From: Nannocystis sp.
Lineage (GTDB): Bacteria > Myxococcota_A > Polyangia > Nannocystales > Nannocystaceae
Length of the DNA stretch: 64,000 nucleotides
Direction of reading: 5' to 3'
Assembly (NCBI GenBank): GCA_016712315.1
Contig: JADJRG010000022.1
Coordinates: 930,522 to 994,521, forward strand
The notes beneath the pieces are model-generated. The model had not been told where the DNA came from. It made no database searches and saw nothing but the letters and a program-made list of their open reading frames with translations. The translations under genes were made by a program, and so were the position numbers. This document shows, one piece after another, positions 1-64,000 of the stretch (positions within the stretch are counted from its first letter, which is position 1; every line of letters starts with the position of its first letter).

Positions 1-88
1 CGACCAACCGCCCCAGCCACGGCACCTGCTCCGCCTCGAAAGCGGCGTCGACCGCCGCGTGTAGCTCCGCCTGCATCTTGCTCTCCAT
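1..88 (-). CDS. Partial CDS: N-terminus (MESKMQAELHAAVDAAFEAEQVPWLGRLV...) of an unidentified gene directly downstream of argB; runs off the window edge
   Basis: ATG at 86-88 lies immediately after the argB TAG stop (89-91), on the same strand. The frame stays open to position 1. No recognisable motif in the 29 residues. Confidence 0.3.
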   Translation of the reverse strand, partial: MESKMQAELHAAVDAAFEAEQVPWLGRLV

Positions 89-922
89 CTAACTGGCCAC
101 CAGCACCGTACCGCGGCTGCCCGGCGCCCTCGCCTCGGCCGCCAGCGCCCCCTCGCTCACCCCGAGGATGTGCACCGCCCCGATCCCGAGCCCGAGCAGC
201 GCCAGCGCCTCTTCCACCTTGGGGATCATACCGCCCGCGATCACCCCATCCGCGATCGCCGCCCGCGCCTCATCGGCCGCCAGCCGCGGGATCCTCGACC
301 CCGGATCTGCACGATCACGCAGCACCCCCGGCACGTTCGTAAACGCGAACAAGTGCTCCGCCCGCAGCGCCGCCGCCAGCGCTGAAGCCACCGTGTCCGC
401 GTTGATGTTGTAGACCGCGCAGCTCGGCCCCTGCGTCGCCGGCTCGATCCCCAGCGACGAGATCACCGGCGTGAACCCGCCCGCCCACAGGTGCTCGATC
501 AAGGCCGTACGGATCTCGACGATCTCACCGACCAACCCGAAGTCCACCGGCTCCGCGCCGCCGCCGCTCACCACCATCGGCGCTCGCCTGCGCGCGCACA
601 CCAGCCCCGCGGACACCCCGCACAAACCAACCGCCGGCAGCCCTGCGGCCATCGCCGCCGCCACCAAGTCGACGCTCACCTCACCCGCGAGCGCCTGCTT
701 CATCACCTGCAAGGTCGCCTCGTCGGTGATCCGACGACCACCGACCTTCCGCGTCGGCAACCCCAGCCGCTCCTGCAGCGCGCTCGCTTGCGGCCCGCCG
801 CCGTGGCAGATCGCCACCTTCCAGCCGCCGCGCACCAGCGCCGCCGCGTCGCGCAGCAGCGCGAACAGCCCCGCCGGCTCGTTCACCAGCTCCCCGCCGA
901 TCTTCAAGACCGCGACCGTCAC
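89..922 (-). CDS. argB: N-acetylglutamate kinase
   Basis: Amino-acid kinase family motifs VLKIGGELV, ICHGGGPQ and RITD. Probable GTG start at 920-922 forms a GTGA overlap with the argC stop. The first ~60 codons of the listed ORF (89..1102) overlap argC and look non-coding. Confidence 0.85.
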   Translation of the reverse strand: MTVAVLKIGGELVNEPAGLFALLRDAAALVRGGWKVAICHGGGPQASALQERLGLPTRKVGGRRITDEATLQVMKQALAGEVSVDLVAAAMAAGLPAVGLCGVSAGLVCARRRAPMVVSGGGAEPVDFGLVGEIVEIRTALIEHLWAGGFTPVISSLGIEPATQGPSCAVYNINADTVASALAAALRAEHLFAFTNVPGVLRDRADPGSRIPRLAADEARAAIADGVIAGGMIPKVEEALALLGLGIGAVHILGVSEGALAAEARAPGSRGTVLVAS

Positions 923-1998
923 GGCCAGATCCCCGCCGTCTCGAGCCCCGCGACCTCTGGCAGCCCCAGCGCCAGGTTCATCGACTGCACCGCCTGCCCC
1001 GCCCCACCTTTGATCAGGTTGTCGATCGCCGAGGTCAACAGCAGCTGCCGCAGCCCGCTCACCGCGTCGACCGCCCCCAACGTCCACGAGAGGTCCGCCC
1101 ACATCGTCCCCTTCACCGCCAGCACCTCCGCCTGCGCCTTCGCCGACCCGCCCAACACCCGCACCAGCGGCGCGTCCTTATAAAAATCGCCATAGAGCCC
1201 AGCGATCGCGGCCCCATCGATCGCGGCGGGCACTTGCACGAACGAGTTGGCCAAGATCCCCCGCACCAGCGGCGCCGAGACTGGCACAAAGGACAGGCTA
1301 AACCGCGACGCCACGCCGCCGGCGCGGCAGGCGTCCGCGAGCGTCTGCTCGATCTCCGGCACGTGCTGGTGCGCCAGCGCCTTGTAGATCTTCAGGTTGT
1401 TCGCGCGCGTCGGGTGGTGCGTGCCCTCGCTCGCGTACGCACCTGAGCCCGACGAGCCGGTCGCCGCCACCGTATGGATCGGCCCAGACAGCAGCCCGGC
1501 CTTCGCCAGCGGCAGCAGCCCCAGCGCGATCGCGGTCGCGAAGCACCCAGGTGACGCGATCCGCCGGCTCTGCCGGATCGCCTCGCGGTGCAGCTCGGGC
1601 AGCCCGTAGGTCCACGCGCCCAAATGCTCTGGGAACGGGTGAGCGCCCCCGTAGTAGCGCGCGTACGCCTCTGCGTCGCGCAGGCGAAAGTCCCCCGACA
1701 GATCGATGATCCGCGGCGACGCGCCGACCAGCGCCCCAGCCATCGTCGCGCTCACCTTGTGCGGCAGCGCCAAGAACACCACGTCCATGCCCGAGGCCGC
1801 CGCCTCCGCCGGCATCTCCTCGAACACCAACCCCGTGCGCCCTAGCGTCCGGTGCACCGCCTCAAGCGGCTCACCCACGCGATCGATGCTGGTCACCCGC
1901 GCGAGCTCGACGTTGGGGTGGTTGATCAGCAAACGGATCAGCTCAGCGCCGCCATACCCGGTCCCGCCGATCACCGCCGCGCGGGCAAGAGCTGACAT
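919..1998 (-). CDS. argC: N-acetyl-gamma-glutamyl-phosphate reductase
   Basis: N-terminal Rossmann motif AVIGGTGYGG, active-site region SPGCFATA, and a C-terminal semialdehyde dehydrogenase domain. ATG at 1996-1998 gives MSALARAAVIGG. Confidence 0.9.
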   Translation of the reverse strand: MSALARAAVIGGTGYGGAELIRLLINHPNVELARVTSIDRVGEPLEAVHRTLGRTGLVFEEMPAEAAASGMDVVFLALPHKVSATMAGALVGASPRIIDLSGDFRLRDAEAYARYYGGAHPFPEHLGAWTYGLPELHREAIRQSRRIASPGCFATAIALGLLPLAKAGLLSGPIHTVAATGSSGSGAYASEGTHHPTRANNLKIYKALAHQHVPEIEQTLADACRAGGVASRFSLSFVPVSAPLVRGILANSFVQVPAAIDGAAIAGLYGDFYKDAPLVRVLGGSAKAQAEVLAVKGTMWADLSWTLGAVDAVSGLRQLLLTSAIDNLIKGGAGQAVQSMNLALGLPEVAGLETAGIWP

Positions 1999-2064
1999 CG
2001 CTGGGTGGGCGCGCTTCTGTGAAGGGAGCATGTCTGGAGGCTTACTTACCACCCGGTCCCGCCG

Positions 2065-2098
2065 CTGACATCCATGCGCCCTCTGACATCCATGTCAG
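2065..2098. promoter_or_regulatory. Candidate operator upstream of argCB: 12-nt direct repeat CTGACATCCATG (2065-2076 and 2083-2094), the second copy extended into the perfect palindrome CTGACAT-CC-ATGTCAG (2083-2098)
   Basis: Seen directly in the sequence, 67-100 bp upstream of the argC start codon on the argC strand side. The half-sites TGACAT/ATGTCA loosely resemble ARG-box halves (TGAAT/ATTCA) but do not match. Confidence 0.3.
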
Positions 2099-2206
2099 GG
2101 CGGATCCGCGAGCGGCCGGCCTCGTCTCGGACATTTGCGTCATAGAACCCCGTTGCCAGCCACCACCACGACCCAAAAACAAAACAATTACGAGGAAATG
2201 CCACCA

Positions 2207-2222
2207 TGGCACCGTCAATGCA
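2207..2222 (+). promoter_or_regulatory. Sigma-54 (-24/-12) promoter-like element TGGCAC-cgtca-aTGCa
   Basis: GG at 2208-2209 and GC at 2220-2221 have the canonical 12-nt spacing. There is one mismatch to TGGCAC-N5-TTGCW. No plus-strand ORF follows. A sigma-54 activator gene lies at 7263-8957. Confidence 0.3.
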
Positions 2223-2232
2223 GAGTGAGTGA

Positions 2233-2515
2233 CCGTCGACAACGACACCTACTCTCCCTTGTGTCGGCCCGTTCGCGCCGCGCTGTAACGACCTGCTTGG
2301 CTTGCTCCTACCCCTTGGCTTTCTACGAACCTGCCTTGGTCTCGCTTGATTCCCTACCTTAGACTGCCTCTTCGTTTATCCGTAAGCGCCCTTAGAACCT
2401 TAAAAAATACGCTTAGAACGCGCGCAGCATGCGGATCACGCATGAAGGTGCCGAGAACTTAGAACTGGGGGGGGGCCCAGGACGGCTTGGTCCGCTGTCC
2501 TGGGTTCTCGTTTTG
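2233..2515 (+). ncRNA. Candidate ~280-nt non-coding RNA between the sigma-54-like promoter and the intrinsic terminator. Contains three CTTAGAAC copies (2391, 2412, 2458) plus a CTTAGAC variant (2359).
   Basis: The region is 520 bp with no ORF and lower GC, bracketed by promoter-like and terminator elements on the same strand. Purely structural inference, no homology evidence. Confidence 0.2.
2476..2515 (+). terminator. Rho-independent terminator: stem CCCAGGAC / GTCCTGGG (8 bp, 13-nt loop) followed by TTCTCGTTTTGGTTG
   Basis: A perfect GC-rich hairpin is followed at once by a T-rich tract on the plus strand. On the minus strand it is followed by C9, so it is a poor terminator there, though it could still stop the 2523-3455 gene. 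Confidence 0.5.
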
Positions 2516-2522
2516 GTTGATC

Positions 2523-3455
2523 TCACCAGTGCAAGTGGTCTTCCGGCTCGGCCACCCGGTCGGCGAGCCGCCACACCTGCTCTGGCCCCACGCGCCCCTC
2601 GAGCGCCATCTCCAGCTCAGCCCGCCCTGGGTGCTGAAGCGGCAGCGGCAGCCCCCTGGCATCGATGACATAGTGCCCCCGGGTCGCGCACTCTGCGCCA
2701 AACGGCATCGCGTGCACCCCGGCCGCCGCTCCTTCCGCGCGCAAACGCCCCAGATCTGCCCGGATCGGCCCGCCGCAGCGCGGACACACCACCGCGCCGC
2801 TCTCCCCCCGCCACAGCGTCAACAGCGGCTCAGCCCGCGATCCACGGCTGCTACCGCGCGCCGCCGACCACCACGTCGGATCAAAAGCAAACACCCCCGG
2901 CAGCGTCTCCGGCACGATCCCTTGCTCCCGCAGCCAGCGCCCCGCCAGGTAGTACGCGGGCGCCTGCCGCTCCCCCTGCTCACGCGCCTCCACGAAGAGC
3001 GGCGGCCGATCGAAGTGCGGGTCAAGCCCCCACGCCCCCGCCAGCGAGCGCCGCGCCTCCCCCCGCAAGCTCCACATCGTATGGCCCACGACCACCCTGG
3101 TCACCCGGTCAACCAGCACCCAGCACACGTTCGCCAGCTTCGCCCACGGATCCAGCGCGAGATCGCACACCTTCAGCTTGTCACAGGTGATCGCCCCGCC
3201 GCGCCGCCACACGCTCACCAGCTTGATCTCGATCCGATCCTCCCAATCACGGCTCGCCGCGCCGTCATGCGGCTCCAGCCCCAAGTGCCACTGCAGCGCG
3301 TTCCCGTGGCGCCCACGCGAGCGCGAAGCAGTCACCAGCGCCGCGGCTGGGCCCAGCGGCAGGCCCAACGCCGCCGCAGCGAGCGCCTCCAAGTGCGCGC
3401 AGCGCAGCACGACAGCGTCCGCCTCGGGCGGCGGATGACGGAGCGGCAAGCGCAT
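2523..3455 (-). CDS. Hypothetical protein (310 aa) with a zinc-ribbon-like CPRCGGPI motif
   Basis: Normal amino-acid composition from MRLPLRHPPPEAD onward. The upstream part of the listed ORF is the reverse translation of the (AEEK)n tandem repeat and is not coding. The overlapping plus-strand ORF 2487..3659 is R/P/Q-rich junk. Confidence 0.5.
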   Translation of the reverse strand: MRLPLRHPPPEADAVVLRCAHLEALAAAALGLPLGPAAALVTASRSRGRHGNALQWHLGLEPHDGAASRDWEDRIEIKLVSVWRRGGAITCDKLKVCDLALDPWAKLANVCWVLVDRVTRVVVGHTMWSLRGEARRSLAGAWGLDPHFDRPPLFVEAREQGERQAPAYYLAGRWLREQGIVPETLPGVFAFDPTWWSAARGSSRGSRAEPLLTLWRGESGAVVCPRCGGPIRADLGRLRAEGAAAGVHAMPFGAECATRGHYVIDARGLPLPLQHPGRAELEMALEGRVGPEQVWRLADRVAEPEDHLHW

Positions 3456-3471
3456 ACGACGGCTCCGCCGC

Positions 3472-3705
3472 CTACTCGGACTTCTTCTCGCCCTCGGCGG
3501 CCTCGCCCGCCTCCCCCGCTTTCTCCTCGGCCCTCTCCTCGGCCTTCTCCTCGGCCTTCTCCTCGGCCTTCTCCTCGGCCTTCTCCTCGGCCTTCTCCTC
3601 GGCCTTCTCCTCGGTCTTCTCCTCCTTCTTCTTACCTGCCTGCTCCGCACAACCACTGAAGCCAGCCACCGCGACGCTCAAGAGAACAACATGAAAGATC
3701 TGCAT
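3472..3705 (-). CDS. Small secreted lipoprotein (77 aa) with an (AEEK)n low-complexity repeat
   Basis: Signal peptide MQIFHVVLLSVAVAGFSGC with a lipobox Cys, then KKKEEKTEEK(AEEK)7. Encoded by the 12-nt tandem repeat. Last gene of the regulatory cassette. Confidence 0.5.
   Translation of the reverse strand: MQIFHVVLLSVAVAGFSGCAEQAGKKKEEKTEEKAEEKAEEKAEEKAEEKAEEKAEERAEEKAGEAGEAAEGEKKSE
3517..3624. repeat. 12-nt tandem repeat GGCCTTCTCCTC: 6 perfect copies plus ~3 degenerate copies. In-frame, encoding (AEEK)n on the minus strand.
   Basis: Directly visible in the sequence. Confidence 0.9.
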
Positions 3706-3768
3706 CGTGCACCTCCGCGATCACCAAGCGACCGCGCCGAGCGACGCTAACGCAGATCGCCCTCAAGG

Positions 3769-4278
3769 TCACCTCTCTGCCGCGCCCTCATCCCCTGCCT
3801 TCGCCTGCTCCGCCCCGATCGCCCGCAGGATCGCCGCCCGGATCGTCCTCGCGTCCGCGTAGTCCGGGCAGTACGAGAGACCCGGGTCCTTCGCCGTGAG
3901 CGCCCGGAAGCGCCGCTCCTCCGCGCTGAAGTCGTAAGACAAGATCACCGGCCCCGAATAACCCGCGTCGCGCAGCGCCCGCAGGATGAACAGCCCCTGG
4001 TTGTCCTGCAAGAACGCCCGCGCCCGCGCCACGTCGCCGTTGAAGCGCGCCGTCAAGGCCACCAAGTCGCCGAGCAGCTCATCGATCGGCGTGCGATCGA
4101 AGCGCATATCCAGGTACACGACGTCAGGCGCGCCGCGCAGCGCCAGCTCGCACGCCGCGCCGCCGCTCTGCGCCTGCACGTAGCGGATCCCTGCCGCCAC
4201 GAACGTGGTGAAGTTGGTCATGTACTCGTTCCCGTCCTCGACCACGAGGACCTCGATCTCAGGCGCGCTCACGCTCAC
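3769..4278 (-). CDS. Single-domain response-regulator receiver protein
   Basis: VLVVEDGNEY acidic pocket and a VVYLDMRF phospho-acceptor Asp region. ATGA overlap with the upstream histidine kinase stop (4275-4278). Confidence 0.6.
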   Translation of the reverse strand: MSVSAPEIEVLVVEDGNEYMTNFTTFVAAGIRYVQAQSGGAACELALRGAPDVVYLDMRFDRTPIDELLGDLVALTARFNGDVARARAFLQDNQGLFILRALRDAGYSGPVILSYDFSAEERRFRALTAKDPGLSYCPDYADARTIRAAILRAIGAEQAKAGDEGAAER

Positions 4279-7262
4279 GGCTCATCCTCCACGGTGAAGA
4301 AGCGGAGGACCACGGCCTTCTGCCAGCCCGGCTCGGGCTCGACCGCGATCGACCCATCGTAGCGCGACAGGAGGTCGACGGTGATCCCCATCCCGCGCTC
4401 GACGTAGCGCCCGCGCAGCATCTCGTTCGAGAGCTGCTCGCTCGATCGGTCCTTGATCCGGATCGCCAGCGTCGTCAGCCCGGTGATCTCATCTGTCTCT
4501 GCGACTAGATCGACCCCCAACTGCGCCGGGGACGGCCCGTAGAGGACGCTAGAGCCGAGCGAGTTTCGGAGCACGTTGGCCAGGATATCCTCGAGATCCG
4601 TCCGAAAGACCCGGATCTTCGCGCCCGCCCCCGCCACCTCGAGCTCCGCGATCGCCACCCGCCCGAACTGCGACTCCGCACAGACGAGCCCGAACACCTC
4701 ACGGATCGCCGTAGGCGTCACCTCGACGACGCACAGCGAGTGGATAAGCGAGCTCAAGCGCTCAAACGCCCGGCGCCCCAGCTCATGCCCGCTGCGCTTC
4801 AGCTTCGCCGCCAGATCGAGCTTCTTCGAGCGGAACTCCGCGCGCCCCGGCTCGAGCGTGTCCAGCTCCCGCAGCTCCTCGAACGCGCGGATCATCGGGC
4901 TGAAGATCGGGTCCTTGCGATAGAGGTTCAGCGTCACCCCGTACGTACGCGCGACCCCCTGCAGCTCATCCACGTAGCCGAGGAAGCGCCCGTAGATCCC
5001 CTGGTCCCGCGAAGACAGCCGTCGATCCGCCGGCGCCTCGCGTCGCCGTCGCCGCAGCCGCTCCCGCCCTCGCTCGCCGAAGAGCCGCCGCGCCACGATC
5101 GCCGCCCGAACCTCCGCGTCTGGCTCATCAAACTCGAGCGCGCGCCCCACATCTGTCAGGAAGGCGGTGTTGTGCTTCAGGATCTCATGCCGGATCAGGC
5201 TCAAGATCCGCGCCACCTCAGGAAAGCTCTTCGGCGCCCGCGCCAAGAGCTGCGCCAACGAAGCGCCCCTGAGCCGCCGATAGATCATCACCAGCGGCGC
5301 CACCAACATCAGCACGAGCAGCCCGCCACCGACCGCGTAGACCCGGCGAAAGGCCGCGTCGAAGTCCTCGCGCAGCAGCCGCGCGCGGTCCCAGTTGAGG
5401 TCATACGCGCCCGCCTCCGCTAGATAGAGATCGAGCTGCTCCGACGCCTCGACCCAAGCGTGCTCGCGCCACAGCAGCCCAGCCAGGCGAAACCGCGCGT
5501 TATACGACCCGAGCTCCGCCGCGCGTCGCAGGTGCACCACCGCCTCTGTCGGCTTCTCGATCTCGATCAAGATCCCGAGCCGCTCATGCACATCCACCTG
5601 ATCTGGGTCCATCTGCAAGCTGCGCTCCCAGAACCCCCGCGCGTCCCCAGGTCGCCCGTCCGCGTAGGCGACCTTCGCCAGCTCATTAAACACCTGCGGC
5701 TCATCGCCGTACTTGTCCGCCGCCGCTCTTAGGATCCGCTCGGCCTGCTTCCAGTCCTCGTCGTCCTCGTAGCGCAGGTACGCCTCGTTGATCATCCGCT
5801 GCAGCCCCGGATCCAAGCGCCGCAGATCGCTGGGCGGCTCGATCTCCGCCAGCGGCTCGTCCCCGCGCAGCTCACGGCTCAGGTTGTCGAGGGCGACCCG
5901 CGCCCGCTCCGCGTCGACGTCGTCCGTGCTCACCGACTCGAGGAACTGGCTGAAGTGCCGGCGCGCCCGCTCGCGATCGGAGCGCGCGTACAGCTCGCCG
6001 AGCAAGAAGTGCAGGTGCCGCATATCTGGCCGCAGCACCAGCGCACGCTCCAAGTGCTCGATCGCCGCCGCGTCCTCCGCCCCCGCGAATTCCTTCTTGT
6101 AGAGCAGCCCCAAGGCGATATGCGCCTCGTAGTCGTAACGGTCCATCCGGACCGCCAGCTTCAGCTCCTCCACCGCCTTCGCGTAGCGGCCGGTGCGCGC
6201 GTGCACGAGGCCCAGCGCGTAGTGGGCCTTCGGGAACCACGGCGCGACCTCGATCGCCCGCTGCAGCGCCGCCTCGGCCAGCGCCAGATCGCCCCGCCGC
6301 ATCGCCGCGTCCGCCGCCCGATAGCTCGCCTCAGCCTCTGCGTTCGGCCGACCGCCTTGCTCCCGCTCCAAGCGCGCCAGCTCGACCTCGAGCTGCATCT
6401 CCGCCACCTGCGAATTCGCGAGCGCGGCGTCGGGCGTGCCGGTGTAGAGCGCCGCCAGCGATCGATACGCGTCGATCGCCGCCTCCAGCTCGCCGCGCTG
6501 CCGGAGCAGATCGCCTTGCATCCGCAGCGCCTCGGCGATCGGCGGCCGCCCGAGCAGCGCGCACTCCTCTCGATAACGCGCGAGCTCCTGCGAGGCGGCC
6601 TCACGCAGCGCGCTCGCCTCACGCGGCAGCGTCGCCGCCTCCGCGTCCTCCGCGTACAGCCTCGCGATCATCACCCGGATCTCCGGAGGGCGCGAAGGCG
6701 CCCGCGGATCCTCGTCTGCGAGCTCCAGCGCCAGCTCCAAGCGCTCCCGCCGCATCGTCGCGCCGCAGCGCGCGAGCCACTCCAAGAACACCGCGCGCTC
6801 CTCGAGCCACAGCCCGCGCGGGTCGTAGAGGCGAAGCAGCCGCAGATCCTCGATCGCCTTGCGGGGGCACTGGTCCGCGCGCGCCCGCTTGTGGCGCAAG
6901 TAAGCGCGCCCTCGCAGCACCACCGGGTCACCCGGCTGCAGCTTCAGCGCCGCGGTGTACTCACGGATCCCATCATCGAGCTTCCCCTCGCGTTCGAAGC
7001 GCTGCGCCCGGCTCAAGTGAAGATCGAACTCGAGCTGCCGCTGCTCCAGCGTCGGCTCCGCGCCCCCGTCGCCCGCGCCGGTCGAGCCCTCACCCACCTC
7101 CGGCGGCGGCGGCAATAACGGCCCCGAAGCGCCCGAACGCTCGTCGATGGGCGGCCCCGCGCGCGCCAGCCCCACCGCGAGCGCCAGCGCCGCGCTCCCG
7201 GCCGCAGCCAGCGCTGGCGAGCGTGACCGCCACCGACGCCTCGATCGCCCCGTGCTCCGCAC
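4275..7262 (-). CDS. Sensor histidine kinase with a large periplasmic TPR-repeat domain
   Basis: N-terminal signal/anchor, about 600 aa of TPR-like repeats, one TM helix (GGGLLVLMLVAPLVMIY), H-box SLIRHEILKHNTAF, and a C-terminal HATPase_c region (LRNSLGSS ... RGMGITV). Confidence 0.75.
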   Translation of the reverse strand: MRSTGRSRRRWRSRSPALAAAGSAALALAVGLARAGPPIDERSGASGPLLPPPPEVGEGSTGAGDGGAEPTLEQRQLEFDLHLSRAQRFEREGKLDDGIREYTAALKLQPGDPVVLRGRAYLRHKRARADQCPRKAIEDLRLLRLYDPRGLWLEERAVFLEWLARCGATMRRERLELALELADEDPRAPSRPPEIRVMIARLYAEDAEAATLPREASALREAASQELARYREECALLGRPPIAEALRMQGDLLRQRGELEAAIDAYRSLAALYTGTPDAALANSQVAEMQLEVELARLEREQGGRPNAEAEASYRAADAAMRRGDLALAEAALQRAIEVAPWFPKAHYALGLVHARTGRYAKAVEELKLAVRMDRYDYEAHIALGLLYKKEFAGAEDAAAIEHLERALVLRPDMRHLHFLLGELYARSDRERARRHFSQFLESVSTDDVDAERARVALDNLSRELRGDEPLAEIEPPSDLRRLDPGLQRMINEAYLRYEDDEDWKQAERILRAAADKYGDEPQVFNELAKVAYADGRPGDARGFWERSLQMDPDQVDVHERLGILIEIEKPTEAVVHLRRAAELGSYNARFRLAGLLWREHAWVEASEQLDLYLAEAGAYDLNWDRARLLREDFDAAFRRVYAVGGGLLVLMLVAPLVMIYRRLRGASLAQLLARAPKSFPEVARILSLIRHEILKHNTAFLTDVGRALEFDEPDAEVRAAIVARRLFGERGRERLRRRRREAPADRRLSSRDQGIYGRFLGYVDELQGVARTYGVTLNLYRKDPIFSPMIRAFEELRELDTLEPGRAEFRSKKLDLAAKLKRSGHELGRRAFERLSSLIHSLCVVEVTPTAIREVFGLVCAESQFGRVAIAELEVAGAGAKIRVFRTDLEDILANVLRNSLGSSVLYGPSPAQLGVDLVAETDEITGLTTLAIRIKDRSSEQLSNEMLRGRYVERGMGITVDLLSRYDGSIAVEPEPGWQKAVVLRFFTVEDEP

Positions 7263-8957
7263 TCACTCCCCTCGCTTGCGCTTCAGCGATCGCAGCTTGA
7301 TCCCGAGCTGGTTCATCCGGAGCTGGATCTTGCGCCCCGCCTCCCCGTCATCCAACAAGATCCGCCCCATCTCCCCCAGATCGCCCTCACACTGGTCAAA
7401 GAGCTGCTCCAGGTACTGCCGCTCGACCGCGCACGACACAGAGTTCAATGACTCCGCCGCGATCAGCCGCACGCTCATCCGCCGCCCGGGACCCTCGCTC
7501 ACCGCCGCCGCCGCCTCCTCACGGCGTGCCAGCGTCATCGGCCGCAGCAGATCGCTCACTGTCTTCGCCGGGATCGGCACCACCTCAGGGCGGCTCGCCA
7601 GCGCCGGATCACCCGGCTCGATCTGCGGCGCGCGCTCGACCAGCTCGACCAGCGTGAACGTCACCAAATTTGAGAGGGTCATCTCGAAGTGGCGAAAATT
7701 CCCCGGCCACTCGAAGCCGCGCATCAGCTTGAGCGAGCTCGGGTGCAGCAGGAAGTGGATCCGCGAGGGATCCGGCCGGGTCGGCACCACCGAGCCTACG
7801 CTCACCGCCAGCGCCCCCTCTTGCGTCGGCAGCGAGAGCCCGCGCTGGCTCGCGTACTGCAGCACCAGATCGCGGTTGTACGCCTCCGAGGCGACCCGTC
7901 GCAGGAAGAACGACAGCAGCTCATAGAAGTCATCGCGCCGCTCGGCCAGGCCCGGCAGCGTCACCGCGGTCGCCGGGTTCAGCCGCATAAACAAGTCCTC
8001 GCGGAAGCGGCCGCTGCGGACCATCGCCGCCAGGTCTTCGTTCGTCGCGACCACCAGCTTGATGTCCGCGACCCGCTCCTGCACCGATCCCACGGGCCGA
8101 TACGTGCCCTCCTGCAGGACCAGCAGCAGCGACTTCTGCAGCTCGAGGCTGAGGTTCCCGATCTCATCGAGGAACAGCGTCCCGCCGTGCGCCCGCGCGA
8201 GCACCCCATCCCGGCTCGCGATCGCCCCCGTATACGCCCCCTTCGTCACCCCGAACAGGTGCGCCGCCATCAGGTCGCTCGGGATCGTCGACAGATCGAC
8301 CGCCACGAACGCCCCGCTGCGCCCCGAGTGCGGGTGGATGAATTCGCGGCACAGGAGGCTCTTCCCGGTCCCCGTAGCGCCCTGGATGATGATCGGCAGC
8401 CGCCCGCGCGCCAAGATCCCTAGCCGCCGCCGCAGGCTCAACATCGCCGGCGTCTTCCCCCAAAAGAACGGCTCGTCAGGCGTCTCGGCCGGCTGCTGCT
8501 GCCGCGCCAAGATCCCCTCGATCTGCAGCTTCAGCGAGCGCGCGTCGAGGTAGTCATCCGCCAGCAGGTACGTGTACTCCTCCGCGTGCAGCCGCTCCGC
8601 GTCGACCCCCAGCGGCAGGTCATCACGCGACGTCATCACGATCAGCGGCAGGTCTGGATAGCTCTCTCGCAGCCGATCGAGGATCTGCAGCCCTTGTGTG
8701 CGCCGAAGCCGCTCGATCACCCGTGAGCGCTCGCCCTTCGCCAGCAGCGGCCCCTTATCGAAGGGCAGCAGCTCCTCATCGGCGATGTTGAAGTGCACGT
8801 CCAGCAGCACCAGATCGATCTTGCCCGCGCGCCGCCGCAGCGCCTCTGCGGCCTCGCGATAGCAGCGCGCCACCGGCAGCAGCTCGTACTCCGGCATATA
8901 GCGGCGCACCAGCTCGTGGTAGCTGTCCTCGTCGTCGATGATCAGGATCGAAGACAT
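7263..8957 (-). CDS. Sigma-54-dependent transcriptional activator (NtrC family: receiver + AAA+ + HTH)
   Basis: Receiver MSSILIIDDED...LDVHF. Walker A GATGTGKS, GAYTGA (GAFTGA variant), ESELFGH-like region, and a C-terminal HTH. ATG at 8955-8957. Abuts the histidine kinase gene. Confidence 0.85.
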   Translation of the reverse strand: MSSILIIDDEDSYHELVRRYMPEYELLPVARCYREAAEALRRRAGKIDLVLLDVHFNIADEELLPFDKGPLLAKGERSRVIERLRRTQGLQILDRLRESYPDLPLIVMTSRDDLPLGVDAERLHAEEYTYLLADDYLDARSLKLQIEGILARQQQPAETPDEPFFWGKTPAMLSLRRRLGILARGRLPIIIQGATGTGKSLLCREFIHPHSGRSGAFVAVDLSTIPSDLMAAHLFGVTKGAYTGAIASRDGVLARAHGGTLFLDEIGNLSLELQKSLLLVLQEGTYRPVGSVQERVADIKLVVATNEDLAAMVRSGRFREDLFMRLNPATAVTLPGLAERRDDFYELLSFFLRRVASEAYNRDLVLQYASQRGLSLPTQEGALAVSVGSVVPTRPDPSRIHFLLHPSSLKLMRGFEWPGNFRHFEMTLSNLVTFTLVELVERAPQIEPGDPALASRPEVVPIPAKTVSDLLRPMTLARREEAAAAVSEGPGRRMSVRLIAAESLNSVSCAVERQYLEQLFDQCEGDLGEMGRILLDDGEAGRKIQLRMNQLGIKLRSLKRKRGE

Positions 8958-8958
8958 G

Positions 8959-9387
8959 TCACGCGCCTGCGCCGCGGAGCCGCCGGTGCAACTGTAACAG
9001 AGCCGCGCGGATCGTCGCCTGCGCCGCTCGTAGCCCGCTCCGCAGCTCCGCGAGCGCCGCCCGATCGCCCGCCCGCAGCGGCGCCTCAGCCGCGCGCAGC
9101 GTCGCCACCGCGGCTGCCACATCCTCTAATTCAGGCGCGGGGAGCGGCGCACCAAGCTCGGCGCTGAGGCGCGCCCAGACCTCCCAAGCCGCCTCTGGAG
9201 CCCCGCTCAGGCCTGCGCGCGTGCGCAACAGATCCGCCTGCAGCGACTCTACCAGCGGCGCCTCCACCGGCCCTGACCACGCCGACTCGTCGAGGTTCAC
9301 GCAGCGCCACGACGAGTACTTACCCAGGTCGTGCTTCAGCGCCGCGACCGCCTCGATCAGCGCCTCGCGATCGATAGGATTCGCCAT
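8959..9387 (-). CDS. Hypothetical protein (142 aa)
   Basis: Coding-like composition. Its stop abuts the activator start (operon position). No recognisable motif. Confidence 0.4.
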   Translation of the reverse strand: MANPIDREALIEAVAALKHDLGKYSSWRCVNLDESAWSGPVEAPLVESLQADLLRTRAGLSGAPEAAWEVWARLSAELGAPLPAPELEDVAAAVATLRAAEAPLRAGDRAALAELRSGLRAAQATIRAALLQLHRRLRGAGA

Positions 9388-9396
9388 CGCCGCGGA

Positions 9397-9843
9397 TCAG
9401 GTGACGAAGTAGCGGGTCGCCCGGGCGCGCCCCGAGCTGCCGATCTTGCCCATCTTCTTCATCCAATTGAGGTAACCACGCAGCTCTTCGACGTCGATAT
9501 CGACCTGCTTCGCGAGCTGGCCGATCGTCAACGGCCCCTCCTCGATCGCCTCGAGGATCTGGCGGTACGCGCGGACCTCGCGGCTCTCATCGCTCGCCGG
9601 GGCTGTCTCATCGGCCAGATCATTCTCCGCTGCGCGCCCTCCGGCGGGGGCGACCCCGTCCAGCGCCTCACTGAGCTCTCGCAGCGTCAATTCACGGATC
9701 GCCGCCCCCGCCTCGCTCTGCAAGAGCTCGCGCAGGGTCATCGTCGCGGGCATCCGCGAGACTGTATTCAGCGCGGCCTTACGCAGGAGGTTGGCGCGGT
9801 TCTGCCGAAGCGCGGACTCAAAGAGCTGGGCGATCTCAGTCAT
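9397..9843 (-). CDS. Hypothetical protein with a C-terminal winged-helix-like segment
   Basis: C-terminal LTIGQLAKQVDIDVEELRGYLNWMKKMGKI resembles an HTH/winged helix. First gene of the six-gene minus-strand cassette. Confidence 0.45.
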   Translation of the reverse strand: MTEIAQLFESALRQNRANLLRKAALNTVSRMPATMTLRELLQSEAGAAIRELTLRELSEALDGVAPAGGRAAENDLADETAPASDESREVRAYRQILEAIEEGPLTIGQLAKQVDIDVEELRGYLNWMKKMGKIGSSGRARATRYFVT

Positions 9844-9954
9844 GGAAGGCGACCACAGTCCCTGCGCTCTCCCCAGAGTTTGGGGTCGAAGGCGCGAGGG
9901 CGCCCACTATGCCACCGCGCGGTGTAACCGACAAGCGCCGCGACCTGCGCTTGA

Positions 9955-10653
9955 TCAGTCGCAGATCAGATAAGGCACATCGACCCGATAGTCACCGCAC
10001 TCCCAGCAGCAGTCATCACAATCGAGCGACCCATCGGCCCCGATCCCCCAGTTTCGGTCGTTCGCGGTCGCCCCGAAGCAGATCCACTCGCCCTCGCCGC
10101 ACTCGATCGACTCGGGCACGTCCACGTCGAAGCCCGGCGTCACGAACACCGAGTCGGCGTTCGGCCAGATCCAGTCGCGATCGGCCGCGAACAGCCGCCA
10201 CTCCGCGTCGATCCCGTCGTCGCAGCGGTCCACCACCGACCAGTCCATCGCCACCGTCGGGTTACACAGCTCTGGCGCCTCGTCCGCTCCGTTCGCGCAG
10301 CTCTGCGCGCCGTCGCAGAGCGAGTCGACCGCCAAGCAATCACCGCTGCCGCACACCGCCACGGCGCCCGCGTTGCAGTAGCACAGCCCCTCCGAGCAAT
10401 ACGCGTTCAGCCCGCACGCCTCATCGGCCTCGCAGGTCCCCTCCGCGGTCGTCGGCTGGCAGCCCTGCGCCGCCTCTGCGTTGCCCGCGTAGCCGTCATC
10501 GCACACACACACGCCCTTGTAACAGCTCGCGTTAGCGCCGCAGATCTCTGGACACGCGCCCGGCTCGGTCGGCTCTACATACACCGCGCAGCCGATCAAG
10601 AGCCCGAGCAGAGCGGCCGGGGCCGCGCGAAGCAACATCATGGGGACTCGCAT
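9955..10653 (-). CDS. Cysteine-rich secreted lipoprotein (EGF-like Cys spacing)
   Basis: Start MRVPMMLLRAAPAALLGLLIGC with a lipobox. More than 30 Cys in about 200 aa. The listed ORF 9955..11286 is over-extended upstream and would overlap bioA. Confidence 0.6.
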   Translation of the reverse strand: MRVPMMLLRAAPAALLGLLIGCAVYVEPTEPGACPEICGANASCYKGVCVCDDGYAGNAEAAQGCQPTTAEGTCEADEACGLNAYCSEGLCYCNAGAVAVCGSGDCLAVDSLCDGAQSCANGADEAPELCNPTVAMDWSVVDRCDDGIDAEWRLFAADRDWIWPNADSVFVTPGFDVDVPESIECGEGEWICFGATANDRNWGIGADGSLDCDDCCWECGDYRVDVPYLICD

Positions 10654-10719
10654 CGCCGACCAGTGTAGCGCGCCCGGGGCCTCCCGCGGTATGGGAGTCA
10701 CCGCACCAAGGCGAGACCT

Positions 10720-12048
10720 ATGACCCTCCGCGACCGGGACCTCCAGGTGCTCTGGCACCCGGCGAGCCACTTCGACGACCACCGCGACCTGCCCCCGATC
10801 CCGATCGCGCGGGCCCGCGGCTGCTGGCTCTACGATCAGGAGGATCGGCCGATCCTCGACGCCATCGCCTCCTGGTGGACCTCCATCCACGGCCACTGCC
10901 ACCCCGAGATCGCCGCGGCGATCGCCGAACAAGCCGCCCGCCTTGACCACGTCTTGCTCGCTGGCTTCACCCACGAGCCCGCGGTCGCGCTCGCCGAGGC
11001 GCTCCTCGCCGCCGCGCCGCCCGGCATGGGCCGCGTCTTTTACGCCGACTGCGGCGCCGCGGCCGTCGAGGTCGCCCTCAAGCTCAGCTTTCAGGCCCGC
11101 CTGCTCGCGGGCGAGCCCCAGCGCGGCCGCTTCGCCACCCTCGAGAACAGCTACCACGGCGAGACCCTCGGCGCGCTCGCGCTCTGCGGCAATGACAGCT
11201 ACCGCGCCACCTTCGCGCCTTTGCTGATGCCCGTCCTCGAGCTCCCGGCCCCCGAGCTCCCCGACCATGACCTCGATGATCTCCACGGCGACGCAGGCGC
11301 CGACGCCCCCGCCGCCGATCGAGCCGTCGAGCTCTTAGAGCAGCACGCCCCCGAGCTCTCCGCGCTGATCCTCGAGCCCTTGGTTCAATGTGCCGGCCGC
11401 ATGCGCATGACCGGCGTTGGGTACTACCGTCGCGTCGTCCAGGCCGCCCAGCGCCTCGGGATCCACGTCATCGCCGATGAGATCGCCGTCGGCTTCGGCC
11501 GCACCGGTCGGCTCTTCGCCAGCGCTTGGGCCGGCGTCAGCCCTGATCTCCTGTGCCTCAGCAAGGGCCTCTCTGGCGGCGTCTTACCGCTCGCCGCGGT
11601 GCTCGTGCGCGCCGGCCTCGACGACCTCTTCCGCGGCGGTCCCGAGCGATCATTCCTCCACAGCCACACCTTCGCTGGCAACCCGATCGCCTGCGCCGCT
11701 GGCCTCGCCAGCCTCCGCCTCTACTTCGCAGACGACCTCCCCGCCCGCCTACCAACGCGCGCGGAGGCCCTCCGCCGGCGCCGTCTCCGGGTCGCCGCCG
11801 AGTCGCGCGCGATCGCCCATCACCGGCAAGCCGGCATGATCGCCGCCTTCACCGTACGCGCGCCCGACGGCGGGCCCTTGCCCGCGCGCATCGGCCTCCG
11901 CCTCCGCGCGGCCGCGCTCGCCCGCGGCGTCCTCCTCCGGCCGCTCCATGACATAGTTTATTGGATGCCGCCGCTGACGATCTCCGACGAAGAGCTCGAC
12001 CTCCTCGCGGATCGCACCCTCGAGGCCCTGCGCGAGGTGCTCGGGTGA
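10720..12048 (+). CDS. bioA: Adenosylmethionine-8-amino-7-oxononanoate aminotransferase
   Basis: LWHPASHF, SWWTSIHGHCHPEI, YHGETLGAL, ADEIAVGFGRTGRLFA, LCLSKGLSGG (PLP lysine) and YWMPPL are collinear with BioA. Confidence 0.85.
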   Translation: MTLRDRDLQVLWHPASHFDDHRDLPPIPIARARGCWLYDQEDRPILDAIASWWTSIHGHCHPEIAAAIAEQAARLDHVLLAGFTHEPAVALAEALLAAAPPGMGRVFYADCGAAAVEVALKLSFQARLLAGEPQRGRFATLENSYHGETLGALALCGNDSYRATFAPLLMPVLELPAPELPDHDLDDLHGDAGADAPAADRAVELLEQHAPELSALILEPLVQCAGRMRMTGVGYYRRVVQAAQRLGIHVIADEIAVGFGRTGRLFASAWAGVSPDLLCLSKGLSGGVLPLAAVLVRAGLDDLFRGGPERSFLHSHTFAGNPIACAAGLASLRLYFADDLPARLPTRAEALRRRRLRVAAESRAIAHHRQAGMIAAFTVRAPDGGPLPARIGLRLRAAALARGVLLRPLHDIVYWMPPLTISDEELDLLADRTLEALREVLG

Positions 12049-13277
12049 AGCGCCTCATCGCGGTCGCCCTCCTCCTCGCCGGCATCGCGCTCGGCTGCAC
12101 CCCCGACGAGGGCCCCGGCCTCGAGCTCGATTTCGGCGGGATCTGCCACGCGATCGCCTTCACCGCGCTCGACGAGCAGATCCTCGACGACGCGGTCGTG
12201 CTCGACCTCGCCGCCGACGGCGTCGACGATGGCGCCTGGGCGCTCATCGATCCAGGCGACGCCGATCTGTACCTGCAACGACTCCCCGCCCCTGGCCCCC
12301 GCCTCGAGCTCAAGATCCCGCGTGAGGACGCCGGAGCCGTCGATCTCTTCGCGGGCGCCAGCGCGGGAGAGGCATGGATCACCTACGCCAGCGGCGATCA
12401 GTTCCGCGCCGCCCGCCTCTTCGACCAGCAGATCGTCGACATCGCCAACTTCGACGCCTTCCCCGGCGACTCAGGCGCCTGGGAGCGGCGTCTCATCTTC
12501 TCCGGCCGTCGACCGCTGCTGCTCGCCTCACCCACCTCGAGCACGGACTCTACCGTCCGCTTCTACCTCGGCCGCCTCGATCCTGACCTCCAGCTCGCGC
12601 AGACCTGGGAGCTCGCCTTCCCCTCCGACTGCTACACCGACGGCATCTCGGACTGTGTACCCGTCAGCTATCCCCGCTGGCACATCCTCGACGTCGCCGA
12701 AGCCGACGGCGAGTCATCAGCCCTGCTCCTCATCGAGTTTGAGCGCGCCTTTCAAGACATCGACACCCGCACCACCGGCGTCACCACCCTCGAGATCGTG
12801 CTCGGCTCCGACGATGTCCCCGCCGCGAGCAAGCGCGAGCACATCGACCTCCTCTGGTCCCACCGCTCCGCGGGGTTGCGCGTCGAACCCGGCCAGATCG
12901 CCCGCGACGCCGCTGGCTATTACGTGCTCGTCGGCGCCACCGTCGAGGACGAGACAGATCTTGTGCTCAGCGACATCACCGACTACCGCCTCCTCCGGCA
13001 CAACCAGCGCGTCGGCACCTACGGCCTGCTCGCGCGCCCTGCCAAGTACACGAACTCCCACCTCATCCAGCTCCCTGATCAAGTCGCGCTCGGCCAGATC
13101 TTCGCGACCAACTGGTACGCGGCGCGCCTCGTCGACCTTGAGATCGACCGCGAGCCGGTCGCTCAGGCCAAGGTCCCCGAGGGCTCGCAGCCGATCCGCG
13201 CCGGCAACCAACAGATCCTCTTGCGCGCTCAGGAAGGCCCCGACGCGCGCGCCCTGCTCGGTTGCGCCGAGCAGTGA
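12045..13277 (+). CDS. Hypothetical lipoprotein (410 aa)
   Basis: GTG start in a GTGA overlap with the bioA stop. VKRLIAVALLLAGIALGC lipobox. The opposite-strand ORF 12717..13373 is G/A/D/E-rich antisense artefact. Confidence 0.6.
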   Translation: MKRLIAVALLLAGIALGCTPDEGPGLELDFGGICHAIAFTALDEQILDDAVVLDLAADGVDDGAWALIDPGDADLYLQRLPAPGPRLELKIPREDAGAVDLFAGASAGEAWITYASGDQFRAARLFDQQIVDIANFDAFPGDSGAWERRLIFSGRRPLLLASPTSSTDSTVRFYLGRLDPDLQLAQTWELAFPSDCYTDGISDCVPVSYPRWHILDVAEADGESSALLLIEFERAFQDIDTRTTGVTTLEIVLGSDDVPAASKREHIDLLWSHRSAGLRVEPGQIARDAAGYYVLVGATVEDETDLVLSDITDYRLLRHNQRVGTYGLLARPAKYTNSHLIQLPDQVALGQIFATNWYAARLVDLEIDREPVAQAKVPEGSQPIRAGNQQILLRAQEGPDARALLGCAEQ

Positions 13278-13369
13278 CGACACCAGCGACCAAAACAGCG
13301 CCGCCGCAGGCTCGACGGGCGAGTCTACGGCGGTGACAGAGGAGCGAGGCCGAGGCGGCCTCGGAGAGC

Positions 13370-14188
13370 TCACTTCTTCTTCGCGGGCTTCACCTTCGCG
13401 TCGGCGTCTGCCGGCTTAAACAGGGCGCTCTGCGGCACCGCGGCCGCACCCGCGCCGCCCGCGTCCCAGGTCAACTGCAGCGACACATCATCGCCGACGT
13501 TGAAGTAGAGGACGCTCACCTCGTACTCGCCCGGATCCATGAAGACCAGCTCGCACACCTGCTTGGTCTCGTGAGCGCCGCCGTTGTCGACGATCAGGCC
13601 GCCGTCGAGGAGCAGCTGCGAGCCGTCGCTGCTGTTGAGGCACAGGTTGTACTCCGCGGCCGCGGTCACGTTCAGCGAGCCGGTGAAGCGGGCCGCGAAC
13701 GACGAGCCGAGGGTCGACGGAGCGCCCGGGAAGGGCGAGCCCGCGGCGACATCGACGTTATTCGCGATCGCGTACGCGAGCGGCGCGCCCAGGGCCGAGA
13801 AGTCGGGCATCTCCGCGGTCGCCGCGGGGATCGTGAAGTACTCGACCAAGAGCCCGTTCGGCGAGACGGGCACCGGCTGGCGCCCCGTCCGCTTCGGCGG
13901 CTCGGCCGTCGGCTCGTCATCACGCGGCGGCTTCGCAGTGGCGAGCTTCTTCACCGCTTTACGCGGCACCCCGATCCCGCGCGTGTTCGTCTGGTCCTTC
14001 CCCTTCGCGGTCGCGCCACCTTGGTCAGCGTCGCCTTGATTACCATCGACGGCGTCGCCGCCAGCGGCGCCTCCAGCGTCATAGTCGACCGCGCCGGCGT
14101 CGGGGTTCTCGACGTTATTATTCGCCTTTGAAGCGCAGCCGACAGAGAGAGCCAAGGAAGCGAGAAGCAGAGCTTGCGAACGGAGCAT
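13370..14188 (-). CDS. Lipoprotein with a PA14-like domain
   Basis: Lipobox LALSVGC. C-terminal NSSDGSQLLLDGGLIVDNGG ... YEVSVLYFNVGDD ... LQLTWD resembles the PA14 fold. Confidence 0.6.
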   Translation of the reverse strand: MLRSQALLLASLALSVGCASKANNNVENPDAGAVDYDAGGAAGGDAVDGNQGDADQGGATAKGKDQTNTRGIGVPRKAVKKLATAKPPRDDEPTAEPPKRTGRQPVPVSPNGLLVEYFTIPAATAEMPDFSALGAPLAYAIANNVDVAAGSPFPGAPSTLGSSFAARFTGSLNVTAAAEYNLCLNSSDGSQLLLDGGLIVDNGGAHETKQVCELVFMDPGEYEVSVLYFNVGDDVSLQLTWDAGGAGAAAVPQSALFKPADADAKVKPAKKK

Positions 14189-14237
14189 GAGATCCTCTTG
14201 AGTGGAGCTTAGTGCGGGGGCTCAGACGACCGCAAGG

Positions 14238-14329
14238 AGCGGACATTCACCGCCATACCCCTGCTAGTTCACGCGCCCCGGTCCCAGTGATCGCCGACAA
14301 TACTAGGTAATCCAAGAAAAATGTCCGCT
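14238..14329. promoter_or_regulatory. Nested inverted repeats in the rseP / PA14-lipoprotein divergent intergenic region: AGCGGACATT (14238-14247) ... AATGTCCGCT (14320-14329), with inner CTAGT/ACTAG
   Basis: A 10-bp perfect inverted repeat separated by 72 bp, seen directly. Confidence 0.3.
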
Positions 14330-14485
14330 GATCCGTACCCGCCGCCCGATCTCACGGGTGCGGCCCGACGCCCCCACCGCCACGCGCTCGTGCTCGTGCT
14401 AGAGTCGCGCGCTCATCATGGCGGCCGCGCCGCGCAATCTCCGGGCCGCGCGCCCCCGCCCGCGACCGCCTGAGGGCACCGGCAG

Positions 14486-16117
14486 ATGCAACTCCTGGCC
14501 TTCCTCCTGCTGATCGGCCCCCTGATCTTCATTCACGAGCTCGGTCACCTGCTCGCGGCCAAGCTCGTCAACGTCAAGGTGCTCCGCTTCTCGATCGGCT
14601 TCGGCCCCGCGCTCGCGCGCCTCCAGATCGGCGAGACCGAGCTCCGCTTCGCCCCGATCTTGCTAGGCGGCTACGTCACGCTCTTGGGCCAGGGCCTCGA
14701 GGAGGAGATCCCCCCGCAAGACGCCGATCGAGCCCTCCGTAGCAAGCCTCTCTGGGCTCGCTTCCTGGTCCTAGGAGCAGGTCCTCTCGCCAACCTCGCG
14801 CTCCCGTTCGCCCTCTACTTCGCCTTCTTCCTCGGCCACACCGTCGTCGGCCCGCCGGTGCTCGGCACCATCCTCGACGACTCCGCCGCCGCCACCGCGG
14901 AGCTCCGAGCCGGCGATCGAGTCGTGATGATCGACGGCGACGACGTCCGATCCTGGCGAGAGATGCAGGCGCACGTCCGCGCCGCGCCTGAGCGCGAGCT
15001 CCGCTTCCAGATCGATCGCGGCGGCCAACGCTTCGATCGCTTCGTCACGCCACGGCGCACGGTCGACACCTCTGCGCTCGGCGAGGCGAGCCCGCGCGGC
15101 CTGCTCGGGGTGTACCCATGGTTCTACGCCCCGCAGATCGGCGTCATCGATCCCAGCTCACCCGCCTACGCTGAGGGCCTGCGCACCGGCGACATCGTCA
15201 CCTCGATCAACGGCGAACCCGTCGACACCGTTGAGGATCTAGAACGCGAGCTCACCAAGACCCGTGACACCTCGCTTCGCCTCACCTACCTGCGGGCGAC
15301 CCCATCCCCCGCGCCACTCGGCACCTTCCTCTGGTACGAGTCGAGGCACGCACGCCTGCGCCCACGCGCCGAGGCGGGCTTCTCGACGGGCCTCTTGACC
15401 GCCAACACCTTCGTCCGCGCCGTCCACCCCGACTCGCCCGCCGCACGCGCGGGGATCCGCCCCGGAGATCGAGTCCTCGCCGTCGAAGGCCGACCGATGT
15501 CCCGCTGGGAGACCCTCGCCGTCGCCCTCGATCGCCGAGGAGAGCGACCGATCCGCCTCACGGTGCAGTCACCCGGGAGCCCTCCGCGCGAGATCGACCT
15601 GACCCAAGAGACACGCGTGTGGCGCGACATCTACCGCCAGGAGCGCAGCTACTTGTGGCTCGGGGCCGAGCCCTACACCGCGCGTGAGCTGCCGAGCCCT
15701 GAGCCGATCCGCGGCCGCTTCACCTACGCCGCCCGCTCCGCCGCTGAGGAGACCGTCGGCATGCTCCGGCTGATGTGGACCAGCATCCAGCAGCTCCTCA
15801 CCTTTCAGCGCGGCGTCGATGAGCTCAGCTCGGTCGTCGGGATCTTTAACATCGCCGGCACCGCCGCCGAGCAGGGCCCAGGCGACTTCCTCCTGCTGAT
15901 GGCGCTGATCAGCATGAACATCGGCCTCGTCAACCTCCTCCCGATCCCCATCCTCGACGGCGGCCACCTCATGTTCTACACGCTCGAGGCGGTGCGTCGA
16001 CGCCCGCTCAGCCAGCGCGCGCGAGAGATCGCCAGCGCGATCGGCCTCGTCATCATCCTCGCCCTCCTCCTCATCGCCCTCCGCAACGACGTCGTCCGCT
16101 TCTGGCTCACCCCCTGA
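14486..16117 (+). CDS. rseP: RIP metalloprotease (site-2 protease)
   Basis: HELGH zinc motif in TM1, PDZ regions, and an NLLPIPILDGGH C-terminal motif. Confidence 0.9.
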   Translation: MQLLAFLLLIGPLIFIHELGHLLAAKLVNVKVLRFSIGFGPALARLQIGETELRFAPILLGGYVTLLGQGLEEEIPPQDADRALRSKPLWARFLVLGAGPLANLALPFALYFAFFLGHTVVGPPVLGTILDDSAAATAELRAGDRVVMIDGDDVRSWREMQAHVRAAPERELRFQIDRGGQRFDRFVTPRRTVDTSALGEASPRGLLGVYPWFYAPQIGVIDPSSPAYAEGLRTGDIVTSINGEPVDTVEDLERELTKTRDTSLRLTYLRATPSPAPLGTFLWYESRHARLRPRAEAGFSTGLLTANTFVRAVHPDSPAARAGIRPGDRVLAVEGRPMSRWETLAVALDRRGERPIRLTVQSPGSPPREIDLTQETRVWRDIYRQERSYLWLGAEPYTARELPSPEPIRGRFTYAARSAAEETVGMLRLMWTSIQQLLTFQRGVDELSSVVGIFNIAGTAAEQGPGDFLLLMALISMNIGLVNLLPIPILDGGHLMFYTLEAVRRRPLSQRAREIASAIGLVIILALLLIALRNDVVRFWLTP

Positions 16118-16132
16118 GCGCCCCACACCAAC

Positions 16133-16900
16133 ATGTCAACCCGCACGATCCTCGCATTCGACGCCTCCACGCCGCGGACCGCGATCGCCCTCGGCGTCCT
16201 CGACCTTGAGCGCGGCGAGGCCACGCAGCTCGCTGGCGTCGACGTGCTCGACGACGCTAGTCAAGCCTCGACCTGGCTCGTCGACCAGATCATGGCCACC
16301 CTCGCCAGCGCCAAGATCCAGGGCCGCGCCCTCGACCTCATCGTCTGCGGCGTCGGCCCAGGCACATTCACTGGCGCGCGCGTCGCAGTCGCGACGGCGA
16401 AGGGCCTCGCGCTCGGCCTCGACCGCCCTGTCCTCCCCCTCTCGACCCTCGCCGCCGTCGCCGCGTCTCAACCACGACGCGGCGCGATCGTCGCGACCCT
16501 CGACGCCCGCCGCGGTGAGCTCTACGCCGCGCGCTTCGACGTTGAGCCCGAACCAGCGGCCATGAGCGGCCTGCACGTCCGTCGCCGCAGCCAAGACACA
16601 GTCGTCGCCGCCGCCGATCTGCTCGCCGAGATCGCCCAACTCGCCGCCGCGCCGACCATCGTCGGTACGGGCGTCCACGTGATCGCCGCGGCCCTCGCCG
16701 GATCCCAGTCACCGACGCCCGCACTCCTCCCCCTCGACGGGGTCCACGCCGCGGGCCTCTGGCAGGCCACCTGTGACGCCTTCGCCGCGGGCGTGTCCCT
16801 CCACCCGCGCGAGCTCGACGCTGTCTATCTGCGCGGCTCGTACGCCGAGCTCGGCGTCAATCGCCCCAAGCGCCCCTTCGTCCCGAGCCCCTTCGCGTGA
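16133..16900 (+). CDS. tsaB: tRNA threonylcarbamoyladenosine biosynthesis protein TsaB (YeaZ)
   Basis: ILAFDASTPRTAIAL, GPGTFTGARVAVATAKGLA. Kae1/YeaZ fold lacking metal-binding histidines. Confidence 0.75.
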   Translation: MSTRTILAFDASTPRTAIALGVLDLERGEATQLAGVDVLDDASQASTWLVDQIMATLASAKIQGRALDLIVCGVGPGTFTGARVAVATAKGLALGLDRPVLPLSTLAAVAASQPRRGAIVATLDARRGELYAARFDVEPEPAAMSGLHVRRRSQDTVVAAADLLAEIAQLAAAPTIVGTGVHVIAAALAGSQSPTPALLPLDGVHAAGLWQATCDAFAAGVSLHPRELDAVYLRGSYAELGVNRPKRPFVPSPFA

Positions 16901-16903
16901 GCT

Positions 16904-19900
16904 TCAACGCGCCGCCAATGGCCCGTCGAGCGTCCCAAGATCCAGCTTCGCGTCGCCGCGTTGGACGATGAACGGCCGCTGATCGAAGCGAAGCCGGCCC
17001 GCCCCGTCATGCTCGATGATCTCGAGCTTTCCCATCCCGTAGCCCAGCGGATCGTCCACCGCGAGCGGGTAGAAGATCTTCAGGTTGTACGGGTATGCCG
17101 CCGCGATCCCATCGATCACGAACGCCTCCACGCCGAAGCCCTCCTTCACGTCCCCGTACAGCTTGCCGCCGCTCGTCAGCGCGGGCTGCCCGTGGAACGC
17201 CGGCTGCCCGTCACCGTCGCGGACGTGCAGATCGACGTCGCTGAGCGCCGTATCCCAGCTCAGCACGAAGCGCAGCGACGGCGTCGTCGCCAGAGCGATC
17301 CCTTGGACCTCCAGCGCTGCCATAATAAATTCATGATCACCCGGTCGCGCCCGCAGCCAAGCCGCCGCCGCGAGCCCGATGTCATCATAGAGCACGTCCG
17401 CGATCGCCCGCGTCTCTGCGCGCGCCGCGGCCCACGCGAAGCCCGCGACCAACGTATCGAACGCCTCCCGATAGTAGCTCGCCCGCAGCAGCGCGTAGCC
17501 GAGGAGGCGGTGCGCTGACGGTGAGCCTGACTGCCGACGAATCGCCCGGCCATAGCTATCCAGCACCAAGTGCCGCGTCGCGCTCCCCAGCCGCTCCAGC
17601 CGCTCTCCAGCGAGTCGCTGCATCTCTGGCCGCGTCGGGAACAGATCGAGGATCGATCCATACGCCCGCGCCGCTTGATCCACGAGACCGATCGCCTCGA
17701 ACGCCTCACCCAACGCCAGCAGCGCGCGCACATCCGCCGGCTCATCGGCGCGCCAGTCGCGAGCGAGGCGCAGCGCCTCAGCGTGCACGCCTCGGCGCAG
17801 CGTCTCCATAATCGCCAGATACAGCCCCTCGTATGCCTCTTCGGGTCGCCACCGCGGGCCGAGCTCGGGCTTCACCGCCGCAGCGGCCTGCCGCTGCTCC
17901 TCGCCGGGCCAACGACGCCCGCTCTTCGACTCCGTGAGCCACGACGGGCGCGGCTCCGCGGCGGGTCGTGGCGCCCGCCTCGCCTCCGTCGCCGAGGCCC
18001 AAGGCTGCGCTGGATTCTCCGTCGCGGCGCCGACCTGCTCGCTCCGGCCGCTCGTCAGCGGGCTCACCGGCACCGGCTCGATCGCCGGCTCCGGCGCGAG
18101 CGCGTGCGCCCGACCGCGGGCCGCCACGCGCGCCCGCTCGTACACCTCCACCCGATCCCCGCCGAACGCCAGCAGCGACGGCGGATCCGCCTCATCGAGG
18201 CCGAAGCGCCGGTAGTCGTCGGCCCGCCCCAGCATCGCCAGAGCGGTCGAGCCGTTCAGGATCCGGTGACGCGTCGACCACTCGCTGATCCGCCGCCGCC
18301 AGATCGCGCAGAGCTCGGCGGTCGCCGGATCACAGCTCTGCACCTGCTCGCCCATCCAGCCGACATAAGCCGCCGTCCACGCGTCCCGCAGCAGCGACGA
18401 TGACGACGCGCGCGTCGCGGAGATCTCGATCGGCGGCGGCGCGTGTGGTCCTTCGACCAGCACCTGCAGCGGCCCCGCCGCGAGATCCTCGCCGAGCTCC
18501 GCGAAGACCAGCACTGTGTCGTCCGCCTGCACCGAGTCCACGAGGCTGGGGAACACCCACTCGCTGCCGGGCACCGCGATCGTGATCCCCGAGTGGACCT
18601 CGCGCGCCAGCTTGCGCGCGCTCACCTCGGCCGAGAGATCGCCGCGCAGCACCAGCCCCTCGCTCGCCAGCGCGCCGCTGCGGGTCAAGGCTTGGAGCAG
18701 GCGCGGCTGGTGGATCCCACCCATCGTGATCGCGTCGATCCTCCGGATCCCCGCCTTCGCTAGCAGCCCCAGCTCCGCCCGCAGCGCCTCCACGCTGCCG
18801 GCGCCCGAGGTCACCACGGCGTCGGTCATCAGCACCAGACGTTCGCCGACCGCGCGCCGCGACGCGACGTAGCGCAGCGCCTCCACCAAATTGGACGCCC
18901 CCAGCGCTCCTCGCCGCCGAATCGCCGCGATCGCGGCCTCATCAAACTCCGCCGCGCTCCCCTCGAAGATCGCCTCGACGCCCTGGTCAAAGCAGAGCAC
19001 CCGGAGCCGCCGCTCCGTCGGGCTCTCCTCGCGCATCGCGGCGATGAGCCCCGCCAGACGCTCGAGGTTCCGTTCGAAGTCCAGCGCCTGGGACGCGCTC
19101 GTATCGAAGAGGATCGTGAGATCCTCGAGCGGATCGCTGTGGTCATGCGGGACAGGCCGGATCCGCGCCACGAACATGTTCTCATGACGAAGACCGAGCG
19201 AACGGACCCCGCTCTGGACCAGCAGATCAGCCGCGGGCGCGCTCGCCTCCTCGCGGCGGAGGAAGAGCTGCCGACCGTCCGCGAGGCGCCGCAGCTCGCC
19301 GACTCCTGCGGGCAGCACCAGCTCGCGACCGTAGATCCTGAGGTCGAGCTCATCCATCCGCGGGAGCCCGGCCAGGGCGACCCGATAGGGCCGCTCGCGG
19401 CCGCCCAAGTGCTCGACGTACGAGACGACCAGCCGGGTCGTTCCCTGCCGGATCCGCAGGTCACGCGCGACGAAGCGATCGCCGAACGAAGCCGCCGACG
19501 CCAACGCCGGCTCACGCTCGCCGCTCACCAGCGCGTCATAAGCGTCGCGGCGCGGCACCACCTCGGCCTCATCCCAATCGCCGTCTTGAAAGATCGCGAA
19601 GCGGGTCACCCTCGCGCCTGCTGGCAGCGTCAACGACAGCGCCGCCGCGAGCGCGCGCCCCTCGGAGTTCGCGAAGACCATGTCCAGCTCGGTGAACGCG
19701 ATCAGCTCATCGAGCTGCGCGCGCACCGTCAGGCGTCGGAGCTGCAGCGGCGTCCCGTCCTCAGCCGTCATCGAGATCGGCGACGGACCGCGCCTCGCTG
19801 GCGACGCCACGTCGCCATGATCGGACGACGCACGTTCACCCGAAGGCGCCGCGCAGGCGCACAACATCAGCGCCGCGAGCGCCCCGCCGAACGCCGCTCG

Positions 19901-19954
19901 GCGCCGCATCGCTCGGCTACGCTTACGCACCCTCCGCGTCGCGCTTGAAAGCAC
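16904..19954 (-). CDS. Large secreted/lipoprotein with VIT-like, von Willebrand factor A and TPR-like regions (1016 aa)
   Basis: N-terminal signal with LCAC. vWA-like LTILFDTSASQ. C-terminal helical repeats. Confidence 0.65.
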   Translation of the reverse strand: MLSSATRRVRKRSRAMRRRAAFGGALAALMLCACAAPSGERASSDHGDVASPARRGPSPISMTAEDGTPLQLRRLTVRAQLDELIAFTELDMVFANSEGRALAAALSLTLPAGARVTRFAIFQDGDWDEAEVVPRRDAYDALVSGEREPALASAASFGDRFVARDLRIRQGTTRLVVSYVEHLGGRERPYRVALAGLPRMDELDLRIYGRELVLPAGVGELRRLADGRQLFLRREEASAPAADLLVQSGVRSLGLRHENMFVARIRPVPHDHSDPLEDLTILFDTSASQALDFERNLERLAGLIAAMREESPTERRLRVLCFDQGVEAIFEGSAAEFDEAAIAAIRRRGALGASNLVEALRYVASRRAVGERLVLMTDAVVTSGAGSVEALRAELGLLAKAGIRRIDAITMGGIHQPRLLQALTRSGALASEGLVLRGDLSAEVSARKLAREVHSGITIAVPGSEWVFPSLVDSVQADDTVLVFAELGEDLAAGPLQVLVEGPHAPPPIEISATRASSSSLLRDAWTAAYVGWMGEQVQSCDPATAELCAIWRRRISEWSTRHRILNGSTALAMLGRADDYRRFGLDEADPPSLLAFGGDRVEVYERARVAARGRAHALAPEPAIEPVPVSPLTSGRSEQVGAATENPAQPWASATEARRAPRPAAEPRPSWLTESKSGRRWPGEEQRQAAAAVKPELGPRWRPEEAYEGLYLAIMETLRRGVHAEALRLARDWRADEPADVRALLALGEAFEAIGLVDQAARAYGSILDLFPTRPEMQRLAGERLERLGSATRHLVLDSYGRAIRRQSGSPSAHRLLGYALLRASYYREAFDTLVAGFAWAAARAETRAIADVLYDDIGLAAAAWLRARPGDHEFIMAALEVQGIALATTPSLRFVLSWDTALSDVDLHVRDGDGQPAFHGQPALTSGGKLYGDVKEGFGVEAFVIDGIAAAYPYNLKIFYPLAVDDPLGYGMGKLEIIEHDGAGRLRFDQRPFIVQRGDAKLDLGTLDGPLAAR

Positions 19955-20092
19955 AGACTACCGTCGCACACCGCCGTAGCGCGCGCAACAGAGTCACCCG
20001 GCCGCGACCACCCTCGCGCGCGTCGCGGGCCCGCCAGCCGAAGCGCGCCCGCGGCGCGGGCGTCGTCATTCGCGGCGGCGCGAGCGACGATC

Positions 20093-21673
20093 TCAAGCGG
20101 CGCTCCGCCGCGCCAGGCGCAGCACGATCGCCGCGCCGCCCAGGGAGCTCACCGCCACACGCGCCTCGCCGCCCAGGTCCAGCGCGATCTTCTTGACGAT
20201 CGCCAGGCCCAACCCGCTGCCGCCGCGCCGCGACGAGACATAGGGCTCAAAGACCCGCTCCCACATCTCTACCGGGATCCCCGGCCCATTGTCCTCCACC
20301 CACACCTCGACCATCCCTGCGAGATCGTCAACGCGCGCCGAGATCCGCACGTGCAGCGGCCCCTCGTCCGCCTCACGCCGCGAGAGGACCGCGTTCTCCA
20401 CCAAGTTCACCAGGCACTGCTTGAGGAGCTGCCGATCGCCGACCACCTCGATGGTCACGGGCGGCGCGATGACCTCGAGCGTATCGCTCCCCGATTCGGT
20501 GAGGTGGCCATAGGCGCGCGTGAATTCCTCGAAGAGCCGAGCGAGCTCCACCGGCTCGGGCCGCGCCTCTGGGACCTTCGCGAAGCTCGAGAAGGTCGCC
20601 ACCATCCGTCGCAGCCCTTCGACCTCATCTTCGACGATCTCCGCCGAAGCGGCGAGCATTCGGCTGAACTCCGGCGAGGCCTGAGGGTCCTTCTCACGCA
20701 GCTGCTGCACCGCCAGCAGGATCGGCGTCAGCGGGTTCTTGATCTCGTGCGCGATCCGGCGGGCCACATCTTGCCAAGCCGAGACCCGCTGCAGGTACGC
20801 GAGCTTGCGCTGGGCCGCGTCGAGCTGCTCGAGCATCTGATTGAACGCCGCGCCGAGCTGCCCCATCTCGTCGTCGGCGCGCGCGCGGGCCCGGACCTCA
20901 CGATCACCCGCCGCGACCGCGCGGATCACCGCGCTGAGCTGGGACACCCGACGCGTGGTCGCGCGCGCCATCCAGGACCCCGCGATGAAGGCGATCATCA
21001 ACACCAACGCGCTCGCCGCCGCCATCGCTCGCGTCACCGCCGCGTCGAGCGTCGCGTAGTCGACCGTTCGCGCGCCGACGCTCACCAACCCCGACTCGCG
21101 GCGCAGCGCCTCCAGCGCCTCGTGTCGGCGCTCCACCGCCGGATCCATCGCGAACACCGCCGCCAACGCGAGCGACGCCGCCTCATCCTCACGGCGCGGC
21201 AGCGCTGAGCGCCCTGGAACCCAGATCCACGCGCCCCCGTCCTCCGGCAGCGCCGACTCGCGCTCACGCCTCGCGAGCGGCGCCTCACCGCGGCGCACCT
21301 CGAGGCTCACCAGATCCGCCTCACGAGCGAAGATCTCGTCGACCAAGCCCGGCACCGTCGCCCCCCCGCCGCGGCTCACCGCAGCGTCGAGCTCCCGCAA
21401 GAGAGCCCCGCTACGAGCCTCATAGGTCGCCTTCCGAGCCTCGACCAGATCGCTGTAATACGACGCGGCGATCTCGACCACCAGCTCGCTGCGCGTGACC
21501 GTCGCGCCGACGATCCCTTCAAAGGTCCCGACCGTCAGCTCCACCAAGTACGCCGACGCGCCGACGCACAGCACCCCGAGGAGCGCCAGCGCCGCGATCA
21601 CCCGCGACTCGAGTCGACCCCACCACGGGATCTTGGGCAGCGGCGCGCCGGCTGGATCGTCGTTGTGGGTCAT
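20093..21673 (-). CDS. Sensor histidine kinase (2 TM, periplasmic domain, HAMP, HisKA, HATPase)
   Basis: H-box IAHEIKNPLTPI. N-box LVNLVENAV. DNGPGIP and GSGLGLAIVKKI. Confidence 0.85.
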   Translation of the reverse strand: MTHNDDPAGAPLPKIPWWGRLESRVIAALALLGVLCVGASAYLVELTVGTFEGIVGATVTRSELVVEIAASYYSDLVEARKATYEARSGALLRELDAAVSRGGGATVPGLVDEIFAREADLVSLEVRRGEAPLARRERESALPEDGGAWIWVPGRSALPRREDEAASLALAAVFAMDPAVERRHEALEALRRESGLVSVGARTVDYATLDAAVTRAMAAASALVLMIAFIAGSWMARATTRRVSQLSAVIRAVAAGDREVRARARADDEMGQLGAAFNQMLEQLDAAQRKLAYLQRVSAWQDVARRIAHEIKNPLTPILLAVQQLREKDPQASPEFSRMLAASAEIVEDEVEGLRRMVATFSSFAKVPEARPEPVELARLFEEFTRAYGHLTESGSDTLEVIAPPVTIEVVGDRQLLKQCLVNLVENAVLSRREADEGPLHVRISARVDDLAGMVEVWVEDNGPGIPVEMWERVFEPYVSSRRGGSGLGLAIVKKIALDLGGEARVAVSSLGGAAIVLRLARRSAA

Positions 21674-22308
21674 CGTCTCACCAAGTAGAACGCTGGCGCG
21701 GTGCGGATCCCAACCGTCTTCTCCGCGGTCGGAGCGTCGCTGACAAAGATCCCGATCCAGCGCGAGAACACCGCGAGATCGCGCCCCTGCGCCCGATCAC
21801 CCGCGCCTGTCCCCTCGAGCGCCCCCGCGGCGATCGGGTTTCGCTGCGCCAACACCGTCACGAAGTAGGTCGCCTGCGGCCCTCGCTCGAGCGCGTCGGC
21901 GTCGGCGACGCGCAGGCGCTCCAGCGACGTCGCCCGCGCCACCGCGTCATCACGAGAGGCGAAGCTCGCCGTGATCGGGCTCGACTCATCGTCACGGATC
22001 ACCACGGTGAAGCGCTCCTTCCACGGGTTCCACTGGAGCTTCACCACCCGTCGTCGACTCACCAGCGGTCGCCCGCCGCCGCTGCGGTAGAGCGCCACCT
22101 CGAACACGAGCGTCGTCGCGAAGCCCGACTCCAGCGCGCGGATCACCTCACCGTCGCGGACCGGCAGCAGCTCGGGCGTCGCCACCGTCATCAGCACGCC
22201 GCCGCCTGCCTCCACGAAGTCGGCCCTTCGCGCGCGCAGCAGCTCGCGGCCGCCGATCGCCAGCGCGGGCAACGACAAGCCCGCCACCAGCAGCGCGCGT
22301 CGCCTCAC
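21670..22308 (-). CDS. Periplasmic protein, DUF4390-like (by resemblance only)
   Basis: Signal peptide. Both ends overlap neighbouring genes by 4 bp. Family assignment is from memory and unverified. Confidence 0.45.
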   Translation of the reverse strand: MRRRALLVAGLSLPALAIGGRELLRARRADFVEAGGGVLMTVATPELLPVRDGEVIRALESGFATTLVFEVALYRSGGGRPLVSRRRVVKLQWNPWKERFTVVIRDDESSPITASFASRDDAVARATSLERLRVADADALERGPQATYFVTVLAQRNPIAAGALEGTGAGDRAQGRDLAVFSRWIGIFVSDAPTAEKTVGIRTAPAFYLVRR

Positions 22309-23765
22309 AGCGGCAGCCTCCGGGTCGCGTTACCGACCGACAGCTCGATCGTCCCCAGGGCCGTCTCGAGGCGCAGGCCGAGGCCGAGGTTCAAGCCCAA
22401 CGGAGCCGCCCGCGCGCCGATCGATCGCCAACCCGCGCGCTCCGCCGCGTCACCGAGCAGCGAGTACACGCCGCTCGACACGAACACGTGCCCGCCCAGC
22501 AGCCCGCGCGGCAGCCCGCGGCGGAACAGCGGCCACACGTACTCGAGATCGCCGCGGAAGAAGAGCACCCCGAAGGCCCGCCCGGCGATCCCCGTCCCGA
22601 GCAGATCGAAGGCGCTGCGCGTCGAGTAGATCAAGCCCATCTCGCGGCCTGGTGCGAGATCGCTGAGGTCCCCGCCGTAAAACAGCTCAAATCGCGGTGC
22701 GGAGCCGGAAATTTGCCCGCCGAGCACGCTCGGGGTGATCCAGTGGCGCCACGGCAATCGGAACGTATATGCCCCGCCGCCGACCACCCGCACGTACTCG
22801 TACTCGGAGCCGATCATCGGCGAAGAGACGTGGATATCAAGGCCGAAGCGGCCCCCTTTGCCGAGCTGCGCCGCCTGCTCGCGGCCATCCCAGTCGAGCG
22901 ACAGCCCCGCCGTCGTCAACCGCGAGATCCCCCCGTTAAGCGCCAGATCCACCCCTTCTGGCGCTTGTGTGTCGATCCGTTCGAAGCGGTAGTCCACCGC
23001 GAGCCGCAAGCTCGTCGTGATCGGGAAGGTACCGCCGACGATCCCGCCGACGCGTGAATAGTCGAGCGCGCGAAAGAGCCGCGGATCGGGGTCGCCTGGC
23101 GCCCCAGCGACCCGATATGGCTCGCTCGCCGAGAGCACATAGACCGTGCCCGCCAGCCCGAAGCGCGCCTCTGGGATCCGCGGCGCCTCGATGGAGAGGC
23201 GCAGCCCCTGCTGACGGCGGGCCTTCGCGATCTGCCGCGGCGGCGTCCCCCAGATCAACCCGCCGCCGACGTGGATCGCCCGCCCCAAGAAGTTGCGCTC
23301 GACCAGCTGGATCCCCCCGTGAAACGGCGTCATCAGCGACGATCCCAGGAAGAGCTCGCTCACGGTGAGGGACGCGCGCTCCTCGACGTCGACCACCAGC
23401 GTCACCGATGCCATGTCCTTTGGGTCAGGTACCAGACGAAGCGTCACCCGCGCGAAGTACCCGGTCGAGATCAACCGCGCGCGAGCCCGCTCGACCCGCG
23501 CGTCCTCCGGCCACAGCAACGTCGCGCCTGCGCTCAGCTCCTCGCTCGCCAGCGCGTCCATGACCTGGCGCTCGGACACTTGCTCGAGGCCCACCGCCGA
23601 GATCGACCCGATCTTCAGCGTGCGCGAGGGACCCTCAGGCTCCGAGGCCGCCGCCTGGGCCGCGCTGGCCCCGCCCGCCGCTGACGTCGACGCCGACACG
23701 AACGCGAGCGCGCCGAAGCAGGTCCAAGCCGGGAAGACCCCTCGCAGACGGGCGGAGCGGATCAT
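22305..23765 (-). CDS. Omp85/BamA-TamA family outer-membrane protein (POTRA + beta-barrel)
   Basis: Signal peptide. POTRA-like LKIGSISAVGLEQVSERQVMDAL. Gly/aromatic-rich barrel region. Confidence 0.6.
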   Translation of the reverse strand: MIRSARLRGVFPAWTCFGALAFVSASTSAAGGASAAQAAASEPEGPSRTLKIGSISAVGLEQVSERQVMDALASEELSAGATLLWPEDARVERARARLISTGYFARVTLRLVPDPKDMASVTLVVDVEERASLTVSELFLGSSLMTPFHGGIQLVERNFLGRAIHVGGGLIWGTPPRQIAKARRQQGLRLSIEAPRIPEARFGLAGTVYVLSASEPYRVAGAPGDPDPRLFRALDYSRVGGIVGGTFPITTSLRLAVDYRFERIDTQAPEGVDLALNGGISRLTTAGLSLDWDGREQAAQLGKGGRFGLDIHVSSPMIGSEYEYVRVVGGGAYTFRLPWRHWITPSVLGGQISGSAPRFELFYGGDLSDLAPGREMGLIYSTRSAFDLLGTGIAGRAFGVLFFRGDLEYVWPLFRRGLPRGLLGGHVFVSSGVYSLLGDAAERAGWRSIGARAAPLGLNLGLGLRLETALGTIELSVGNATRRLPL

Positions 23766-24514
23766 CGGCGCCAGTGTACTGGCGTCTCGCGAATTCGGAG
23801 GGCCAGCTCCGCGAGCTGCTCGGGCGTGTTCACGCCTGCGACCTCCTCCGCGTCGACCCGCACCGTCGCGACCTCACCCTGGCTCGCCGCCCGCGCCACC
23901 AGATCCGTGAGGTAGATCTCCCCCTGCGCGTTCTCTCGGCCCAGCAGCGGCAGCTCCCGCCGCAGCAGCTCGGCGTCCGCGCAATACACCCCCGCGTTGC
24001 ACTCCCGGATCGCCCGCTCGACCGCGCTCGCGTCGCGCTCCTCTCGCACCCCGATCATCGCCCCCCACGCGTCGCGCAAGATCCGCCCGTACCCCGTCGG
24101 CGACGGCGGCTCAAAGGTCGCGACCGCCAGCCCTGCCGAGCTCTCACGCGCCGCGTCGAGCAGCCGCCCCAGCGTCGCCGCCTGCAGCAGCGGCACATCA
24201 CCGCTCAAGATCAGCGTCGGCCCCGCGTGCCCCTCGATCGCCGGCAGCGCGCACAGCACCGCGTGACCGGTGCCGAGCTGCTCGATCTGCTCCGCGAAGC
24301 GCGCCCGCGGCGACGCCTCCTTGACCGCCTCACGCACCGCCCCCGCGCCATAGCCGACCACCACCACGACCGCCCTCGCCCCTGCCGCAGCGGCCGCCCG
24401 CAGCGGGTGCACGATCAGCGGCTCCCCCGCGAGCGGGTGCAGCACCTTTGGCAAGTCGGAGCCCATGCGGGTCCCGCGGCCTGCCGCCAAGATAATCGCC
24501 AACGGCGAGTCCAT
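23762..24514 (-). CDS. Sugar-1-phosphate nucleotidyltransferase resembling the GlmU N-terminal domain only (250 aa)
   Basis: LAIILAAGRGTRMGSDLPKVLHPLAGEPL matches the GlmU/NTP-transferase signature. No left-handed beta-helix acetyltransferase part. The stop overlaps the Omp85 start. Confidence 0.7.
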   Translation of the reverse strand: MDSPLAIILAAGRGTRMGSDLPKVLHPLAGEPLIVHPLRAAAAAGARAVVVVVGYGAGAVREAVKEASPRARFAEQIEQLGTGHAVLCALPAIEGHAGPTLILSGDVPLLQAATLGRLLDAARESSAGLAVATFEPPSPTGYGRILRDAWGAMIGVREERDASAVERAIRECNAGVYCADAELLRRELPLLGRENAQGEIYLTDLVARAASQGEVATVRVDAEEVAGVNTPEQLAELALRIRETPVHWRR

Positions 24515-24555
24515 GCCCGAACCTAGCCTGAAACGCGCCGCCGAGTCACCCCAGC

Positions 24556-26148
24556 TCACGAGCGAGCCAGCTCGATCAACGAGCGCAGCGCCCTCACCGC
24601 CGCCCGCGCCTTCGCGACCGGCCCCTCGCTGTAGATCGCCCGGATCGTCTCGCTCAGCAGCGGGAGCGTCGCGTCACGCACCGGGTACACCGAGATCCCG
24701 CGGCGGATCGGCAGCCGATCGCGGACCACCGCCTTCTCGTTGCAGCACGCGCGCAGCCCCTCAGGCCCGTTGATCCTACCCACCCCGGAGACCTTCACCC
24801 CCCCGAAGGGCAGGTCCTGCATCATGTAGGCGAGCCCGTAGTCGTTCACGACCGTCATGCCCGCGACGATCCCTCGCGTCAACCGCTCTGCGCGGCGTCG
24901 GTCGCGGGTGAACACGCTCGAGCCCAAGCCGTACGGGCAGTCATTCGCGAGGCGCAGCGCCTCGTCCTCCGAGCTCACCCGGATCACCACCATGACCGGA
25001 CCGAAGTGCTCTTCTTGGGTGATCCGCATCGAATGATCCACATCGACCAGCAGCGTCGGCTCGTAGTAGTTCCCCCCGAGCGCCTTGCTTCGGCGCCCGC
25101 CCGCCAGCAGCCGCGCGCCCCGGGCCACCGCGTCGTCGACCAGCGCCTGGATGATCTCTATCTGCCGCGGCATCGTCATCGCGCCGACATCGAACTCGCC
25201 GTGCAGCGGCGGTCCTTGGCGCAGCGCGACGATCCGGCTCCGCACCCTGTCGATGAACTCCTCGTAGATCCCGTCGAACACGTAGATCCGCTCCGCGCCC
25301 ACGCACATCTGCCCGCACGCGGTGAACACCCCCAGCATCGCCGCGTCCGCGGCCTGCTCGATCGCGGCGTCATCGCAGACGATCATCGGATCCTTGCCCC
25401 CCAGCTCGAGCACCACCGGCGTCATCGTCTCCGCCGCCGTCGCCATCACGCGCCGGCCGTTCTGCGGCGATCCCGTGAAGAAGATCTTATCGACCCCTGC
25501 GCCGATCAGCGCCTGGCCTGCCTCGCCATAGCCGGTGATCACCTGGAGCAGCTCGGGATCATGGCCGCGACGCCGTAAGATCGCCCGCAGCCGCGCCAGG
25601 TAGCGCAGCGACGACGCGCTCGCCAGCTCGGACACCTTCGTCACCACCGCGTTACCGGCGAAGAGCGCCGGGATCAGCGGGCACAGCAGGTTGTGGAACG
25701 GGAAGTTCCACGGCGAGATCACGCCGATCACCCCGAGCGGCGCATACTCGACCGCCGCGGACTTGTGCATCAGGATCCCGGAGCGTCGCGGTGACCGCCG
25801 CAGCGCCGCCTCCCCGTGGGCGATCGTGTAGCGCAGCTTCTCGCAGACCGGGAAGATCTCGCCCATCGCCGCGTCCACCATCGTCTTGCCCGAGTCACGA
25901 CAGGCCCACTGCGCCAGCTCCTCTTGGTGCTCGAGCGTATCTCTGAGTATCTCACGGAGCACCCCTCGGCGCTCCTCGAAGCCCACCCGCGCCCACGCCA
26001 ACTGGGCCGCCCTCGCTCGCCGCACCGCCGCGACGATCGCCGCGCGGTCCATCACTGGCGCCTCACCGATCACCTCGCCGGTCGCTGCGTCACGACAGAG
26101 GATCACGGAGGGGTGCGGGGGAGGAGACGGCGCGAGCGGCAGATCCAT
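24556..26148 (-). CDS. Aldehyde dehydrogenase family protein
   Basis: ISPWNFP, FTGSPQNG, ELGGKDP, catalytic-Cys region GQMCVGAERIYV, EHFGPV. Confidence 0.85.
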   Translation of the reverse strand: MDLPLAPSPPPHPSVILCRDAATGEVIGEAPVMDRAAIVAAVRRARAAQLAWARVGFEERRGVLREILRDTLEHQEELAQWACRDSGKTMVDAAMGEIFPVCEKLRYTIAHGEAALRRSPRRSGILMHKSAAVEYAPLGVIGVISPWNFPFHNLLCPLIPALFAGNAVVTKVSELASASSLRYLARLRAILRRRGHDPELLQVITGYGEAGQALIGAGVDKIFFTGSPQNGRRVMATAAETMTPVVLELGGKDPMIVCDDAAIEQAADAAMLGVFTACGQMCVGAERIYVFDGIYEEFIDRVRSRIVALRQGPPLHGEFDVGAMTMPRQIEIIQALVDDAVARGARLLAGGRRSKALGGNYYEPTLLVDVDHSMRITQEEHFGPVMVVIRVSSEDEALRLANDCPYGLGSSVFTRDRRRAERLTRGIVAGMTVVNDYGLAYMMQDLPFGGVKVSGVGRINGPEGLRACCNEKAVVRDRLPIRRGISVYPVRDATLPLLSETIRAIYSEGPVAKARAAVRALRSLIELARS

Positions 26149-26262
26149 TGCGATCCCATGGTGGCCCGCGCCGCCCCGACTGACCAGGCCCAAAGCCCAC
26201 GCGAGCGGCGGCGCGTGAACGCCGTCACACCCCGCCGCCCGCAGATCTCTCCGACCTATCTC

Positions 26263-27732
26263 CTACTTCTTGTCGCCGAAGTCGCACATGAACTGCGTCG
26301 ACGTATAACCCGGCGCCACGATGTCGTTGTACCCGGTCACGTCGCCGTTCACGTCCCACACGTAGTACATCGACGACGTCACCCCGTTGTCGCCGTTCGG
26401 CTCGGTGATGTTCGTCTTGTTGCCGACGTAGAAGGGCCCGTCGTCGCCCGCCCGCCAGGTCGTGCACCCCACGCTGTTCATCGCCTTCTGCGAGCAGTTC
26501 GCGCCCTGCACCTTGGGATAGATCCCCAAAATGTACATAAAGCCAGGATCACCGAAGCTCTGGATCCCCGCGTTGGTCGCGATCTTGTACGACGCGACCA
26601 CGTGCGCCGCGGTCCGCGGGATGAAGAGGTTCATCCCGAACTTGTCGCACTCCGCCTCCGCCTGCGCCGCGTTGTGCGCGTTCGGCATCAGCCGCTTGAG
26701 GTACGAGTAGCCGCCGCCGTCGGTCGTCATGTCGCAGTGCGCGTCGAACGGGTTGATCCCGTCAGGCGTCACTTTATAGGCGCCGCTGGTCGCGTCAGGA
26801 TCGAACTGTTTGATCACCAAGCAAGTCTTCGGCAGCGCGCAGTTGCCGAGGCAGCCGTCCTTGCTGCTGCTGTTCGCGTCGTCGCAGCCCTCCTCGCCGT
26901 TCTTCACGCCGTCGCCGCAGTAGGCCGCCAGCGACTCGCAGCCGGCCTCGCAGCCGTCGTAGGCGCCGTCGTTCACCCCGTCATCGCAGGCCTCGACCCC
27001 CTCCTGGATCACACCGTCCCCGCACGACGCCGCCGCGCAGCTCGACAGGCACGCGTCCGTCTCCACTAGGTTGCCGTCGTCACACTCCTCCTCGCCCGCC
27101 TGGACGAACCCGTCCCCGCAGCTCGCGGGCACACACGTGCCGAGGCACGCGTCCGAGTCCTCCGCGTTGCCGTCGTCGCAGAGCTCACCGTCCTGCAGCA
27201 CGCCGTCCCCGCAGCTCGCGAGCGCGCAGGCGTTCGTGCACTCGTCCCCGTCGTCATCGTTGGCGTCATCACAGCCCTCCGCGCCGTTAACCACCCCATC
27301 CCCGCAGAACGCCGCCAGCTCCCCGCAGCCCGGCATACAGCCGCCGTAGGCGCCATCATTCACCCCATCGTCGCAGGCCTCGCCGCCGTCGACCACCCCG
27401 TTCCCGCACAGCTCCTCGCCGGTGTCAGTGTCCGTATCCGGGCCTGTGTCCGTGTCCGTGTCCGTGTCCGTGTCCGTGTCCGTCGCTGTCGCATCGGTCG
27501 TCGCGCTGGTCGTCCCCGACGTCGAGGACGCGGTCCCGCTGCCATCGCTCGTCGAGCCGCCTTCGCTCTCGCTCTCGCCCGTCGTCGCATCCCCTGTCGT
27601 CGTCGTCGTCCCGCTCAGCGTGCTCGACTCTGTCGCCCCAGGATCGGAGCCTGCGCAGCCGCTGATCGCCGCCACCAGCCCGCATGTCGCCCACAGCCCC
27701 CACATCGTGCGCTTGCCCGAAAAAGACCTCAT
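26263..27732 (-). CDS. Lipoprotein with myxobacterial Cys-rich repeats (CGDG...CDDGN), a Thr/Asp low-complexity linker and a fibrinogen/lectin-like C-terminal domain
   Basis: Lipobox AISGC. Six CGDG/CDDG repeats. The C-terminal motif CDMTTDGGGYSYLKRL resembles fibrinogen-related domains. Confidence 0.65.
   Translation of the reverse strand: MRSFSGKRTMWGLWATCGLVAAISGCAGSDPGATESSTLSGTTTTTGDATTGESESEGGSTSDGSGTASSTSGTTSATTDATATDTDTDTDTDTDTGPDTDTDTGEELCGNGVVDGGEACDDGVNDGAYGGCMPGCGELAAFCGDGVVNGAEGCDDANDDDGDECTNACALASCGDGVLQDGELCDDGNAEDSDACLGTCVPASCGDGFVQAGEEECDDGNLVETDACLSSCAAASCGDGVIQEGVEACDDGVNDGAYDGCEAGCESLAAYCGDGVKNGEEGCDDANSSSKDGCLGNCALPKTCLVIKQFDPDATSGAYKVTPDGINPFDAHCDMTTDGGGYSYLKRLMPNAHNAAQAEAECDKFGMNLFIPRTAAHVVASYKIATNAGIQSFGDPGFMYILGIYPKVQGANCSQKAMNSVGCTTWRAGDDGPFYVGNKTNITEPNGDNGVTSSMYYVWDVNGDVTGYNDIVAPGYTSTQFMCDFGDKK
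27422..27487. repeat. Hexanucleotide tandem repeat (GTGTCC)n, 6 perfect copies plus flanking degenerate copies. In-frame, encoding (TD)n.
   Basis: Directly visible in the sequence. Confidence 0.9.
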
Positions 27733-27823
27733 CCCAAGCCCATCCAATCCCGCGTCACCGCGTCCCCCCAGCATATCTGAGGGAGCCGCGCGCTGGTGAC
27801 CGACGCGCCGTCGGTCATGGAGC

Positions 27824-29263
27824 CTAATAGCCCGCGAGGTCGACGCCGAACACGAAGCGCTTCCCCGCGAATTCGTTCTGCGACCACAAGCGCCCGCCGA
27901 CGCGGTCGTACATCAGATCCTCCGGGCCCACCACCCAGCCGTGGCTCACGCTCGGCGCGCCCGCGGAGGTTTGATACAGACGGCCCGCGGCGCCGCTCTG
28001 CGCGCTACAGGACAACCACCACTCCCCACCGACCGAGAGGGCCCCTTGCACGTCGCTCTCCTGCGCGAAGAAGAGCTCGCTCGCCGCCGTCGCGCCGCGC
28101 GCTGGATCGCTCGCCAGCAGCCGCTCGCCGGCCAGCGGCCAGCGCGCCAGCTTGCCCGCGACGTCGTGGTCGTGGAACTCGCCGGTGATCAGCGAAGGCG
28201 GCGAGCTCGTCGCGTCGAGCGCGACGAAGGACGAGCGGATCCAGCAGCTCTCGCTGCTCAGCAGATACGCGCCCACCTGCGGGAGCGCGTACTTGTAGCC
28301 ATAAGCGTGGTACTCGCCCGTCTGCGCGTCGTAGCCGATCCGATCCTGCGCGGTCGACACCTCCAAGATCTGCGACGTGTCGTAGACACGCAGCCCCTTC
28401 GCGGTGTCGGCGACGTACAGATAGCGGCCCACCCACGCGATCCCGCCGGCGTGCACCTTCGTCGCCCGCAGGTCGATCCGATCGCCGTCGAGGTACGGCT
28501 CGACCAAGAGCACGTGGCGATACGGCGCCGCGCCGCCCTCGCCGAGCGCAGAGACGTCGACGAACGAGATCCTCGCGACCTCCTCGCGATCCTTCAGGCC
28601 GCTCACCGAAGACTTGTGGTACCAGCTCACCGCCACCACCTCACGCCCCGCGACCAAACCGTCCTCGCTCGCGTCGAAGCTGCCGCTGATCCCTTGAGGC
28701 ATCCACGCGCCGTCGTGGAAGTCGACGTCTTGCCAGCGGAAGGCCCGATCGAGCCCCGCCACCTCGCTCAAGTGTGAGACCCCGCCGTCGACCGCTGACG
28801 CCAGCCGATCGAAGTCCCCGAGCACCCCCTCGATCCCGACGATCGGCAGATCCTTCCCCAGCGCGGCCACCCGGATCGACTGCAGCTCCCACGTGTCTTG
28901 ATCGACCAGCTCAAAGCGGCACGGCGCCCACGGACGGAGCCCGCCGTGCCGGGTCAGGTGCGCGTCTGCGTCGCCTGGACACGCCGCGCTCTTCAACTCG
29001 ACACAGAGGTTCACGTCCGCGACGCCCACGCCGCCAGTCGGGCTCGAACTCGGCTCCTCTGGCGCGGGCTCCTCCCCCGGCACCTCCGGCTCCTCCGGCT
29101 CCTCCGGCACGGTCGGCACCTCCGGCGCCTCCTCCTCGGCGTCGCCCGGGCGAGGAGCGGGCTCCTCGATCATCAGCGGGTCGCCCTCATCACCCGCACA
29201 GGAGGTGAGCAGGCTCAACATCAGCCCCATCGACGCGGTCTTGGATCGGGTCATGCTCGCCAA
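27824..29263 (-). CDS. Hypothetical lipoprotein (479 aa) with an acidic Pro/Glu-rich linker
   Basis: Lipobox LLTSC. PEEPEEPEVPGEEPAPEEP linker. Confidence 0.55.
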   Translation of the reverse strand: MASMTRSKTASMGLMLSLLTSCAGDEGDPLMIEEPAPRPGDAEEEAPEVPTVPEEPEEPEVPGEEPAPEEPSSSPTGGVGVADVNLCVELKSAACPGDADAHLTRHGGLRPWAPCRFELVDQDTWELQSIRVAALGKDLPIVGIEGVLGDFDRLASAVDGGVSHLSEVAGLDRAFRWQDVDFHDGAWMPQGISGSFDASEDGLVAGREVVAVSWYHKSSVSGLKDREEVARISFVDVSALGEGGAAPYRHVLLVEPYLDGDRIDLRATKVHAGGIAWVGRYLYVADTAKGLRVYDTSQILEVSTAQDRIGYDAQTGEYHAYGYKYALPQVGAYLLSSESCWIRSSFVALDATSSPPSLITGEFHDHDVAGKLARWPLAGERLLASDPARGATAASELFFAQESDVQGALSVGGEWWLSCSAQSGAAGRLYQTSAGAPSVSHGWVVGPEDLMYDRVGGRLWSQNEFAGKRFVFGVDLAGY

Positions 29264-29324
29264 CCTTGGTCAGATCACCAGCACCGCAACCCCCGACCTC
29301 GCCGCATACGTTGCGCGCCGCGCC

Positions 29325-29843
29325 TCAGCTCTCCGTGAAGAGTCGATGACGCTCGCGACCGTAGACCGCCCGCCAATCGACCCACTTCCCGCGCACGTGC
29401 AGGACTGCCAAGCGCACCAGCTCGGCGCTCGCCCCGGGCTCACACCAGAGCACCAAACGATCGCTGGCGACCGCCTGCAGCCCCTCAAGGAAGCGCTCGC
29501 GCTGCGACGCGACGATCGCCACGCGGTGCGGGTGATGGCGACGCAGCGCCGCGGTCGCGCAGCTGCGCGGCAACGACACCCGCTCGTCCTCGAGCACGTT
29601 CGTCCACCACCACACCAAATTATCGAGCTCCTCCGCCGAGCGGGCGGAGAGCGGCAGCACGAACACCGCGTCCGCCGGCTCCGTCGCGGCGCCGATCGTC
29701 GACGCCCGCGCCGCACCGTCGACCGCGAAGTGCTCGATGCAGCGCGAGACGCTCGACTCGATCGAGGTGAGCAGCGTCGAGAACCACTGAGGCCGCCCCG
29801 CGCCCCCTCGCGGATCCTCCCCGATCGTACCCACGACGCTCAT
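29325..29843 (-). CDS. Orphan ORF (172 aa) resembling the KS-AT interdomain linker of modular polyketide synthases
   Basis: VFVLPLSARSAEELDNLV ... HRVAIVASQRERFLEGLQAVASD matches the post-KS linker pattern (vFvlSArs...aL...l ... hRavv.a.s.eel...L.a.a.g). No KS or AT domains are present. Start placed at ATG 29841-29843. The plus-strand ORF 29205..29960 is R-rich junk. Confidence 0.4.
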   Translation of the reverse strand: MSVVGTIGEDPRGGAGRPQWFSTLLTSIESSVSRCIEHFAVDGAARASTIGAATEPADAVFVLPLSARSAEELDNLVWWWTNVLEDERVSLPRSCATAALRRHHPHRVAIVASQRERFLEGLQAVASDRLVLWCEPGASAELVRLAVLHVRGKWVDWRAVYGRERHRLFTES

Positions 29844-29969
29844 TCCGCCGCCGATCCTAGCATTCGCAGCGCGCGATCGCATCACGATGAGTGTAGCGAG
29901 CCGCGACCTACCCACGGATCTCCGAGCCACCGCCCCGCGCGCTGCCGACGAGCGTGGTAAAAACAGACG

Positions 29970-31517
29970 GTGATGACCGCGAACGCCGAAGTCCGCCCTG
30001 CGGCCGCCCTCTTGCACCCGGCGTGGCTCGGCGCGCTCGTCCTGCTCGCGCTCAACGATCACATCTTGAAGGGGGGCCTGCACGCGCCTTCCCTGCTCGT
30101 CGGTAAGCTCAGCGACATCACCGGCCTCTTGGTCGCGCCCGCGCTCTTCGCCGCGCTGCTCCGCGTCCGCAGCCTGCGCGGGCTCTTCGCCGCCCACCTC
30201 GCCGTCGGCCTCGTCTTCGCCGCGATCCAGCTCTCGCCCGCCGCTGCTGCGGCCTGGAGCGCCCTGATGGCCGGGCTCGGCGCCCCCTGGAAGATCACCT
30301 CCGATCCTGGCGACCTCCTCACGCTCCCCAGCCTCCTCGTCTCATGGCGGCTCTTCGTCCCTGTCATGCTCGGAGCGCCGCCGATCATCGGCCTGCGCCG
30401 CCTCGCCACCGCGACCGCCGGCTGTATCGGTCTGCTCTTCTGCGTCGCCACCAGCCCGCCGCCTGAGACGATCCCCTACAACCCGCTCAACACCGACGTG
30501 TACATCCACAACGACACCGGCGAGCGGCTCGTCTTGATCATCCGCCAGCTCCGCGCCGATCTCGAGACCGACTGTGAAGTCGTCACCACCGCCCCGGAGC
30601 TGCTGCGCGAGCCACACTTCGGCGAGCCGGCCACCTGGTCCTTGGGCAACCAGGTCAACGCCGCCGCCCTCCCACTCGCGGGAGATCCGGCGCCCACACG
30701 CCCTTGCCGCGCCATCCTACTCACGAGCGACACCATGGCGCCGACGGTCGTCACCTGGGCTCGCGACGATCTGCCGCTCACCATCCAACCCGGCGTCGTC
30801 CACGGCGAGGACCACGCCGAGGGCGCCCTCTTGATCAGCGACGAGGACGGCGACACCGAGCTCACCCCGATCGGCGCCATGAGCATCACCCCGCTCGGCG
30901 CCGGCGACAGCGATCAAGCAGCCAACTGCCCCGCCCAGAGCGAACTCGATCGCCTCTTCTGGAGCGCCCCTGTCCCCACCGGCATCGCCCAGCTCACCGA
31001 GGTCGATCTCGGCGCCGACGGCTGCTACGCCCTCGGCCTCGACGGCGCTCGCTGGTACCTCTGCGCGCCCGCCCCGCTCTTCCCGTTCCAGGTCGGCGAC
31101 TGGGTCTCCTTAAAGGCCACCAGCGGGACCAGCAGCGACACCGTCCAGCTCGATCTGCTCGACGGCCCTGGCGGCGAGCCGGCGACCCCAGCCCGCCGGC
31201 TCATCGTCTCGCGCGGCGACGGCTTCCCCTTTATCCCCGGGCTCAGCGGCGAGCCCAGCGCGCAAGCGGGCTGCACGTACCAGGTCTCAGGCGCCTGCGC
31301 GGCGGTGACCCGCCCCATCGAGCTCCTGGTCAACCACGGCGACGGCGCCACCAACCTCACCGTCGGAGCCCCGGTGACCGTGCCTGACGGTCTAGGCGGC
31401 GTCTGGACGCTGGACCTCGCCTACGCGCAGCGCCCGGCCTTCTTCGACCCCGCCTGCGATGAAGGCGACAACAGGCTCACCGATCACATCGACCTCGCCG
31501 CCCTCTACTCGCCCTGA
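29970..31517 (+). CDS. Integral membrane protein (about 6 N-terminal TM helices) with a C-terminal periplasmic domain
   Basis: Hydrophobic N-terminal 200 aa, then a soluble Cys-containing domain. Confidence 0.55.
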   Translation: MMTANAEVRPAAALLHPAWLGALVLLALNDHILKGGLHAPSLLVGKLSDITGLLVAPALFAALLRVRSLRGLFAAHLAVGLVFAAIQLSPAAAAAWSALMAGLGAPWKITSDPGDLLTLPSLLVSWRLFVPVMLGAPPIIGLRRLATATAGCIGLLFCVATSPPPETIPYNPLNTDVYIHNDTGERLVLIIRQLRADLETDCEVVTTAPELLREPHFGEPATWSLGNQVNAAALPLAGDPAPTRPCRAILLTSDTMAPTVVTWARDDLPLTIQPGVVHGEDHAEGALLISDEDGDTELTPIGAMSITPLGAGDSDQAANCPAQSELDRLFWSAPVPTGIAQLTEVDLGADGCYALGLDGARWYLCAPAPLFPFQVGDWVSLKATSGTSSDTVQLDLLDGPGGEPATPARRLIVSRGDGFPFIPGLSGEPSAQAGCTYQVSGACAAVTRPIELLVNHGDGATNLTVGAPVTVPDGLGGVWTLDLAYAQRPAFFDPACDEGDNRLTDHIDLAALYSP

Positions 31518-31717
31518 TCCGCCGCCGCGCTCGCCGCCGGCACATAGATCTCGCGCACACGGCTGCTCTCTTGGTCGATGTTGAGCCCGTGCGAAGACGC
31601 CCGCGGCACCCACACGTGCGGCGCCGTGCTCGCCTTCGGCGACCCCGAGCAGGACACAGCGGCCAGCAGCGCCGCCAGCAGCATTATCGCCGCGCCGCGG
31701 CTCAAAAGCGCCCCCAC
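31505..31717 (-). CDS. Possible small lipoprotein (70 aa)
   Basis: GTG start. MGALLSRGAAIMLLAALLAAVSC lipobox. No clear Shine-Dalgarno sequence. Overlaps the upstream gene's end by 16 nt. Confidence 0.25.
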   Translation of the reverse strand: MGALLSRGAAIMLLAALLAAVSCSGSPKASTAPHVWVPRASSHGLNIDQESSRVREIYVPAASAAADQGE

Positions 31718-32466
31718 AGCGCGAGGCCGAAGTGGTGGCTGTTCATCGTCGGCACCGCCGCGATCACCGCCCGCTCGTAGGCGCGCATATCACGGCGATA
31801 GCGGAGCCCCCACAGCGCCATGCCCAGGCCGCTCGACACCATCATCGCCGAGCCGTCGAGCGCCAGCCGAGCCGCGGAGAACGGGCACAGCTCGCTCCCT
31901 GGCGTGAACAGATCCGGGTCAGGAGCCGCCTGGCGATAGGGACCTGTCTCTCCGACCATACAGCGCCACCACAGCACCTCGTTCGTCACCCCGCCGATCG
32001 CGCCCACCGCCGCCAGCGTGAGGCCTGCCGCGATCATGCCCTTCGTCGGGCGCGTCCGCCGACCCAGCGCCGTGTCCATGTACGCGTCGTAGCGGCCGCG
32101 CAGCGCCCCGCCGATCGGCGCCAAGATCATCGCGGGGCCGATGAAGAGCCGCTCGGTCACCCCCGACATCGAATTATCGTTCAGCGCCAGATCGCTGAGT
32201 TGGATCACCGCGCCGACGCCGAAGGTCGCCGCTGCCGCGATGAACAGCGCCTTGCCGTCGCCCTGCGGCGGCGCCACCTTCACGTAGTCGCGCCACAGCA
32301 GCCACGCTGGGATCTCCTCCGCCTGACGCGGCTGCGTCGTCACGGCCGTGGCGGTCGTCGTCGCCGACGCCTCAGCGGCCTCGGCCGAGTTCGAAGCGAC
32401 AGACAGAGCGAGGACGAGCGCCCGGATCACGCCTGCGACGGTACCCCGCCTCACCGGCGGCAGCAA
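31702..32466 (-). CDS. Secreted protein, probably a small outer-membrane beta-barrel (C-terminal ...LALWGRF)
   Basis: Signal peptide. Gly-rich amphipathic segments. C-terminal Phe. TTG start preceded by GGGGG, 12 nt after the upstream stop. Confidence 0.45.
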   Translation of the reverse strand: MLPPVRRGTVAGVIRALVLALSVASNSAEAAEASATTTATAVTTQPRQAEEIPAWLLWRDYVKVAPPQGDGKALFIAAAATFGVGAVIQLSDLALNDNSMSGVTERLFIGPAMILAPIGGALRGRYDAYMDTALGRRTRPTKGMIAAGLTLAAVGAIGGVTNEVLWWRCMVGETGPYRQAAPDPDLFTPGSELCPFSAARLALDGSAMMVSSGLGMALWGLRYRRDMRAYERAVIAAVPTMNSHHFGLALWGRF

Positions 32467-32478
32467 GGGACGACCCCC

Positions 32479-33534
32479 TCACTTGGGCTCGCGGAGCAGG
32501 CGCACACGGACGTGTTGGTGCTGACGCAGCTTGTACTGCGCGTGCGAGCTCTCGCCCAGCTCGTTCGACTCCGCGGTCGCGCGATCGAGCACCTGGAACT
32601 CCGCCAGCACGAAGACGACGCTGCCGCGGCCGCCTTGGCGCTCCTCGGGGCCCAGCAGATCGGCCACGCGCACCGGCAGGTCGGCGATGAAGTTCAAGAT
32701 CTTGAAGCCAGCCCCCGAGAACTCGTTGGTCTCGAGCCCGCCCCCGTCCTCGCCCTCCGCCGCGCTCCTGGTCGCCTGCAGCCGCGACCCGTCGATCAGC
32801 GAGTTCACCGTCTGCCCCGGGACCACATAGTTGAAGGGGATACAGCGGCGCAGCATGATCTGCAGCGTCGGCACCAGGTCCTCGGGACCGCGGACGATCA
32901 AGCGGAAGCGCAGGCGGTCGAACACCCGCGCCGCGTTGGTCTCGCGCTTGACCAGCATCTTCGTGATCAGCGAGTCCTTGGTCTTACGCGACCACGAGAA
33001 CTCGACCACGGGCACCCCTGCGGTCCGCAGCGCGTCGATCATCAGCGTCACGTTCTCCTCGACCAACGAGAAGATCTGGTTGTCTGAGATCGCCAGGGTC
33101 GTCCGCAGCTCGCGGGCGTCCAGGTGATAGATGATGTGCATCACCTTGAGCAACATGCAGGCTTGGCGCTGCTGCGCCGAGCTCTTGCCCGAGGCGATCA
33201 GCGGCAGCGCTAGCCAATCGACGCCGCTGGCGATCGCTTCATCCAAGCGGATCTTGAGGGTCTCGAGGATGTAGCGGGCCGCCTGCGCGCGCAGCTCCTG
33301 CAAGCGGTCGCGGTCGCGCGGATCGTCGACATCCAGGCAGTTCAACGCGAGCAAGCGCCGCACCTCATCCTCGGTCGTGAAGGAGAGGCGATGCCAGTCG
33401 ACGACCGACTGTCCGCGCAGCAGGAGCTGGATCTCGCTGATGTCTTGCAGCGAGAGCGCAGCGCCACCGTCGGCGCGCCGCCACAGGCTGTGCGAAGTAG
33501 GCAAGCCCGGGCGATCTGGATCCTGGCGGCTCAT
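32479..33534 (-). CDS. RelA/SpoT-family nucleotide pyrophosphokinase (small alarmone synthetase-like) with a ~160-aa N-terminal domain of unknown type
   Basis: Collinear with the Rel synthetase core: SWSRKTKDSLITKM (GRPK..YSIYRKM), FDRLRFRLIV (catalytic-Asp block DLIAIRVI), GAGFKILNF (NGYQSIH), VFVLAEFQVLD...GESSHAQYK (EIQIRT...AAHWAYK). No HD hydrolase motifs. Confidence 0.6.
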   Translation of the reverse strand: MSRQDPDRPGLPTSHSLWRRADGGAALSLQDISEIQLLLRGQSVVDWHRLSFTTEDEVRRLLALNCLDVDDPRDRDRLQELRAQAARYILETLKIRLDEAIASGVDWLALPLIASGKSSAQQRQACMLLKVMHIIYHLDARELRTTLAISDNQIFSLVEENVTLMIDALRTAGVPVVEFSWSRKTKDSLITKMLVKRETNAARVFDRLRFRLIVRGPEDLVPTLQIMLRRCIPFNYVVPGQTVNSLIDGSRLQATRSAAEGEDGGGLETNEFSGAGFKILNFIADLPVRVADLLGPEERQGGRGSVVFVLAEFQVLDRATAESNELGESSHAQYKLRQHQHVRVRLLREPK

Positions 33535-33573
33535 CGCCCTGCACCTCGCGCGAGGCCGAGCGCAGCGCGGGGC

Positions 33574-33663
33574 TCAGCCGAGGCGGCGCGAGAACCGCAA
33601 AGTACCCACCAAGAGGCCGACGGTGATGAGAGCTGCACAGATATTTCCGAGGTAGGCGGTCAT
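33574..33663 (-). CDS. Micro-ORF: 29-aa hydrophobic peptide MTAYLGNICAALITVGLLVGTLRFSRRLG
   Basis: ATG preceded by AGGAAG 7 nt upstream. Single predicted TM helix with a basic C-terminus. Lies 39 nt upstream of the RelA/SpoT-like gene. Below the ORF-track size cutoff and found by eye. Confidence 0.3.
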   Translation of the reverse strand: MTAYLGNICAALITVGLLVGTLRFSRRLG

Positions 33664-34043
33664 GTGGGGAGCTTCCTGTCTGGCGTGCGCGGCGAGCGTG
33701 GTCGTCACCTATCACGAGTGCTGCGATCTACGGAAAAAACGCACAATGTAAGACAAGAGCGCGGCGACCGGGCTCGGGCCTCGCCCTCACACCCCGTACG
33801 CATCGCCGCAAATAACATATTCCCGAGGCCCGCGGAAAGCCTTGATAACGCGCAGCGCATCGCGGCGCAGAGCGCCCTAGAGGCCCTCTTGCGCGCTCAA
33901 TTACGAGATCGAGGGGATCGCCGAGGACGCGCGCCCACGAGGCCCGCGCGCTCACCAGAGATCTTCGCAGCGATCGCCTCCAGGGCGATCGCGCACCCGC
34001 GACGTGCTGGCGCGCGCACAGCAGTGCGGGTAGCGTTCCGCCC

Positions 34044-34457
34044 ATGGCGGATCAACGCGCTGACGACGACGATCGTATGAGCTCCAGCTTCCGTCGCAAG
34101 CTCAGCGAGGGCATCACCGGCCTCTTGGACCCCGAGGGGGCCTTCGGCAAGGGACGCGACTACGTCTCGGGCTTCGCCCAAGGGACCAAGAGCGAGCTGG
34201 TGCGCATCTTCGCCAGCGAGGTCCGATCCTTCCTCGACAACATGGACAGCGTCGAGATGCTCCAGCGCGTGATCGCCGGCCTCGTCATCGACGTCAAGGC
34301 TGAGATCCGCTTCTCGGTCGACAAAGAGGGCAAGCTCCGCGCCGCCGTCACCCGCCAGGACACGAAGGCCAGCGCCCCCGAGCCCGCGCCCCCAGCGCCC
34401 CCAGCGCCCGCCGCCCCGTCACCGACCAAACCGCGCCCGGCCAGCGACCCCGAGTGA
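34044..34457 (+). CDS. Hypothetical protein (137 aa) with a Pro/Ala-rich C-terminus
   Basis: Coding-like composition. Divergent from the RelA/SpoT module. Confidence 0.45.
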   Translation: MADQRADDDDRMSSSFRRKLSEGITGLLDPEGAFGKGRDYVSGFAQGTKSELVRIFASEVRSFLDNMDSVEMLQRVIAGLVIDVKAEIRFSVDKEGKLRAAVTRQDTKASAPEPAPPAPPAPAAPSPTKPRPASDPE

Positions 34458-34478
34458 CGCGCGCCAGCGGGCTCGCGC

Positions 34479-34673
34479 TCAATCGAGCGAGAGCCCGCTC
34501 AACACCCCGGGTCGCGCCTCGATCTCCCCCTCTTCTTCATCCTTGCCCACCTTACCGCCGCCGCGCTCGTCGTCCTCGGGGAAGACCCCGAGCTTGCGGT
34601 TGATGAGGCGGTAGAGATCTTGGCCGAGCTTGAGCCCGAAGCCGGAGATGATCGCGCGAATCAGGGTCGACAT
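34479..34673 (-). CDS. Small hypothetical protein (64 aa)
   Basis: Short amphipathic N-terminus and acidic C-terminus. No assignment. Confidence 0.3.
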   Translation of the reverse strand: MSTLIRAIISGFGLKLGQDLYRLINRKLGVFPEDDERGGGKVGKDEEEGEIEARPGVLSGLSLD

Positions 34674-34724
34674 GCGGAGGATCCTAGCAGCCCCCGCACG
34701 AACTCGCCTGCGCGGCCGCGCCAG

Positions 34725-35669
34725 CTACTCCGGGATCGCGCACACCCCGAGGTCCCCATACCCGGGCGGGGCCATGCCATCCGCGAAGTACGGCACGCAG
34801 CTCTCGCTCTCCTGGCACGGGCCGTCCCCCTCTGAGATCGCGCAGAAGGGCGAGCAGCAGCCGTTCGCGTCGATACACCCGGCGCTCGAAGCCGCGCCCA
34901 CGCACATCAGCCCCGGCTGGCACTGGTTCGTGTAGCTACAACCGGATCCTTGGCCGCCCTCCCCTGGGCCGACGCTGGTCTTGAAGCAGACGAACGAGTC
35001 GCCACCAGAGGGATAGCAGCCCTGCCCCGCCGCGCAGTCTTGGACCAGCGGATCGCAGTTCGCGAGGCAGATCGGCAGCGAGCCGTCGTTGTAGGTCACG
35101 CACTTCGCCCCGCTCTGCGGGCACAGATCGTTCGCGTCGCAGAACTCGACGCAGGTGCCGCCCATCCCTTCATCGTCGGTCAGCAGACAGATGAAGCCGA
35201 GCGCGCAGTCATCGAGGCCGGTGTACTTGCCGTCCTTGACGTCGCAAGGGTCACCGACCTGCCCCTCACCCGCGACCGGCACGCACTTGTTGATCCCCCA
35301 CGGCTCCCCCTCCATCGGCGACACCGCGGTGCACTTCTCGCCGCGCGGGCAGTCCTGAGACTTCGGATCGCAGGCGCCGGTCATGCCTCCGGTGTCACAG
35401 TCGAGGAACGAGCAGCCGGTGTCTGTCTCGCCGGCGCTCGTCGAGCTGGTCATCGACGTCGTCATCGATGTCGTCGAGCCGCTGCTCGTCCCAGCGGTGC
35501 TGTCGGTCGAGCCGCTGCTCGACGTCGTCGGATCGCCGGTCATCGAGCTCGATCCGCTGGTCTCTGTCTCCGCCTCGGTCTCTGAGGCCTTCGGGTTACA
35601 GGCGAACGAGAGCGCCAGCAAGGCGCTCGCCAACAGCAGGGATCCAGGAGCGTGTAGTGTCATCGTCAT
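34725..35669 (-). CDS. Cysteine-rich lipoprotein with a Ser/Thr-rich linker
   Basis: Lipobox LALSFAC. S/T-rich stretch. More than 35 Cys in 220 aa. Confidence 0.6.
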   Translation of the reverse strand: MTMTLHAPGSLLLASALLALSFACNPKASETEAETETSGSSSMTGDPTTSSSGSTDSTAGTSSGSTTSMTTSMTSSTSAGETDTGCSFLDCDTGGMTGACDPKSQDCPRGEKCTAVSPMEGEPWGINKCVPVAGEGQVGDPCDVKDGKYTGLDDCALGFICLLTDDEGMGGTCVEFCDANDLCPQSGAKCVTYNDGSLPICLANCDPLVQDCAAGQGCYPSGGDSFVCFKTSVGPGEGGQGSGCSYTNQCQPGLMCVGAASSAGCIDANGCCSPFCAISEGDGPCQESESCVPYFADGMAPPGYGDLGVCAIPE

Positions 35670-35786
35670 TCGCCACATTACCAGAGGACAGGTCCAGCCC
35701 GCTGCACCTGAGGACGGACGAGCCCCCGCGAGTCGACGCGAGATCCCCCGCGATCTCACCAAAACCTTGACCTTAACCCCGACTTT

Positions 35787-35803
35787 GTATACACCCGTTC
35801 AGT
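35787..35803 (+). promoter_or_regulatory. LexA operator of the Myxococcus type: GTATACACCCGTTCAGT versus CTRHAMRYBYGTTCAGS (15/17)
   Basis: Sits 44 bp upstream of the lexA ATG, where autoregulation is expected. The motif is quoted from memory of published deltaproteobacterial LexA work. Confidence 0.55.
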
Positions 35804-35846
35804 GTCCTCAATGGCGCAGACCCCGCAAACGCACCACGACGCTGCC

Positions 35847-36473
35847 ATGAAGCCCACGTTGACCCACCGCCAGCAGCAAGCGCTGAGCTTCATCTCGAGC
35901 TGCCTCGACCAGCGCGGCTACCCGCCGACCCTCCGGGAGATCGGCGAGCACATGGGGATCCGCTCGACCAACGGCGTCAACGACCACCTCAAGGCGCTCG
36001 AGCGCAAGGGGTACCTCCAGCGCGACGAGCTGAAGAGCCGCGCCTTGCGCCCCGTGGATCAGCCCGAGAGCAGGCGCGCCGAGGTGCCGATCCTCGGCCG
36101 CGTCGCCGCCGGCCAGCCGATCCTCGCCGAAGAGAACATCGTCGACAGCGTCGGCGTCGACCCATTCTTCCTGGGGTCGACCGACTCACGCGAGGTCTTC
36201 GGCCTCGTCGTCCAGGGCGAGAGCATGATCGACGACGGGATCCACGACGGCGACTACATCTTCGTCCGCCGCCAATCGACCGCCGAGCGCGGGGAGATCG
36301 TCGTCGTGATGATCGAAGGTGAGGCCACCGTGAAGCGGATCTACCCTGAGGGCGACCGGATCCGCCTCCAGCCGGCCCACCCCACGATGGCCCCGATCTA
36401 CCTCAGCCGCGCTGATTTTCGCGCCGCCGAGGTCTTGGGCAAGGTCATCGGCGTCTTTCGCCGCGTCCACTAG
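35847..36473 (+). CDS. lexA: LexA repressor
   Basis: N-terminal wHTH ([12 protein letters not shown]...[31 protein letters not shown]). S24 peptidase part with the Ala-Gly cleavage site (VAAGQP), GESMIDDGI (Ser nucleophile) and VKRI (Lys). Confidence 0.9.
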
Positions 36474-36595
36474 CCCTCAGGCCCCGTAGCGGCGGGATCG
36501 CCGCGTGAACGACCCGACCCCACCAGCGCCCCCGACGCCGCCAGATCCTCCCGTCCAAGCGGCCGGATCGCCCCTCTCCATCAACTTTCGCTACA

Positions 36596-38761
36596 TTGGA
36601 GCCCGTGAACCGCCGCCAGGCCTCAGCGGGCGCCATCATCGCCTGCTTCCTCGCCTCGATCGCGATCAACGTCGGTGTGATCGTGACCAGCGCGAGCCTC
36701 TACGCGGGCGGTGACGCGCTTCACCTGCCCGCGACCAGCCTCCAGCGGCCACGCTGCGGCCAGATCAGCCGCGAGCTCCTCGAGCTGGTGATCGCCGGCC
36801 CAAACGGCCGCCCTGGCGCCCTCGCCCTCGAGCTCCGCGACGTCCTCTTCGGCCCCCCCTGCGCCGAAGAGCCCCTCCTCATCGCCCTCGTCGACCCCGA
36901 CGAGCCCCCACCTCGCGATCCGCTCGCACCCGAACCAGAGCGCGAGCGCGAGCGCCCCAAGCCGCCCAAACCAGAGCTCAAACCAGATCCGGAGCGCGAG
37001 CCAGAGCCCGCGCCGCTGCCAGAGCCGGAGCCGGAGCCGGAGCCAGAGCCAGAGCCGGAGCCGGAGCCCCAGCAACCTCAAGAGAAGATCGACTTCGTGC
37101 TCGAGCAGCTCAAGATGGTCGAGCAGCTCGACGAGCACGACGAAGAGCACGCCCCAAGCGACGCCCACTACCTCTCCAACATCAACCGCGAAGTCCTCGA
37201 AGAGACCCGCGCGCGCATGACCAACCTGATCCGCGACGCCGACGAGGCCAAGGCGCAGCAGCTCGAGCGCTCGGAGGTCAAGGACCAGGGCACCGCCGAC
37301 GAGCAGAAGATCGCCGAGGAGCAGGAGAAGAAGAGCCAGCTCGCCCGCGAGGCGCCCCGCGAGCCGGTCGCCCCGCAGCCCAAGCTCGCCGCCGCCGAGG
37401 ATCCCAAGCCCAAGAGCCTGCTCTCGATGCGCGACCTCAAGCCGCGCGAGCACGCGGAGGCGCTCACCAAGCAGGAGTCGCAGGCCAACGCGGCGGCCGA
37501 CGGCACCCTCAACGCGGAGCGCCCCGAGCAGGCCCCCGCGCGCGCCCTCGCGGAGCAGCGCGCCCGCAACCGCTCGCGCGAGAAGGACGCCAAGTTCAAG
37601 CTCTCACAGCAGGACCTCACGGCCATGTTCGGCAAGGACCTCGACGCCCAACGCGCCCTCGTCTCCGAGCGCCAGTCCAAGCAGAAGGGCGTGTGGGAGG
37701 GGGCCCGCGAGCGCTGGCAGTCGCCGCTCGAGAACATGGTCCCAGAGGTGAAGATGGGCAACCAGACCGCCCTGCGGTCGCGCAAGCACCCCTTCGCCCG
37801 CTACATCGCGACCATCCACCGCGGCATCCACGACCTCTGGGCCTGGGGCTTCCTCGAGCAGCTCGACACCCAGCCGCGCAGCCACCCCTTCAACAAACCT
37901 GACCTTTGGACCAGGGTCGAGATCGTCCTCCTGAGCGACGGCACCATCGACAAGGTCAAGACCGTCCGCTTCTCCGGCAACACCGGCTTTGATGCAGCCG
38001 CCCGCGAGATCATCCACGCGTCCGCCCCCTTCCCTCAGCCTCCGAGCGAGATCCTCAGCGGCAACGGCAAGGTCTACATCCACTGGGCCTTCCACCGCGA
38101 CGAGCGCGCCTGCGGCACCTTCGGCGCCGAACCATTCATCCTCGACAACGCTGGCGCTGGCGATCGCCCGGATCCCTCGCGCCCCGTCCGCGGCACCGGC
38201 AACGAGCGCGAGGCGATGGAGAGCCGCCGCCTCTCGCGCCAGCTCCCCCCCTCCGGCCCGCCCGGCCCGGAAGGACCCGCCCCGCCGCCCAGCGCCAGCC
38301 CGAGCGAGCCAGAAGAGCCCCCGAACCGCCGCCCCAAGGCGGGCAGCGCCCCGCTCCTCGAAGAGGGCACCGATCCCGCCGCGGACGACGCCGCCGCCCA
38401 AGCCGAAGCCACCAAGGCCGCGAGCGGCTGGCTCTTCGACTTCGCCGCGGGCGACCTCGAAAAGCTCCTACTGCGCAGCAGCCTCCCCTTCTACGCCGGC
38501 GATCAGATCGTCGCGCGCAACAAGGACGAGCTCCGCGCCCTCTTGACCGGCATTCTCGACGAGTCCAAGGGCGCCGGCCGCCCGAGCGCCGCCAAGGTCT
38601 ACAGCGCCGCGGGCCTCCGCAAGGCGCTCGGCAACGTCCCGGCCGGGGTGAACGAGGGCGACGGCCGCCTCTTCGCGCTCACCAAGATCGCCGGCGATCC
38701 CTTGGTGCTCCTCCTCGAGCGCCGCTTCGGCGCCTGGCGCCTGGTCGGGATCGCCCGTTAG
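36596..38761 (+). CDS. TonB-family protein (N-terminal TM anchor, long charged/Pro-rich spacer with (EP)n, TonB C-terminal-like domain, extra C-terminal region)
   Basis: Anchor AIIACFLASIAINVGVIV. (EP)8 repeat. VEIVLLSDGTIDKVKTVRFSGNTGFDAAAREIIHASAPFPQPP resembles the TonB_C fold. Confidence 0.6.
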   Translation: MEPVNRRQASAGAIIACFLASIAINVGVIVTSASLYAGGDALHLPATSLQRPRCGQISRELLELVIAGPNGRPGALALELRDVLFGPPCAEEPLLIALVDPDEPPPRDPLAPEPERERERPKPPKPELKPDPEREPEPAPLPEPEPEPEPEPEPEPEPQQPQEKIDFVLEQLKMVEQLDEHDEEHAPSDAHYLSNINREVLEETRARMTNLIRDADEAKAQQLERSEVKDQGTADEQKIAEEQEKKSQLAREAPREPVAPQPKLAAAEDPKPKSLLSMRDLKPREHAEALTKQESQANAAADGTLNAERPEQAPARALAEQRARNRSREKDAKFKLSQQDLTAMFGKDLDAQRALVSERQSKQKGVWEGARERWQSPLENMVPEVKMGNQTALRSRKHPFARYIATIHRGIHDLWAWGFLEQLDTQPRSHPFNKPDLWTRVEIVLLSDGTIDKVKTVRFSGNTGFDAAAREIIHASAPFPQPPSEILSGNGKVYIHWAFHRDERACGTFGAEPFILDNAGAGDRPDPSRPVRGTGNEREAMESRRLSRQLPPSGPPGPEGPAPPPSASPSEPEEPPNRRPKAGSAPLLEEGTDPAADDAAAQAEATKAASGWLFDFAAGDLEKLLLRSSLPFYAGDQIVARNKDELRALLTGILDESKGAGRPSAAKVYSAAGLRKALGNVPAGVNEGDGRLFALTKIAGDPLVLLLERRFGAWRLVGIAR
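37022..37069. repeat. Hexanucleotide tandem repeat GAGCCR x8, in-frame (EP)n
   Basis: Directly visible. Confidence 0.9.
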
Positions 38762-38773
38762 CGCGAGCGTCCG

Positions 38774-39832
38774 TCACACAGGCCGCGGATCGGGCAGCCC
38801 TGGCGGCACCCGCTCCACCCGCAGCGCCCCGCGCAGGTAGCGGCGCCCCTCAGCAGCTCGCTCGCCCAGCGGCGGCGCGCCGACCCACAGTTGGCGAGAA
38901 GGCGCCCATCCCAGCCCCTCCAAGGCGTTGTTTAAGATCTGCTCTTCAGGACATGCATACAAGACCAGCATCGGGCCGACGATCGGCGGCTCGGCCGCGA
39001 GAGGCCGCGTCGACAGCCCCGACCTGCGCAGCAGCGCCGGCGCCAAGAAGATCGGCCCCTCTCCCCCACGATGCAGCCGCCCGCCCTCACACAGCACCTC
39101 CACCTCGGGCAGCGCCGCCCAACGATCGAGCGCCGCGAAGAACGCCGCCGCGACGCTCGGTGAGCTCGGCCCCGAGAACGCCTCCGGATCCTCGGCCGAG
39201 CCGATCCGCGCGCCGACCCACAGCCGCTGCAAGTGACGCTCGAGCCGCGTCATCGACCCACACACCAGCGCCCTGCCGATCCTCCGCGGATCGCACCCAC
39301 CCCGCCGCAGCGACGCCCGCGCCAGCACATACGCGGCCAGCTCGCGATCGCCGTCGGCGGCGACCACTGCGACCCGCTCGAGCGCCGGAGCGACCCCAGC
39401 CTCCGGCCAAGCGCGCGCGGCGACGTCGTTCGCTCCCAGCCCCTCGACCGTCAACGCCCCCTCCAAGCGCGGAGCGAAGGACGCGAGCAGCTCCAGGCCC
39501 GCCGTGCACGCCGCCGCCTCCGCGCCCACGTGCACCCGACGACCCTGCCGCAGCCGCCGCCACACCGCCGCCAAACACTCCAGCGGCTGCCCTGCCCGCT
39601 CGATCACCCGCGCGGGCTCGCCCCCATAAGGCGGTCGAAACCGCTCCTCACGCAGCGCCCACAGCTCGCGCTGCGCCCGGCCGATCACCCGCTGGCGATC
39701 CCACGCGACCAGCCCATGAGACCCCGCGAGCGCCTCACCGATCGCGTCCGAGCGCAGCGCGAGCTGCTCCAGCAGCGGCCCTTGCCACGCGCGCGCGGCG
39801 GCGGCGAGGCGCTCGGGTCTCATCGCGCTCAA
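38774..39832 (-). CDS. Hypothetical protein with weak ALDH-superfamily-like fold signals, lacking the catalytic Cys/Glu motifs
   Basis: Segments such as IVGPMLVLYACPEEQILNNALEGLGWAPSRQLW recall the ALDH C-terminal region. 4-bp overlap with the PNP gene. Confidence 0.4.
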   Translation of the reverse strand: MSAMRPERLAAAARAWQGPLLEQLALRSDAIGEALAGSHGLVAWDRQRVIGRAQRELWALREERFRPPYGGEPARVIERAGQPLECLAAVWRRLRQGRRVHVGAEAAACTAGLELLASFAPRLEGALTVEGLGANDVAARAWPEAGVAPALERVAVVAADGDRELAAYVLARASLRRGGCDPRRIGRALVCGSMTRLERHLQRLWVGARIGSAEDPEAFSGPSSPSVAAAFFAALDRWAALPEVEVLCEGGRLHRGGEGPIFLAPALLRRSGLSTRPLAAEPPIVGPMLVLYACPEEQILNNALEGLGWAPSRQLWVGAPPLGERAAEGRRYLRGALRVERVPPGLPDPRPV

Positions 39833-40668
39833 GACGCCGTGGGATCCTCCGCGAGCAGCGCCGCCAGCAGACGAGCGACCCGCGGCCGCGCCGCGTCGCT
39901 GCGCTCCTCGACCTCTGCGTGCGACAGCCCGACGATCCCCGCGACGTTCGTCACCACCGCGACGCCCGCGACCACGGCCCCCTCCGCGACCGCCAGCAGC
40001 GCCTCGTAGGTCGTTGACATACCAACAATATCGCCGCCTAGGCGCCGCAGCGCCTCGGTCTCGGCCGGCGTCTCATACTGCGGCCCACGGCAGTGCACAT
40101 ACACCGCCTCGCGCATCGCCCCCAGCCCCGCCTCGGCCGCGATCGCCTGCGCGCGCGCCCGCAGCCGCGGCTCATACAGGGCCCCGCAGCCGACGAAGCG
40201 CGGCCCGATCAGCGGCGTAGGTCCGAGCAGGCCGATCTGATCTTTGATCAGCACGACATCCCCTGGGACGAGCACCGGCGACAGCCCGCCCGCCGCGCAG
40301 GTGAGCGCCACGCCGCGCGCCCCGCAGGCCAACGCCGCCGCCAACGCCGCCGTGCACACCTGCACCGAATGCCCCTCATACGGGTGAATACGCCCTGTCT
40401 GGACCACCACCCGACGCGCGCCGATCGTCCCGATCACCAGCGCCTTGCCGTGGCCGGCGACCCCTGGCGTCGGCATGCCCAGCTCCGCCAGCGCGATCGT
40501 CTCCTCGACCGCGAGCCCGAGCCCGCCGTCGCCCTGCATCAGCCCCTTACCGAAGCCGGAGCCGCAGATCAGCGCCCAGTCGATCGGCCGCCCCTGCAGG
40601 CGCCGCTGCAGCGTCATCGTCGCCCGCTCGACCACCGCGTCGAAGCTCTGTCCTTGAGTCGCGTCCAT
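39829..40668 (-). CDS. Purine nucleoside phosphorylase (trimeric PNP/MTAP family)
   Basis: ICGSGFG, HPYEGHS, VGMSTTYEA. Length 279 aa. Confidence 0.8.
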   Translation of the reverse strand: MDATQGQSFDAVVERATMTLQRRLQGRPIDWALICGSGFGKGLMQGDGGLGLAVEETIALAELGMPTPGVAGHGKALVIGTIGARRVVVQTGRIHPYEGHSVQVCTAALAAALACGARGVALTCAAGGLSPVLVPGDVVLIKDQIGLLGPTPLIGPRFVGCGALYEPRLRARAQAIAAEAGLGAMREAVYVHCRGPQYETPAETEALRRLGGDIVGMSTTYEALLAVAEGAVVAGVAVVTNVAGIVGLSHAEVEERSDAARPRVARLLAALLAEDPTAS

Positions 40669-40702
40669 GCTCGCCCCTCCGGGTCAACGCCCGTCGTCTC
40701 GA

Positions 40703-41734
40703 CTACAGATACATCAGCGCGATCGCCACGCCGAGGCCGACCCCCAAGCCGACCCCGACGATGATCGCGATCATCGTCGCCCGCGGCGCTCCGCCCGCGT
40801 CTGGGGCCGTCGCTCGTTTGGTGTCCGCGGGCGAGCTCCCGGCCGCGAGCCCCTGCTCCTCGCGCAGGCGCACCGCCGTGTGGCGCGGCGGCACCTGGCC
40901 GTCCATCCGCCGCGACACTGAGCCGAGCACCGCCTTCAGCTCATCAAAACCAGGCCGCACATCGGGGCGCCGGCTCATCATCCGCCGGCACAGATCCGAG
41001 AGCTCCTCGTCGAAGCCAGCAACCTCATGCTTCAGCTCGGGGCGCTCCGCCTTCAGGTGGCGGCGGACCACCGCGGTGTAGTGGTCGTCTTGGCCGCTGC
41101 GGCGAAAAGGCGGGTGCCCGGAGCACAGGTGGAACAGCGAGCAGCCGAGCGCGTACACGTCCGCGCGCGCGTCGACCTCTTTGCCCATCGCCTGCTCGGG
41201 CGCCAAGTAGTCGGGGGTGCCGACGAACACGCCCGTCGCGGTGATCGACAGATCCTCTTGCAGCGCCTTCGCCAGCCCGAAGTCCGTCACCTTCACGATC
41301 CCTGCCGAGGTCACGACCAAGTTCGACGGCTTCACATCGCGGTGCACGACCCCGACGCGCTGCGTCTCTGCCAGGCCGATCGCCGCCTGCCGGATCACCT
41401 CGGCCGCGTCGCCGGGGCGCAGCGGGCCGTTACGCTTCACCAGCACCCCGATGTCCTCGCCGTCGAGGAACTCCATCGCCAAGAACGGCCGCCCCTCGTG
41501 CTCGCCGATGAAATAGATCTGCACCACGTTGGGGTGGTTCATCGCCGCGAGCGCGCGGCCCTCCCGGAGGAAGCGGGTCTTGAACTCCTCCGACTCGCGG
41601 TGCTTACGCCCCAGGATCTTGATCGCTACGCGCCGGCCGAGCTGCTCATCCAAGCCCTCGTAGACCTCGCCCATCGCGCCCTTGCCGAGCAGTCCCTTGA
41701 CCTGGAAGGGGCCTATCTGAGCTGGGGTCGCCAC
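40703..41734 (-). CDS. Ser/Thr protein kinase with a C-terminal membrane anchor
   Basis: GKGAMGEVY, VAIK, HRDVKPSNL, DFGLAK, GTPDYLAPE. C-terminal hydrophobic tail. Confidence 0.85.
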   Translation of the reverse strand: MATPAQIGPFQVKGLLGKGAMGEVYEGLDEQLGRRVAIKILGRKHRESEEFKTRFLREGRALAAMNHPNVVQIYFIGEHEGRPFLAMEFLDGEDIGVLVKRNGPLRPGDAAEVIRQAAIGLAETQRVGVVHRDVKPSNLVVTSAGIVKVTDFGLAKALQEDLSITATGVFVGTPDYLAPEQAMGKEVDARADVYALGCSLFHLCSGHPPFRRSGQDDHYTAVVRRHLKAERPELKHEVAGFDEELSDLCRRMMSRRPDVRPGFDELKAVLGSVSRRMDGQVPPRHTAVRLREEQGLAAGSSPADTKRATAPDAGGAPRATMIAIIVGVGLGVGLGVAIALMYL

Positions 41735-41855
41735 GCCGCGTCGAAGCTAACACGGACCGCCTCAGGTTGGCCACGAGGCGGCTAGCGCGGCGATCGAGGC
41801 CCTGCGCGTACATCGCGCACACTCACGAGAGACCCGCCATGGTCCCCGCTGCGGC

Positions 41856-43268
41856 TCACACCGACCGGGCCTCGTTCTCGAAGCGGGTGTGGTGCTTGAT
41901 GAACGTCAGGTTGACGGTGCCGATCGGCCCGTTACGCTGCTTCCCGATGATGATCTCGGCCTTGTTCTCCACCGCGGCCCGCTCCTGCGGCGACGCATCC
42001 CCGGCCAGGTAGCGCTCCGCACGGTAGATAAACATGATGACGTCAGCGTCCTGCTCGATCGCCCCCGACTCGCGGAGGTCGGAGAGCAGCGGCCGATGGT
42101 CCGCGCGGCTGTCGACGGCTCGATTGAGCTGCGACAAGGCGATCACCGGCATCTTCAGCTCCTTCGCCATCGCCTTCAAGCCGCGCGAGATCTCGCTGAT
42201 CTCCTGCTCCCGCGAGTCATAGCGGCTGCGACCGCCGCGGCAGAGCTGCAAGTAGTCGACCATCACCAGCCCCATCTGCTCGGGACCGCCGTCGAAGATG
42301 TTGCGATCTTCACGGAAACGCCGCGCCCGCGCCCGGATCTCGAGGATCGTCGGCGCCGCCTGATCGTCGACGAAGAGCTTCGCCATCGAGATCCGATCCG
42401 CCGCGCTGATCAGCTTGCGAAAGTCCTCCTCGACGAACATGCCTGATCGGAGCTTGGAGTAGTCGACGCGGGCCTCCGCGCAGAGGATCCGCTCGATCAG
42501 CGACCCTGCCCCCATCTCGAGGCTGAAGAAGAGCACCGGGTGGGTCACCGGGCGCTCCTCCACCGGCAGGCCGAGGTGGCGCGCCTGCGGGATACAGGCG
42601 TTCGCCGCGAGGTTCAGCGCGAACGCCGTCTTCCCCATCGACGGTCGCGCCGCCAAGATCAGCAGATCACCGGGCTGCAAGCCGCCGGTCATCATATCCA
42701 TCTCATGGAAGAGCGTGGGCACCCCCGTGATCGGGTTCTTCCGCTTATGCCGCTCCGTGATCCCCTTGAACACCCCGAGCAGCAGCTCGCGCGACGACTG
42801 GTAGGAGGTCCGACGACCACGCTCATTGACGGCCATGATCTTCTTCTCGGCCTCGTCGATGAACTGGTACGGATCCTCGAGGTCCCCGGTCGCCTCCTCC
42901 GCGACCTCACGCGCGGTCACCGAGAGGTTGCGCAGCATCGCCGCGCGGCGAACGAGCTCGGCGTGGTGCGTGATGTTGTGGCTGGTCGCGTAGCGATCGC
43001 CGAGCTTGCCCAGCGCCTCGATCCCGCCGACCAAGCGCAGCGTATCGGTCGCGCGGAGCTGGTTCTCGAGGGTGATGACGTCGATCGGATCGCGGCGCTC
43101 CGCCAGCGCTGACATGGCCTTAAAGATCGCCTGGTGCGCCGGCATATAGAAGTCGCCGTCGGCCACAAGGTCCAACACTTCATTCAGCGCCTGCTCGCCG
43201 CGCAGCAAGATCCCGCCGAGGATCGCCGCCTCGGCCTCGCGGTTATGTGGGAGAGGACGTGAATTCAT
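41856..43268 (-). CDS. dnaB: Replicative DNA helicase
   Basis: N-terminal PHNREAEAAILGG. Walker A ARPSMGKTAF. DnaB C-terminal motifs. No intein. Confidence 0.9.
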   Translation of the reverse strand: MNSRPLPHNREAEAAILGGILLRGEQALNEVLDLVADGDFYMPAHQAIFKAMSALAERRDPIDVITLENQLRATDTLRLVGGIEALGKLGDRYATSHNITHHAELVRRAAMLRNLSVTAREVAEEATGDLEDPYQFIDEAEKKIMAVNERGRRTSYQSSRELLLGVFKGITERHKRKNPITGVPTLFHEMDMMTGGLQPGDLLILAARPSMGKTAFALNLAANACIPQARHLGLPVEERPVTHPVLFFSLEMGAGSLIERILCAEARVDYSKLRSGMFVEEDFRKLISAADRISMAKLFVDDQAAPTILEIRARARRFREDRNIFDGGPEQMGLVMVDYLQLCRGGRSRYDSREQEISEISRGLKAMAKELKMPVIALSQLNRAVDSRADHRPLLSDLRESGAIEQDADVIMFIYRAERYLAGDASPQERAAVENKAEIIIGKQRNGPIGTVNLTFIKHHTRFENEARSV

Positions 43269-43319
43269 CGCTGATCGCGGCGACGCTACCACGCGCGCTC
43301 CTCTTTTAATTCTTCGACG

Positions 43320-43360
43320 AACACGAAGAGGCCGGCGACCGCGTGACGCGGCGCCGGCCT
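43320..43360 (-). terminator. Probable terminator after rplI: stem GAGGCCGGCG / CGCCGGCCTC
   Basis: 10-bp GC stem followed on the minus strand by a moderately T-rich tract. Confidence 0.3.
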
Positions 43361-43380
43361 CGCTGAGCCCGACTGGGCCC

Positions 43381-43833
43381 TCAGATCCCGATGACGTTCA
43401 CCTTCAGCGTCGAGTGAACCTCGGCGCTGAAGCGGACGACCACCTCATGCACCCCGACCGTGCGCAGCGGGTCGTCGAGCACGATCACCTTGCGGTCGAG
43501 GATGATGTTCTGCGCCGCGAGCGCCTCGGCGATGTCCTTGCTGGACACCGAGCCGAAGAGGCGATCGTCTTGGCCCTTCTTGCGGGCGATCGAGACGCTG
43601 ACGGTCTTCAGCGTCTCGGCGAGCTTGCGGTTCTCCTCGTCTTGACGGGCGCGCTCGCGCGCGATCACGCGCTTGCGATGCTCGACCTCGGCGATGTTAC
43701 CGCGGGTCGCCGCGAGCGCGATGCCGCGGGGGAAGAGGTAGTTACGGCCGTAACCTGGGCGAACACGGACGAGCTCGCCCGCGCGACCGAGGTTATCGAC
43801 GTCTTTGGTGAGGATGACTTGGATCGTCGCCAT
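43381..43833 (-). CDS. rplI: 50S ribosomal protein L9
   Basis: MATIQVILTKDVDNLGRAGELVRVRPGYGRNYLFPRG. Confidence 0.9.
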   Translation of the reverse strand: MATIQVILTKDVDNLGRAGELVRVRPGYGRNYLFPRGIALAATRGNIAEVEHRKRVIARERARQDEENRKLAETLKTVSVSIARKKGQDDRLFGSVSSKDIAEALAAQNIILDRKVIVLDDPLRTVGVHEVVVRFSAEVHSTLKVNVIGI

Positions 43834-43845
43834 GGCTCATGGCTC

Positions 43846-44079
43846 CTAGTTCACAGAGAAGGGGATCAGCGCGAGCATACGAGCCCGCTTGATCGCCCGG
43901 GTGATCTGGCGCTGCTGCCGAGCGGTCATCCCTGAGATCCGGGCCGGGACGATCTTGCCGCGGTCGGTGAGGAAGGAGCGCAGGAGCTGCGGGTTCTTGT
44001 AATCGATGACCAGCGTCTTATCGACGTTGAGCAGCGACGCCTTGCGGCTGTGCTTCGGGAAATCCTTATCGAACGCCAT
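43846..44079 (-). CDS. rpsR: 30S ribosomal protein S18
   Basis: Conserved S18 core ...[36 protein letters not shown]. Confidence 0.9.
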
Positions 44080-44081
44080 GG

Positions 44082-44564
44082 CTACTCACCGTCCTCATCG
44101 TTGTAGTCGTCCTCGTCGTCGTGGGAGAGCTCAGCCGGCTCCTCGACGATCGGCTCCGGCGGCGGCTCGGAGATCGCGTGAAGCAGATCCTCGGTGACCT
44201 CGGAGGGGCGCGCCACCGGATCGACGTCTTGATCGACGAGGATCGTCTGGAAGCGGAGCACCTTATCGGCGAGCCGGAGGTTGCGCTCAAACTCGCGGAC
44301 GATGTCGGAGCCGCCGAGGTAGCGCCAGTAGAGGTAGATCCCGGTGGTGGCCCGGTCGATCGGATAGGCGAGCGTACGGCTCCCCCAGTTCTCGATCTGG
44401 ATCAGGCGGGCGCCATAGGACTCGAACACCCCCTGGCCCTTGTGGACCAGGTCGAGGATGTCGTTCTTATTGGCGGCGGAGCGCAGGATGATGACGGTCT
44501 CGTATTCACGCTTGGTGCCTCGACGCGACGCGTGCGAGAGCACCTGACCTTGAGTGCTGGACAT
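44082..44564 (-). CDS. rpsF: 30S ribosomal protein S6
   Basis: [11 protein letters not shown]...[19 protein letters not shown]. Acidic tail. ATG at 44562-44564 preceded by GGGAGA. Confidence 0.85.
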
Positions 44565-44675
44565 GATTTCTCCCTGTGGACTTTCTGTTGGCCCCCCGAA
44601 AGAGCTCGGGGAGCAAGGAGGGCGAGAGGTTCTAAACCAATCACGCCCCAACAACAAGGGGTGTTAACCCACGAA

Positions 44676-44716
44676 GAAGGGGCCGTATCCCTGCGGACAC
44701 GGCCCCTGTCTTGCCC
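44676..44716 (-). terminator. Rho-independent terminator after hppA: stem GGGGCCGT / ACGGCCCC followed (minus strand) by TTCTTCGTGGGTT
   Basis: Hairpin at 44689-44715 with a T-rich tail on the minus strand, between the hppA stop and the rpsF start. Confidence 0.4.
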
Positions 44717-44736
44717 GCCTTCGCGGGCACCACGAC

Positions 44737-46965
44737 CTAGAGGCGCCCGATCAACGGCGCGATCACCACCGCGACGATCGTCATCAGCTTGATCAGGATG
44801 TTCAGGCTCGGGCCCGCCGTGTCCTTGAAGGGGTCGCCCACGGTGTCGCCGATCACGGCGGCCTTGTGACGCTCGGAGCCCTTGCCGGTGTTGACCAGCG
44901 CGCTCTTGTCCTTCTTCTGGTCCTCGACCTGCTTCTTCGCGTTGTCCCACGCGCCACCGGCGTTGGACATGAAGATCGCGAGCATCACGCCAGAGACCAG
45001 GGTCCCGGCGAGCAGCCCGCCCAGGGCGAAGGGAGACCAGTAACCGACGAGCACGGGGGCGACCAGGGCCAAGATGCCTGGCGCCATCATCCGGCGGATC
45101 GAGGCCTGCGTCGAGATCGCCACGCAGCGCTCGACCTCGGTCTTCGCGCCCGCCGCGAGCACCTCACGGTCCTCCTCGGCCGTCAGATCGCGCCCCTCGT
45201 GCTCCGCCTTCACGACCAATGCGAGCGCCTGCCGCAGCACCGGGATCTCGCGGAACTGCCGGCGCACCTCGGTGATCATGTCCATCGCCGCCGCGCCGAC
45301 CGCCTTCATCGCCATCGCCGAGAAGAGGAAGGGCAGCATGCCGCCGAGCAGCAGGCCGATCAGCACCTCGGGGTCGGTGAGCGCGAGCACATCACCGGGC
45401 TTAAAGGCCAGGTTACGGTAGGCCGCGAACAGCGACAGCGACGCCAGCGCCGCCGACGCGATCGCGAAGCCCTTGCCGATCGCCGCCGTGGTGTTGCCGA
45501 CCGCGTCGAGCATGTCGGTGCGCTCGCGCACCTGCGGCGGCAGCCCGCTCATCTCGGCGATGCCGCCCGCGTTGTCGGAGATCGGCCCGTAGGCGTCGAC
45601 CGCGAGCTGGATCCCCGTCGTCGAGAGCATTCCCAGGGCCGCCAGCGCGACCCCGTAGAGGCCCGCGAAGTGGTTCGCGACGAAGATCGCCGCGGCGATC
45701 AGCAGGATCGGCACCGCGGTGGACTCAAAGCCGACCCCGATACCCGCGATGATGTTGGTCGCAGGGCCAGTCCCCGACTGCTCGACGATGCTATTCACCG
45801 GCCGCTTGCCCTTCGAGCAGTAGTAGCCGGTGACGAGCCCGATCGCGACGCCCGCCACCAAACCCGCCACCATCGCCGCCATCAGCGCCTTCGTCGTCAT
45901 CGGCTCGCCGCCGGCGAACATCACCATCGGCGTGCCGTGCGACGCCGCCGAAGCGATGCAGTAATCGATGATGAACCAGGAGATCGGCACCATCAGGATC
46001 GCCGCGCCGAAGGCGCCGACATCGAGCGCCACCTGCGGGTTACCGCCCTCGCGGGTCTTCACGAAGAAGGTCATGATCACCGACACGACCACCCCCGCGG
46101 CCGCGATCACCAGCGGCAGCACCGCGGCCTCGAGGCGGCCGCTGACGGCGACCGCGCCGAGGATCATCGTCCCGAGGATCGCGCCGATGTACGACTCAAA
46201 GAGATCCGCGCCCATGCCGGCGACGTCGCCGACGTTATCGCCGACGTTGTCCGCGATGGTCGCCGGGTTGAGGAAGTGGTCTTCGGGGATCCCCGCCTCC
46301 ACCTTGCCCACCAGGTCCGCGCCGACGTCCGCCGCCTTGGTGTAGATCCCGCCACCGACGCGCGCGAAGAGGGCGATCGACGACGCCCCCATCGAGAAGC
46401 CGGCGAGCATGTTGATCACGCGGCCGAACTGAAACGCCGCGCCGTCGACGTCCGCGAGCGCGTCGAAGGCGCCGAGGTAGACGAGGAAGAGCCCGCCGAA
46501 GCCGATCAGCCCGAGCCCGACCACTGACATGCCCATCACCGCGCCGCCGCGGAAGGCCACGGTCAACGCCGGCGCGAGGCCACCGCGCGCCGCCGCGGCC
46601 GTGCGCACGTTCGCCTTGGTCGCCACACGCATGCCGATATAGCCGGCGAGCGCCGAACACAGCGCACCGACGATGAACGAGAGCCCGACCGTCCATGACG
46701 AGTCGGTGCTGTCGCGGTAGAGGAACGCGAGCATGCCCGCGATCACCACCACCACGACCGCAAGCACCTTATACTCCGCCGCGAGGAAGGCCATCGCGCC
46801 GCGGTGGATCTGCGAGGCGATCCCCTGCATCCGCTCGTTGCCGGGGTCGCGCCCGCCGATCCACGCGGTCGTCGCGAAGGCGTAGATCAAGGCGATAGCG
46901 CCGGCTACTGGCGCTAGATAGATCAGGTTCTGAATTGGAAAATCCACTGGAGGTTTGCCTTTCAC
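44737..46965 (-). CDS. hppA: Membrane-bound proton-translocating pyrophosphatase (V-type H+-PPase)
   Basis: [40 protein letters not shown]. About 16 TM helices. Confidence 0.9.
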
Positions 46966-46987
46966 GCGGCCGCCACCGGCGCCGCGT

Positions 46988-47566
46988 TCAACTGTTAAAA
47001 CGGTTCATCGCCGTGACGACCCCATCGGTCATCACGCAGAGGGCAGCGCGTCGCGCTCGATCGACCAGATCGGGCAGCTCTGCCCGCTCCTCGGGGGAGA
47101 AATCGGAGAGCACGTAGTCAGCGACCTCGCCGTGCAGCGGCCTACCGACGCCCACTCGAACCCGCACGAAGTCGCGGGATCCGAGCGCTTGGATGATGTC
47201 ACGGAGCCCATTGTGACCGCCGTGACCGCCTCCGGCCTTCACCGCCAGGCGACCGAAGGGGAAGTCGATCTCGTCGTGGAGCACCACGATCTGCGCCGGC
47301 GGCGTCTGAAAGAAGCCCGCAGCCGCGCTCACCGAGGCGCCGCTGCGGTTCATAAACGTGAGCGGTCGGAGCAGCACCGCCCTGAGCGGCCCCTCGCGCG
47401 CGGCCGCGCTCCAGCCTTTGAAGCGCTCCGACCATGAGGGCGGCGGGCTGAAGAGATCGGCCAATGACTCGGCCGCCATGAAGCCGACGTTGTGCCGGTT
47501 CGCGGCGTAGCGGGGCCCGGGGTTGCCGAGCCCCACCACAAGCCATGGGACGCTCTCTGCCATCAC
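46988..47566 (-). CDS. pth: Peptidyl-tRNA hydrolase
   Basis: [21 protein letters not shown]. Catalytic His in the NRHN motif. Confidence 0.9.
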
Positions 47567-47591
47567 CGCCGGTCATCACGCCCCGCCGGAG

Positions 47592-48215
47592 CTACTTCTT
47601 GCCCTTCTTCGCGGGCTTCTTCTCCTCCGCCTCGACCACCTTCACCTTCGCCGCTTCGACGAACGCCAGCGGATCTGAGGGGCGCTCACGCAGGCGGAAG
47701 CCGTCGAGCGCGAGGTCTTCCATGCGCAGCGTCTGGTTGCCATCGAGCGCGGTGACATCCACGGTCACCTTCACGGGGATGTTCGCCGGCACCGCCGCGA
47801 TCTTCAGCGAGCGGCGGAAGGTCTTGAGCTTGCCGCCCGCCTGAACCCCGACCGAGCGGCCCGTGTACTCCACCGGCACGACCGCCTCGATCTCGAGCGC
47901 CGGGTCGACCCGCATGAAGTCGACGTGGGTGAGGCTGCGGCGGATCGGGTGGACCTGGCGGTCGACTACCAAGCACGACTCAACGCGCTCGCCCTTGCCC
48001 TCCTCATGGACATGTACGGAGAACCAGGTGTTCCACTGCCGGGTCGGGTCGATCGACTTCTCGAGCTCCTTGCGGTCGACCATGAGGGTCAGGCGCTCGC
48101 CGCCCCGCCCGTAGAGCACCGCCGGGATCTTGCCGGCGCTGCGGAGCGTACGGGCCGCGCCCTTACCAGCGGCGGTTCGCACGTGCACGTTGATCTTTCT
48201 GGATTCGTGGGTCAT
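47592..48215 (-). CDS. rplY: 50S ribosomal protein L25 / general stress protein Ctc
   Basis: L25 beta-barrel N-terminal domain (AVLYGRGGE) plus a Ctc-type C-terminal extension with a Lys-rich tail. Confidence 0.85.
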   Translation of the reverse strand: MTHESRKINVHVRTAAGKGAARTLRSAGKIPAVLYGRGGERLTLMVDRKELEKSIDPTRQWNTWFSVHVHEEGKGERVESCLVVDRQVHPIRRSLTHVDFMRVDPALEIEAVVPVEYTGRSVGVQAGGKLKTFRRSLKIAAVPANIPVKVTVDVTALDGNQTLRMEDLALDGFRLRERPSDPLAFVEAAKVKVVEAEEKKPAKKGKK

Positions 48216-48306
48216 CGCTTCACTCTTCTCTCTCTCGTGGCTGGCGGGTGGGTGCCGCGATCATCGGGCTCGCCGCCGACAGCCGACGCTCTTCTATCAC
48301 TCGGGC

Positions 48307-49254
48307 TCAGATGAACAGGCTCGAGATCGAGTCTCCGTGGTGGATCCGCCGCAGCGCCTCGGCCAGCAGCGGCCCCAGGCTACAGACCACGAGGCGGTCA
48401 CAAGCCGCCTGACGCTCCTCTTGCGGGATGCTGTTCGTCACCCACACCTTCGTCAGCGGTGACTTATTGATCCGATCGATCGCCGGCCCGGAGAGCACGC
48501 CGTGGCTGGCGAGCGCGTAGACCTCGCGCGCTCCCTCGTCGAGCACCGCCTGCGCCGCGTTGCACAAGGTCCCCGCGGTGTCGATGATGTCGTCGACGAT
48601 GATCGCGCGCTTGCCGCGGACATCGCCGATCAGGTGCAGCACCTGGCTGACGTTCGGCGAGTCGCGGCGCTTGTCGATGATCGCGAGCGAGCAGCCGAGC
48701 AGCTTCGAGTACGCGCGCGCGCGCTCCACCCCGCCGGCGTCTGGCGACACGACCACGGTGTCGTCGCCGCCGAGCCCAGCGTCGCGCAGCGGCTCGCGAA
48801 ACACCGGCGTCGCGAAGAGGTGATCAAACGGGATGTTAAAAAAGCCTTGGATCTGCCCCGCGTGCAGGTCGACCGAAAGCACCCGGGTCGCCCCCGCCGC
48901 GGTCAGCAGGTCGGCGACCAGCTTCGCGGTGATCGGCGTACGCGGCTTCACCTTGCGATCCTGGCGGGCGTAGCCGAAGTAGGGGATCACCGCGACGATG
49001 CTGCCCGCGCTCGCCCGCTTGAGCGCGTCGATCATGATCAGCAGCTCCATCAGGTTGCGGTTCGGCGGCGAGCACGTCGACTGCACGATGAAGCAGGTGA
49101 CGCCGCGGACGTTCTCCCCGATCTCGACGAAGATCTCCCCGTCCGAGAAGCGCTCGACTCGAGCCTTGCCGGTCGGCATATCGACCGTCGCGCACAGCTC
49201 AGCGGCCAACGGAGGGTTCGAATTCCCGCTGAAGATGGCGAGGGTCTTGTTCAA
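48307..49254 (-). CDS. prs: Ribose-phosphate pyrophosphokinase
   Basis: FSGNSNPPLA, the PRPP-binding site VVSPDAGGVERA, and DDIIDTAGT. Confidence 0.9.
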   Translation of the reverse strand: MNKTLAIFSGNSNPPLAAELCATVDMPTGKARVERFSDGEIFVEIGENVRGVTCFIVQSTCSPPNRNLMELLIMIDALKRASAGSIVAVIPYFGYARQDRKVKPRTPITAKLVADLLTAAGATRVLSVDLHAGQIQGFFNIPFDHLFATPVFREPLRDAGLGGDDTVVVSPDAGGVERARAYSKLLGCSLAIIDKRRDSPNVSQVLHLIGDVRGKRAIIVDDIIDTAGTLCNAAQAVLDEGAREVYALASHGVLSGPAIDRINKSPLTKVWVTNSIPQEERQAACDRLVVCSLGPLLAEALRRIHHGDSISSLFI

Positions 49255-49302
49255 GGCGGGCTCCTCCGGCTCAGGCTTACGCGAGGATTAAAGGGGAAGG
49301 AG

Positions 49303-49374
49303 TTGGGGCGGTAGGATTCGAACCTACGGTAGGCGGAACCAAAAACCGCTGGCTTACCACTTGCCGACGCCCCA
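49303..49374 (-). tRNA. tRNA-Gln (anticodon UUG)
   Basis: Minus-strand read: UGGGGCG-UC-GGCA-AGUGGUAA-GCCA-GCGGU-UUUUGGU-UCCGC-CUACC-GUAGG-UUCGAAU-CCUAC-CGCCCCA-A. Architecture parallels E. coli tRNA-Gln (U1-A72, T-loop GGTTCGAATCC). Anticodon loop UU-UUG-GU, with a 31:39 U.U pair. CCA not encoded. Confidence 0.8.
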
Positions 49375-49550
49375 GCAGCGAGTCGGGGGACCAACCTGCT
49401 GAACGCGCGGGTTATAGGGCCGGCGAAATGCGGCTGTCAACCGAGGGCATGACCCATGTGAGATCTCTGGCGCCGGCGGCGCCCCGATGCTCCCTCTATG
49501 TGTTAGCTTCCGGGCGCCGTCCCTAAAGACCGCGAGGAGAACCCCAGGCG

Positions 49551-50942
49551 ATGTCCCCCTCCCCCTTCCGACGAATTCTCTGTCTATCCACGCTGATCGC
49601 CGCCCTCGGCGCCGCGCCCACGCCAGTCCTCGCAGGCCCGCCGCCAGCGCCCGTGAAGGCGGCCAAGGCCCCCAAGAAGGGTGATCTCAACTTCGACCTG
49701 CCGATCCAGGAGTTCGCCCTGGCCAACGGCCTCCGCGTCTACGTCGTCGAAGATCACTCCACCCCCGGCTTCAACATGACCCTCGCCTACAACGTCGGCT
49801 CGCGCGACGAAGAGGCCCAGCGCACCGGCTTCGCCCACCTCTTCGAGCACATGATGTTCGAGGGCTCGAAGAACGTCCCGCCGATGGGGCACCTCACCTT
49901 CGTCCAACGGGTCGGCGGCAACAACAACGCCTTCACGACCTACGACGTCACCGCCTACTACAACAACCTGCCGAGCCAGTACCTCGAGCTCGGCCTGTGG
50001 CTCGAGTCGGACCGCCTGCGCTCGCTCGAGATCACCGACGACAACTTCGAGAACCAGCGGAAGGCGGTCAAAGAAGAGAAGGCGATGCGGGTCGACAACG
50101 TCCCCTACGCCGGCGCCTTCCAGGACTTCCTCTCTGAGGCGTGGACCGGCTCCGGCTACGGACACTCGACGATCGGCAGCCTCGAGGACCTCGAGGCCGC
50201 CCAGACGGCCGACGTCCAAGCCTTCTTCAACAAGTACTACACCCCCAACAACGTCACCCTCGTCTTCGTCGGCGACGTCAGCGTCGGCGAGCTCCAGCCG
50301 CTGATGGAGCGCTACTTCGGCGACATCCCGCGCGGCCCCGAGCGCCCGCCGTCGCCGCCGACCGCCATCGACCGCAAGAAGCCGCTCGAGAAGGTCGTCG
50401 GCGACCCGCTCGCGCAGCAGGCGATCTTCGCGATCGGCTGGCACACCGTCGGCGAGAACCACCCCGATCGTTACGCCCTCGACCTGCTCGGCAACATCCT
50501 GCTCACCGGCGAGTCCGCGCGGATCCCCAAGATCCTGCAAGACGAGAAGAAGCTGGTCGCCTTCGCGGGCGGCGGGCACCTCACCCTGCTCGAGGCGGGC
50601 CTGCTCTTCGCCCAAGCGATGCCCCTGCCGACCGCCAACTTCGACGCGATCAAGCAGGTCGTGCGCGAGGAGATCGAGAAGCTCCAGAAGAAGGGCATCA
50701 GCCCGCGCGAGCTGCAGAAGGCGATCAACAACCAGGTGATGGAGACAGTCTCTACCCTCGCGACCAACCAGGGTCGCGCGATGTCGATCGCGATGGGCGC
50801 CCTCCACCACGGCGATCCCAAGCGCGTGCTCACCGACCTCGAGAAGTACCAGCAGGTCACCCCGAAAGACATCCAACGGGTCGCCACCGAGTACCTCGGC
50901 ACCTGGCTCACCCTCGAGATCCAGCCCAAGGCGGGCACGTGA
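49551..50942 (+). CDS. M16 family zinc peptidase (active subunit, HxxEH)
   Basis: Signal peptide. HLFEHMMFEGS inverzincin motif. Confidence 0.85.
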   Translation: MSPSPFRRILCLSTLIAALGAAPTPVLAGPPPAPVKAAKAPKKGDLNFDLPIQEFALANGLRVYVVEDHSTPGFNMTLAYNVGSRDEEAQRTGFAHLFEHMMFEGSKNVPPMGHLTFVQRVGGNNNAFTTYDVTAYYNNLPSQYLELGLWLESDRLRSLEITDDNFENQRKAVKEEKAMRVDNVPYAGAFQDFLSEAWTGSGYGHSTIGSLEDLEAAQTADVQAFFNKYYTPNNVTLVFVGDVSVGELQPLMERYFGDIPRGPERPPSPPTAIDRKKPLEKVVGDPLAQQAIFAIGWHTVGENHPDRYALDLLGNILLTGESARIPKILQDEKKLVAFAGGGHLTLLEAGLLFAQAMPLPTANFDAIKQVVREEIEKLQKKGISPRELQKAINNQVMETVSTLATNQGRAMSIAMGALHHGDPKRVLTDLEKYQQVTPKDIQRVATEYLGTWLTLEIQPKAGT

Positions 50943-50971
50943 TCCGCTCATCAACGCCCCCAGAGGACGCC

Positions 50972-52516
50972 ATGAACACCTCCAATACCGCCCGCAAGCA
51001 GCCCCTCGTCCGCCTCGCCATCTTCGCCGCGCTCGCCGTCGCCACGACCGCAGCCTGCGGGAAGAAGCAAGAGCCCGTGGTCATCCCCGAGCCGACGCCC
51101 GAGCCGCCGCCGCCCGAGCCCGTCGTCGAGGCCCCCAAGCGGATCTACCAAGACCCGCCGGCCCCGACCTCGCCGCGCCCGGTGCAGTTCCCGGACATCC
51201 AGTCCTTCACCGCCGCAAACGGCCTCCAGGTCTTCGTCGTCGAGAACCACGAGGTCCCCCTCGTCAGCGTCCAGCTGGTCGTCCGCGCCGGCACGATGGA
51301 CGACCGGCAGCTCGCCGAGATGACCTCCTCGATGCTCGCGGAGGGCACCAAGAAGCGCAAGAAGGCCGACATCGACGAGGCGATCGAGTACGTCGGCGCC
51401 TCCCTCAACGCCGGCGCGGGCGTGCACGAGAGCTACATCTTCACCCGCGTGATCAAGCGCGACCTCGCGCTCGCCCTCGATCTGATCGCCGATCAGCTGC
51501 AGAACCCCGCCTTCCCGGCCGACGCCCTGCAGAAGCTCAAGGACAAGGCCAAGACCGGCCTCAAGGCGATGAAGTCGGATCCAGGCACCCTCGCCGACAC
51601 CCTCTACGACATGGTCGTCTACCCCGCCGGTCACCCCTACGGGCGCCCGCTGCCGACCGACGCCGAGATCGACGCCGTCACCCTCGAAGGCGTCCAGAAG
51701 TTCCACAGCACCTTCTATCGGTCCAACAACGCCTTCGTGATCCTCTCCGGCGACATCACCCAGACGGAGGCAGAGCCGCTCGTCACCAAGTATTTTGGCA
51801 AGTGGAAGCCGATCGAAGGCGAGGCGCCGCCCAACCCGCTCAACGCCTTCAAGGCCGACAGCTACAAGCACCCGACCAAGCTCCAGGTGCACGTCGTCGA
51901 TCGCCCGGCCTCGGCGCAGTCGGAGATCCGCGTCGGCAACCTCGCGCTCGCCCGCAAGCACCCCGACTGGCTCAAGATGGAGATCGCCTCGACGATCCTC
52001 GGCGGCGGCAGCACCGGCCGCCTCTTCCTCGACGTGCGCGAGGAGAAGGGCCTCACGTATGGCATCTACTCCAAGCTCAGCGCCGGCCAAGCCCCAGGCA
52101 CCTGGACGATCTGGACCAAGACCAAGACCAAGACCACGGGTGAGATGCTGAAGGCGATCTTCGGGCACATCGAGCAGATGCGCGGCGCGCCGCCGACCGC
52201 CAAAGAGCACGAAGAGGCGGTCCGGCAGAGCGTCGGCGCGTTCCCGCTCCAACTCGAGACCGCCGATCAGATCGCCGGGCGGGTGAAGAACATCATCACC
52301 TACGGCCTGCCCCGCGACTACTACAAGACCTACCGCGACGAGCTCTTGAAGGTCGGCGCCGAGGACGTCCAAGTGATGGCCCGCAAGTACATGCTCAGCC
52401 GGCCGCACATCGTCATCGTCGGCACCGCCGCGAAGATCGAGGACCAGATCAAGGAGGCGCTCCCGGACGCCGAGATCCTCCTGTACGACACGGACCTCAA
52501 CCGCGTCCAAAAGTAG
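50972..52516 (+). CDS. M16 family peptidase-like lipoprotein lacking the zinc motif (non-catalytic partner)
   Basis: Lipobox AACGKK. M16 fold features without HxxEH. The ORF track merges it into an out-of-frame 791-aa artefact (50141..52516). Confidence 0.75.
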   Translation: MNTSNTARKQPLVRLAIFAALAVATTAACGKKQEPVVIPEPTPEPPPPEPVVEAPKRIYQDPPAPTSPRPVQFPDIQSFTAANGLQVFVVENHEVPLVSVQLVVRAGTMDDRQLAEMTSSMLAEGTKKRKKADIDEAIEYVGASLNAGAGVHESYIFTRVIKRDLALALDLIADQLQNPAFPADALQKLKDKAKTGLKAMKSDPGTLADTLYDMVVYPAGHPYGRPLPTDAEIDAVTLEGVQKFHSTFYRSNNAFVILSGDITQTEAEPLVTKYFGKWKPIEGEAPPNPLNAFKADSYKHPTKLQVHVVDRPASAQSEIRVGNLALARKHPDWLKMEIASTILGGGSTGRLFLDVREEKGLTYGIYSKLSAGQAPGTWTIWTKTKTKTTGEMLKAIFGHIEQMRGAPPTAKEHEEAVRQSVGAFPLQLETADQIAGRVKNIITYGLPRDYYKTYRDELLKVGAEDVQVMARKYMLSRPHIVIVGTAAKIEDQIKEALPDAEILLYDTDLNRVQK

Positions 52517-52587
52517 GTCCTACAACCATCGCATCCGTCGAGGGCCCACGCGGAACAAGCGCGGGCCCTTGGCGCGTTAGGGGTCAT

Positions 52588-54441
<1,854 letters not shown>

Positions 54442-54461
54442 CCAGTCGGAGCACCGACGAC

Positions 54462-54947
54462 TCACGCGTCATCGCGACGCCACGCCCCGGTCTTGCCGCC
54501 GCGCTTCTCGAGCAGGCGAACCGCCTCGATCTCCATCCCGCGGTCCATCGCCTTGCACATGTCATAGACCGTCAACGCCGCCGTCGAGGCCGCCGTCATC
54601 GCCTCCATCTCTGGCCCCGTGCGATCGATCGCCGCCACCCACACCTCGATCACCACCCCAGGCAGCCCCTCATCCAGCCGCAGCGTCACCTCGACCCCGG
54701 TGATCCGGACCGGATGACAGAGCGGGATCAGCCCCGGCGTCTGCTTCGCCCCCAGCGTCGCCGCCAGGCGCGCGACCGCGAGCACGTCGCCTTTGCCGAC
54801 CGAGCCTGAGCGGATCCGTTCCAGCGTCGCCGCGGCCATCCGCACTCGCGCCTCAGCGCGCGCCTCTCGCGGCGACTCGGACTTCTCCGAGATCGTCACC
54901 ATTTGGGCCTCACCATCGTGATTGAAGTGACTCAAAGGGTCGCTCAT
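54462..54947 (-). CDS. moaC: Cyclic pyranopterin monophosphate synthase accessory protein
   Basis: [36 protein letters not shown]. 162 aa from the ATG at 54945-54947. Confidence 0.85.
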
Positions 54948-55053
54948 CGCCGCCACAGTACCCGGAAAGATCGCCACAAGGAGCGGTCCAAACCGCCCAC
55001 AGATCCCCTCCGGCGTGATATCCATGGGCCCGCGCGCGGAGACCAGAGCGACG

Positions 55054-56637
<1,584 letters not shown>

Positions 56638-56652
56638 GAAGGTAGGACCGAC

Positions 56653-58089
56653 GTGCTCACACTTAGCCTCACCACCGTCCTCTACATCGCCGCCAGCGCC
56701 CTCTTTATCCTCAGCCTCAGCGGCCTCGGCCGCCAGGAGACCGCCCGCAGCGGCAACCTCTACGGCATCATCGGCATGGCGCTCGCGATCATCGCGGCCG
56801 CCTTCGGCGTCACGGAGATCCAGCGCGACCTCACCGTCGCCAACGTCCATGGCAGCGGCTTCGGCATGCTGGCCGCGGCCATCGTCCCCGGCGCGGTGAT
56901 CGGCGCGATCTTAGCGGCGCGCGTCGCGATGACCGCCATGCCCGAGCTGGTCGCGATGTTGCACTCCTTCGTCGGCCTCGCCGCGGTGCTCGTCGGCCTC
57001 GCCAGCCACATCACGCCGCTCAAGGAGCTCACGGGCGCCGATCACACGATCCACGCGGTCGAGATCTTCGTCGGCGTCTTCGTCGGCGCCCTCACCTTCA
57101 CCGGCTCGATTATCGCCTTCCTCAAGCTACGCGGCTCGATCGGCGGCAAGCCGCTGCTCCTCCCTGGCCGTCACCTCCTCAACCTCGCGATGGTGCTCGG
57201 CTCGGTCGCGCTCGGTTACCTCTTCCTCGGCGACCCCGCCCAGAGCCTCACCTGGCTGCTCGTGATGACCGGCGTCGCCTGCCTGCTCGGCGTGCACATG
57301 GTCATGGCGATCGGCGGCGCTGACATGCCCGTCGTCGTCTCGATGCTCAACTCGTACTCCGGCTGGGCCGCCTCGGCCGCCGGCTTCATGCTCGAGAACG
57401 ACCTCCTCATCATCACCGGCGCCCTCGTCGGCTCCTCCGGCGCGATCCTGTCCTACATCATGTGCCAGGCGATGAACCGCTCCTTCATCTCCGTGATCGC
57501 CGGCGGCTTCGGCTCGGACGGCGGCGCGCCCGCGGCCGGCGGCGCCCAAGCGATCACCGGAGATCAGACCGAGATCAGCCCCGACGACACCGTCGAGCTG
57601 CTCCGCGAGGCCAAGAGCATCGTCGTCGTCCCGGGCTACGGCATGGCCGTCGCGCAGGCCCAGCACACCGTCTCGGAGATCGCCAAGCTGCTGCGCAAGC
57701 GCGGCGCCGAGTTCCGCTTCGCGATCCACCCCGTCGCAGGCCGCCTGCCTGGCCACATGAACGTCCTGCTCGCCGAGGCCAACGTCCCCTACGACATCGT
57801 CCTCGAGATGGACGAGATCAACGATGATCTCCCGGACACCGACGTCGTGCTCGTCATCGGCGCCAACGACATCGTCAACCCCTCCGCTCAGGACGATCCG
57901 TCCAGCCCGATCGCCGGCATGCCCGTGCTCGAGGTCTGGAAGTCCAAGACCGTCATCATCATGAAGCGCGGCCGCGGCACCGGCTACGCGGGCGTTGAGA
58001 ACCCGCTCTTCTTCAAAGAGAACAGCCGCATGCTCTTCGGCGACGCCAAGAAGACCGTCGACGGCCTGCTCACCAAGCTGCGCGAGTGA
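56653..58089 (+). CDS. pntB: NAD(P) transhydrogenase subunit beta
   Basis: Multi-TM N-terminus. dIII region [14 protein letters not shown] ... GANDIVNP. Confidence 0.9.
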
Positions 58090-58152
58090 TCGACCCGCGG
58101 CTCGCCGCACCGGCCGCGCGTCGCTGCCACTTCGGCAGCGGCGCGTTCGTTT

Positions 58153-58992
58153 TTAGGCCGCCAGCTCCAACCACGCGCAGAGACGCTCCGCGTAGCGAGC
58201 AGGCACGTCGATCACCGGGCGTGGCACCTCTGGCGCCGACGCCCCGTGAAAGTCAGAGCCGCCCGTGACCACCAGGTCCAGGTCCTCGGCCATCCGCAGC
58301 CACGTCTGCTGCTCCCGCGCGCCGTAGCGGCCATACAGCGCCTCGATCCCGTCGAGCCCCGCCGCCCTATGGCGCCGATAGAACTCGCCGACGATCGCGA
58401 ACGAGCGCAGCGTGTGCGGGTGCGCGATCGACAGCTTCGCCCCACACGCCCGCCCGAGCGCGACGCCTTCCGCGAGGCCGAGGCGCCCCACTGGCACGTC
58501 CGCCGGCCCACCGTCCTTCAGAAAACGATCGAACGCCTCACGCAGGCTCGTCACCACCCGCGCCGCCAGCAGCGCCCGCGCCACATCCGGTCGCCCTGGC
58601 GTGTGCCCCGCCGAATCACGCAGGATCGCCTCCGTATCGAGCTTCACCCCCAGCTTGGCGAGGCGCCCCACGATCGCCCCGATCCGCTCGCGCCGGCTCG
58701 CCATCACCTCGACCAAGCGCGCCCGCAGCGCCCGCTCGCCCTCGCCCTCCTGCACCCCATAGATCAGGAGGTGGATCGTACGATCGCCCTCGCGGCAGCT
58801 CAGCTCGAGCCCACGAAGCACCGCGCACCCCGTGCCTGCGAGCGCGGCGGCGGCGGCGTCGTGCCCATCCAAGCTGTCGTGGTCGGTGAGGCAGAAGACC
58901 CGCGCGCCGTGGCGCGCCGCCTCGGTCGCCACTGCCGTAGGGGACAAGCTCCCGTCGGAACAGGTCGAGTGGCAGTGCAGCTCGAGCAACAT
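58153..58992 (-). CDS. PHP-domain metal-dependent phosphoesterase (TrpH/YciV-like)
   Basis: MLLELHCHSTCSDGS ... LTDHD. PHP His/Asp motifs. Confidence 0.75.
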   Translation of the reverse strand: MLLELHCHSTCSDGSLSPTAVATEAARHGARVFCLTDHDSLDGHDAAAAALAGTGCAVLRGLELSCREGDRTIHLLIYGVQEGEGERALRARLVEVMASRRERIGAIVGRLAKLGVKLDTEAILRDSAGHTPGRPDVARALLAARVVTSLREAFDRFLKDGGPADVPVGRLGLAEGVALGRACGAKLSIAHPHTLRSFAIVGEFYRRHRAAGLDGIEALYGRYGAREQQTWLRMAEDLDLVVTGGSDFHGASAPEVPRPVIDVPARYAERLCAWLELAA

Positions 58993-59039
58993 CGGCGGCA
59001 GCCTACACGAGACCGCCGCCGAAAGATGTGGGCAAGCGC

Positions 59040-59528
59040 TCAGCGCTTGCTCGCCGGCTGGCTCACCGCCGCCAGCGCGGCCGCCACGGCTTGGAGCACC
59101 TCCCGAGTGACCTCGATCTGCTCCTTCGGCACCCGCCCTAGCACCTTGCGGATCGCCTGCTCCACCGTCCCCGCGCGCACCGCGTCGAGCTCCTTGCCCT
59201 TGGCGGTCAGGCTGAAGATCGCGCGCCGCCCGTCCTCTGGATCGGCGGTGCGCTTGAGCAGCCCGCGCGCCTCGAGGCGCTGGAGCACCCCGGTCAAGCT
59301 GCTCTTATGGACATGTAGGATCTGCGCCAACTCACCCGCTGAGATCCCGGGGAACTTCCCCGTCATACGGAGCACCAGGCGCTGCGGCCCGGTGACACCG
59401 ATGCTCGTGTTCATCCGCTTCGAGGTCGAGTGCAGCCCGTGATCGACCGCCCACAGCAAGCGCATGAAGTCGAGGATGTCGCCGAGCACAGGCACGTCGC
59501 CGGGTTCAGTCTTGGATGGTTCCGCCAT
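59040..59528 (-). CDS. MarR-family transcriptional regulator
   Basis: wHTH: ISAGELAQILHVHKSSLTGVLQRLEARGLLKR. 162 aa. Confidence 0.75.
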   Translation of the reverse strand: MAEPSKTEPGDVPVLGDILDFMRLLWAVDHGLHSTSKRMNTSIGVTGPQRLVLRMTGKFPGISAGELAQILHVHKSSLTGVLQRLEARGLLKRTADPEDGRRAIFSLTAKGKELDAVRAGTVEQAIRKVLGRVPKEQIEVTREVLQAVAAALAAVSQPASKR

Positions 59529-59593
59529 GGCGGGCGTAGACTGCCCCTGCTCGAACAAATTCGCCAGATATCGCCGGAACCCTCAGGCCCTGC

Positions 59594-60649
59594 TCAGCGG
59601 ACCTCTTCCGTCAGGAAACCACGCACCAGCCCGAGAAACCGCTCAGGCGCCTCCAAATGGGGTGAATGCCCGCACTCCGGCACGATCTCCTCGCGGAAGC
59701 GGCCCCCGGCGGCCGCGTAGCGCTGCAGCAGCGCCCGCGTCTGCCCGACCATCGGCTGCGGCGGGCAGATCTCCGGCCCGGGCCACCCAGGCACCGCCCC
59801 GAGCGATCCCAAGAAGCCGAAGTCGAAGAACGACGCGTCCGCCGCGATCTGATCCTCAGCGCCGCGGATCCACAGCACGGGCGGCCGCGGCTCGATCGCC
59901 ACGAAGGCCGAAAGATCGAGGTACTTCGGCGACAGCGCGTTGTTCATGCCCCGCGTCCCTGGCGCCACACCAGGCCAGTTCTCCGAGGTCACCAGATCTC
60001 CCGGATAGAAGTCCTCACCGATCGCCATCTCGAGCATCGCGCTCACCAACGCCTCCTCACGCGCTGGCGTCGCTCGAAACGGCGGCTTGAAGTAGAAGCT
60101 GTTGAGCACGTTACGCGGCGCCACCGGGCTCTCTGCGCCGCGCTCACCCGCGCGGAGCAGCGCCACGAACTCTGGGTTCGCGGTGCCGCCGCCCGAGCCG
60201 GCGAAGTCCGCGTGGCACGCGGTGCCCGCCAGATCTTTGGTACCGCCGAAGCCGAACGGCGAGATCGGCGCCTGCAAGATCAGCGACGCCACGTCCGCCG
60301 GATGATCGATCGCGATCTGCAACGCGACCCCGCCGCCCACCGACCAGCCGAGCACGTGCGCCTGCCGCCCCGGAGCCAGCGCGGTGAGCAGCGCGTGCAC
60401 ATCATCGGCGAAGTCCCGCAGCCCGCGGGTAGCGTCGATCGGTCGCCGCTCGCTCTGGCCGAACCCCCGCAGATCGGGCGCGATCAGCCGATACCGATCG
60501 CCCAAGGCGATCATCAGCTCCTCAAAGAACGCCGAGCTCGAGACGTTGCCATGGATGAGCAGCACCACCGGCGCATCTTCAGGGCCGGCGGCGCGGTAGA
60601 AGGTACGGAGGCGGGGTGTCTCAATCGTCCTGGCGTCGATGCGGGTCAT
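59594..60649 (-). CDS. Alpha/beta-fold hydrolase
   Basis: HGNVSSS oxyanion region. GWSVGG nucleophile elbow. C-terminal His region GHSPHLE. GGAG Shine-Dalgarno before ATG 60647-60649. Confidence 0.75.
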   Translation of the reverse strand: MTRIDARTIETPRLRTFYRAAGPEDAPVVLLIHGNVSSSAFFEELMIALGDRYRLIAPDLRGFGQSERRPIDATRGLRDFADDVHALLTALAPGRQAHVLGWSVGGGVALQIAIDHPADVASLILQAPISPFGFGGTKDLAGTACHADFAGSGGGTANPEFVALLRAGERGAESPVAPRNVLNSFYFKPPFRATPAREEALVSAMLEMAIGEDFYPGDLVTSENWPGVAPGTRGMNNALSPKYLDLSAFVAIEPRPPVLWIRGAEDQIAADASFFDFGFLGSLGAVPGWPGPEICPPQPMVGQTRALLQRYAAAGGRFREEIVPECGHSPHLEAPERFLGLVRGFLTEEVR

Positions 60650-60740
60650 AGTGAGCTCCAAGTGGGAGCTCGACTCAAACACAGCTCGCCCCGTCTGGGT
60701 AGCCGGCTCGACGATCGCCCACGACGGGCGAAGACGCCCA

Positions 60741-62279
60741 TCACGAATTGAGCAACCAGGGCAGGTGCTGGACCCCAGCGACGTCCGGGAACTGCCCTGC
60801 CACGTCATCGGGGATCCCCAGCGCCTTCACCACGCTGCGCCACACGTGCGCCCCCGAGAGCCGGTTTGAGTTGTCCGTCACCGCCGGGGTCGGCGCGCCC
60901 GTCGCCGGATCAGGCGACGAGTAGCTGTAGGTGTGTCCGTCGCCCGAATTCTCGGCCACCCCGACGTCGCCGTAGTAGCCGCCCTTGATCATGCCACCCG
61001 CGAGGATCAGCCCGCACTTGCCCTCGTTACCCGAAGAGTTCGCCGCCGGCGAGCGACCGCTATCGAGCGTGTACATCGCGATCACCGTCCGGTCGTAGAT
61101 CCCCGCGAGCTTCAGGCTCTCGATCAAGCGCGCCAGCGGGTTGATCGTCTGGAGCGCCATCGTGTCCATGATCTCCTCAGGGCGCGTATCGTGCCAATCG
61201 AGGTAGTCGAACTCGACCGCGAAGGTGCGCACGAGGCCGTTCGAGATCAGCTTGAACGCCCACGCGCACTGCTCCCAGATGTTCGCCTTGAGGTTCACCC
61301 CCACCTGCCCTGGCACGCCCGCGCTCCAGTAGGCGGTCTCCTCCTCGCTCAACGGCAGCGAGATCAGCTTCGGCTCGCCGACATAAAGCACCCCGCGCGC
61401 CGCGTCTTGGTTCGACTGGTGCGCCGGCTTCACCTGCGGGACGTAGCCATACCTGTCGAGGAAGCGCGCGTCGGCCTTCATGAGCACGTCCATCAGCGCG
61501 TTCGCCTGCGCCGCCGTCGGCACCACGTTGAAGTCCTCGAGCTTGTCCGGGAAGGCCGAGAAGAGCGACTCACGGGTCTGGATCCGGTCGAGCTCTGCGC
61601 CTGGCAGACCCGCGCCGAAGTGGTACGCCGTGTGATCGCGGCTGATCCCCTTGAACGCGACGCCGCTGCGCAGCCCCGGCGTGATCTGCTTTTGCCAATA
61701 ATTGTGGAGCGACGCCGGCGTCGGCGTCGACGCGTAGTGCTCCTGATTGCCCGGCGTGTACGGCACCGGCTCGTTCGCGCCCATCGACATCCGCCCGGCC
61801 CCACCCACCTTAGAGCGCCCTGGCGCCCGCAACGCGCACGACGCCTCATGGCCGTGGATGTCGCCGATCCCCAGCTCGCAGGTCTCGATGATCGCGATCG
61901 TGTCGAGGTGCGGATCGAGCGGCAGCGCGTGCGGCGTCATGAAGATGTTATTCGGCCGCTGGATCAGCTCCTCCGGCATGAAGTACATCGCGCACTTACG
62001 GCCGTCGCTGCCGCGGATCAGCGCCGGGTGGGTCGCCAGCCCCGGCGCCACGAACACGTGGCCGAAGTCCCACTGATCGCGGAGGTTGATCTCAATGAAG
62101 TACGTCGGCTCCTCGCCCGCCATATCGGCGGCGCGCGCCTCGCCCACCGCCAACGCGCGCGCCGCGTGGCGCACCCCAGCAGGCACCGCCGGGGCGGCGA
62201 GCGCGAGGCCGAGCAGCTTGAGGAAGCGGCGGCGTTGGTTCGGCGGGAGGGTCTCGATGATCGGGGTCTTGGACTTCAC
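60741..62279 (-). CDS. DUF1501-type (sulfatase-like fold) Tat-secreted protein
   Basis: Twin-arginine signal NQRRRFLKLLGLALAAPA. GTG start at 62277-62279 in a 4-bp overlap with the upstream gene. Confidence 0.7.
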   Translation of the reverse strand: MKSKTPIIETLPPNQRRRFLKLLGLALAAPAVPAGVRHAARALAVGEARAADMAGEEPTYFIEINLRDQWDFGHVFVAPGLATHPALIRGSDGRKCAMYFMPEELIQRPNNIFMTPHALPLDPHLDTIAIIETCELGIGDIHGHEASCALRAPGRSKVGGAGRMSMGANEPVPYTPGNQEHYASTPTPASLHNYWQKQITPGLRSGVAFKGISRDHTAYHFGAGLPGAELDRIQTRESLFSAFPDKLEDFNVVPTAAQANALMDVLMKADARFLDRYGYVPQVKPAHQSNQDAARGVLYVGEPKLISLPLSEEETAYWSAGVPGQVGVNLKANIWEQCAWAFKLISNGLVRTFAVEFDYLDWHDTRPEEIMDTMALQTINPLARLIESLKLAGIYDRTVIAMYTLDSGRSPAANSSGNEGKCGLILAGGMIKGGYYGDVGVAENSGDGHTYSYSSPDPATGAPTPAVTDNSNRLSGAHVWRSVVKALGIPDDVAGQFPDVAGVQHLPWLLNS

Positions 62280-63556
62280 GGCAGGGCTCCTTGGCCCGCG
62301 AGGACCACATCGATCACCGCGGGGTGCGTAAGAGTGACCAGGAAGAGATCGCCGAAGGTCGGCTCTGGGCGGCGCGCCCGGGCGCGCCTGGCGAGCTCTT
62401 GAAGAAGCAGTGGATCGGTCTTCGCGGCCTCCGCCTCCGAGAGGCCGAAGGTCCACTCGATGACGTTGCGAGCGCCGCACTGATAAAAGGTCTCGTCCTC
62501 GCTCAGCACCTTGGCCGCGACCGCGAGGTCCTCGACGGGCACCCCAAAGACCTGCGTGATCTCCTGGGCGGCCGCCACCGGATCGACGAAGTGTGAGACG
62601 AAGAGGCCCCCAGGCGAGCGCCCGAGCTCATCCTCGGGGTCTTGCAGGCCGGTCGCGTCCGGCCGGTAGTTGCCGTCCTGATCGAACCTGACGAACAGCT
62701 GCGAGTGCGCGCCGAACTGGCTGTGACAGCTATAACAGGCGAAGCCGTTGCCGAAGCCGCTCTTCGCCTCCTCCACCGTCTGATCCTCGGGCGTCAGCGC
62801 CTGGAACATCGCGATCAGCGACTCCTTCTCGAGCGGCGGCTGGAGGTTCGACGACATCGGGTAGACTTGGCAGTTAAAGATGTACAGCATCCGCCGCGCG
62901 CGCCGCAGGTTGAACCGCGACGCGTTCGCCCGCAGATACGCGCGCGTCGTCAGCACACCCGCGGTGTACGGCGCGCCGCTATCGCACGGGATCTTCGAGC
63001 CCGCCCCGTCGACGCAATAGTCCGCGGTGATCAAGCGCGCATAGGGGAGCTTCTGCGCGGCCACGTGCGCCGCCAAATTGCCGGGCAGTTCAAAGTCGAT
63101 CTCGTCGCTCTGGCCGCTCGCGTGCAGCTTCACCTGCATCATCATGCGAGCCGTCTCGGCGAACGCCTTATCTTCGATCCAGCCCTCGATCACCCCCGCC
63201 AGCCCGCGGCTGCCGTAGTAGCTGATCAGCTTCGCCTCGGCTTCGGTGAGCAGGCGGCCGACCACCATCGGCGCGATCGTCGCCAGGTACGCGCGCGCCT
63301 CCGCCTCTGAGAACTGGTCGAGCTCCGCCAGCGGATCGACGACCTCGGGCTCCGTCGTCGCCTCGGTCGTCGCGTCGCCGCTGCTGCTGCTGCCGCTCGC
63401 ATCCGTGCTCCCGGCCGCGGAGCCGGCCTCGCCGCCCTCGCTGGTCTCTCCGGTCGACGCCGCGCCCTCGTCGCCCTCGGCCAGCGGCGCGCCGCTATAG
63501 CAGCCCACCAGCGCGAGCGCGCTCATCAGCGCCGCGGTGCACGCGCGCCCGATCAT
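62276..63556 (-). CDS. Lipoprotein with a single CxxCH heme-binding-type motif (partner of the DUF1501 protein; DUF1800/PSCyt-like by gestalt)
   Basis: Lipobox ALVGC. GFACYSCHSQ. Acidic S/T-rich linker. Overlaps both neighbours by 4 bp. Confidence 0.5.
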   Translation of the reverse strand: MIGRACTAALMSALALVGCYSGAPLAEGDEGAASTGETSEGGEAGSAAGSTDASGSSSSGDATTEATTEPEVVDPLAELDQFSEAEARAYLATIAPMVVGRLLTEAEAKLISYYGSRGLAGVIEGWIEDKAFAETARMMMQVKLHASGQSDEIDFELPGNLAAHVAAQKLPYARLITADYCVDGAGSKIPCDSGAPYTAGVLTTRAYLRANASRFNLRRARRMLYIFNCQVYPMSSNLQPPLEKESLIAMFQALTPEDQTVEEAKSGFGNGFACYSCHSQFGAHSQLFVRFDQDGNYRPDATGLQDPEDELGRSPGGLFVSHFVDPVAAAQEITQVFGVPVEDLAVAAKVLSEDETFYQCGARNVIEWTFGLSEAEAAKTDPLLLQELARRARARRPEPTFGDLFLVTLTHPAVIDVVLAGQGALP

Positions 63557-63957
63557 AACGCGACGAACTCCAACTGGCTGAGCACGGCCAAACAGACGGT
63601 CTCATAGCGGGTCGCCTCGTCGAGCTCGGCGTCTCCCAAGAGATCCTCATAAGGCTCCAGATCCGCCGGAGAGGGCGTGAAGCCGTACGCGTCCCCCATC
63701 AACGCCGCCAGGTCCAGCGGGAATTCGGGGTAACGCGCCTTCATCGGCGCCGAGCCGCACACCGGTCGCATCGCCGCCACCCAGTTCGCCATCCGCGAGG
63801 TCGTCCAGGTCAGGTCCGGGTTGATCCCTTTTGAGAAGTCGTAGTCGCCCAGATCGAAGCGCCGCGCCAACAAGACCGAGAAGACAGGATCATCAGGCGG
63901 CAGATCCAGCAGCAGCGACAGCCGGTTGTGGCGGATCGCGAAGGGCAGCAGGCGCAC
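63553..63957 (-). CDS. Hypothetical protein (first gene of the DUF1501 operon; may extend past the listed start)
   Basis: Coding-like composition. 4-bp overlap with the downstream lipoprotein gene. Confidence 0.35.
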   Translation of the reverse strand: MRLLPFAIRHNRLSLLLDLPPDDPVFSVLLARRFDLGDYDFSKGINPDLTWTTSRMANWVAAMRPVCGSAPMKARYPEFPLDLAALMGDAYGFTPSPADLEPYEDLLGDAELDEATRYETVCLAVLSQLEFVAL

Positions 63958-64000
63958 GTTGTCGCGGTGCAGATCGAAGGGCGGCGGCCCCGGATCACCG

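Follow-up and report, generated by a model that had tools for sequence, protein, structure and literature searches.

The window analyzed here is a stretch of 64,000 nucleotides (64 kb) of Nannocystis sp. DNA. A non-coding gap of 524 bp separates argC from a gene encoding a 310-aa protein. The original prediction had placed a sigma-54-type small RNA gene on the plus strand in this gap, part of which it described as comparatively AT-rich, with both flanking genes on the minus strand and a sigma-54 activator gene 5 kb away. This description of the surroundings is accurate: the gap has a GC content of 50–62%, versus 66–79% in the flanks and genes, and the three genes are found at the positions below. 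The features of the locus are as follows.

919..1998, minus strand: argC (Pfam E-values 1e-29 to 5e-37)
2085..2097, no strand assigned: palindrome 1, GACATCCATGTCA, a conserved candidate enhancer-binding-protein site
2130..2144, no strand assigned: palindrome 2, GACATTTGCGTCATA, a conserved candidate enhancer-binding-protein site
2178..2206, plus strand: position of the IHF-like box (WATCAANNNNTTR consensus), adjoining the -24 element and degenerate in the window
2207–2222, plus strand: -24/-12 element TGGCAC-cgtca-aTGCA, a conserved single match per gap
2233..2516, plus strand: predicted primary transcript of about 284 nt, ends +/- a few nt
2296..2465, plus strand: pyrimidine-rich repeat body with CUU[AG][AG] repeats
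2296, 2314, 2335, 2345, 2358, 2391, 2399, 2412 and 2458, plus strand: starts of CUU[AG][AG]
2358, plus strand: CTTAGAC variant (sequence match)
2391, 2412 and 2458, plus strand: exact octamer CTTAGAAC, three copies with no others in 64 kb
2428..2444, plus strand: small GC hairpin CAUGCG-GAUCA-CGCAUG, with a similar hairpin in most homologues
2447..2452, plus strand: GGUGC(C) block, GGUCGGUGCUG in most lineages
2471..2518, plus strand: intrinsic terminator (terminator scan, covariation)
2523..3455, minus strand: gene for the 310-aa protein, convergent to the candidate RNA gene
7263..8957, minus strand: NtrC-family sigma-54 activator gene (Sigma54_activat E-value 3.6e-51, receiver domain)

In Rfam, positions 1800–2800 of the window show at E<=10 only chance matches (Prion_pknot, H19, snoRNA), located outside or across the promoter. 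At the gathering score, only tRNA-Gln is matched in the window and four homologous loci. The tRNA/tmRNA scan has no match within the gap, and a sigma-70 promoter scan of 1900–2700 yields no site. Its orientation, divergent to that of argC, means that the region cannot be a UTR of argC. The 310-aa gene is without Pfam or NCBIfam matches. The possibility that its product is the RNA-binding partner of the candidate RNA was rejected because the predicted protein model resembles MutH, with a PD-(D/E)XK nuclease fold, and no known RNA-binding protein.

In the species-level genome collection, the best ArgC match has only 73% identity and comes from an uncultured Nannocystaceae MAG (L001). The family of the 310-aa protein contains 261 proteins, and its named members are all from Nannocystaceae or Myxococcales (Nannocystis, Enhygromyxa, Paraliomyxa, and MAGs). 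Contigs encoding 310-aa homologues provided the relatives for comparison, which represent 11 distinct lineages with 54–97% protein identity. One more, L090, was obtained by scanning metagenomes with the terminator-loop pattern GGACGGCTTGGTCNGCTGTCC; besides this one real homologue, the scan returned three chance matches inside coding sequence (L088, L089, and L091). The layout is the same in all relatives: the 310-aa gene, a non-coding gap of 0.5–0.9 kb, and a divergent arg gene. The arg gene is argC, or argB in the Enhygromyxa-like lineages. Nannocystis, Enhygromyxa, and Paraliomyxa, all three of them cultured genera, carry the candidate RNA gene.

The -24/-12 element claimed at 2207 is present and correctly spaced, with GG and GC 10 nt apart as in TGGCAC-N5-TTGCW. 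In the window alone it is not significant, as one match with at most one mismatch is found and 1.07 are expected in 64 kb. The significance of the element comes from its conservation in relatives only. For this comparison, 12 gaps were used, consisting of the 11 distinct lineages and the near-identical L081. The pattern [TC]GGC[ACT]C-N6-TGC[AT] is seen exactly once in each of the 12 gaps, at one shared aligned position. The 11 lineages differ in the 5-nt spacer and in the flanks but all share GGC, C, and TGC. Invariant GG/GC with a free spacer is the signature expected of a functional -24/-12 element. Transcription from sigma-54 promoters requires RpoN and ATP hydrolysis by an activator.

Two palindromes are located upstream of the element. 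Their consensus forms are GACAT-N3-(T/C)GTCA and GACATCNNNGTCATA. GACA and TGTC of palindrome 1, and GACA and GTCATA of palindrome 2, are invariant in the 11 lineages. The distance between the two palindromes is 43–45 bp in every lineage. The distance from palindrome 2 to -24 is 77, 77, 77, 87, 88, 88, 88, 88, 89, 90, and 100 bp in the 11 lineages, which corresponds to shifts in steps of about 11 bp (77, 88, 100), or approximately one helical turn. The distance from palindrome 2 to the arg start ranges from 59 to 241 bp and is patternless. The helical phasing, seen relative to -24 and not to the arg start, indicates that the palindromes belong to the sigma-54 promoter, not to the arg promoter. 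Activator sites of sigma-54 promoters are typically inverted repeats some 80–150 bp upstream on a fixed face of the helix. For NtrC-family proteins, looping between the enhancer-bound AAA+ activator and the closed complex requires such phasing. The palindromes occur at a single place in the 64-kb window, where palindrome 2 is the sole exact match, and in the other loci, including the 20-kb loci L096–L098, only at the same position of the gap.

Between palindrome 2 and -24 there is an IHF-like box. In 9 of the 11 lineages, a match of 7–9 out of 9 positions (TTTCAAnnnnTTG) starts exactly 19 nt before TGGC. The box is perfect (TATCAACGAGTTG) in L001, and in L097 it is displaced by 12 nt along with a 12-nt insertion. 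In the window, the match is only 7/9 and is found at -29, with the box unusually close to -24. These observations are suggestive of a DNA-bending site.

The activator gene shows generic NtrC-family matches, none of which is above an equivalog cutoff. It is part of an operon with the order of small ORF, activator, TPR protein of about 1000 aa, receiver-like protein, small ORF, and 310-aa gene. The relatives additionally have a 4HBT gene in the operon, which is absent from the window. The activator operon is syntenic before the RNA gene in the window, L096, L097, and L098, at a distance of 5–7 kb; as homologues of the RNA were located via synteny with the activator/310-aa cluster, this co-occurrence of RNA and activator operon is partly circular. 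By linkage, the sole basis of the assignment, the NtrC-family response regulator is most likely the activator of the candidate RNA gene.

The predicted +1 is placed, by assumption, 12 nt past the C of the -12 GC, corresponding to 2233 in the window. With this start, the homologous RNAs have predicted total lengths of 266–410 nt. A 5' hairpin followed by CCUUAC can be formed in several homologues, for which the alignment and fold z-scores give no firm support. The body of the 11 RNAs is 65–71% pyrimidine and 8–18% A. Its fold stability is at the level of shuffled sequences (z = -0.05), indicating that the body is largely unstructured. CUU[AG][AG] is seen 5–11 times per RNA on the sense strand versus 0–1 times on the antisense strand, with irregular spacing. 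In the window, a tenth copy in addition to those listed above begins at 2486, in the terminator loop. The variants of the motif in the body include CUUGGCU, CUUGGUC, CUUGAU, and CUUAGAAC, and the Enhygromyxa-like lineages prefer CUUGAC and CCUGAC. L098 contains a perfect tandem array of a 19-nt unit (4.2 copies) that includes the motif, which shows how the copy number of the motif changes. Counting words in the 11 RNAs against dinucleotide shuffles gives the following enrichments.

TGGCTT: 25 observed, 1.95 expected, z 16.5
TTGGCTT: 14 observed, 0.70 expected, z 16.4
CTTGG: 23 observed, 4.6 expected, z 9.2
CTTGA: 31 observed, 9.9 expected, z 7.5
GCTTG: 33 observed, 7.8 expected, z 9.4

The three CTTAGAAC octamers of the original prediction are all present, versus 0.22 expected in 64 kb, and 0 of 100 shuffles reach three. 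Only one of them is conserved in relatives, the copy adjoining the G run; the other two are lineage-specific CUU-purine-purine variants. The CTTAGAC variant at 2358 and the CATGCG/CGCATG hairpin at 2428–2444 were also described correctly.

The plus-strand intrinsic terminator that had been claimed is recovered by the terminator scan at 2471–2509. Its 16-bp stem pairs 2471–2486 with 2494–2509 and encloses the 7-nt loop UUGGUCC (2487–2493). The stem is followed by a U-rich tail, GTTTTGGTT / GUUUUGGUU, on the plus strand. Among 11 sequences, 92.5% of the cells of the helix form standard pairs, and the pairing falls to 37–56% in controls in which the partners are slid by 1–3 columns. Compensatory double changes are seen in 8 of the 16 pairs, and 0 of 500 shuffles reach the observed values. 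At three positions, G·U is the commonest pair, being present in 6–8 of the 11 sequences. G·U pairs are A·C mismatches on the other strand, which indicates that the helix is selected in the plus-strand RNA. UUGGUC in the loop is invariant in the 11 sequences. A run of G7–9 pairs with UUCUC 3' of the core stem.

The terminator is part of a conserved 3' module, and the last ~100 nt align well in all lineages. In most homologues, the small hairpin upstream of the terminator is kept at the same place with differing stems, for example CAUGCGG/CCGCAUG, GCGC/GCGC, or GCGCGC/GCGCGC. GGTGC of the adjacent block is invariant in 11 sequences. The 3' 75 nt show 84–95% identity to the window in L084, L086, L092, and L093, and 67–73% in five more distant lineages. 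The third codon positions of the neighboring gene show 42–55% identity in all nine lineages, and in the first four they are saturated. The higher identity of the 3' 75 nt than of the third codon positions indicates strong purifying selection on the non-coding 3' end.

A profile of the 3' module detects exactly one copy per Nannocystaceae sequence in 17 sequences (the window and 16 loci). The window has no further copy, and the argC loci of other families (L002–L080) lack it altogether. The genome scan based on argC gave one Nannocystaceae locus (L001), and the element is absent from the other 79 loci, which come from Polyangiaceae, Anaeromyxobacter, Acidobacteriota, and others. Based on this distribution, the candidate RNA gene is specific to Nannocystaceae and, being without an Rfam family, is a putative new RNA family. 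The alignment of the 3' module and terminator can seed a covariance model for it.

The original prediction offered an alternative, in which the hairpin is just the terminator of the convergent 310-aa gene and the -24/-12 element matches by chance. In the window, the hairpin ends about 5–10 nt from the stop codon of this minus-strand gene, and one -24/-12 match is what chance would give in 64 kb. Read on the minus strand, the hairpin has C9-AGUUCUAAG after it and no U run, and the G·U pairs become A·C; with a C run instead of a U run, the hairpin would be a poor terminator for the convergent gene. Besides, the distance between the hairpin and the 310-aa stop codon is about 90–270 bp in L084, L086, L092, and L093, with the place of the hairpin in the 3' module fixed, and the -24/-12 element, the palindromes, and their phasing are conserved in 11 lineages. 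The comparative data effectively refute this alternative, and almost no probability can be left to it. In another explanation, the gap would regulate the divergent arg operon at the DNA level, and the -24/-12 element would be incidental. The palindromes would then be operators of an arginine or nitrogen regulator with an ArgR-like 5+4+5 layout, and words such as TTGGCTT and CTTGAC would be protein-binding DNA sites. The divergent neighbor is argC or argB in every locus, and TGACA-N4-TGTCA shares the geometry of the ARG box. This explanation is nevertheless very improbable. The palindromes are in phase with -24 and show no such phasing to the arg start; the strictly strand-specific repeats are bounded by a promoter and a terminator that point the same way; and the covariation of the terminator helix, with its G·U pairs, is that of an RNA. 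As for a small protein encoded in the interval, short ORFs of 25–90 codons do exist in most homologues, which can be attributed to the rarity of stop codons in purine-poor sequence. Among homologues, no ORF keeps its frame, length, or sequence, and the length differences between homologues disregard codon structure. It is extremely improbable that such a protein explains the locus.

Nucleotides 2207–2518 of the plus strand are a candidate for a free-standing noncoding RNA gene of sigma-54 type, and judging from the sequence comparison they very probably are one. The promoter/terminator pair is kept in all 11 distinct related lineages, and the terminator covaries on the plus strand, so the small RNA reading of the original prediction is supported. 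It can be inferred that the predicted RNA is transcribed, that it depends on sigma-54 and on the linked activator, and that it acts in trans.

The following scheme could be proposed. The sigma-54 RNA polymerase would bind TGGCAC-N5-ATGCA, and oligomers of an NtrC-type activator on the two phased palindromes, about 80–125 bp upstream, would lead to the open complex, probably aided by bending at the IHF-like box. The activator would most likely be the product of the conserved operon 5 kb away. Transcription would start near 2233 and stop at the covarying 16-bp terminator, generating an RNA of about 284 nt. This RNA would consist of a purine-poor, largely single-stranded body with about ten CUU-purine-purine motifs, followed by the 3' module, which would present GGUGC as well as UUGGUC in the terminator loop. 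Its most likely role, exerted in trans, would be that of a multivalent decoy: a factor that recognizes the motif on single-stranded RNA, either a protein or, less likely, another RNA, would be titrated. Across the 11 RNAs, the enriched motif persists although its number, its spacing, and the RNA length vary, and the terminator loop always holds one copy; this is the pattern of a titrating RNA. As a whole, a Nannocystaceae sigma-54 noncoding RNA gene that is driven by an activator and acts as a decoy is a reasonably probable explanation of the locus. The decoy function taken by itself is the preferred reading, held with somewhat less than even confidence. It counts against the scheme that a C-rich, unstructured, and untranslated RNA of this kind would also be a good Rho substrate.

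The same sigma-54 gene might instead encode a classical base-pairing small RNA. As seeds, either the repeated CU-rich motifs would pair with mRNAs or, in the conserved 3' module, the single-stranded GGUCGGUGCUG, CUUAGAAC, or UUGGUC, and the terminator with its U tail would be the chaperone-binding module. In base-pairing small RNAs, chaperones usually bind such a terminator hairpin and U tail. The 3' module is the most conserved part of the RNA, more conserved than the repeats, which speaks against a decoy and would fit a base-pairing seed equally well. Sigma-54-dependent Qrr acts by base-pairing to targets; for Pxr, mRNA targets are presumed, although those that it binds are still unknown (PMC5568312, PMC11928866). 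On the other side, body length and repeat number are free to change, tandem duplication being one of the ways, yet the motif persists, which is typical of titrating RNAs and not of seed regions. Duplex prediction with the leader of the neighboring arg gene gives z from -3.8 to +2.9 and no consistent site. The motifs are not anti-Shine-Dalgarno sequences, and words of the CUCCU type are absent from the enriched k-mers. Base-pairing is considered unlikely on balance, and it is the main rival of the decoy reading.

If the candidate RNA is a decoy, it can be speculated that it is the titrating arm of a new post-transcriptional system of Nannocystaceae, with a new single-stranded-RNA-binding regulator of CUUGGCU/UUGGUC-type motifs. 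This extension is a doubtful one. In its motif, this regulator would have no relation to CsrA or Hfq/Crc. One conceivable regulator is a helical-repeat protein, for example the TPR protein of about 1000 aa in the linked operon. Once the orphan NtrC-type activator turned on the RNA, the regulator would be sequestered, and the control of global translation might in this way respond to a nitrogen or arginine signal. The locus is a well-defined and tractable case, with a full sigma-54 control region (enhancer sites, bend, and promoter) and a candidate activator. The repeat architecture of the RNA predicts a titration mechanism. Finding the partner could bring to light a new global regulator that binds RNA, in bacteria noted for their large genomes and natural products.

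Among known RNAs, the original prediction had pointed to Pxr. In the literature search for myxobacterial small RNAs, Pxr, which is restricted to Cystobacterineae, was the only one found, and no paper was found for Nannocystis in combination with noncoding RNA. This regulatory RNA is known from Myxococcus xanthus and further Cystobacterineae, and a sigma-54 promoter and an enhancer site are predicted for it (PMC5568312). Its gene is near a sigma-54-dependent response regulator gene and has a Rho-independent terminator (PMC5568312). Pxr is 108 nt long with three stem-loops; its gene follows nla19 directly and originated within Cystobacterineae (PMC5568312). In contrast, the candidate RNA of Nannocystaceae is 266–410 nt long, has an unstructured repeat body, and is convergent to a different operon. 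Pxr membership was rejected based on these differences in size, structure, neighborhood, and taxon, taken from the description of Pxr, and no Rfam match is seen at E<=10 in the window gap. The two RNAs are unrelated.

Qrr1-5 (LuxO), GlmY/GlmZ (GlrR and IHF), and NrsZ (NtrC) share with the candidate RNA gene the logic of a -24/-12 element and sites for an NtrC-family activator. In these known systems, the NtrC-family sites are upstream of the -24/-12 element, and IHF acts at glmY/glmZ. These RNAs are shorter and structured, are without a CU-rich repeat body, and show no homology to the candidate RNA. The sigma-54 control of Qrr by LuxO has been described (PMC4878744).

The body of the candidate RNA is closer in design to titrating RNAs. 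As in CsrB/CsrC and RsmX-Y-Z, which are decoys of CsrA/RsmA, the motif persists although repeat number and RNA length differ between lineages. Also as in CsrB-type RNAs, a hairpin loop displays one motif copy, here UUGGUC of the terminator loop. CsrB is a chain of hairpins, whereas the body of the candidate RNA is unstructured. CsrB/Rsm RNAs have sigma-70 promoters under GacA/UvrY. The CsrA-type motif ANGGA was rejected as the repeated element, as it is seen once on the sense strand in 11 RNAs (0 in ten and 1 in L098). The A-rich motif of Hfq/Crc was rejected as well, the body of the candidate RNA being only 8–18% A.

CrcZ has an RpoN promoter activated by the NtrC-family CbrB, with the gene nearby. 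CrcZ is located downstream of its activator gene, whereas the candidate RNA gene is convergent to the activator operon. CrcZ is an RNA of ~400 nt with several short single-stranded motif copies that titrate Hfq (PMC4063720, PMC5113210). Its motif is A-rich (AANAANAA), in contrast to CUU-purine-purine in the candidate RNA, and the two show no sequence or Rfam relationship. Because the motif differs, the candidate RNA is not a member of the CsrB or CrcZ families and only the logic is similar. In this logic, CrcZ/CrcY of Pseudomonas, the Hfq/Crc decoys, are the best functional analogy for the candidate RNA.

A conserved stretch at window positions 2040–2053 (GGCTTACTTACCACC) precedes the argC start by about 40 bp, and the corresponding sequence in relatives is GGCTTGTACCACC or TGTAGCAC. 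This element is probably the -10 region of argC on the minus strand. Palindrome 1, a candidate activator site, is located immediately upstream of this putative -10 region, and thus the activator could influence arg transcription as well. At 2066–2078, upstream of palindrome 1, the palindrome's half-site recurs in incomplete form as TGACATCCATGCG, with equivalents in the lineages of L084 and L086, two related Nannocystaceae loci bearing the same RNA gene. This extra half-site may provide the activator with a third binding site.

The sequence TGGCNC-N6-TGCW is found four times in the window versus 1.15 expected, and none of 100 shuffles reaches four. The three matches other than the one at the promoter of the RNA gene, and the only match to Rfam or ARAGORN in the window, are as follows.

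7846–7861, plus strand: TGGCNC-N6-TGCW, antisense, inside the activator gene
39030–39045, minus strand: TGGCNC-N6-TGCW
58568–58583, minus strand: TGGCNC-N6-TGCW
49302–49374, minus strand: tRNA-Gln (UUG)

In L098, another of the related loci, the RNA body contains a perfect tandem array of 4.2 copies of a 19-nt unit (11065–11143; sense CCUUUCUUGAUCCUGACUU). This array looks like a recent amplification of the motif CUU[AG][AG].

The activator gene belongs to a conserved, operon-like cluster, listed here with two features that lie within its coordinates in the window.

2523–9387, minus strand: the cluster (L096, 3635–10933; L097, 3626–10933; L098, 3830–10933)
2523–3455, minus strand: conserved 310-aa "hypothetical" protein
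3521–3624, minus strand: 12-nt tandem repeat of 8.7 copies, unit TTCTCCTCGGCC, inside the ORF at 3472–3705

The members of the cluster are a ~135-aa ORF, the NtrC-type sigma-54 activator, a ~1000-aa TPR protein, a ~160-aa receiver-like protein, a 45–85-aa ORF and the MutH-like gene, which encodes the 310-aa protein. The relatives L096, L097 and L098 additionally carry a 4HBT thioesterase gene, which the window lacks. The TTCTCCTCGGCC repeat is translated into an (AEEK)n-type repeat, and its host ORF (3472–3705, minus strand) is small and lipoprotein-like, with a weak match to the Lpp/OprI alanine zipper.

The AlphaFold model of the 310-aa protein is confident (pLDDT 93.8), and its sole significant fold match in PDB is MutH (2aor_B, E = 6e-5). 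The protein contains an invariant D-x-E...E-x-K signature, as well as a CxxC...H...C cluster at the C-terminus. It is probably an uncharacterised, Nannocystaceae-specific nuclease of the PD-(D/E)XK type that resembles MutH and bears a zinc ribbon.

Follow-up and report, generated by a model that had tools for sequence, protein, structure and literature searches.

A conserved membrane micro-protein encoded upstream of a divergent, predicted RelA/SpoT-type synthetase in Nannocystis and related Polyangia

The locus described here lies on the chromosome of a Nannocystis (a myxobacterium), in a stretch of 64,000 nucleotides that we refer to as the window. Four open reading frames on the minus strand had been described there by a reader who saw only the letters (the sequence-only reading), and all four are present as that reader placed them (Table 1). 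A gap of 39 nt separates the micro-ORF from the start of the 351-aa gene, and 12 nt lie between the stop of the 351-aa gene and the start of the 254-aa gene, which in turn overlaps the 70-aa gene by 16 nt. The GC3 of the three longer frames (0.88-0.91; 0.89 for the 70-aa frame) is similar to that of the adjoining genes. A non-coding motif conserved across Nannocystales loci, TTGTC(C/T)TACAT, lies some 85 nt ahead of the start of the micro-ORF and may serve the operon as promoter or operator; a scan of this region for a consensus sigma-70 promoter found nothing.

Table 1. Features of the locus (positions within the window)
Feature	Positions	Strand	Remarks
Micro-ORF, 29 aa, MTAYLGNICAALITVGLLVGTLRFSRRLG	33574-33663	minus	ATG start; AGGAAG 8 nt upstream
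351-aa gene	32479-33534	minus	ATG start; GAGGTG Shine-Dalgarno-like sequence upstream
Family-specific N-terminal helical domain of the 351-aa protein (predicted)	33181-33456	minus	roughly residues 27-118
RSH-synthetase-like catalytic core of the 351-aa protein (predicted)	32482-33177	minus	roughly residues 120-351
254-aa gene	31702-32466	minus	TTG start; predicted signal-peptide membrane protein
70-aa gene, putative lipoprotein	31505-31717	minus	signal peptide ending ...AAVSC
Non-coding motif TTGTC(C/T)TACAT	33746-33756	minus	upstream-region alignment, 21 Nannocystales loci

By its profile match, the 351-aa protein is a full-length member of TIGR04552, a named NCBIfam family without an assigned function (314.5 bits, E = 1e-93, cut-off 125, model positions 2-352 of 352). 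It also matches the sister model TIGR04562 (303.5 bits, cut-off 140). Relatives of equal length number in the hundreds in Myxococcota genomes and metagenomes. Our literature search found no biochemical report on any member of the family and only two passing mentions of it, one concerning Myxococcus xanthus MXAN_4858 and the other in a list of mutations in Bdellovibrio NC01. Transposon insertions in MXAN_4858 give a fitness pattern resembling that of gliding-motility genes (bioRxiv 10.64898/2026.08.28.747804).

The likeness of the 351-aa protein to RSH (RelA/SpoT) synthetases is real but weak in sequence, and it becomes clear with a family profile and with structure. On the protein alone, Pfam PF04607 (RelA_SpoT) scores 12.6 bits (E = 0.18), below the 27-bit cut-off, so that a single-protein Pfam search of the kind the sequence-only reading proposed gives no significant match; the profile and fold evidence overrides this result. 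Among 48 diverse TIGR04552 members, PF04607 matches 34 at E <= 1, the best at 3.6e-5, and is the only Pfam family to recur; precomputed PF04607 matches are present on several relatives. A profile made from the same 48 members, run against 177,635 PDB sequences, matches RSH proteins only, with the motifs in register (YwaC, E 0.008; RelSeq, 0.01; S. aureus Rel, 0.03). In Foldseek comparisons of an AF2 model (pLDDT 75, pTM 0.73) with the PDB, every match at E <= 1e-3 is an RSH enzyme, and the C-terminal ~230 residues of the protein have the fold of an RSH synthetase.

The remaining N-terminal ~120 residues are modelled as a helical domain, in which G41, S43, D46 and W47 are nearly invariant. The sequence-only reading could not assign this region, and we detected no structural relative of it either. 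Neither an HD fold nor an HD motif was found there, and the region is not an HD hydrolase. The description of the protein as a stand-alone synthetase-fold protein therefore holds, as judged by Foldseek, the family profile and the missing HD domain. The accompanying remark that the window carries no long Rel/SpoT gene is also true, but it is uninformative for a window of 64 kb. The protein is predicted to be cytoplasmic and soluble, with no transmembrane segment.

The catalytic-Asp and EIQIRT/AAHWAYK-type blocks that had been noticed by eye are upheld by the in-register HMM alignment and by conservation. D206 (codon 32917-32919, equivalent to RelSeq D264), E312 (codon 32599-32601) and K184 are invariant in the 48 members (27-58% identity), and conservation is at least 90% at S188, K192, R209, Q314, H331, Y334 and K335. 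The counterpart of the ATP-binding RxKxxxSxxxK motif is R183-K184...S188...K192, with the Arg displaced by one position; E312-F-Q314 aligns with RelSeq E323/Q325 as the equivalent of EVQIRT, and H331..Y334-K335 takes the place of AHWxYK. The acceptor (G) loop is where the family departs from the canonical pattern. The two halves of DYIxxPKxNGYxSLH align with N235-Y-V-V-P239 and G-x-x-F276-K-I-L-N281, and they are split by a low-confidence insertion of ~30 residues (about residues 245-272) with an invariant N-E-F-S-G motif of its own. The loop Lys is gone and the His has become Asn (N281), while an aromatic residue remains (Phe276 here, Tyr in the family consensus). Because the loop has been rebuilt in this way, the acceptor may not be canonical GDP or GTP.

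This same loop, together with a C-terminal helix that is basic and conserved (K335, R337, R345), could point to a protein that has the RSH/nucleotidyltransferase fold but a different chemistry, such as AMPylation or pyrophosphorylation of a non-nucleotide substrate or of an RNA or tRNA 3' end, or to a non-catalytic binder. We regard this as unlikely, although it is the alternative that survives best. Every residue that ATP binding and the Mg-dependent transfer of pyrophosphate require has been retained, which argues against a pseudo-enzyme. An RNA binder would be expected to be strongly basic, and the median pI of TIGR04552 members, 6.7, is not suggestive of one.

The micro-ORF is genuine, conserved and under purifying selection. 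Of 72 related loci (Nannocystales, Haliangiales and Polyangiales), 70 have a homologue directly upstream of the enzyme gene and in the same orientation; dN/dS is 0.33 in frame, compared with 0.89 and 2.25 when the frame is shifted; variation peaks at the third codon position; and the upstream-region alignment shows a conserved ATG and purine-rich Shine-Dalgarno sequence. The hydrophobic 29-aa micro-ORF with a Shine-Dalgarno sequence, singled out by the sequence-only reading, is thus a conserved partner of the enzyme, and the synteny comparison proposed there came out in its favor. The product is a single-pass membrane peptide of 25-30 residues across relatives, with the conserved core (I/L)G(N/H)-x8-(G/A/S)L(L/F)x(G/A)T(L/V)R followed by a basic C-terminal tail. 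No family for it was found in Pfam, NCBIfam or PADLOC, and a peptide HMM run over the whole window gave the micro-ORF as its sole significant match. It should be noted that the micro-ORF is unannotated: the complete genome of N. punicea has no gene call for it.

A hydrophobic peptide encoded immediately upstream of an enzyme on the same strand (39 nt in the window, median ~72 nt elsewhere) could also be a cis-acting leader of the MifM/SecM/VemP type, with no function of its own, whose translation or membrane insertion controls translation of the enzyme; the conserved C-terminal T-L-R-F-(S/T)-R-R could then be an arrest motif. We think this improbable. Distances between the two genes run from about -13 to 277 nt, with no fixed geometry to the downstream ribosome-binding site, shuffled sequence folds just as well as the spacer RNA (z = -0.09), and there is no Rfam element at the locus. 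In addition, conservation within the peptide is strongest in the transmembrane core, with its polar Asn and Thr, and this core is kept even in variants that have gained a lipoprotein signal peptide and an extended C-terminal tail, as would fit a functional membrane protein. Variants in which such a signal peptide precedes the same core share the N-out, C-in topology.

Small hydrophobic peptides of the size of the micro-ORF product are found among type I toxins. The suggestion that the locus is a toxin/immunity-like or anti-phage module, with the enzyme as toxin and the micro-protein as antitoxin, or the micro-protein as a type-I-like membrane toxin, draws on the resemblance between a stand-alone RSH synthetase beside a very small gene and toxSAS operons (PMC7229694). 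The adjacent small gene is indeed conserved, but the distribution is not patchy, mobile or confined to defence islands. The enzyme gene is surrounded by lexA, a tolA/tonB-like gene, dnaB, rpsF/rplI and an H+-pyrophosphatase gene, and about 31-33 of 68 loci, spread over Nannocystales genera, preserve the synteny with lexA and the tolA/tonB-like gene. There was no PADLOC match at the locus and there were no plasmid or viral-contig matches for the module. (One "phage" database match was considered and set aside; it sits among glyS, secDF and mtgA and so looks cellular.) Furthermore, the enzyme has a conserved 120-residue domain that toxSAS enzymes do not, and more distant TIGR04552 members have no adjoining small gene. 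We therefore consider a toxin-antitoxin or anti-phage role very improbable, and the pair resembles a housekeeping signaling module passed on by descent.

The two downstream genes are not part of what is conserved. The 254-aa gene occurs in 6 of 68 loci and the 70-aa gene in 5 of 68, all of them nearest relatives at 76% or higher enzyme identity; the same position in other Nannocystales loci is taken by an Exo_endo_phos gene or a convergent GAF-GGDEF gene. These data argue strongly against a general role for either gene with the enzyme, so the alternative of fortuitous neighbors, which the sequence-only reading had also entertained, is the right one for this pair. They are recent, subclade-specific additions, although the 254-aa gene is probably co-transcribed with the enzyme in this subclade. 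Its product had been taken for a small outer-membrane barrel, and this was not confirmed: no OMP or other family matched it in Pfam or NCBIfam, nor did any in PADLOC, and after the signal peptide come hydrophobic 19-mers at 73-91 and 143-161 (Kyte-Doolittle) and, seen by eye, two further Gly-rich hydrophobic stretches. Long stretches of this kind are typical of helical membrane proteins, and they suggest that the 254-aa protein is one. Its Cys pair is conserved, as is the ...VG(S/R)F at its C-terminus. The 70-aa putative lipoprotein has no Pfam or NCBIfam match. A four-gene envelope-stress system uniting these two with the enzyme and the micro-ORF, as the tight gaps (suggesting co-transcription in this genome) and the signal peptide and terminal Phe of the 254-aa protein might imply, is hardly credible given the few, closely related loci that carry them, the other genes found in their place and the apparently helical character of the supposed barrel.

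On balance, the probable explanation is a two-gene operon, vertically inherited in Polyangia, in which a membrane peptide and a divergent RSH-type synthetase have a signaling role. The first gene would give the 25-30-residue single-pass peptide of the inner membrane, with its N-terminus outside and its basic tail in the cytoplasm. The second would give the soluble TIGR04552 enzyme, the C-terminal two thirds of which would be a divergent RelA/SpoT-type synthetase with a full catalytic set (ATP-binding Lys/Ser/Lys, Mg-binding Asp, catalytic Glu-x-Gln and the His...Tyr-Lys block). We infer that this enzyme would move the beta-gamma pyrophosphate of ATP onto the 3'-OH of a nucleotide-type acceptor; because the acceptor loop differs, the step to a nucleotide recipient is extrapolated. 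The micro-protein and the N-terminal helical domain may control the enzyme or localize it at the inner membrane, so that a cue from the envelope or the membrane would be linked to the making of a nucleotide signal. Any such link between peptide and enzyme could be physical or functional, and the variable distance between their genes weighs against it. Because the enzyme lacks a transmembrane segment and the conserved part of the peptide is a transmembrane helix, direct contact is not obvious, and because the micro-ORF is absent beside more distant TIGR04552 members (L073, L075, L076, L079 and L080), the enzyme does not need the micro-protein in general.

Among known enzymes, the core of the 351-aa protein comes closest to the synthetase domain of the long RSH proteins (Rel, RelA, SpoT) and to the small synthetases RelQ/YjbM (SAS1) and RelP/YwaC (SAS2) of Firmicutes, as a distant relative. 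The latter share with it the ATP motif, the Asp, the Glu-x-Gln and the His..Tyr-Lys in register, and likewise have no HD hydrolase domain. However, RelP, RelQ and RelV are single-domain proteins of ~200-250 aa, and the 351-aa protein is set apart from them by length, by its extra ~120-residue helical domain and by sequence search: its similarity falls below the Pfam threshold, phmmer against the PDB with the protein itself found no RelP or RelQ, and YwaC was reached only with the family profile. It differs further in the ~30-residue insertion that splits the acceptor loop, in the conserved membrane micro-protein encoded upstream and in its range, which is Myxococcota plus, by literature, Bdellovibrio, and it is known here from sequence and predicted structure.

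The toxSAS (FaRel, FaRel2, PhRel, CapRel; Jimmy et al. 2020, PMC7229694) contrast with the module here, which is vertical and housekeeping and has no association with defence islands, plasmids or phages. Their partner is a soluble antitoxin or an SAH, whereas the micro-protein, at 25-30 aa, is a transmembrane peptide that distant family members do without. Small membrane proteins that modulate larger partners include MgrB, AcrZ and KdpF. Although these have no sequence relationship to the micro-protein, and its presumed partner is a soluble enzyme, they resemble it in size, in having a single transmembrane helix and in being encoded by a gene that adjoins that of the presumed partner.

The minus strand carries four successive open reading frames between 33663 and 31505, in a window with a GC content of 69% (see table). 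Inspection of the frames confirmed the coordinates and gene layout of the sequence-only reading, which as an observation was largely borne out. GC3 of the 351-, 254-, and 70-aa ORFs is 0.88–0.91, on par with surrounding genes. The operon was scanned for a consensus sigma-70 promoter or terminator and none was found; the sole terminator-like match lies upstream of it. An AT-rich non-coding motif ahead of the micro-ORF is kept in most Nannocystales loci, where it is followed by a T-rich stretch and then a GTG(A/G)TA block; a role as promoter or operator is possible. A second copy of this motif, with one mismatch, is probably a chance occurrence.

Features of the locus, of related loci, and of the enzyme (nucleotide positions are those of the window unless another locus is named)
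Feature	Position	Strand	Detail
Micro-ORF, 29 aa	33574-33663	-	ATG start, AGGAAG 8 nt upstream
Enzyme ORF, 351 aa	32479-33534	-	ATG start, GAGGTG upstream, 39 nt after micro-ORF
254-aa ORF	31702-32466	-	Starts 12 nt beyond enzyme ORF
70-aa ORF	31505-31717	-	16-nt overlap with 254-aa ORF
Motif TTGTC(C/T)TACAT	33746-33756	-	~85 nt upstream of micro-ORF start
Motif copy, one mismatch	57448-57458	+	Inside pntB
Terminator-like match	33820-33838
137-aa gene	34044-34457	+	Divergent from micro-ORF
64-aa gene	34479-34673	-
345-aa gene	34725-35762	-
503-aa gene	26263-27774	-
721-aa TonB-C gene	36596-38761	+
GAF-GAF-GGDEF gene, L006 (Nannocystales)	9382-11565
GAF-GAF-GGDEF gene, L078 (N. punicea, CP114040.1)	8096-10246
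Gap in gene calls, L078	4499-5000		503 nt, where micro-ORF sits
GltJ-like gene, L080 (distant relative)	7175-8785	-
Family member, L080	9001-10125
TIGR04552-like gene, L077 (MW495066.1)	123414-124631
(R183)K184-x3-S188-x3-K192	Enzyme		ATP-binding R-x-K-x3-S-x3-K
F-D206-R-L-R-F-R211	Enzyme		RelSeq F-D264-L-I-A-I-R269
F276-K-I-L-N281	Enzyme		G-Y-x-S-L-H
E312-F-Q314	Enzyme		E323-V-Q325 (EVQIRT)
H331-x-x-Y334-K335	Enzyme		A-H-W-x-Y-K

The exact 351-aa protein is on record, from a metagenome-assembled genome, as “TIGR04552 family protein [Nannocystis sp.]”. It matches this NCBIfam family, which is named and has no function attached, over its full length (314.5 bits, cut-off 125). The match to Pfam RelA_SpoT is below threshold (E 0.18, 12.6 bits, cut-off 27). 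When an AlphaFold2 model of the enzyme (pLDDT 75, pTM 0.73) was compared with the PDB using Foldseek, the top matches were RSH enzymes only (Rel, RelP, RelQ, RelA, SpoT). A profile of 48 diverse family members (27–58% identity), run against all PDB sequences, matched only YwaC (E 0.008), RelSeq (0.01), and S. aureus Rel (0.03). PF04607 was matched by 34 of the 48 members (best E 3.6e-5), with no other Pfam family recurring. These three independent tests agree that the enzyme is probably an RSH-type synthetase. The block-by-block synthetase alignment proposed from the sequence alone was right, because in HMM alignments the RSH motifs are in register (see table), and the catalytic residues are invariant (K184, D206, E312) or at least 90% conserved (S188, K192, R209, Q314, H331, Y334, K335) across the 48 members. 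The sequence thus suggests an intact catalytic centre.

The acceptor loop differs from that of canonical RSH enzymes in that the loop Lys is missing and the His is replaced by Asn. Between N-Y-V-V-P239 and F276 there is an insertion of ~30 residues, low-confidence in the model and variable in length, that ends in an invariant N-E-F-S-G. Further toward the N terminus, residues ~120–175 form two long helices that pair, in the profile alignment, with the helices before the first synthetase-domain strand of RelSeq and YwaC. In residues ~27–118, short helices make up a bundle peculiar to the family, with G41, S43, D46, and W47 nearly invariant. Given this composition, the N-terminal region is therefore not an HD hydrolase; no such domain, not even a degenerate one, was found there.

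The family is large: when 1.84 billion representative proteins were searched with a profile built from close relatives, 915 clusters (50% identity) matched at E ≤ 0.001. Full-length TIGR04552-like members are mostly 320–400 aa; the taxa represented among the named relatives are Nannocystis, Enhygromyxa, Plesiocystis, Haliangiales, Kofleriaceae, Polyangia, Sandaracinaceae, and unclassified Myxococcota. Members that appear in the literature are M. xanthus MXAN_4858 and a gene of Bdellovibrio sp. NC01; our literature search found no paper characterising the TIGR04552 family or mentioning the micro-protein. In the 2011 RSH census, M. xanthus and Sorangium are entered with only an unclassified “SYNTH[S]” protein, and Haliangium and Bdellovibrio with nothing besides Rel, so the family lies at the detection edge of RSH surveys.

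For the micro-ORF, we compared 68 loci from one-genome-per-species contigs and several more obtained by exact-protein look-up. In 70 of 72 loci, a homologue of MTAYLGNICAALITVGLLVGTLRFSRRLG is encoded directly upstream of the enzyme gene and in the same orientation; one of the two exceptions lacks any upstream sequence. The homologues fall into three groups: those of Nannocystales (Nannocystis, Enhygromyxa, Plesiocystis, Paraliomyxa), those of Haliangiales and Kofleriaceae (e.g., MIAVIGNVLIGVVALSLFTATVRIGR), and those of Polyangiaceae and other Polyangia, in which a lipoprotein signal peptide precedes the same TM core (e.g., ...LILSGC|NSALVGNLLVLGVTVAIFFGTLGLGRG...). The predicted topology is the same for both architectures, with the N terminus out and the basic tail in. 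In nucleotide alignments the ATG and a purine-rich Shine-Dalgarno sequence are kept while the third codon position wobbles, and pairwise dN/dS is 0.33 in frame versus 0.89 and 2.25 in the shifted frames. The peptide HMM has one significant match in the whole window, and no family in Pfam, NCBIfam, or PADLOC matches the micro-peptide. Even in the complete N. punicea genome the micro-ORF is unannotated, given the gap that the gene calls leave at its position (see table). From these comparisons, the micro-ORF is predicted to encode a small membrane protein that is translated and under purifying selection, though unannotated. Its proposed role as a genuine partner of the RSH-like enzyme thus stands on the 70 of 72 loci and the in-frame dN/dS. 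No micro-ORF occurs next to the more distant family members (L073, L075, L076, L079, and L080). Among the loci compared, the micro-protein is specific to the Polyangia branch of the family plus one further uncultured clade (L074), and the partnership is unlikely to be obligatory, given the distant members that lack the peptide.

We consider it quite improbable that the micro-ORF is a purely cis-acting leader peptide. Its distance to the start of the enzyme gene ranges from about -13 to 277 nt, the conserved part is the TM core, and the RNA of the spacer is not unusually structured (fold z = -0.09). A riboswitch or other regulatory RNA structure in this spacer was rejected on the same z-score and on an Rfam search without a match below E 0.7.

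The two downstream genes had been tentatively read as an outer-membrane barrel and a lipoprotein of a possible envelope module, and such a module does not hold. By tblastn, the 254-aa protein is beside the enzyme in only six of 68 loci and the 70-aa protein in five, and in all of these the enzyme is at least 76% identical to that of the window. The 254-aa protein has no Pfam or NCBIfam match. Past its signal peptide, a Kyte-Doolittle scan finds two hydrophobic 19-residue stretches; two more Gly-rich hydrophobic stretches are visible, and a Cys pair and the C-terminal ...VG(S/R)F are both conserved. A helical inner-membrane protein would fit better than a small barrel. Both genes are lineage-specific additions, outside the system.

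A toxin flavour, also suggested earlier, is unsupported by the genomic context, so that the interpretation was half right: the RSH-like enzyme and its micro-ORF partner remain, and the envelope module and the toxin do not. The enzyme region is housekeeping. On one flank are lexA, a tolA/tonB-like gene, a purine-nucleoside-phosphorylase-family gene, a Ser/Thr kinase, dnaB, rplI, rpsF, and an H+-pyrophosphatase; on the other are an Omp85-family (BamA-like) gene, a histidine kinase, and rseP-like genes; glmS, pntAB, argC, and argD are also in the window. The order lexA/tolA-like/137-aa gene/micro-ORF/enzyme is kept across Nannocystales genera. PADLOC found no defence system, and the plasmid and viral-contig searches gave no matches. 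The only match in a phage collection is “Microcystis phage MaAM05” (274 kb), with 23% identity across 93% of the query; this stretch looks cellular rather than phage, because the gene is flanked by glyS, gatD, secDF, secF, and mtgA. An association with defence or mobile elements was rejected accordingly, and the pattern is that of a vertically inherited core gene.

Beyond order-level synteny there are no other general conserved neighbours; only the micro-ORF is general across loci. In Nannocystales other than those with the 254-aa gene, the downstream position holds an Exo_endo_phos gene or, convergent with the enzyme (30 loci), one for a GAF-GAF-GGDEF diguanylate cyclase, with a DivIC/FtsB-like gene next in line. 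A large Ser/Thr kinase bearing PEGA or TPR domains is encoded convergently in Haliangiales and other Polyangia. These genes may reflect a signalling link or only order-level synteny. Several other proteins of the window have no family: the 137-aa protein, with a Pro-rich C terminus, is near the module in 40 of 68 loci, the 64-aa protein is conserved near it in 31 of 68, and the 345-aa protein, Cys-rich and secreted with a Ser/Thr-rich linker, is kept in 18 loci. The 503-aa protein is another Cys-rich secreted protein, with five DUF4215 repeats.

The sole functional hint for the family is M. xanthus MXAN_4858, whose transposon-insertion fitness pattern is like that of gliding-motility genes and which lies close to where the Glt G1 cluster ends (bioRxiv 10.64898/2026.08.28.747804). 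In one high-GC genome (L080), a GltJ-like gene is divergently adjacent to the family member; its product has a GYF domain, a TM segment, and an AgmX/PglI C-terminal domain, and matches the GltJ model weakly (62.8 bits, cut-off 450). This neighbour seemingly echoes the placement of MXAN_4858. The 721-aa protein of the window was considered as a GltJ/GltG gliding protein and rejected: it matches TolA/TonB models only and bears no similarity to the GltJ-like L080 protein. It has an N-terminal TM segment and a long Pro/Glu-rich, charged region, and extends for ~220 residues beyond its TonB C-terminal domain. Across Nannocystales, its gene stays in synteny with lexA.

Bacterial stress signalling centres on RSH enzymes, and unexpected products, (p)ppApp and pyrophosphorylated tRNA, have recently been found for small stand-alone forms. 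The TIGR04552 enzyme would be an active ATP-dependent pyrophosphokinase whose acceptor may differ from GDP/GTP, and the micro-peptide, perhaps together with the N-terminal domain, would regulate it or localise it at the inner membrane. More broadly, the family could be an unrecognised alarmone-type branch of Myxococcota and Bdellovibrionota with a non-canonical pyrophosphorylated product, gated by the micro-protein in Polyangia and acting on surface behaviours such as gliding motility and development, a reading that we offer tentatively and regard as unlikely as a whole. The product is suggested by the remodelled acceptor site, and the output is hinted at by the MXAN_4858 fitness pattern and the GltJ-like neighbour in one locus. 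What matters is that a whole clade appears to keep the catalytic centre intact, with the acceptor site rebuilt and a new domain added, and that its Polyangia members carry a conserved micro-protein overlooked by gene callers. If active, this would be a new nucleotide-signalling enzyme for social and predatory bacteria and a clear example of how a soluble signalling enzyme can be paired with a membrane micro-protein. Were it just a conventional (p)ppGpp synthetase, a “function unknown” family and an unannotated small gene would still have gained a useful annotation.

Compared with known systems, the enzyme is none of RelP, RelQ, and RelV, and its locus does not behave like a module of the toxic small alarmone synthetases (toxSAS; Jimmy et al.). 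Although it fails the Pfam threshold and its acceptor loop is non-canonical, it shares predicted structure and catalytic motifs with the RSH superfamily.
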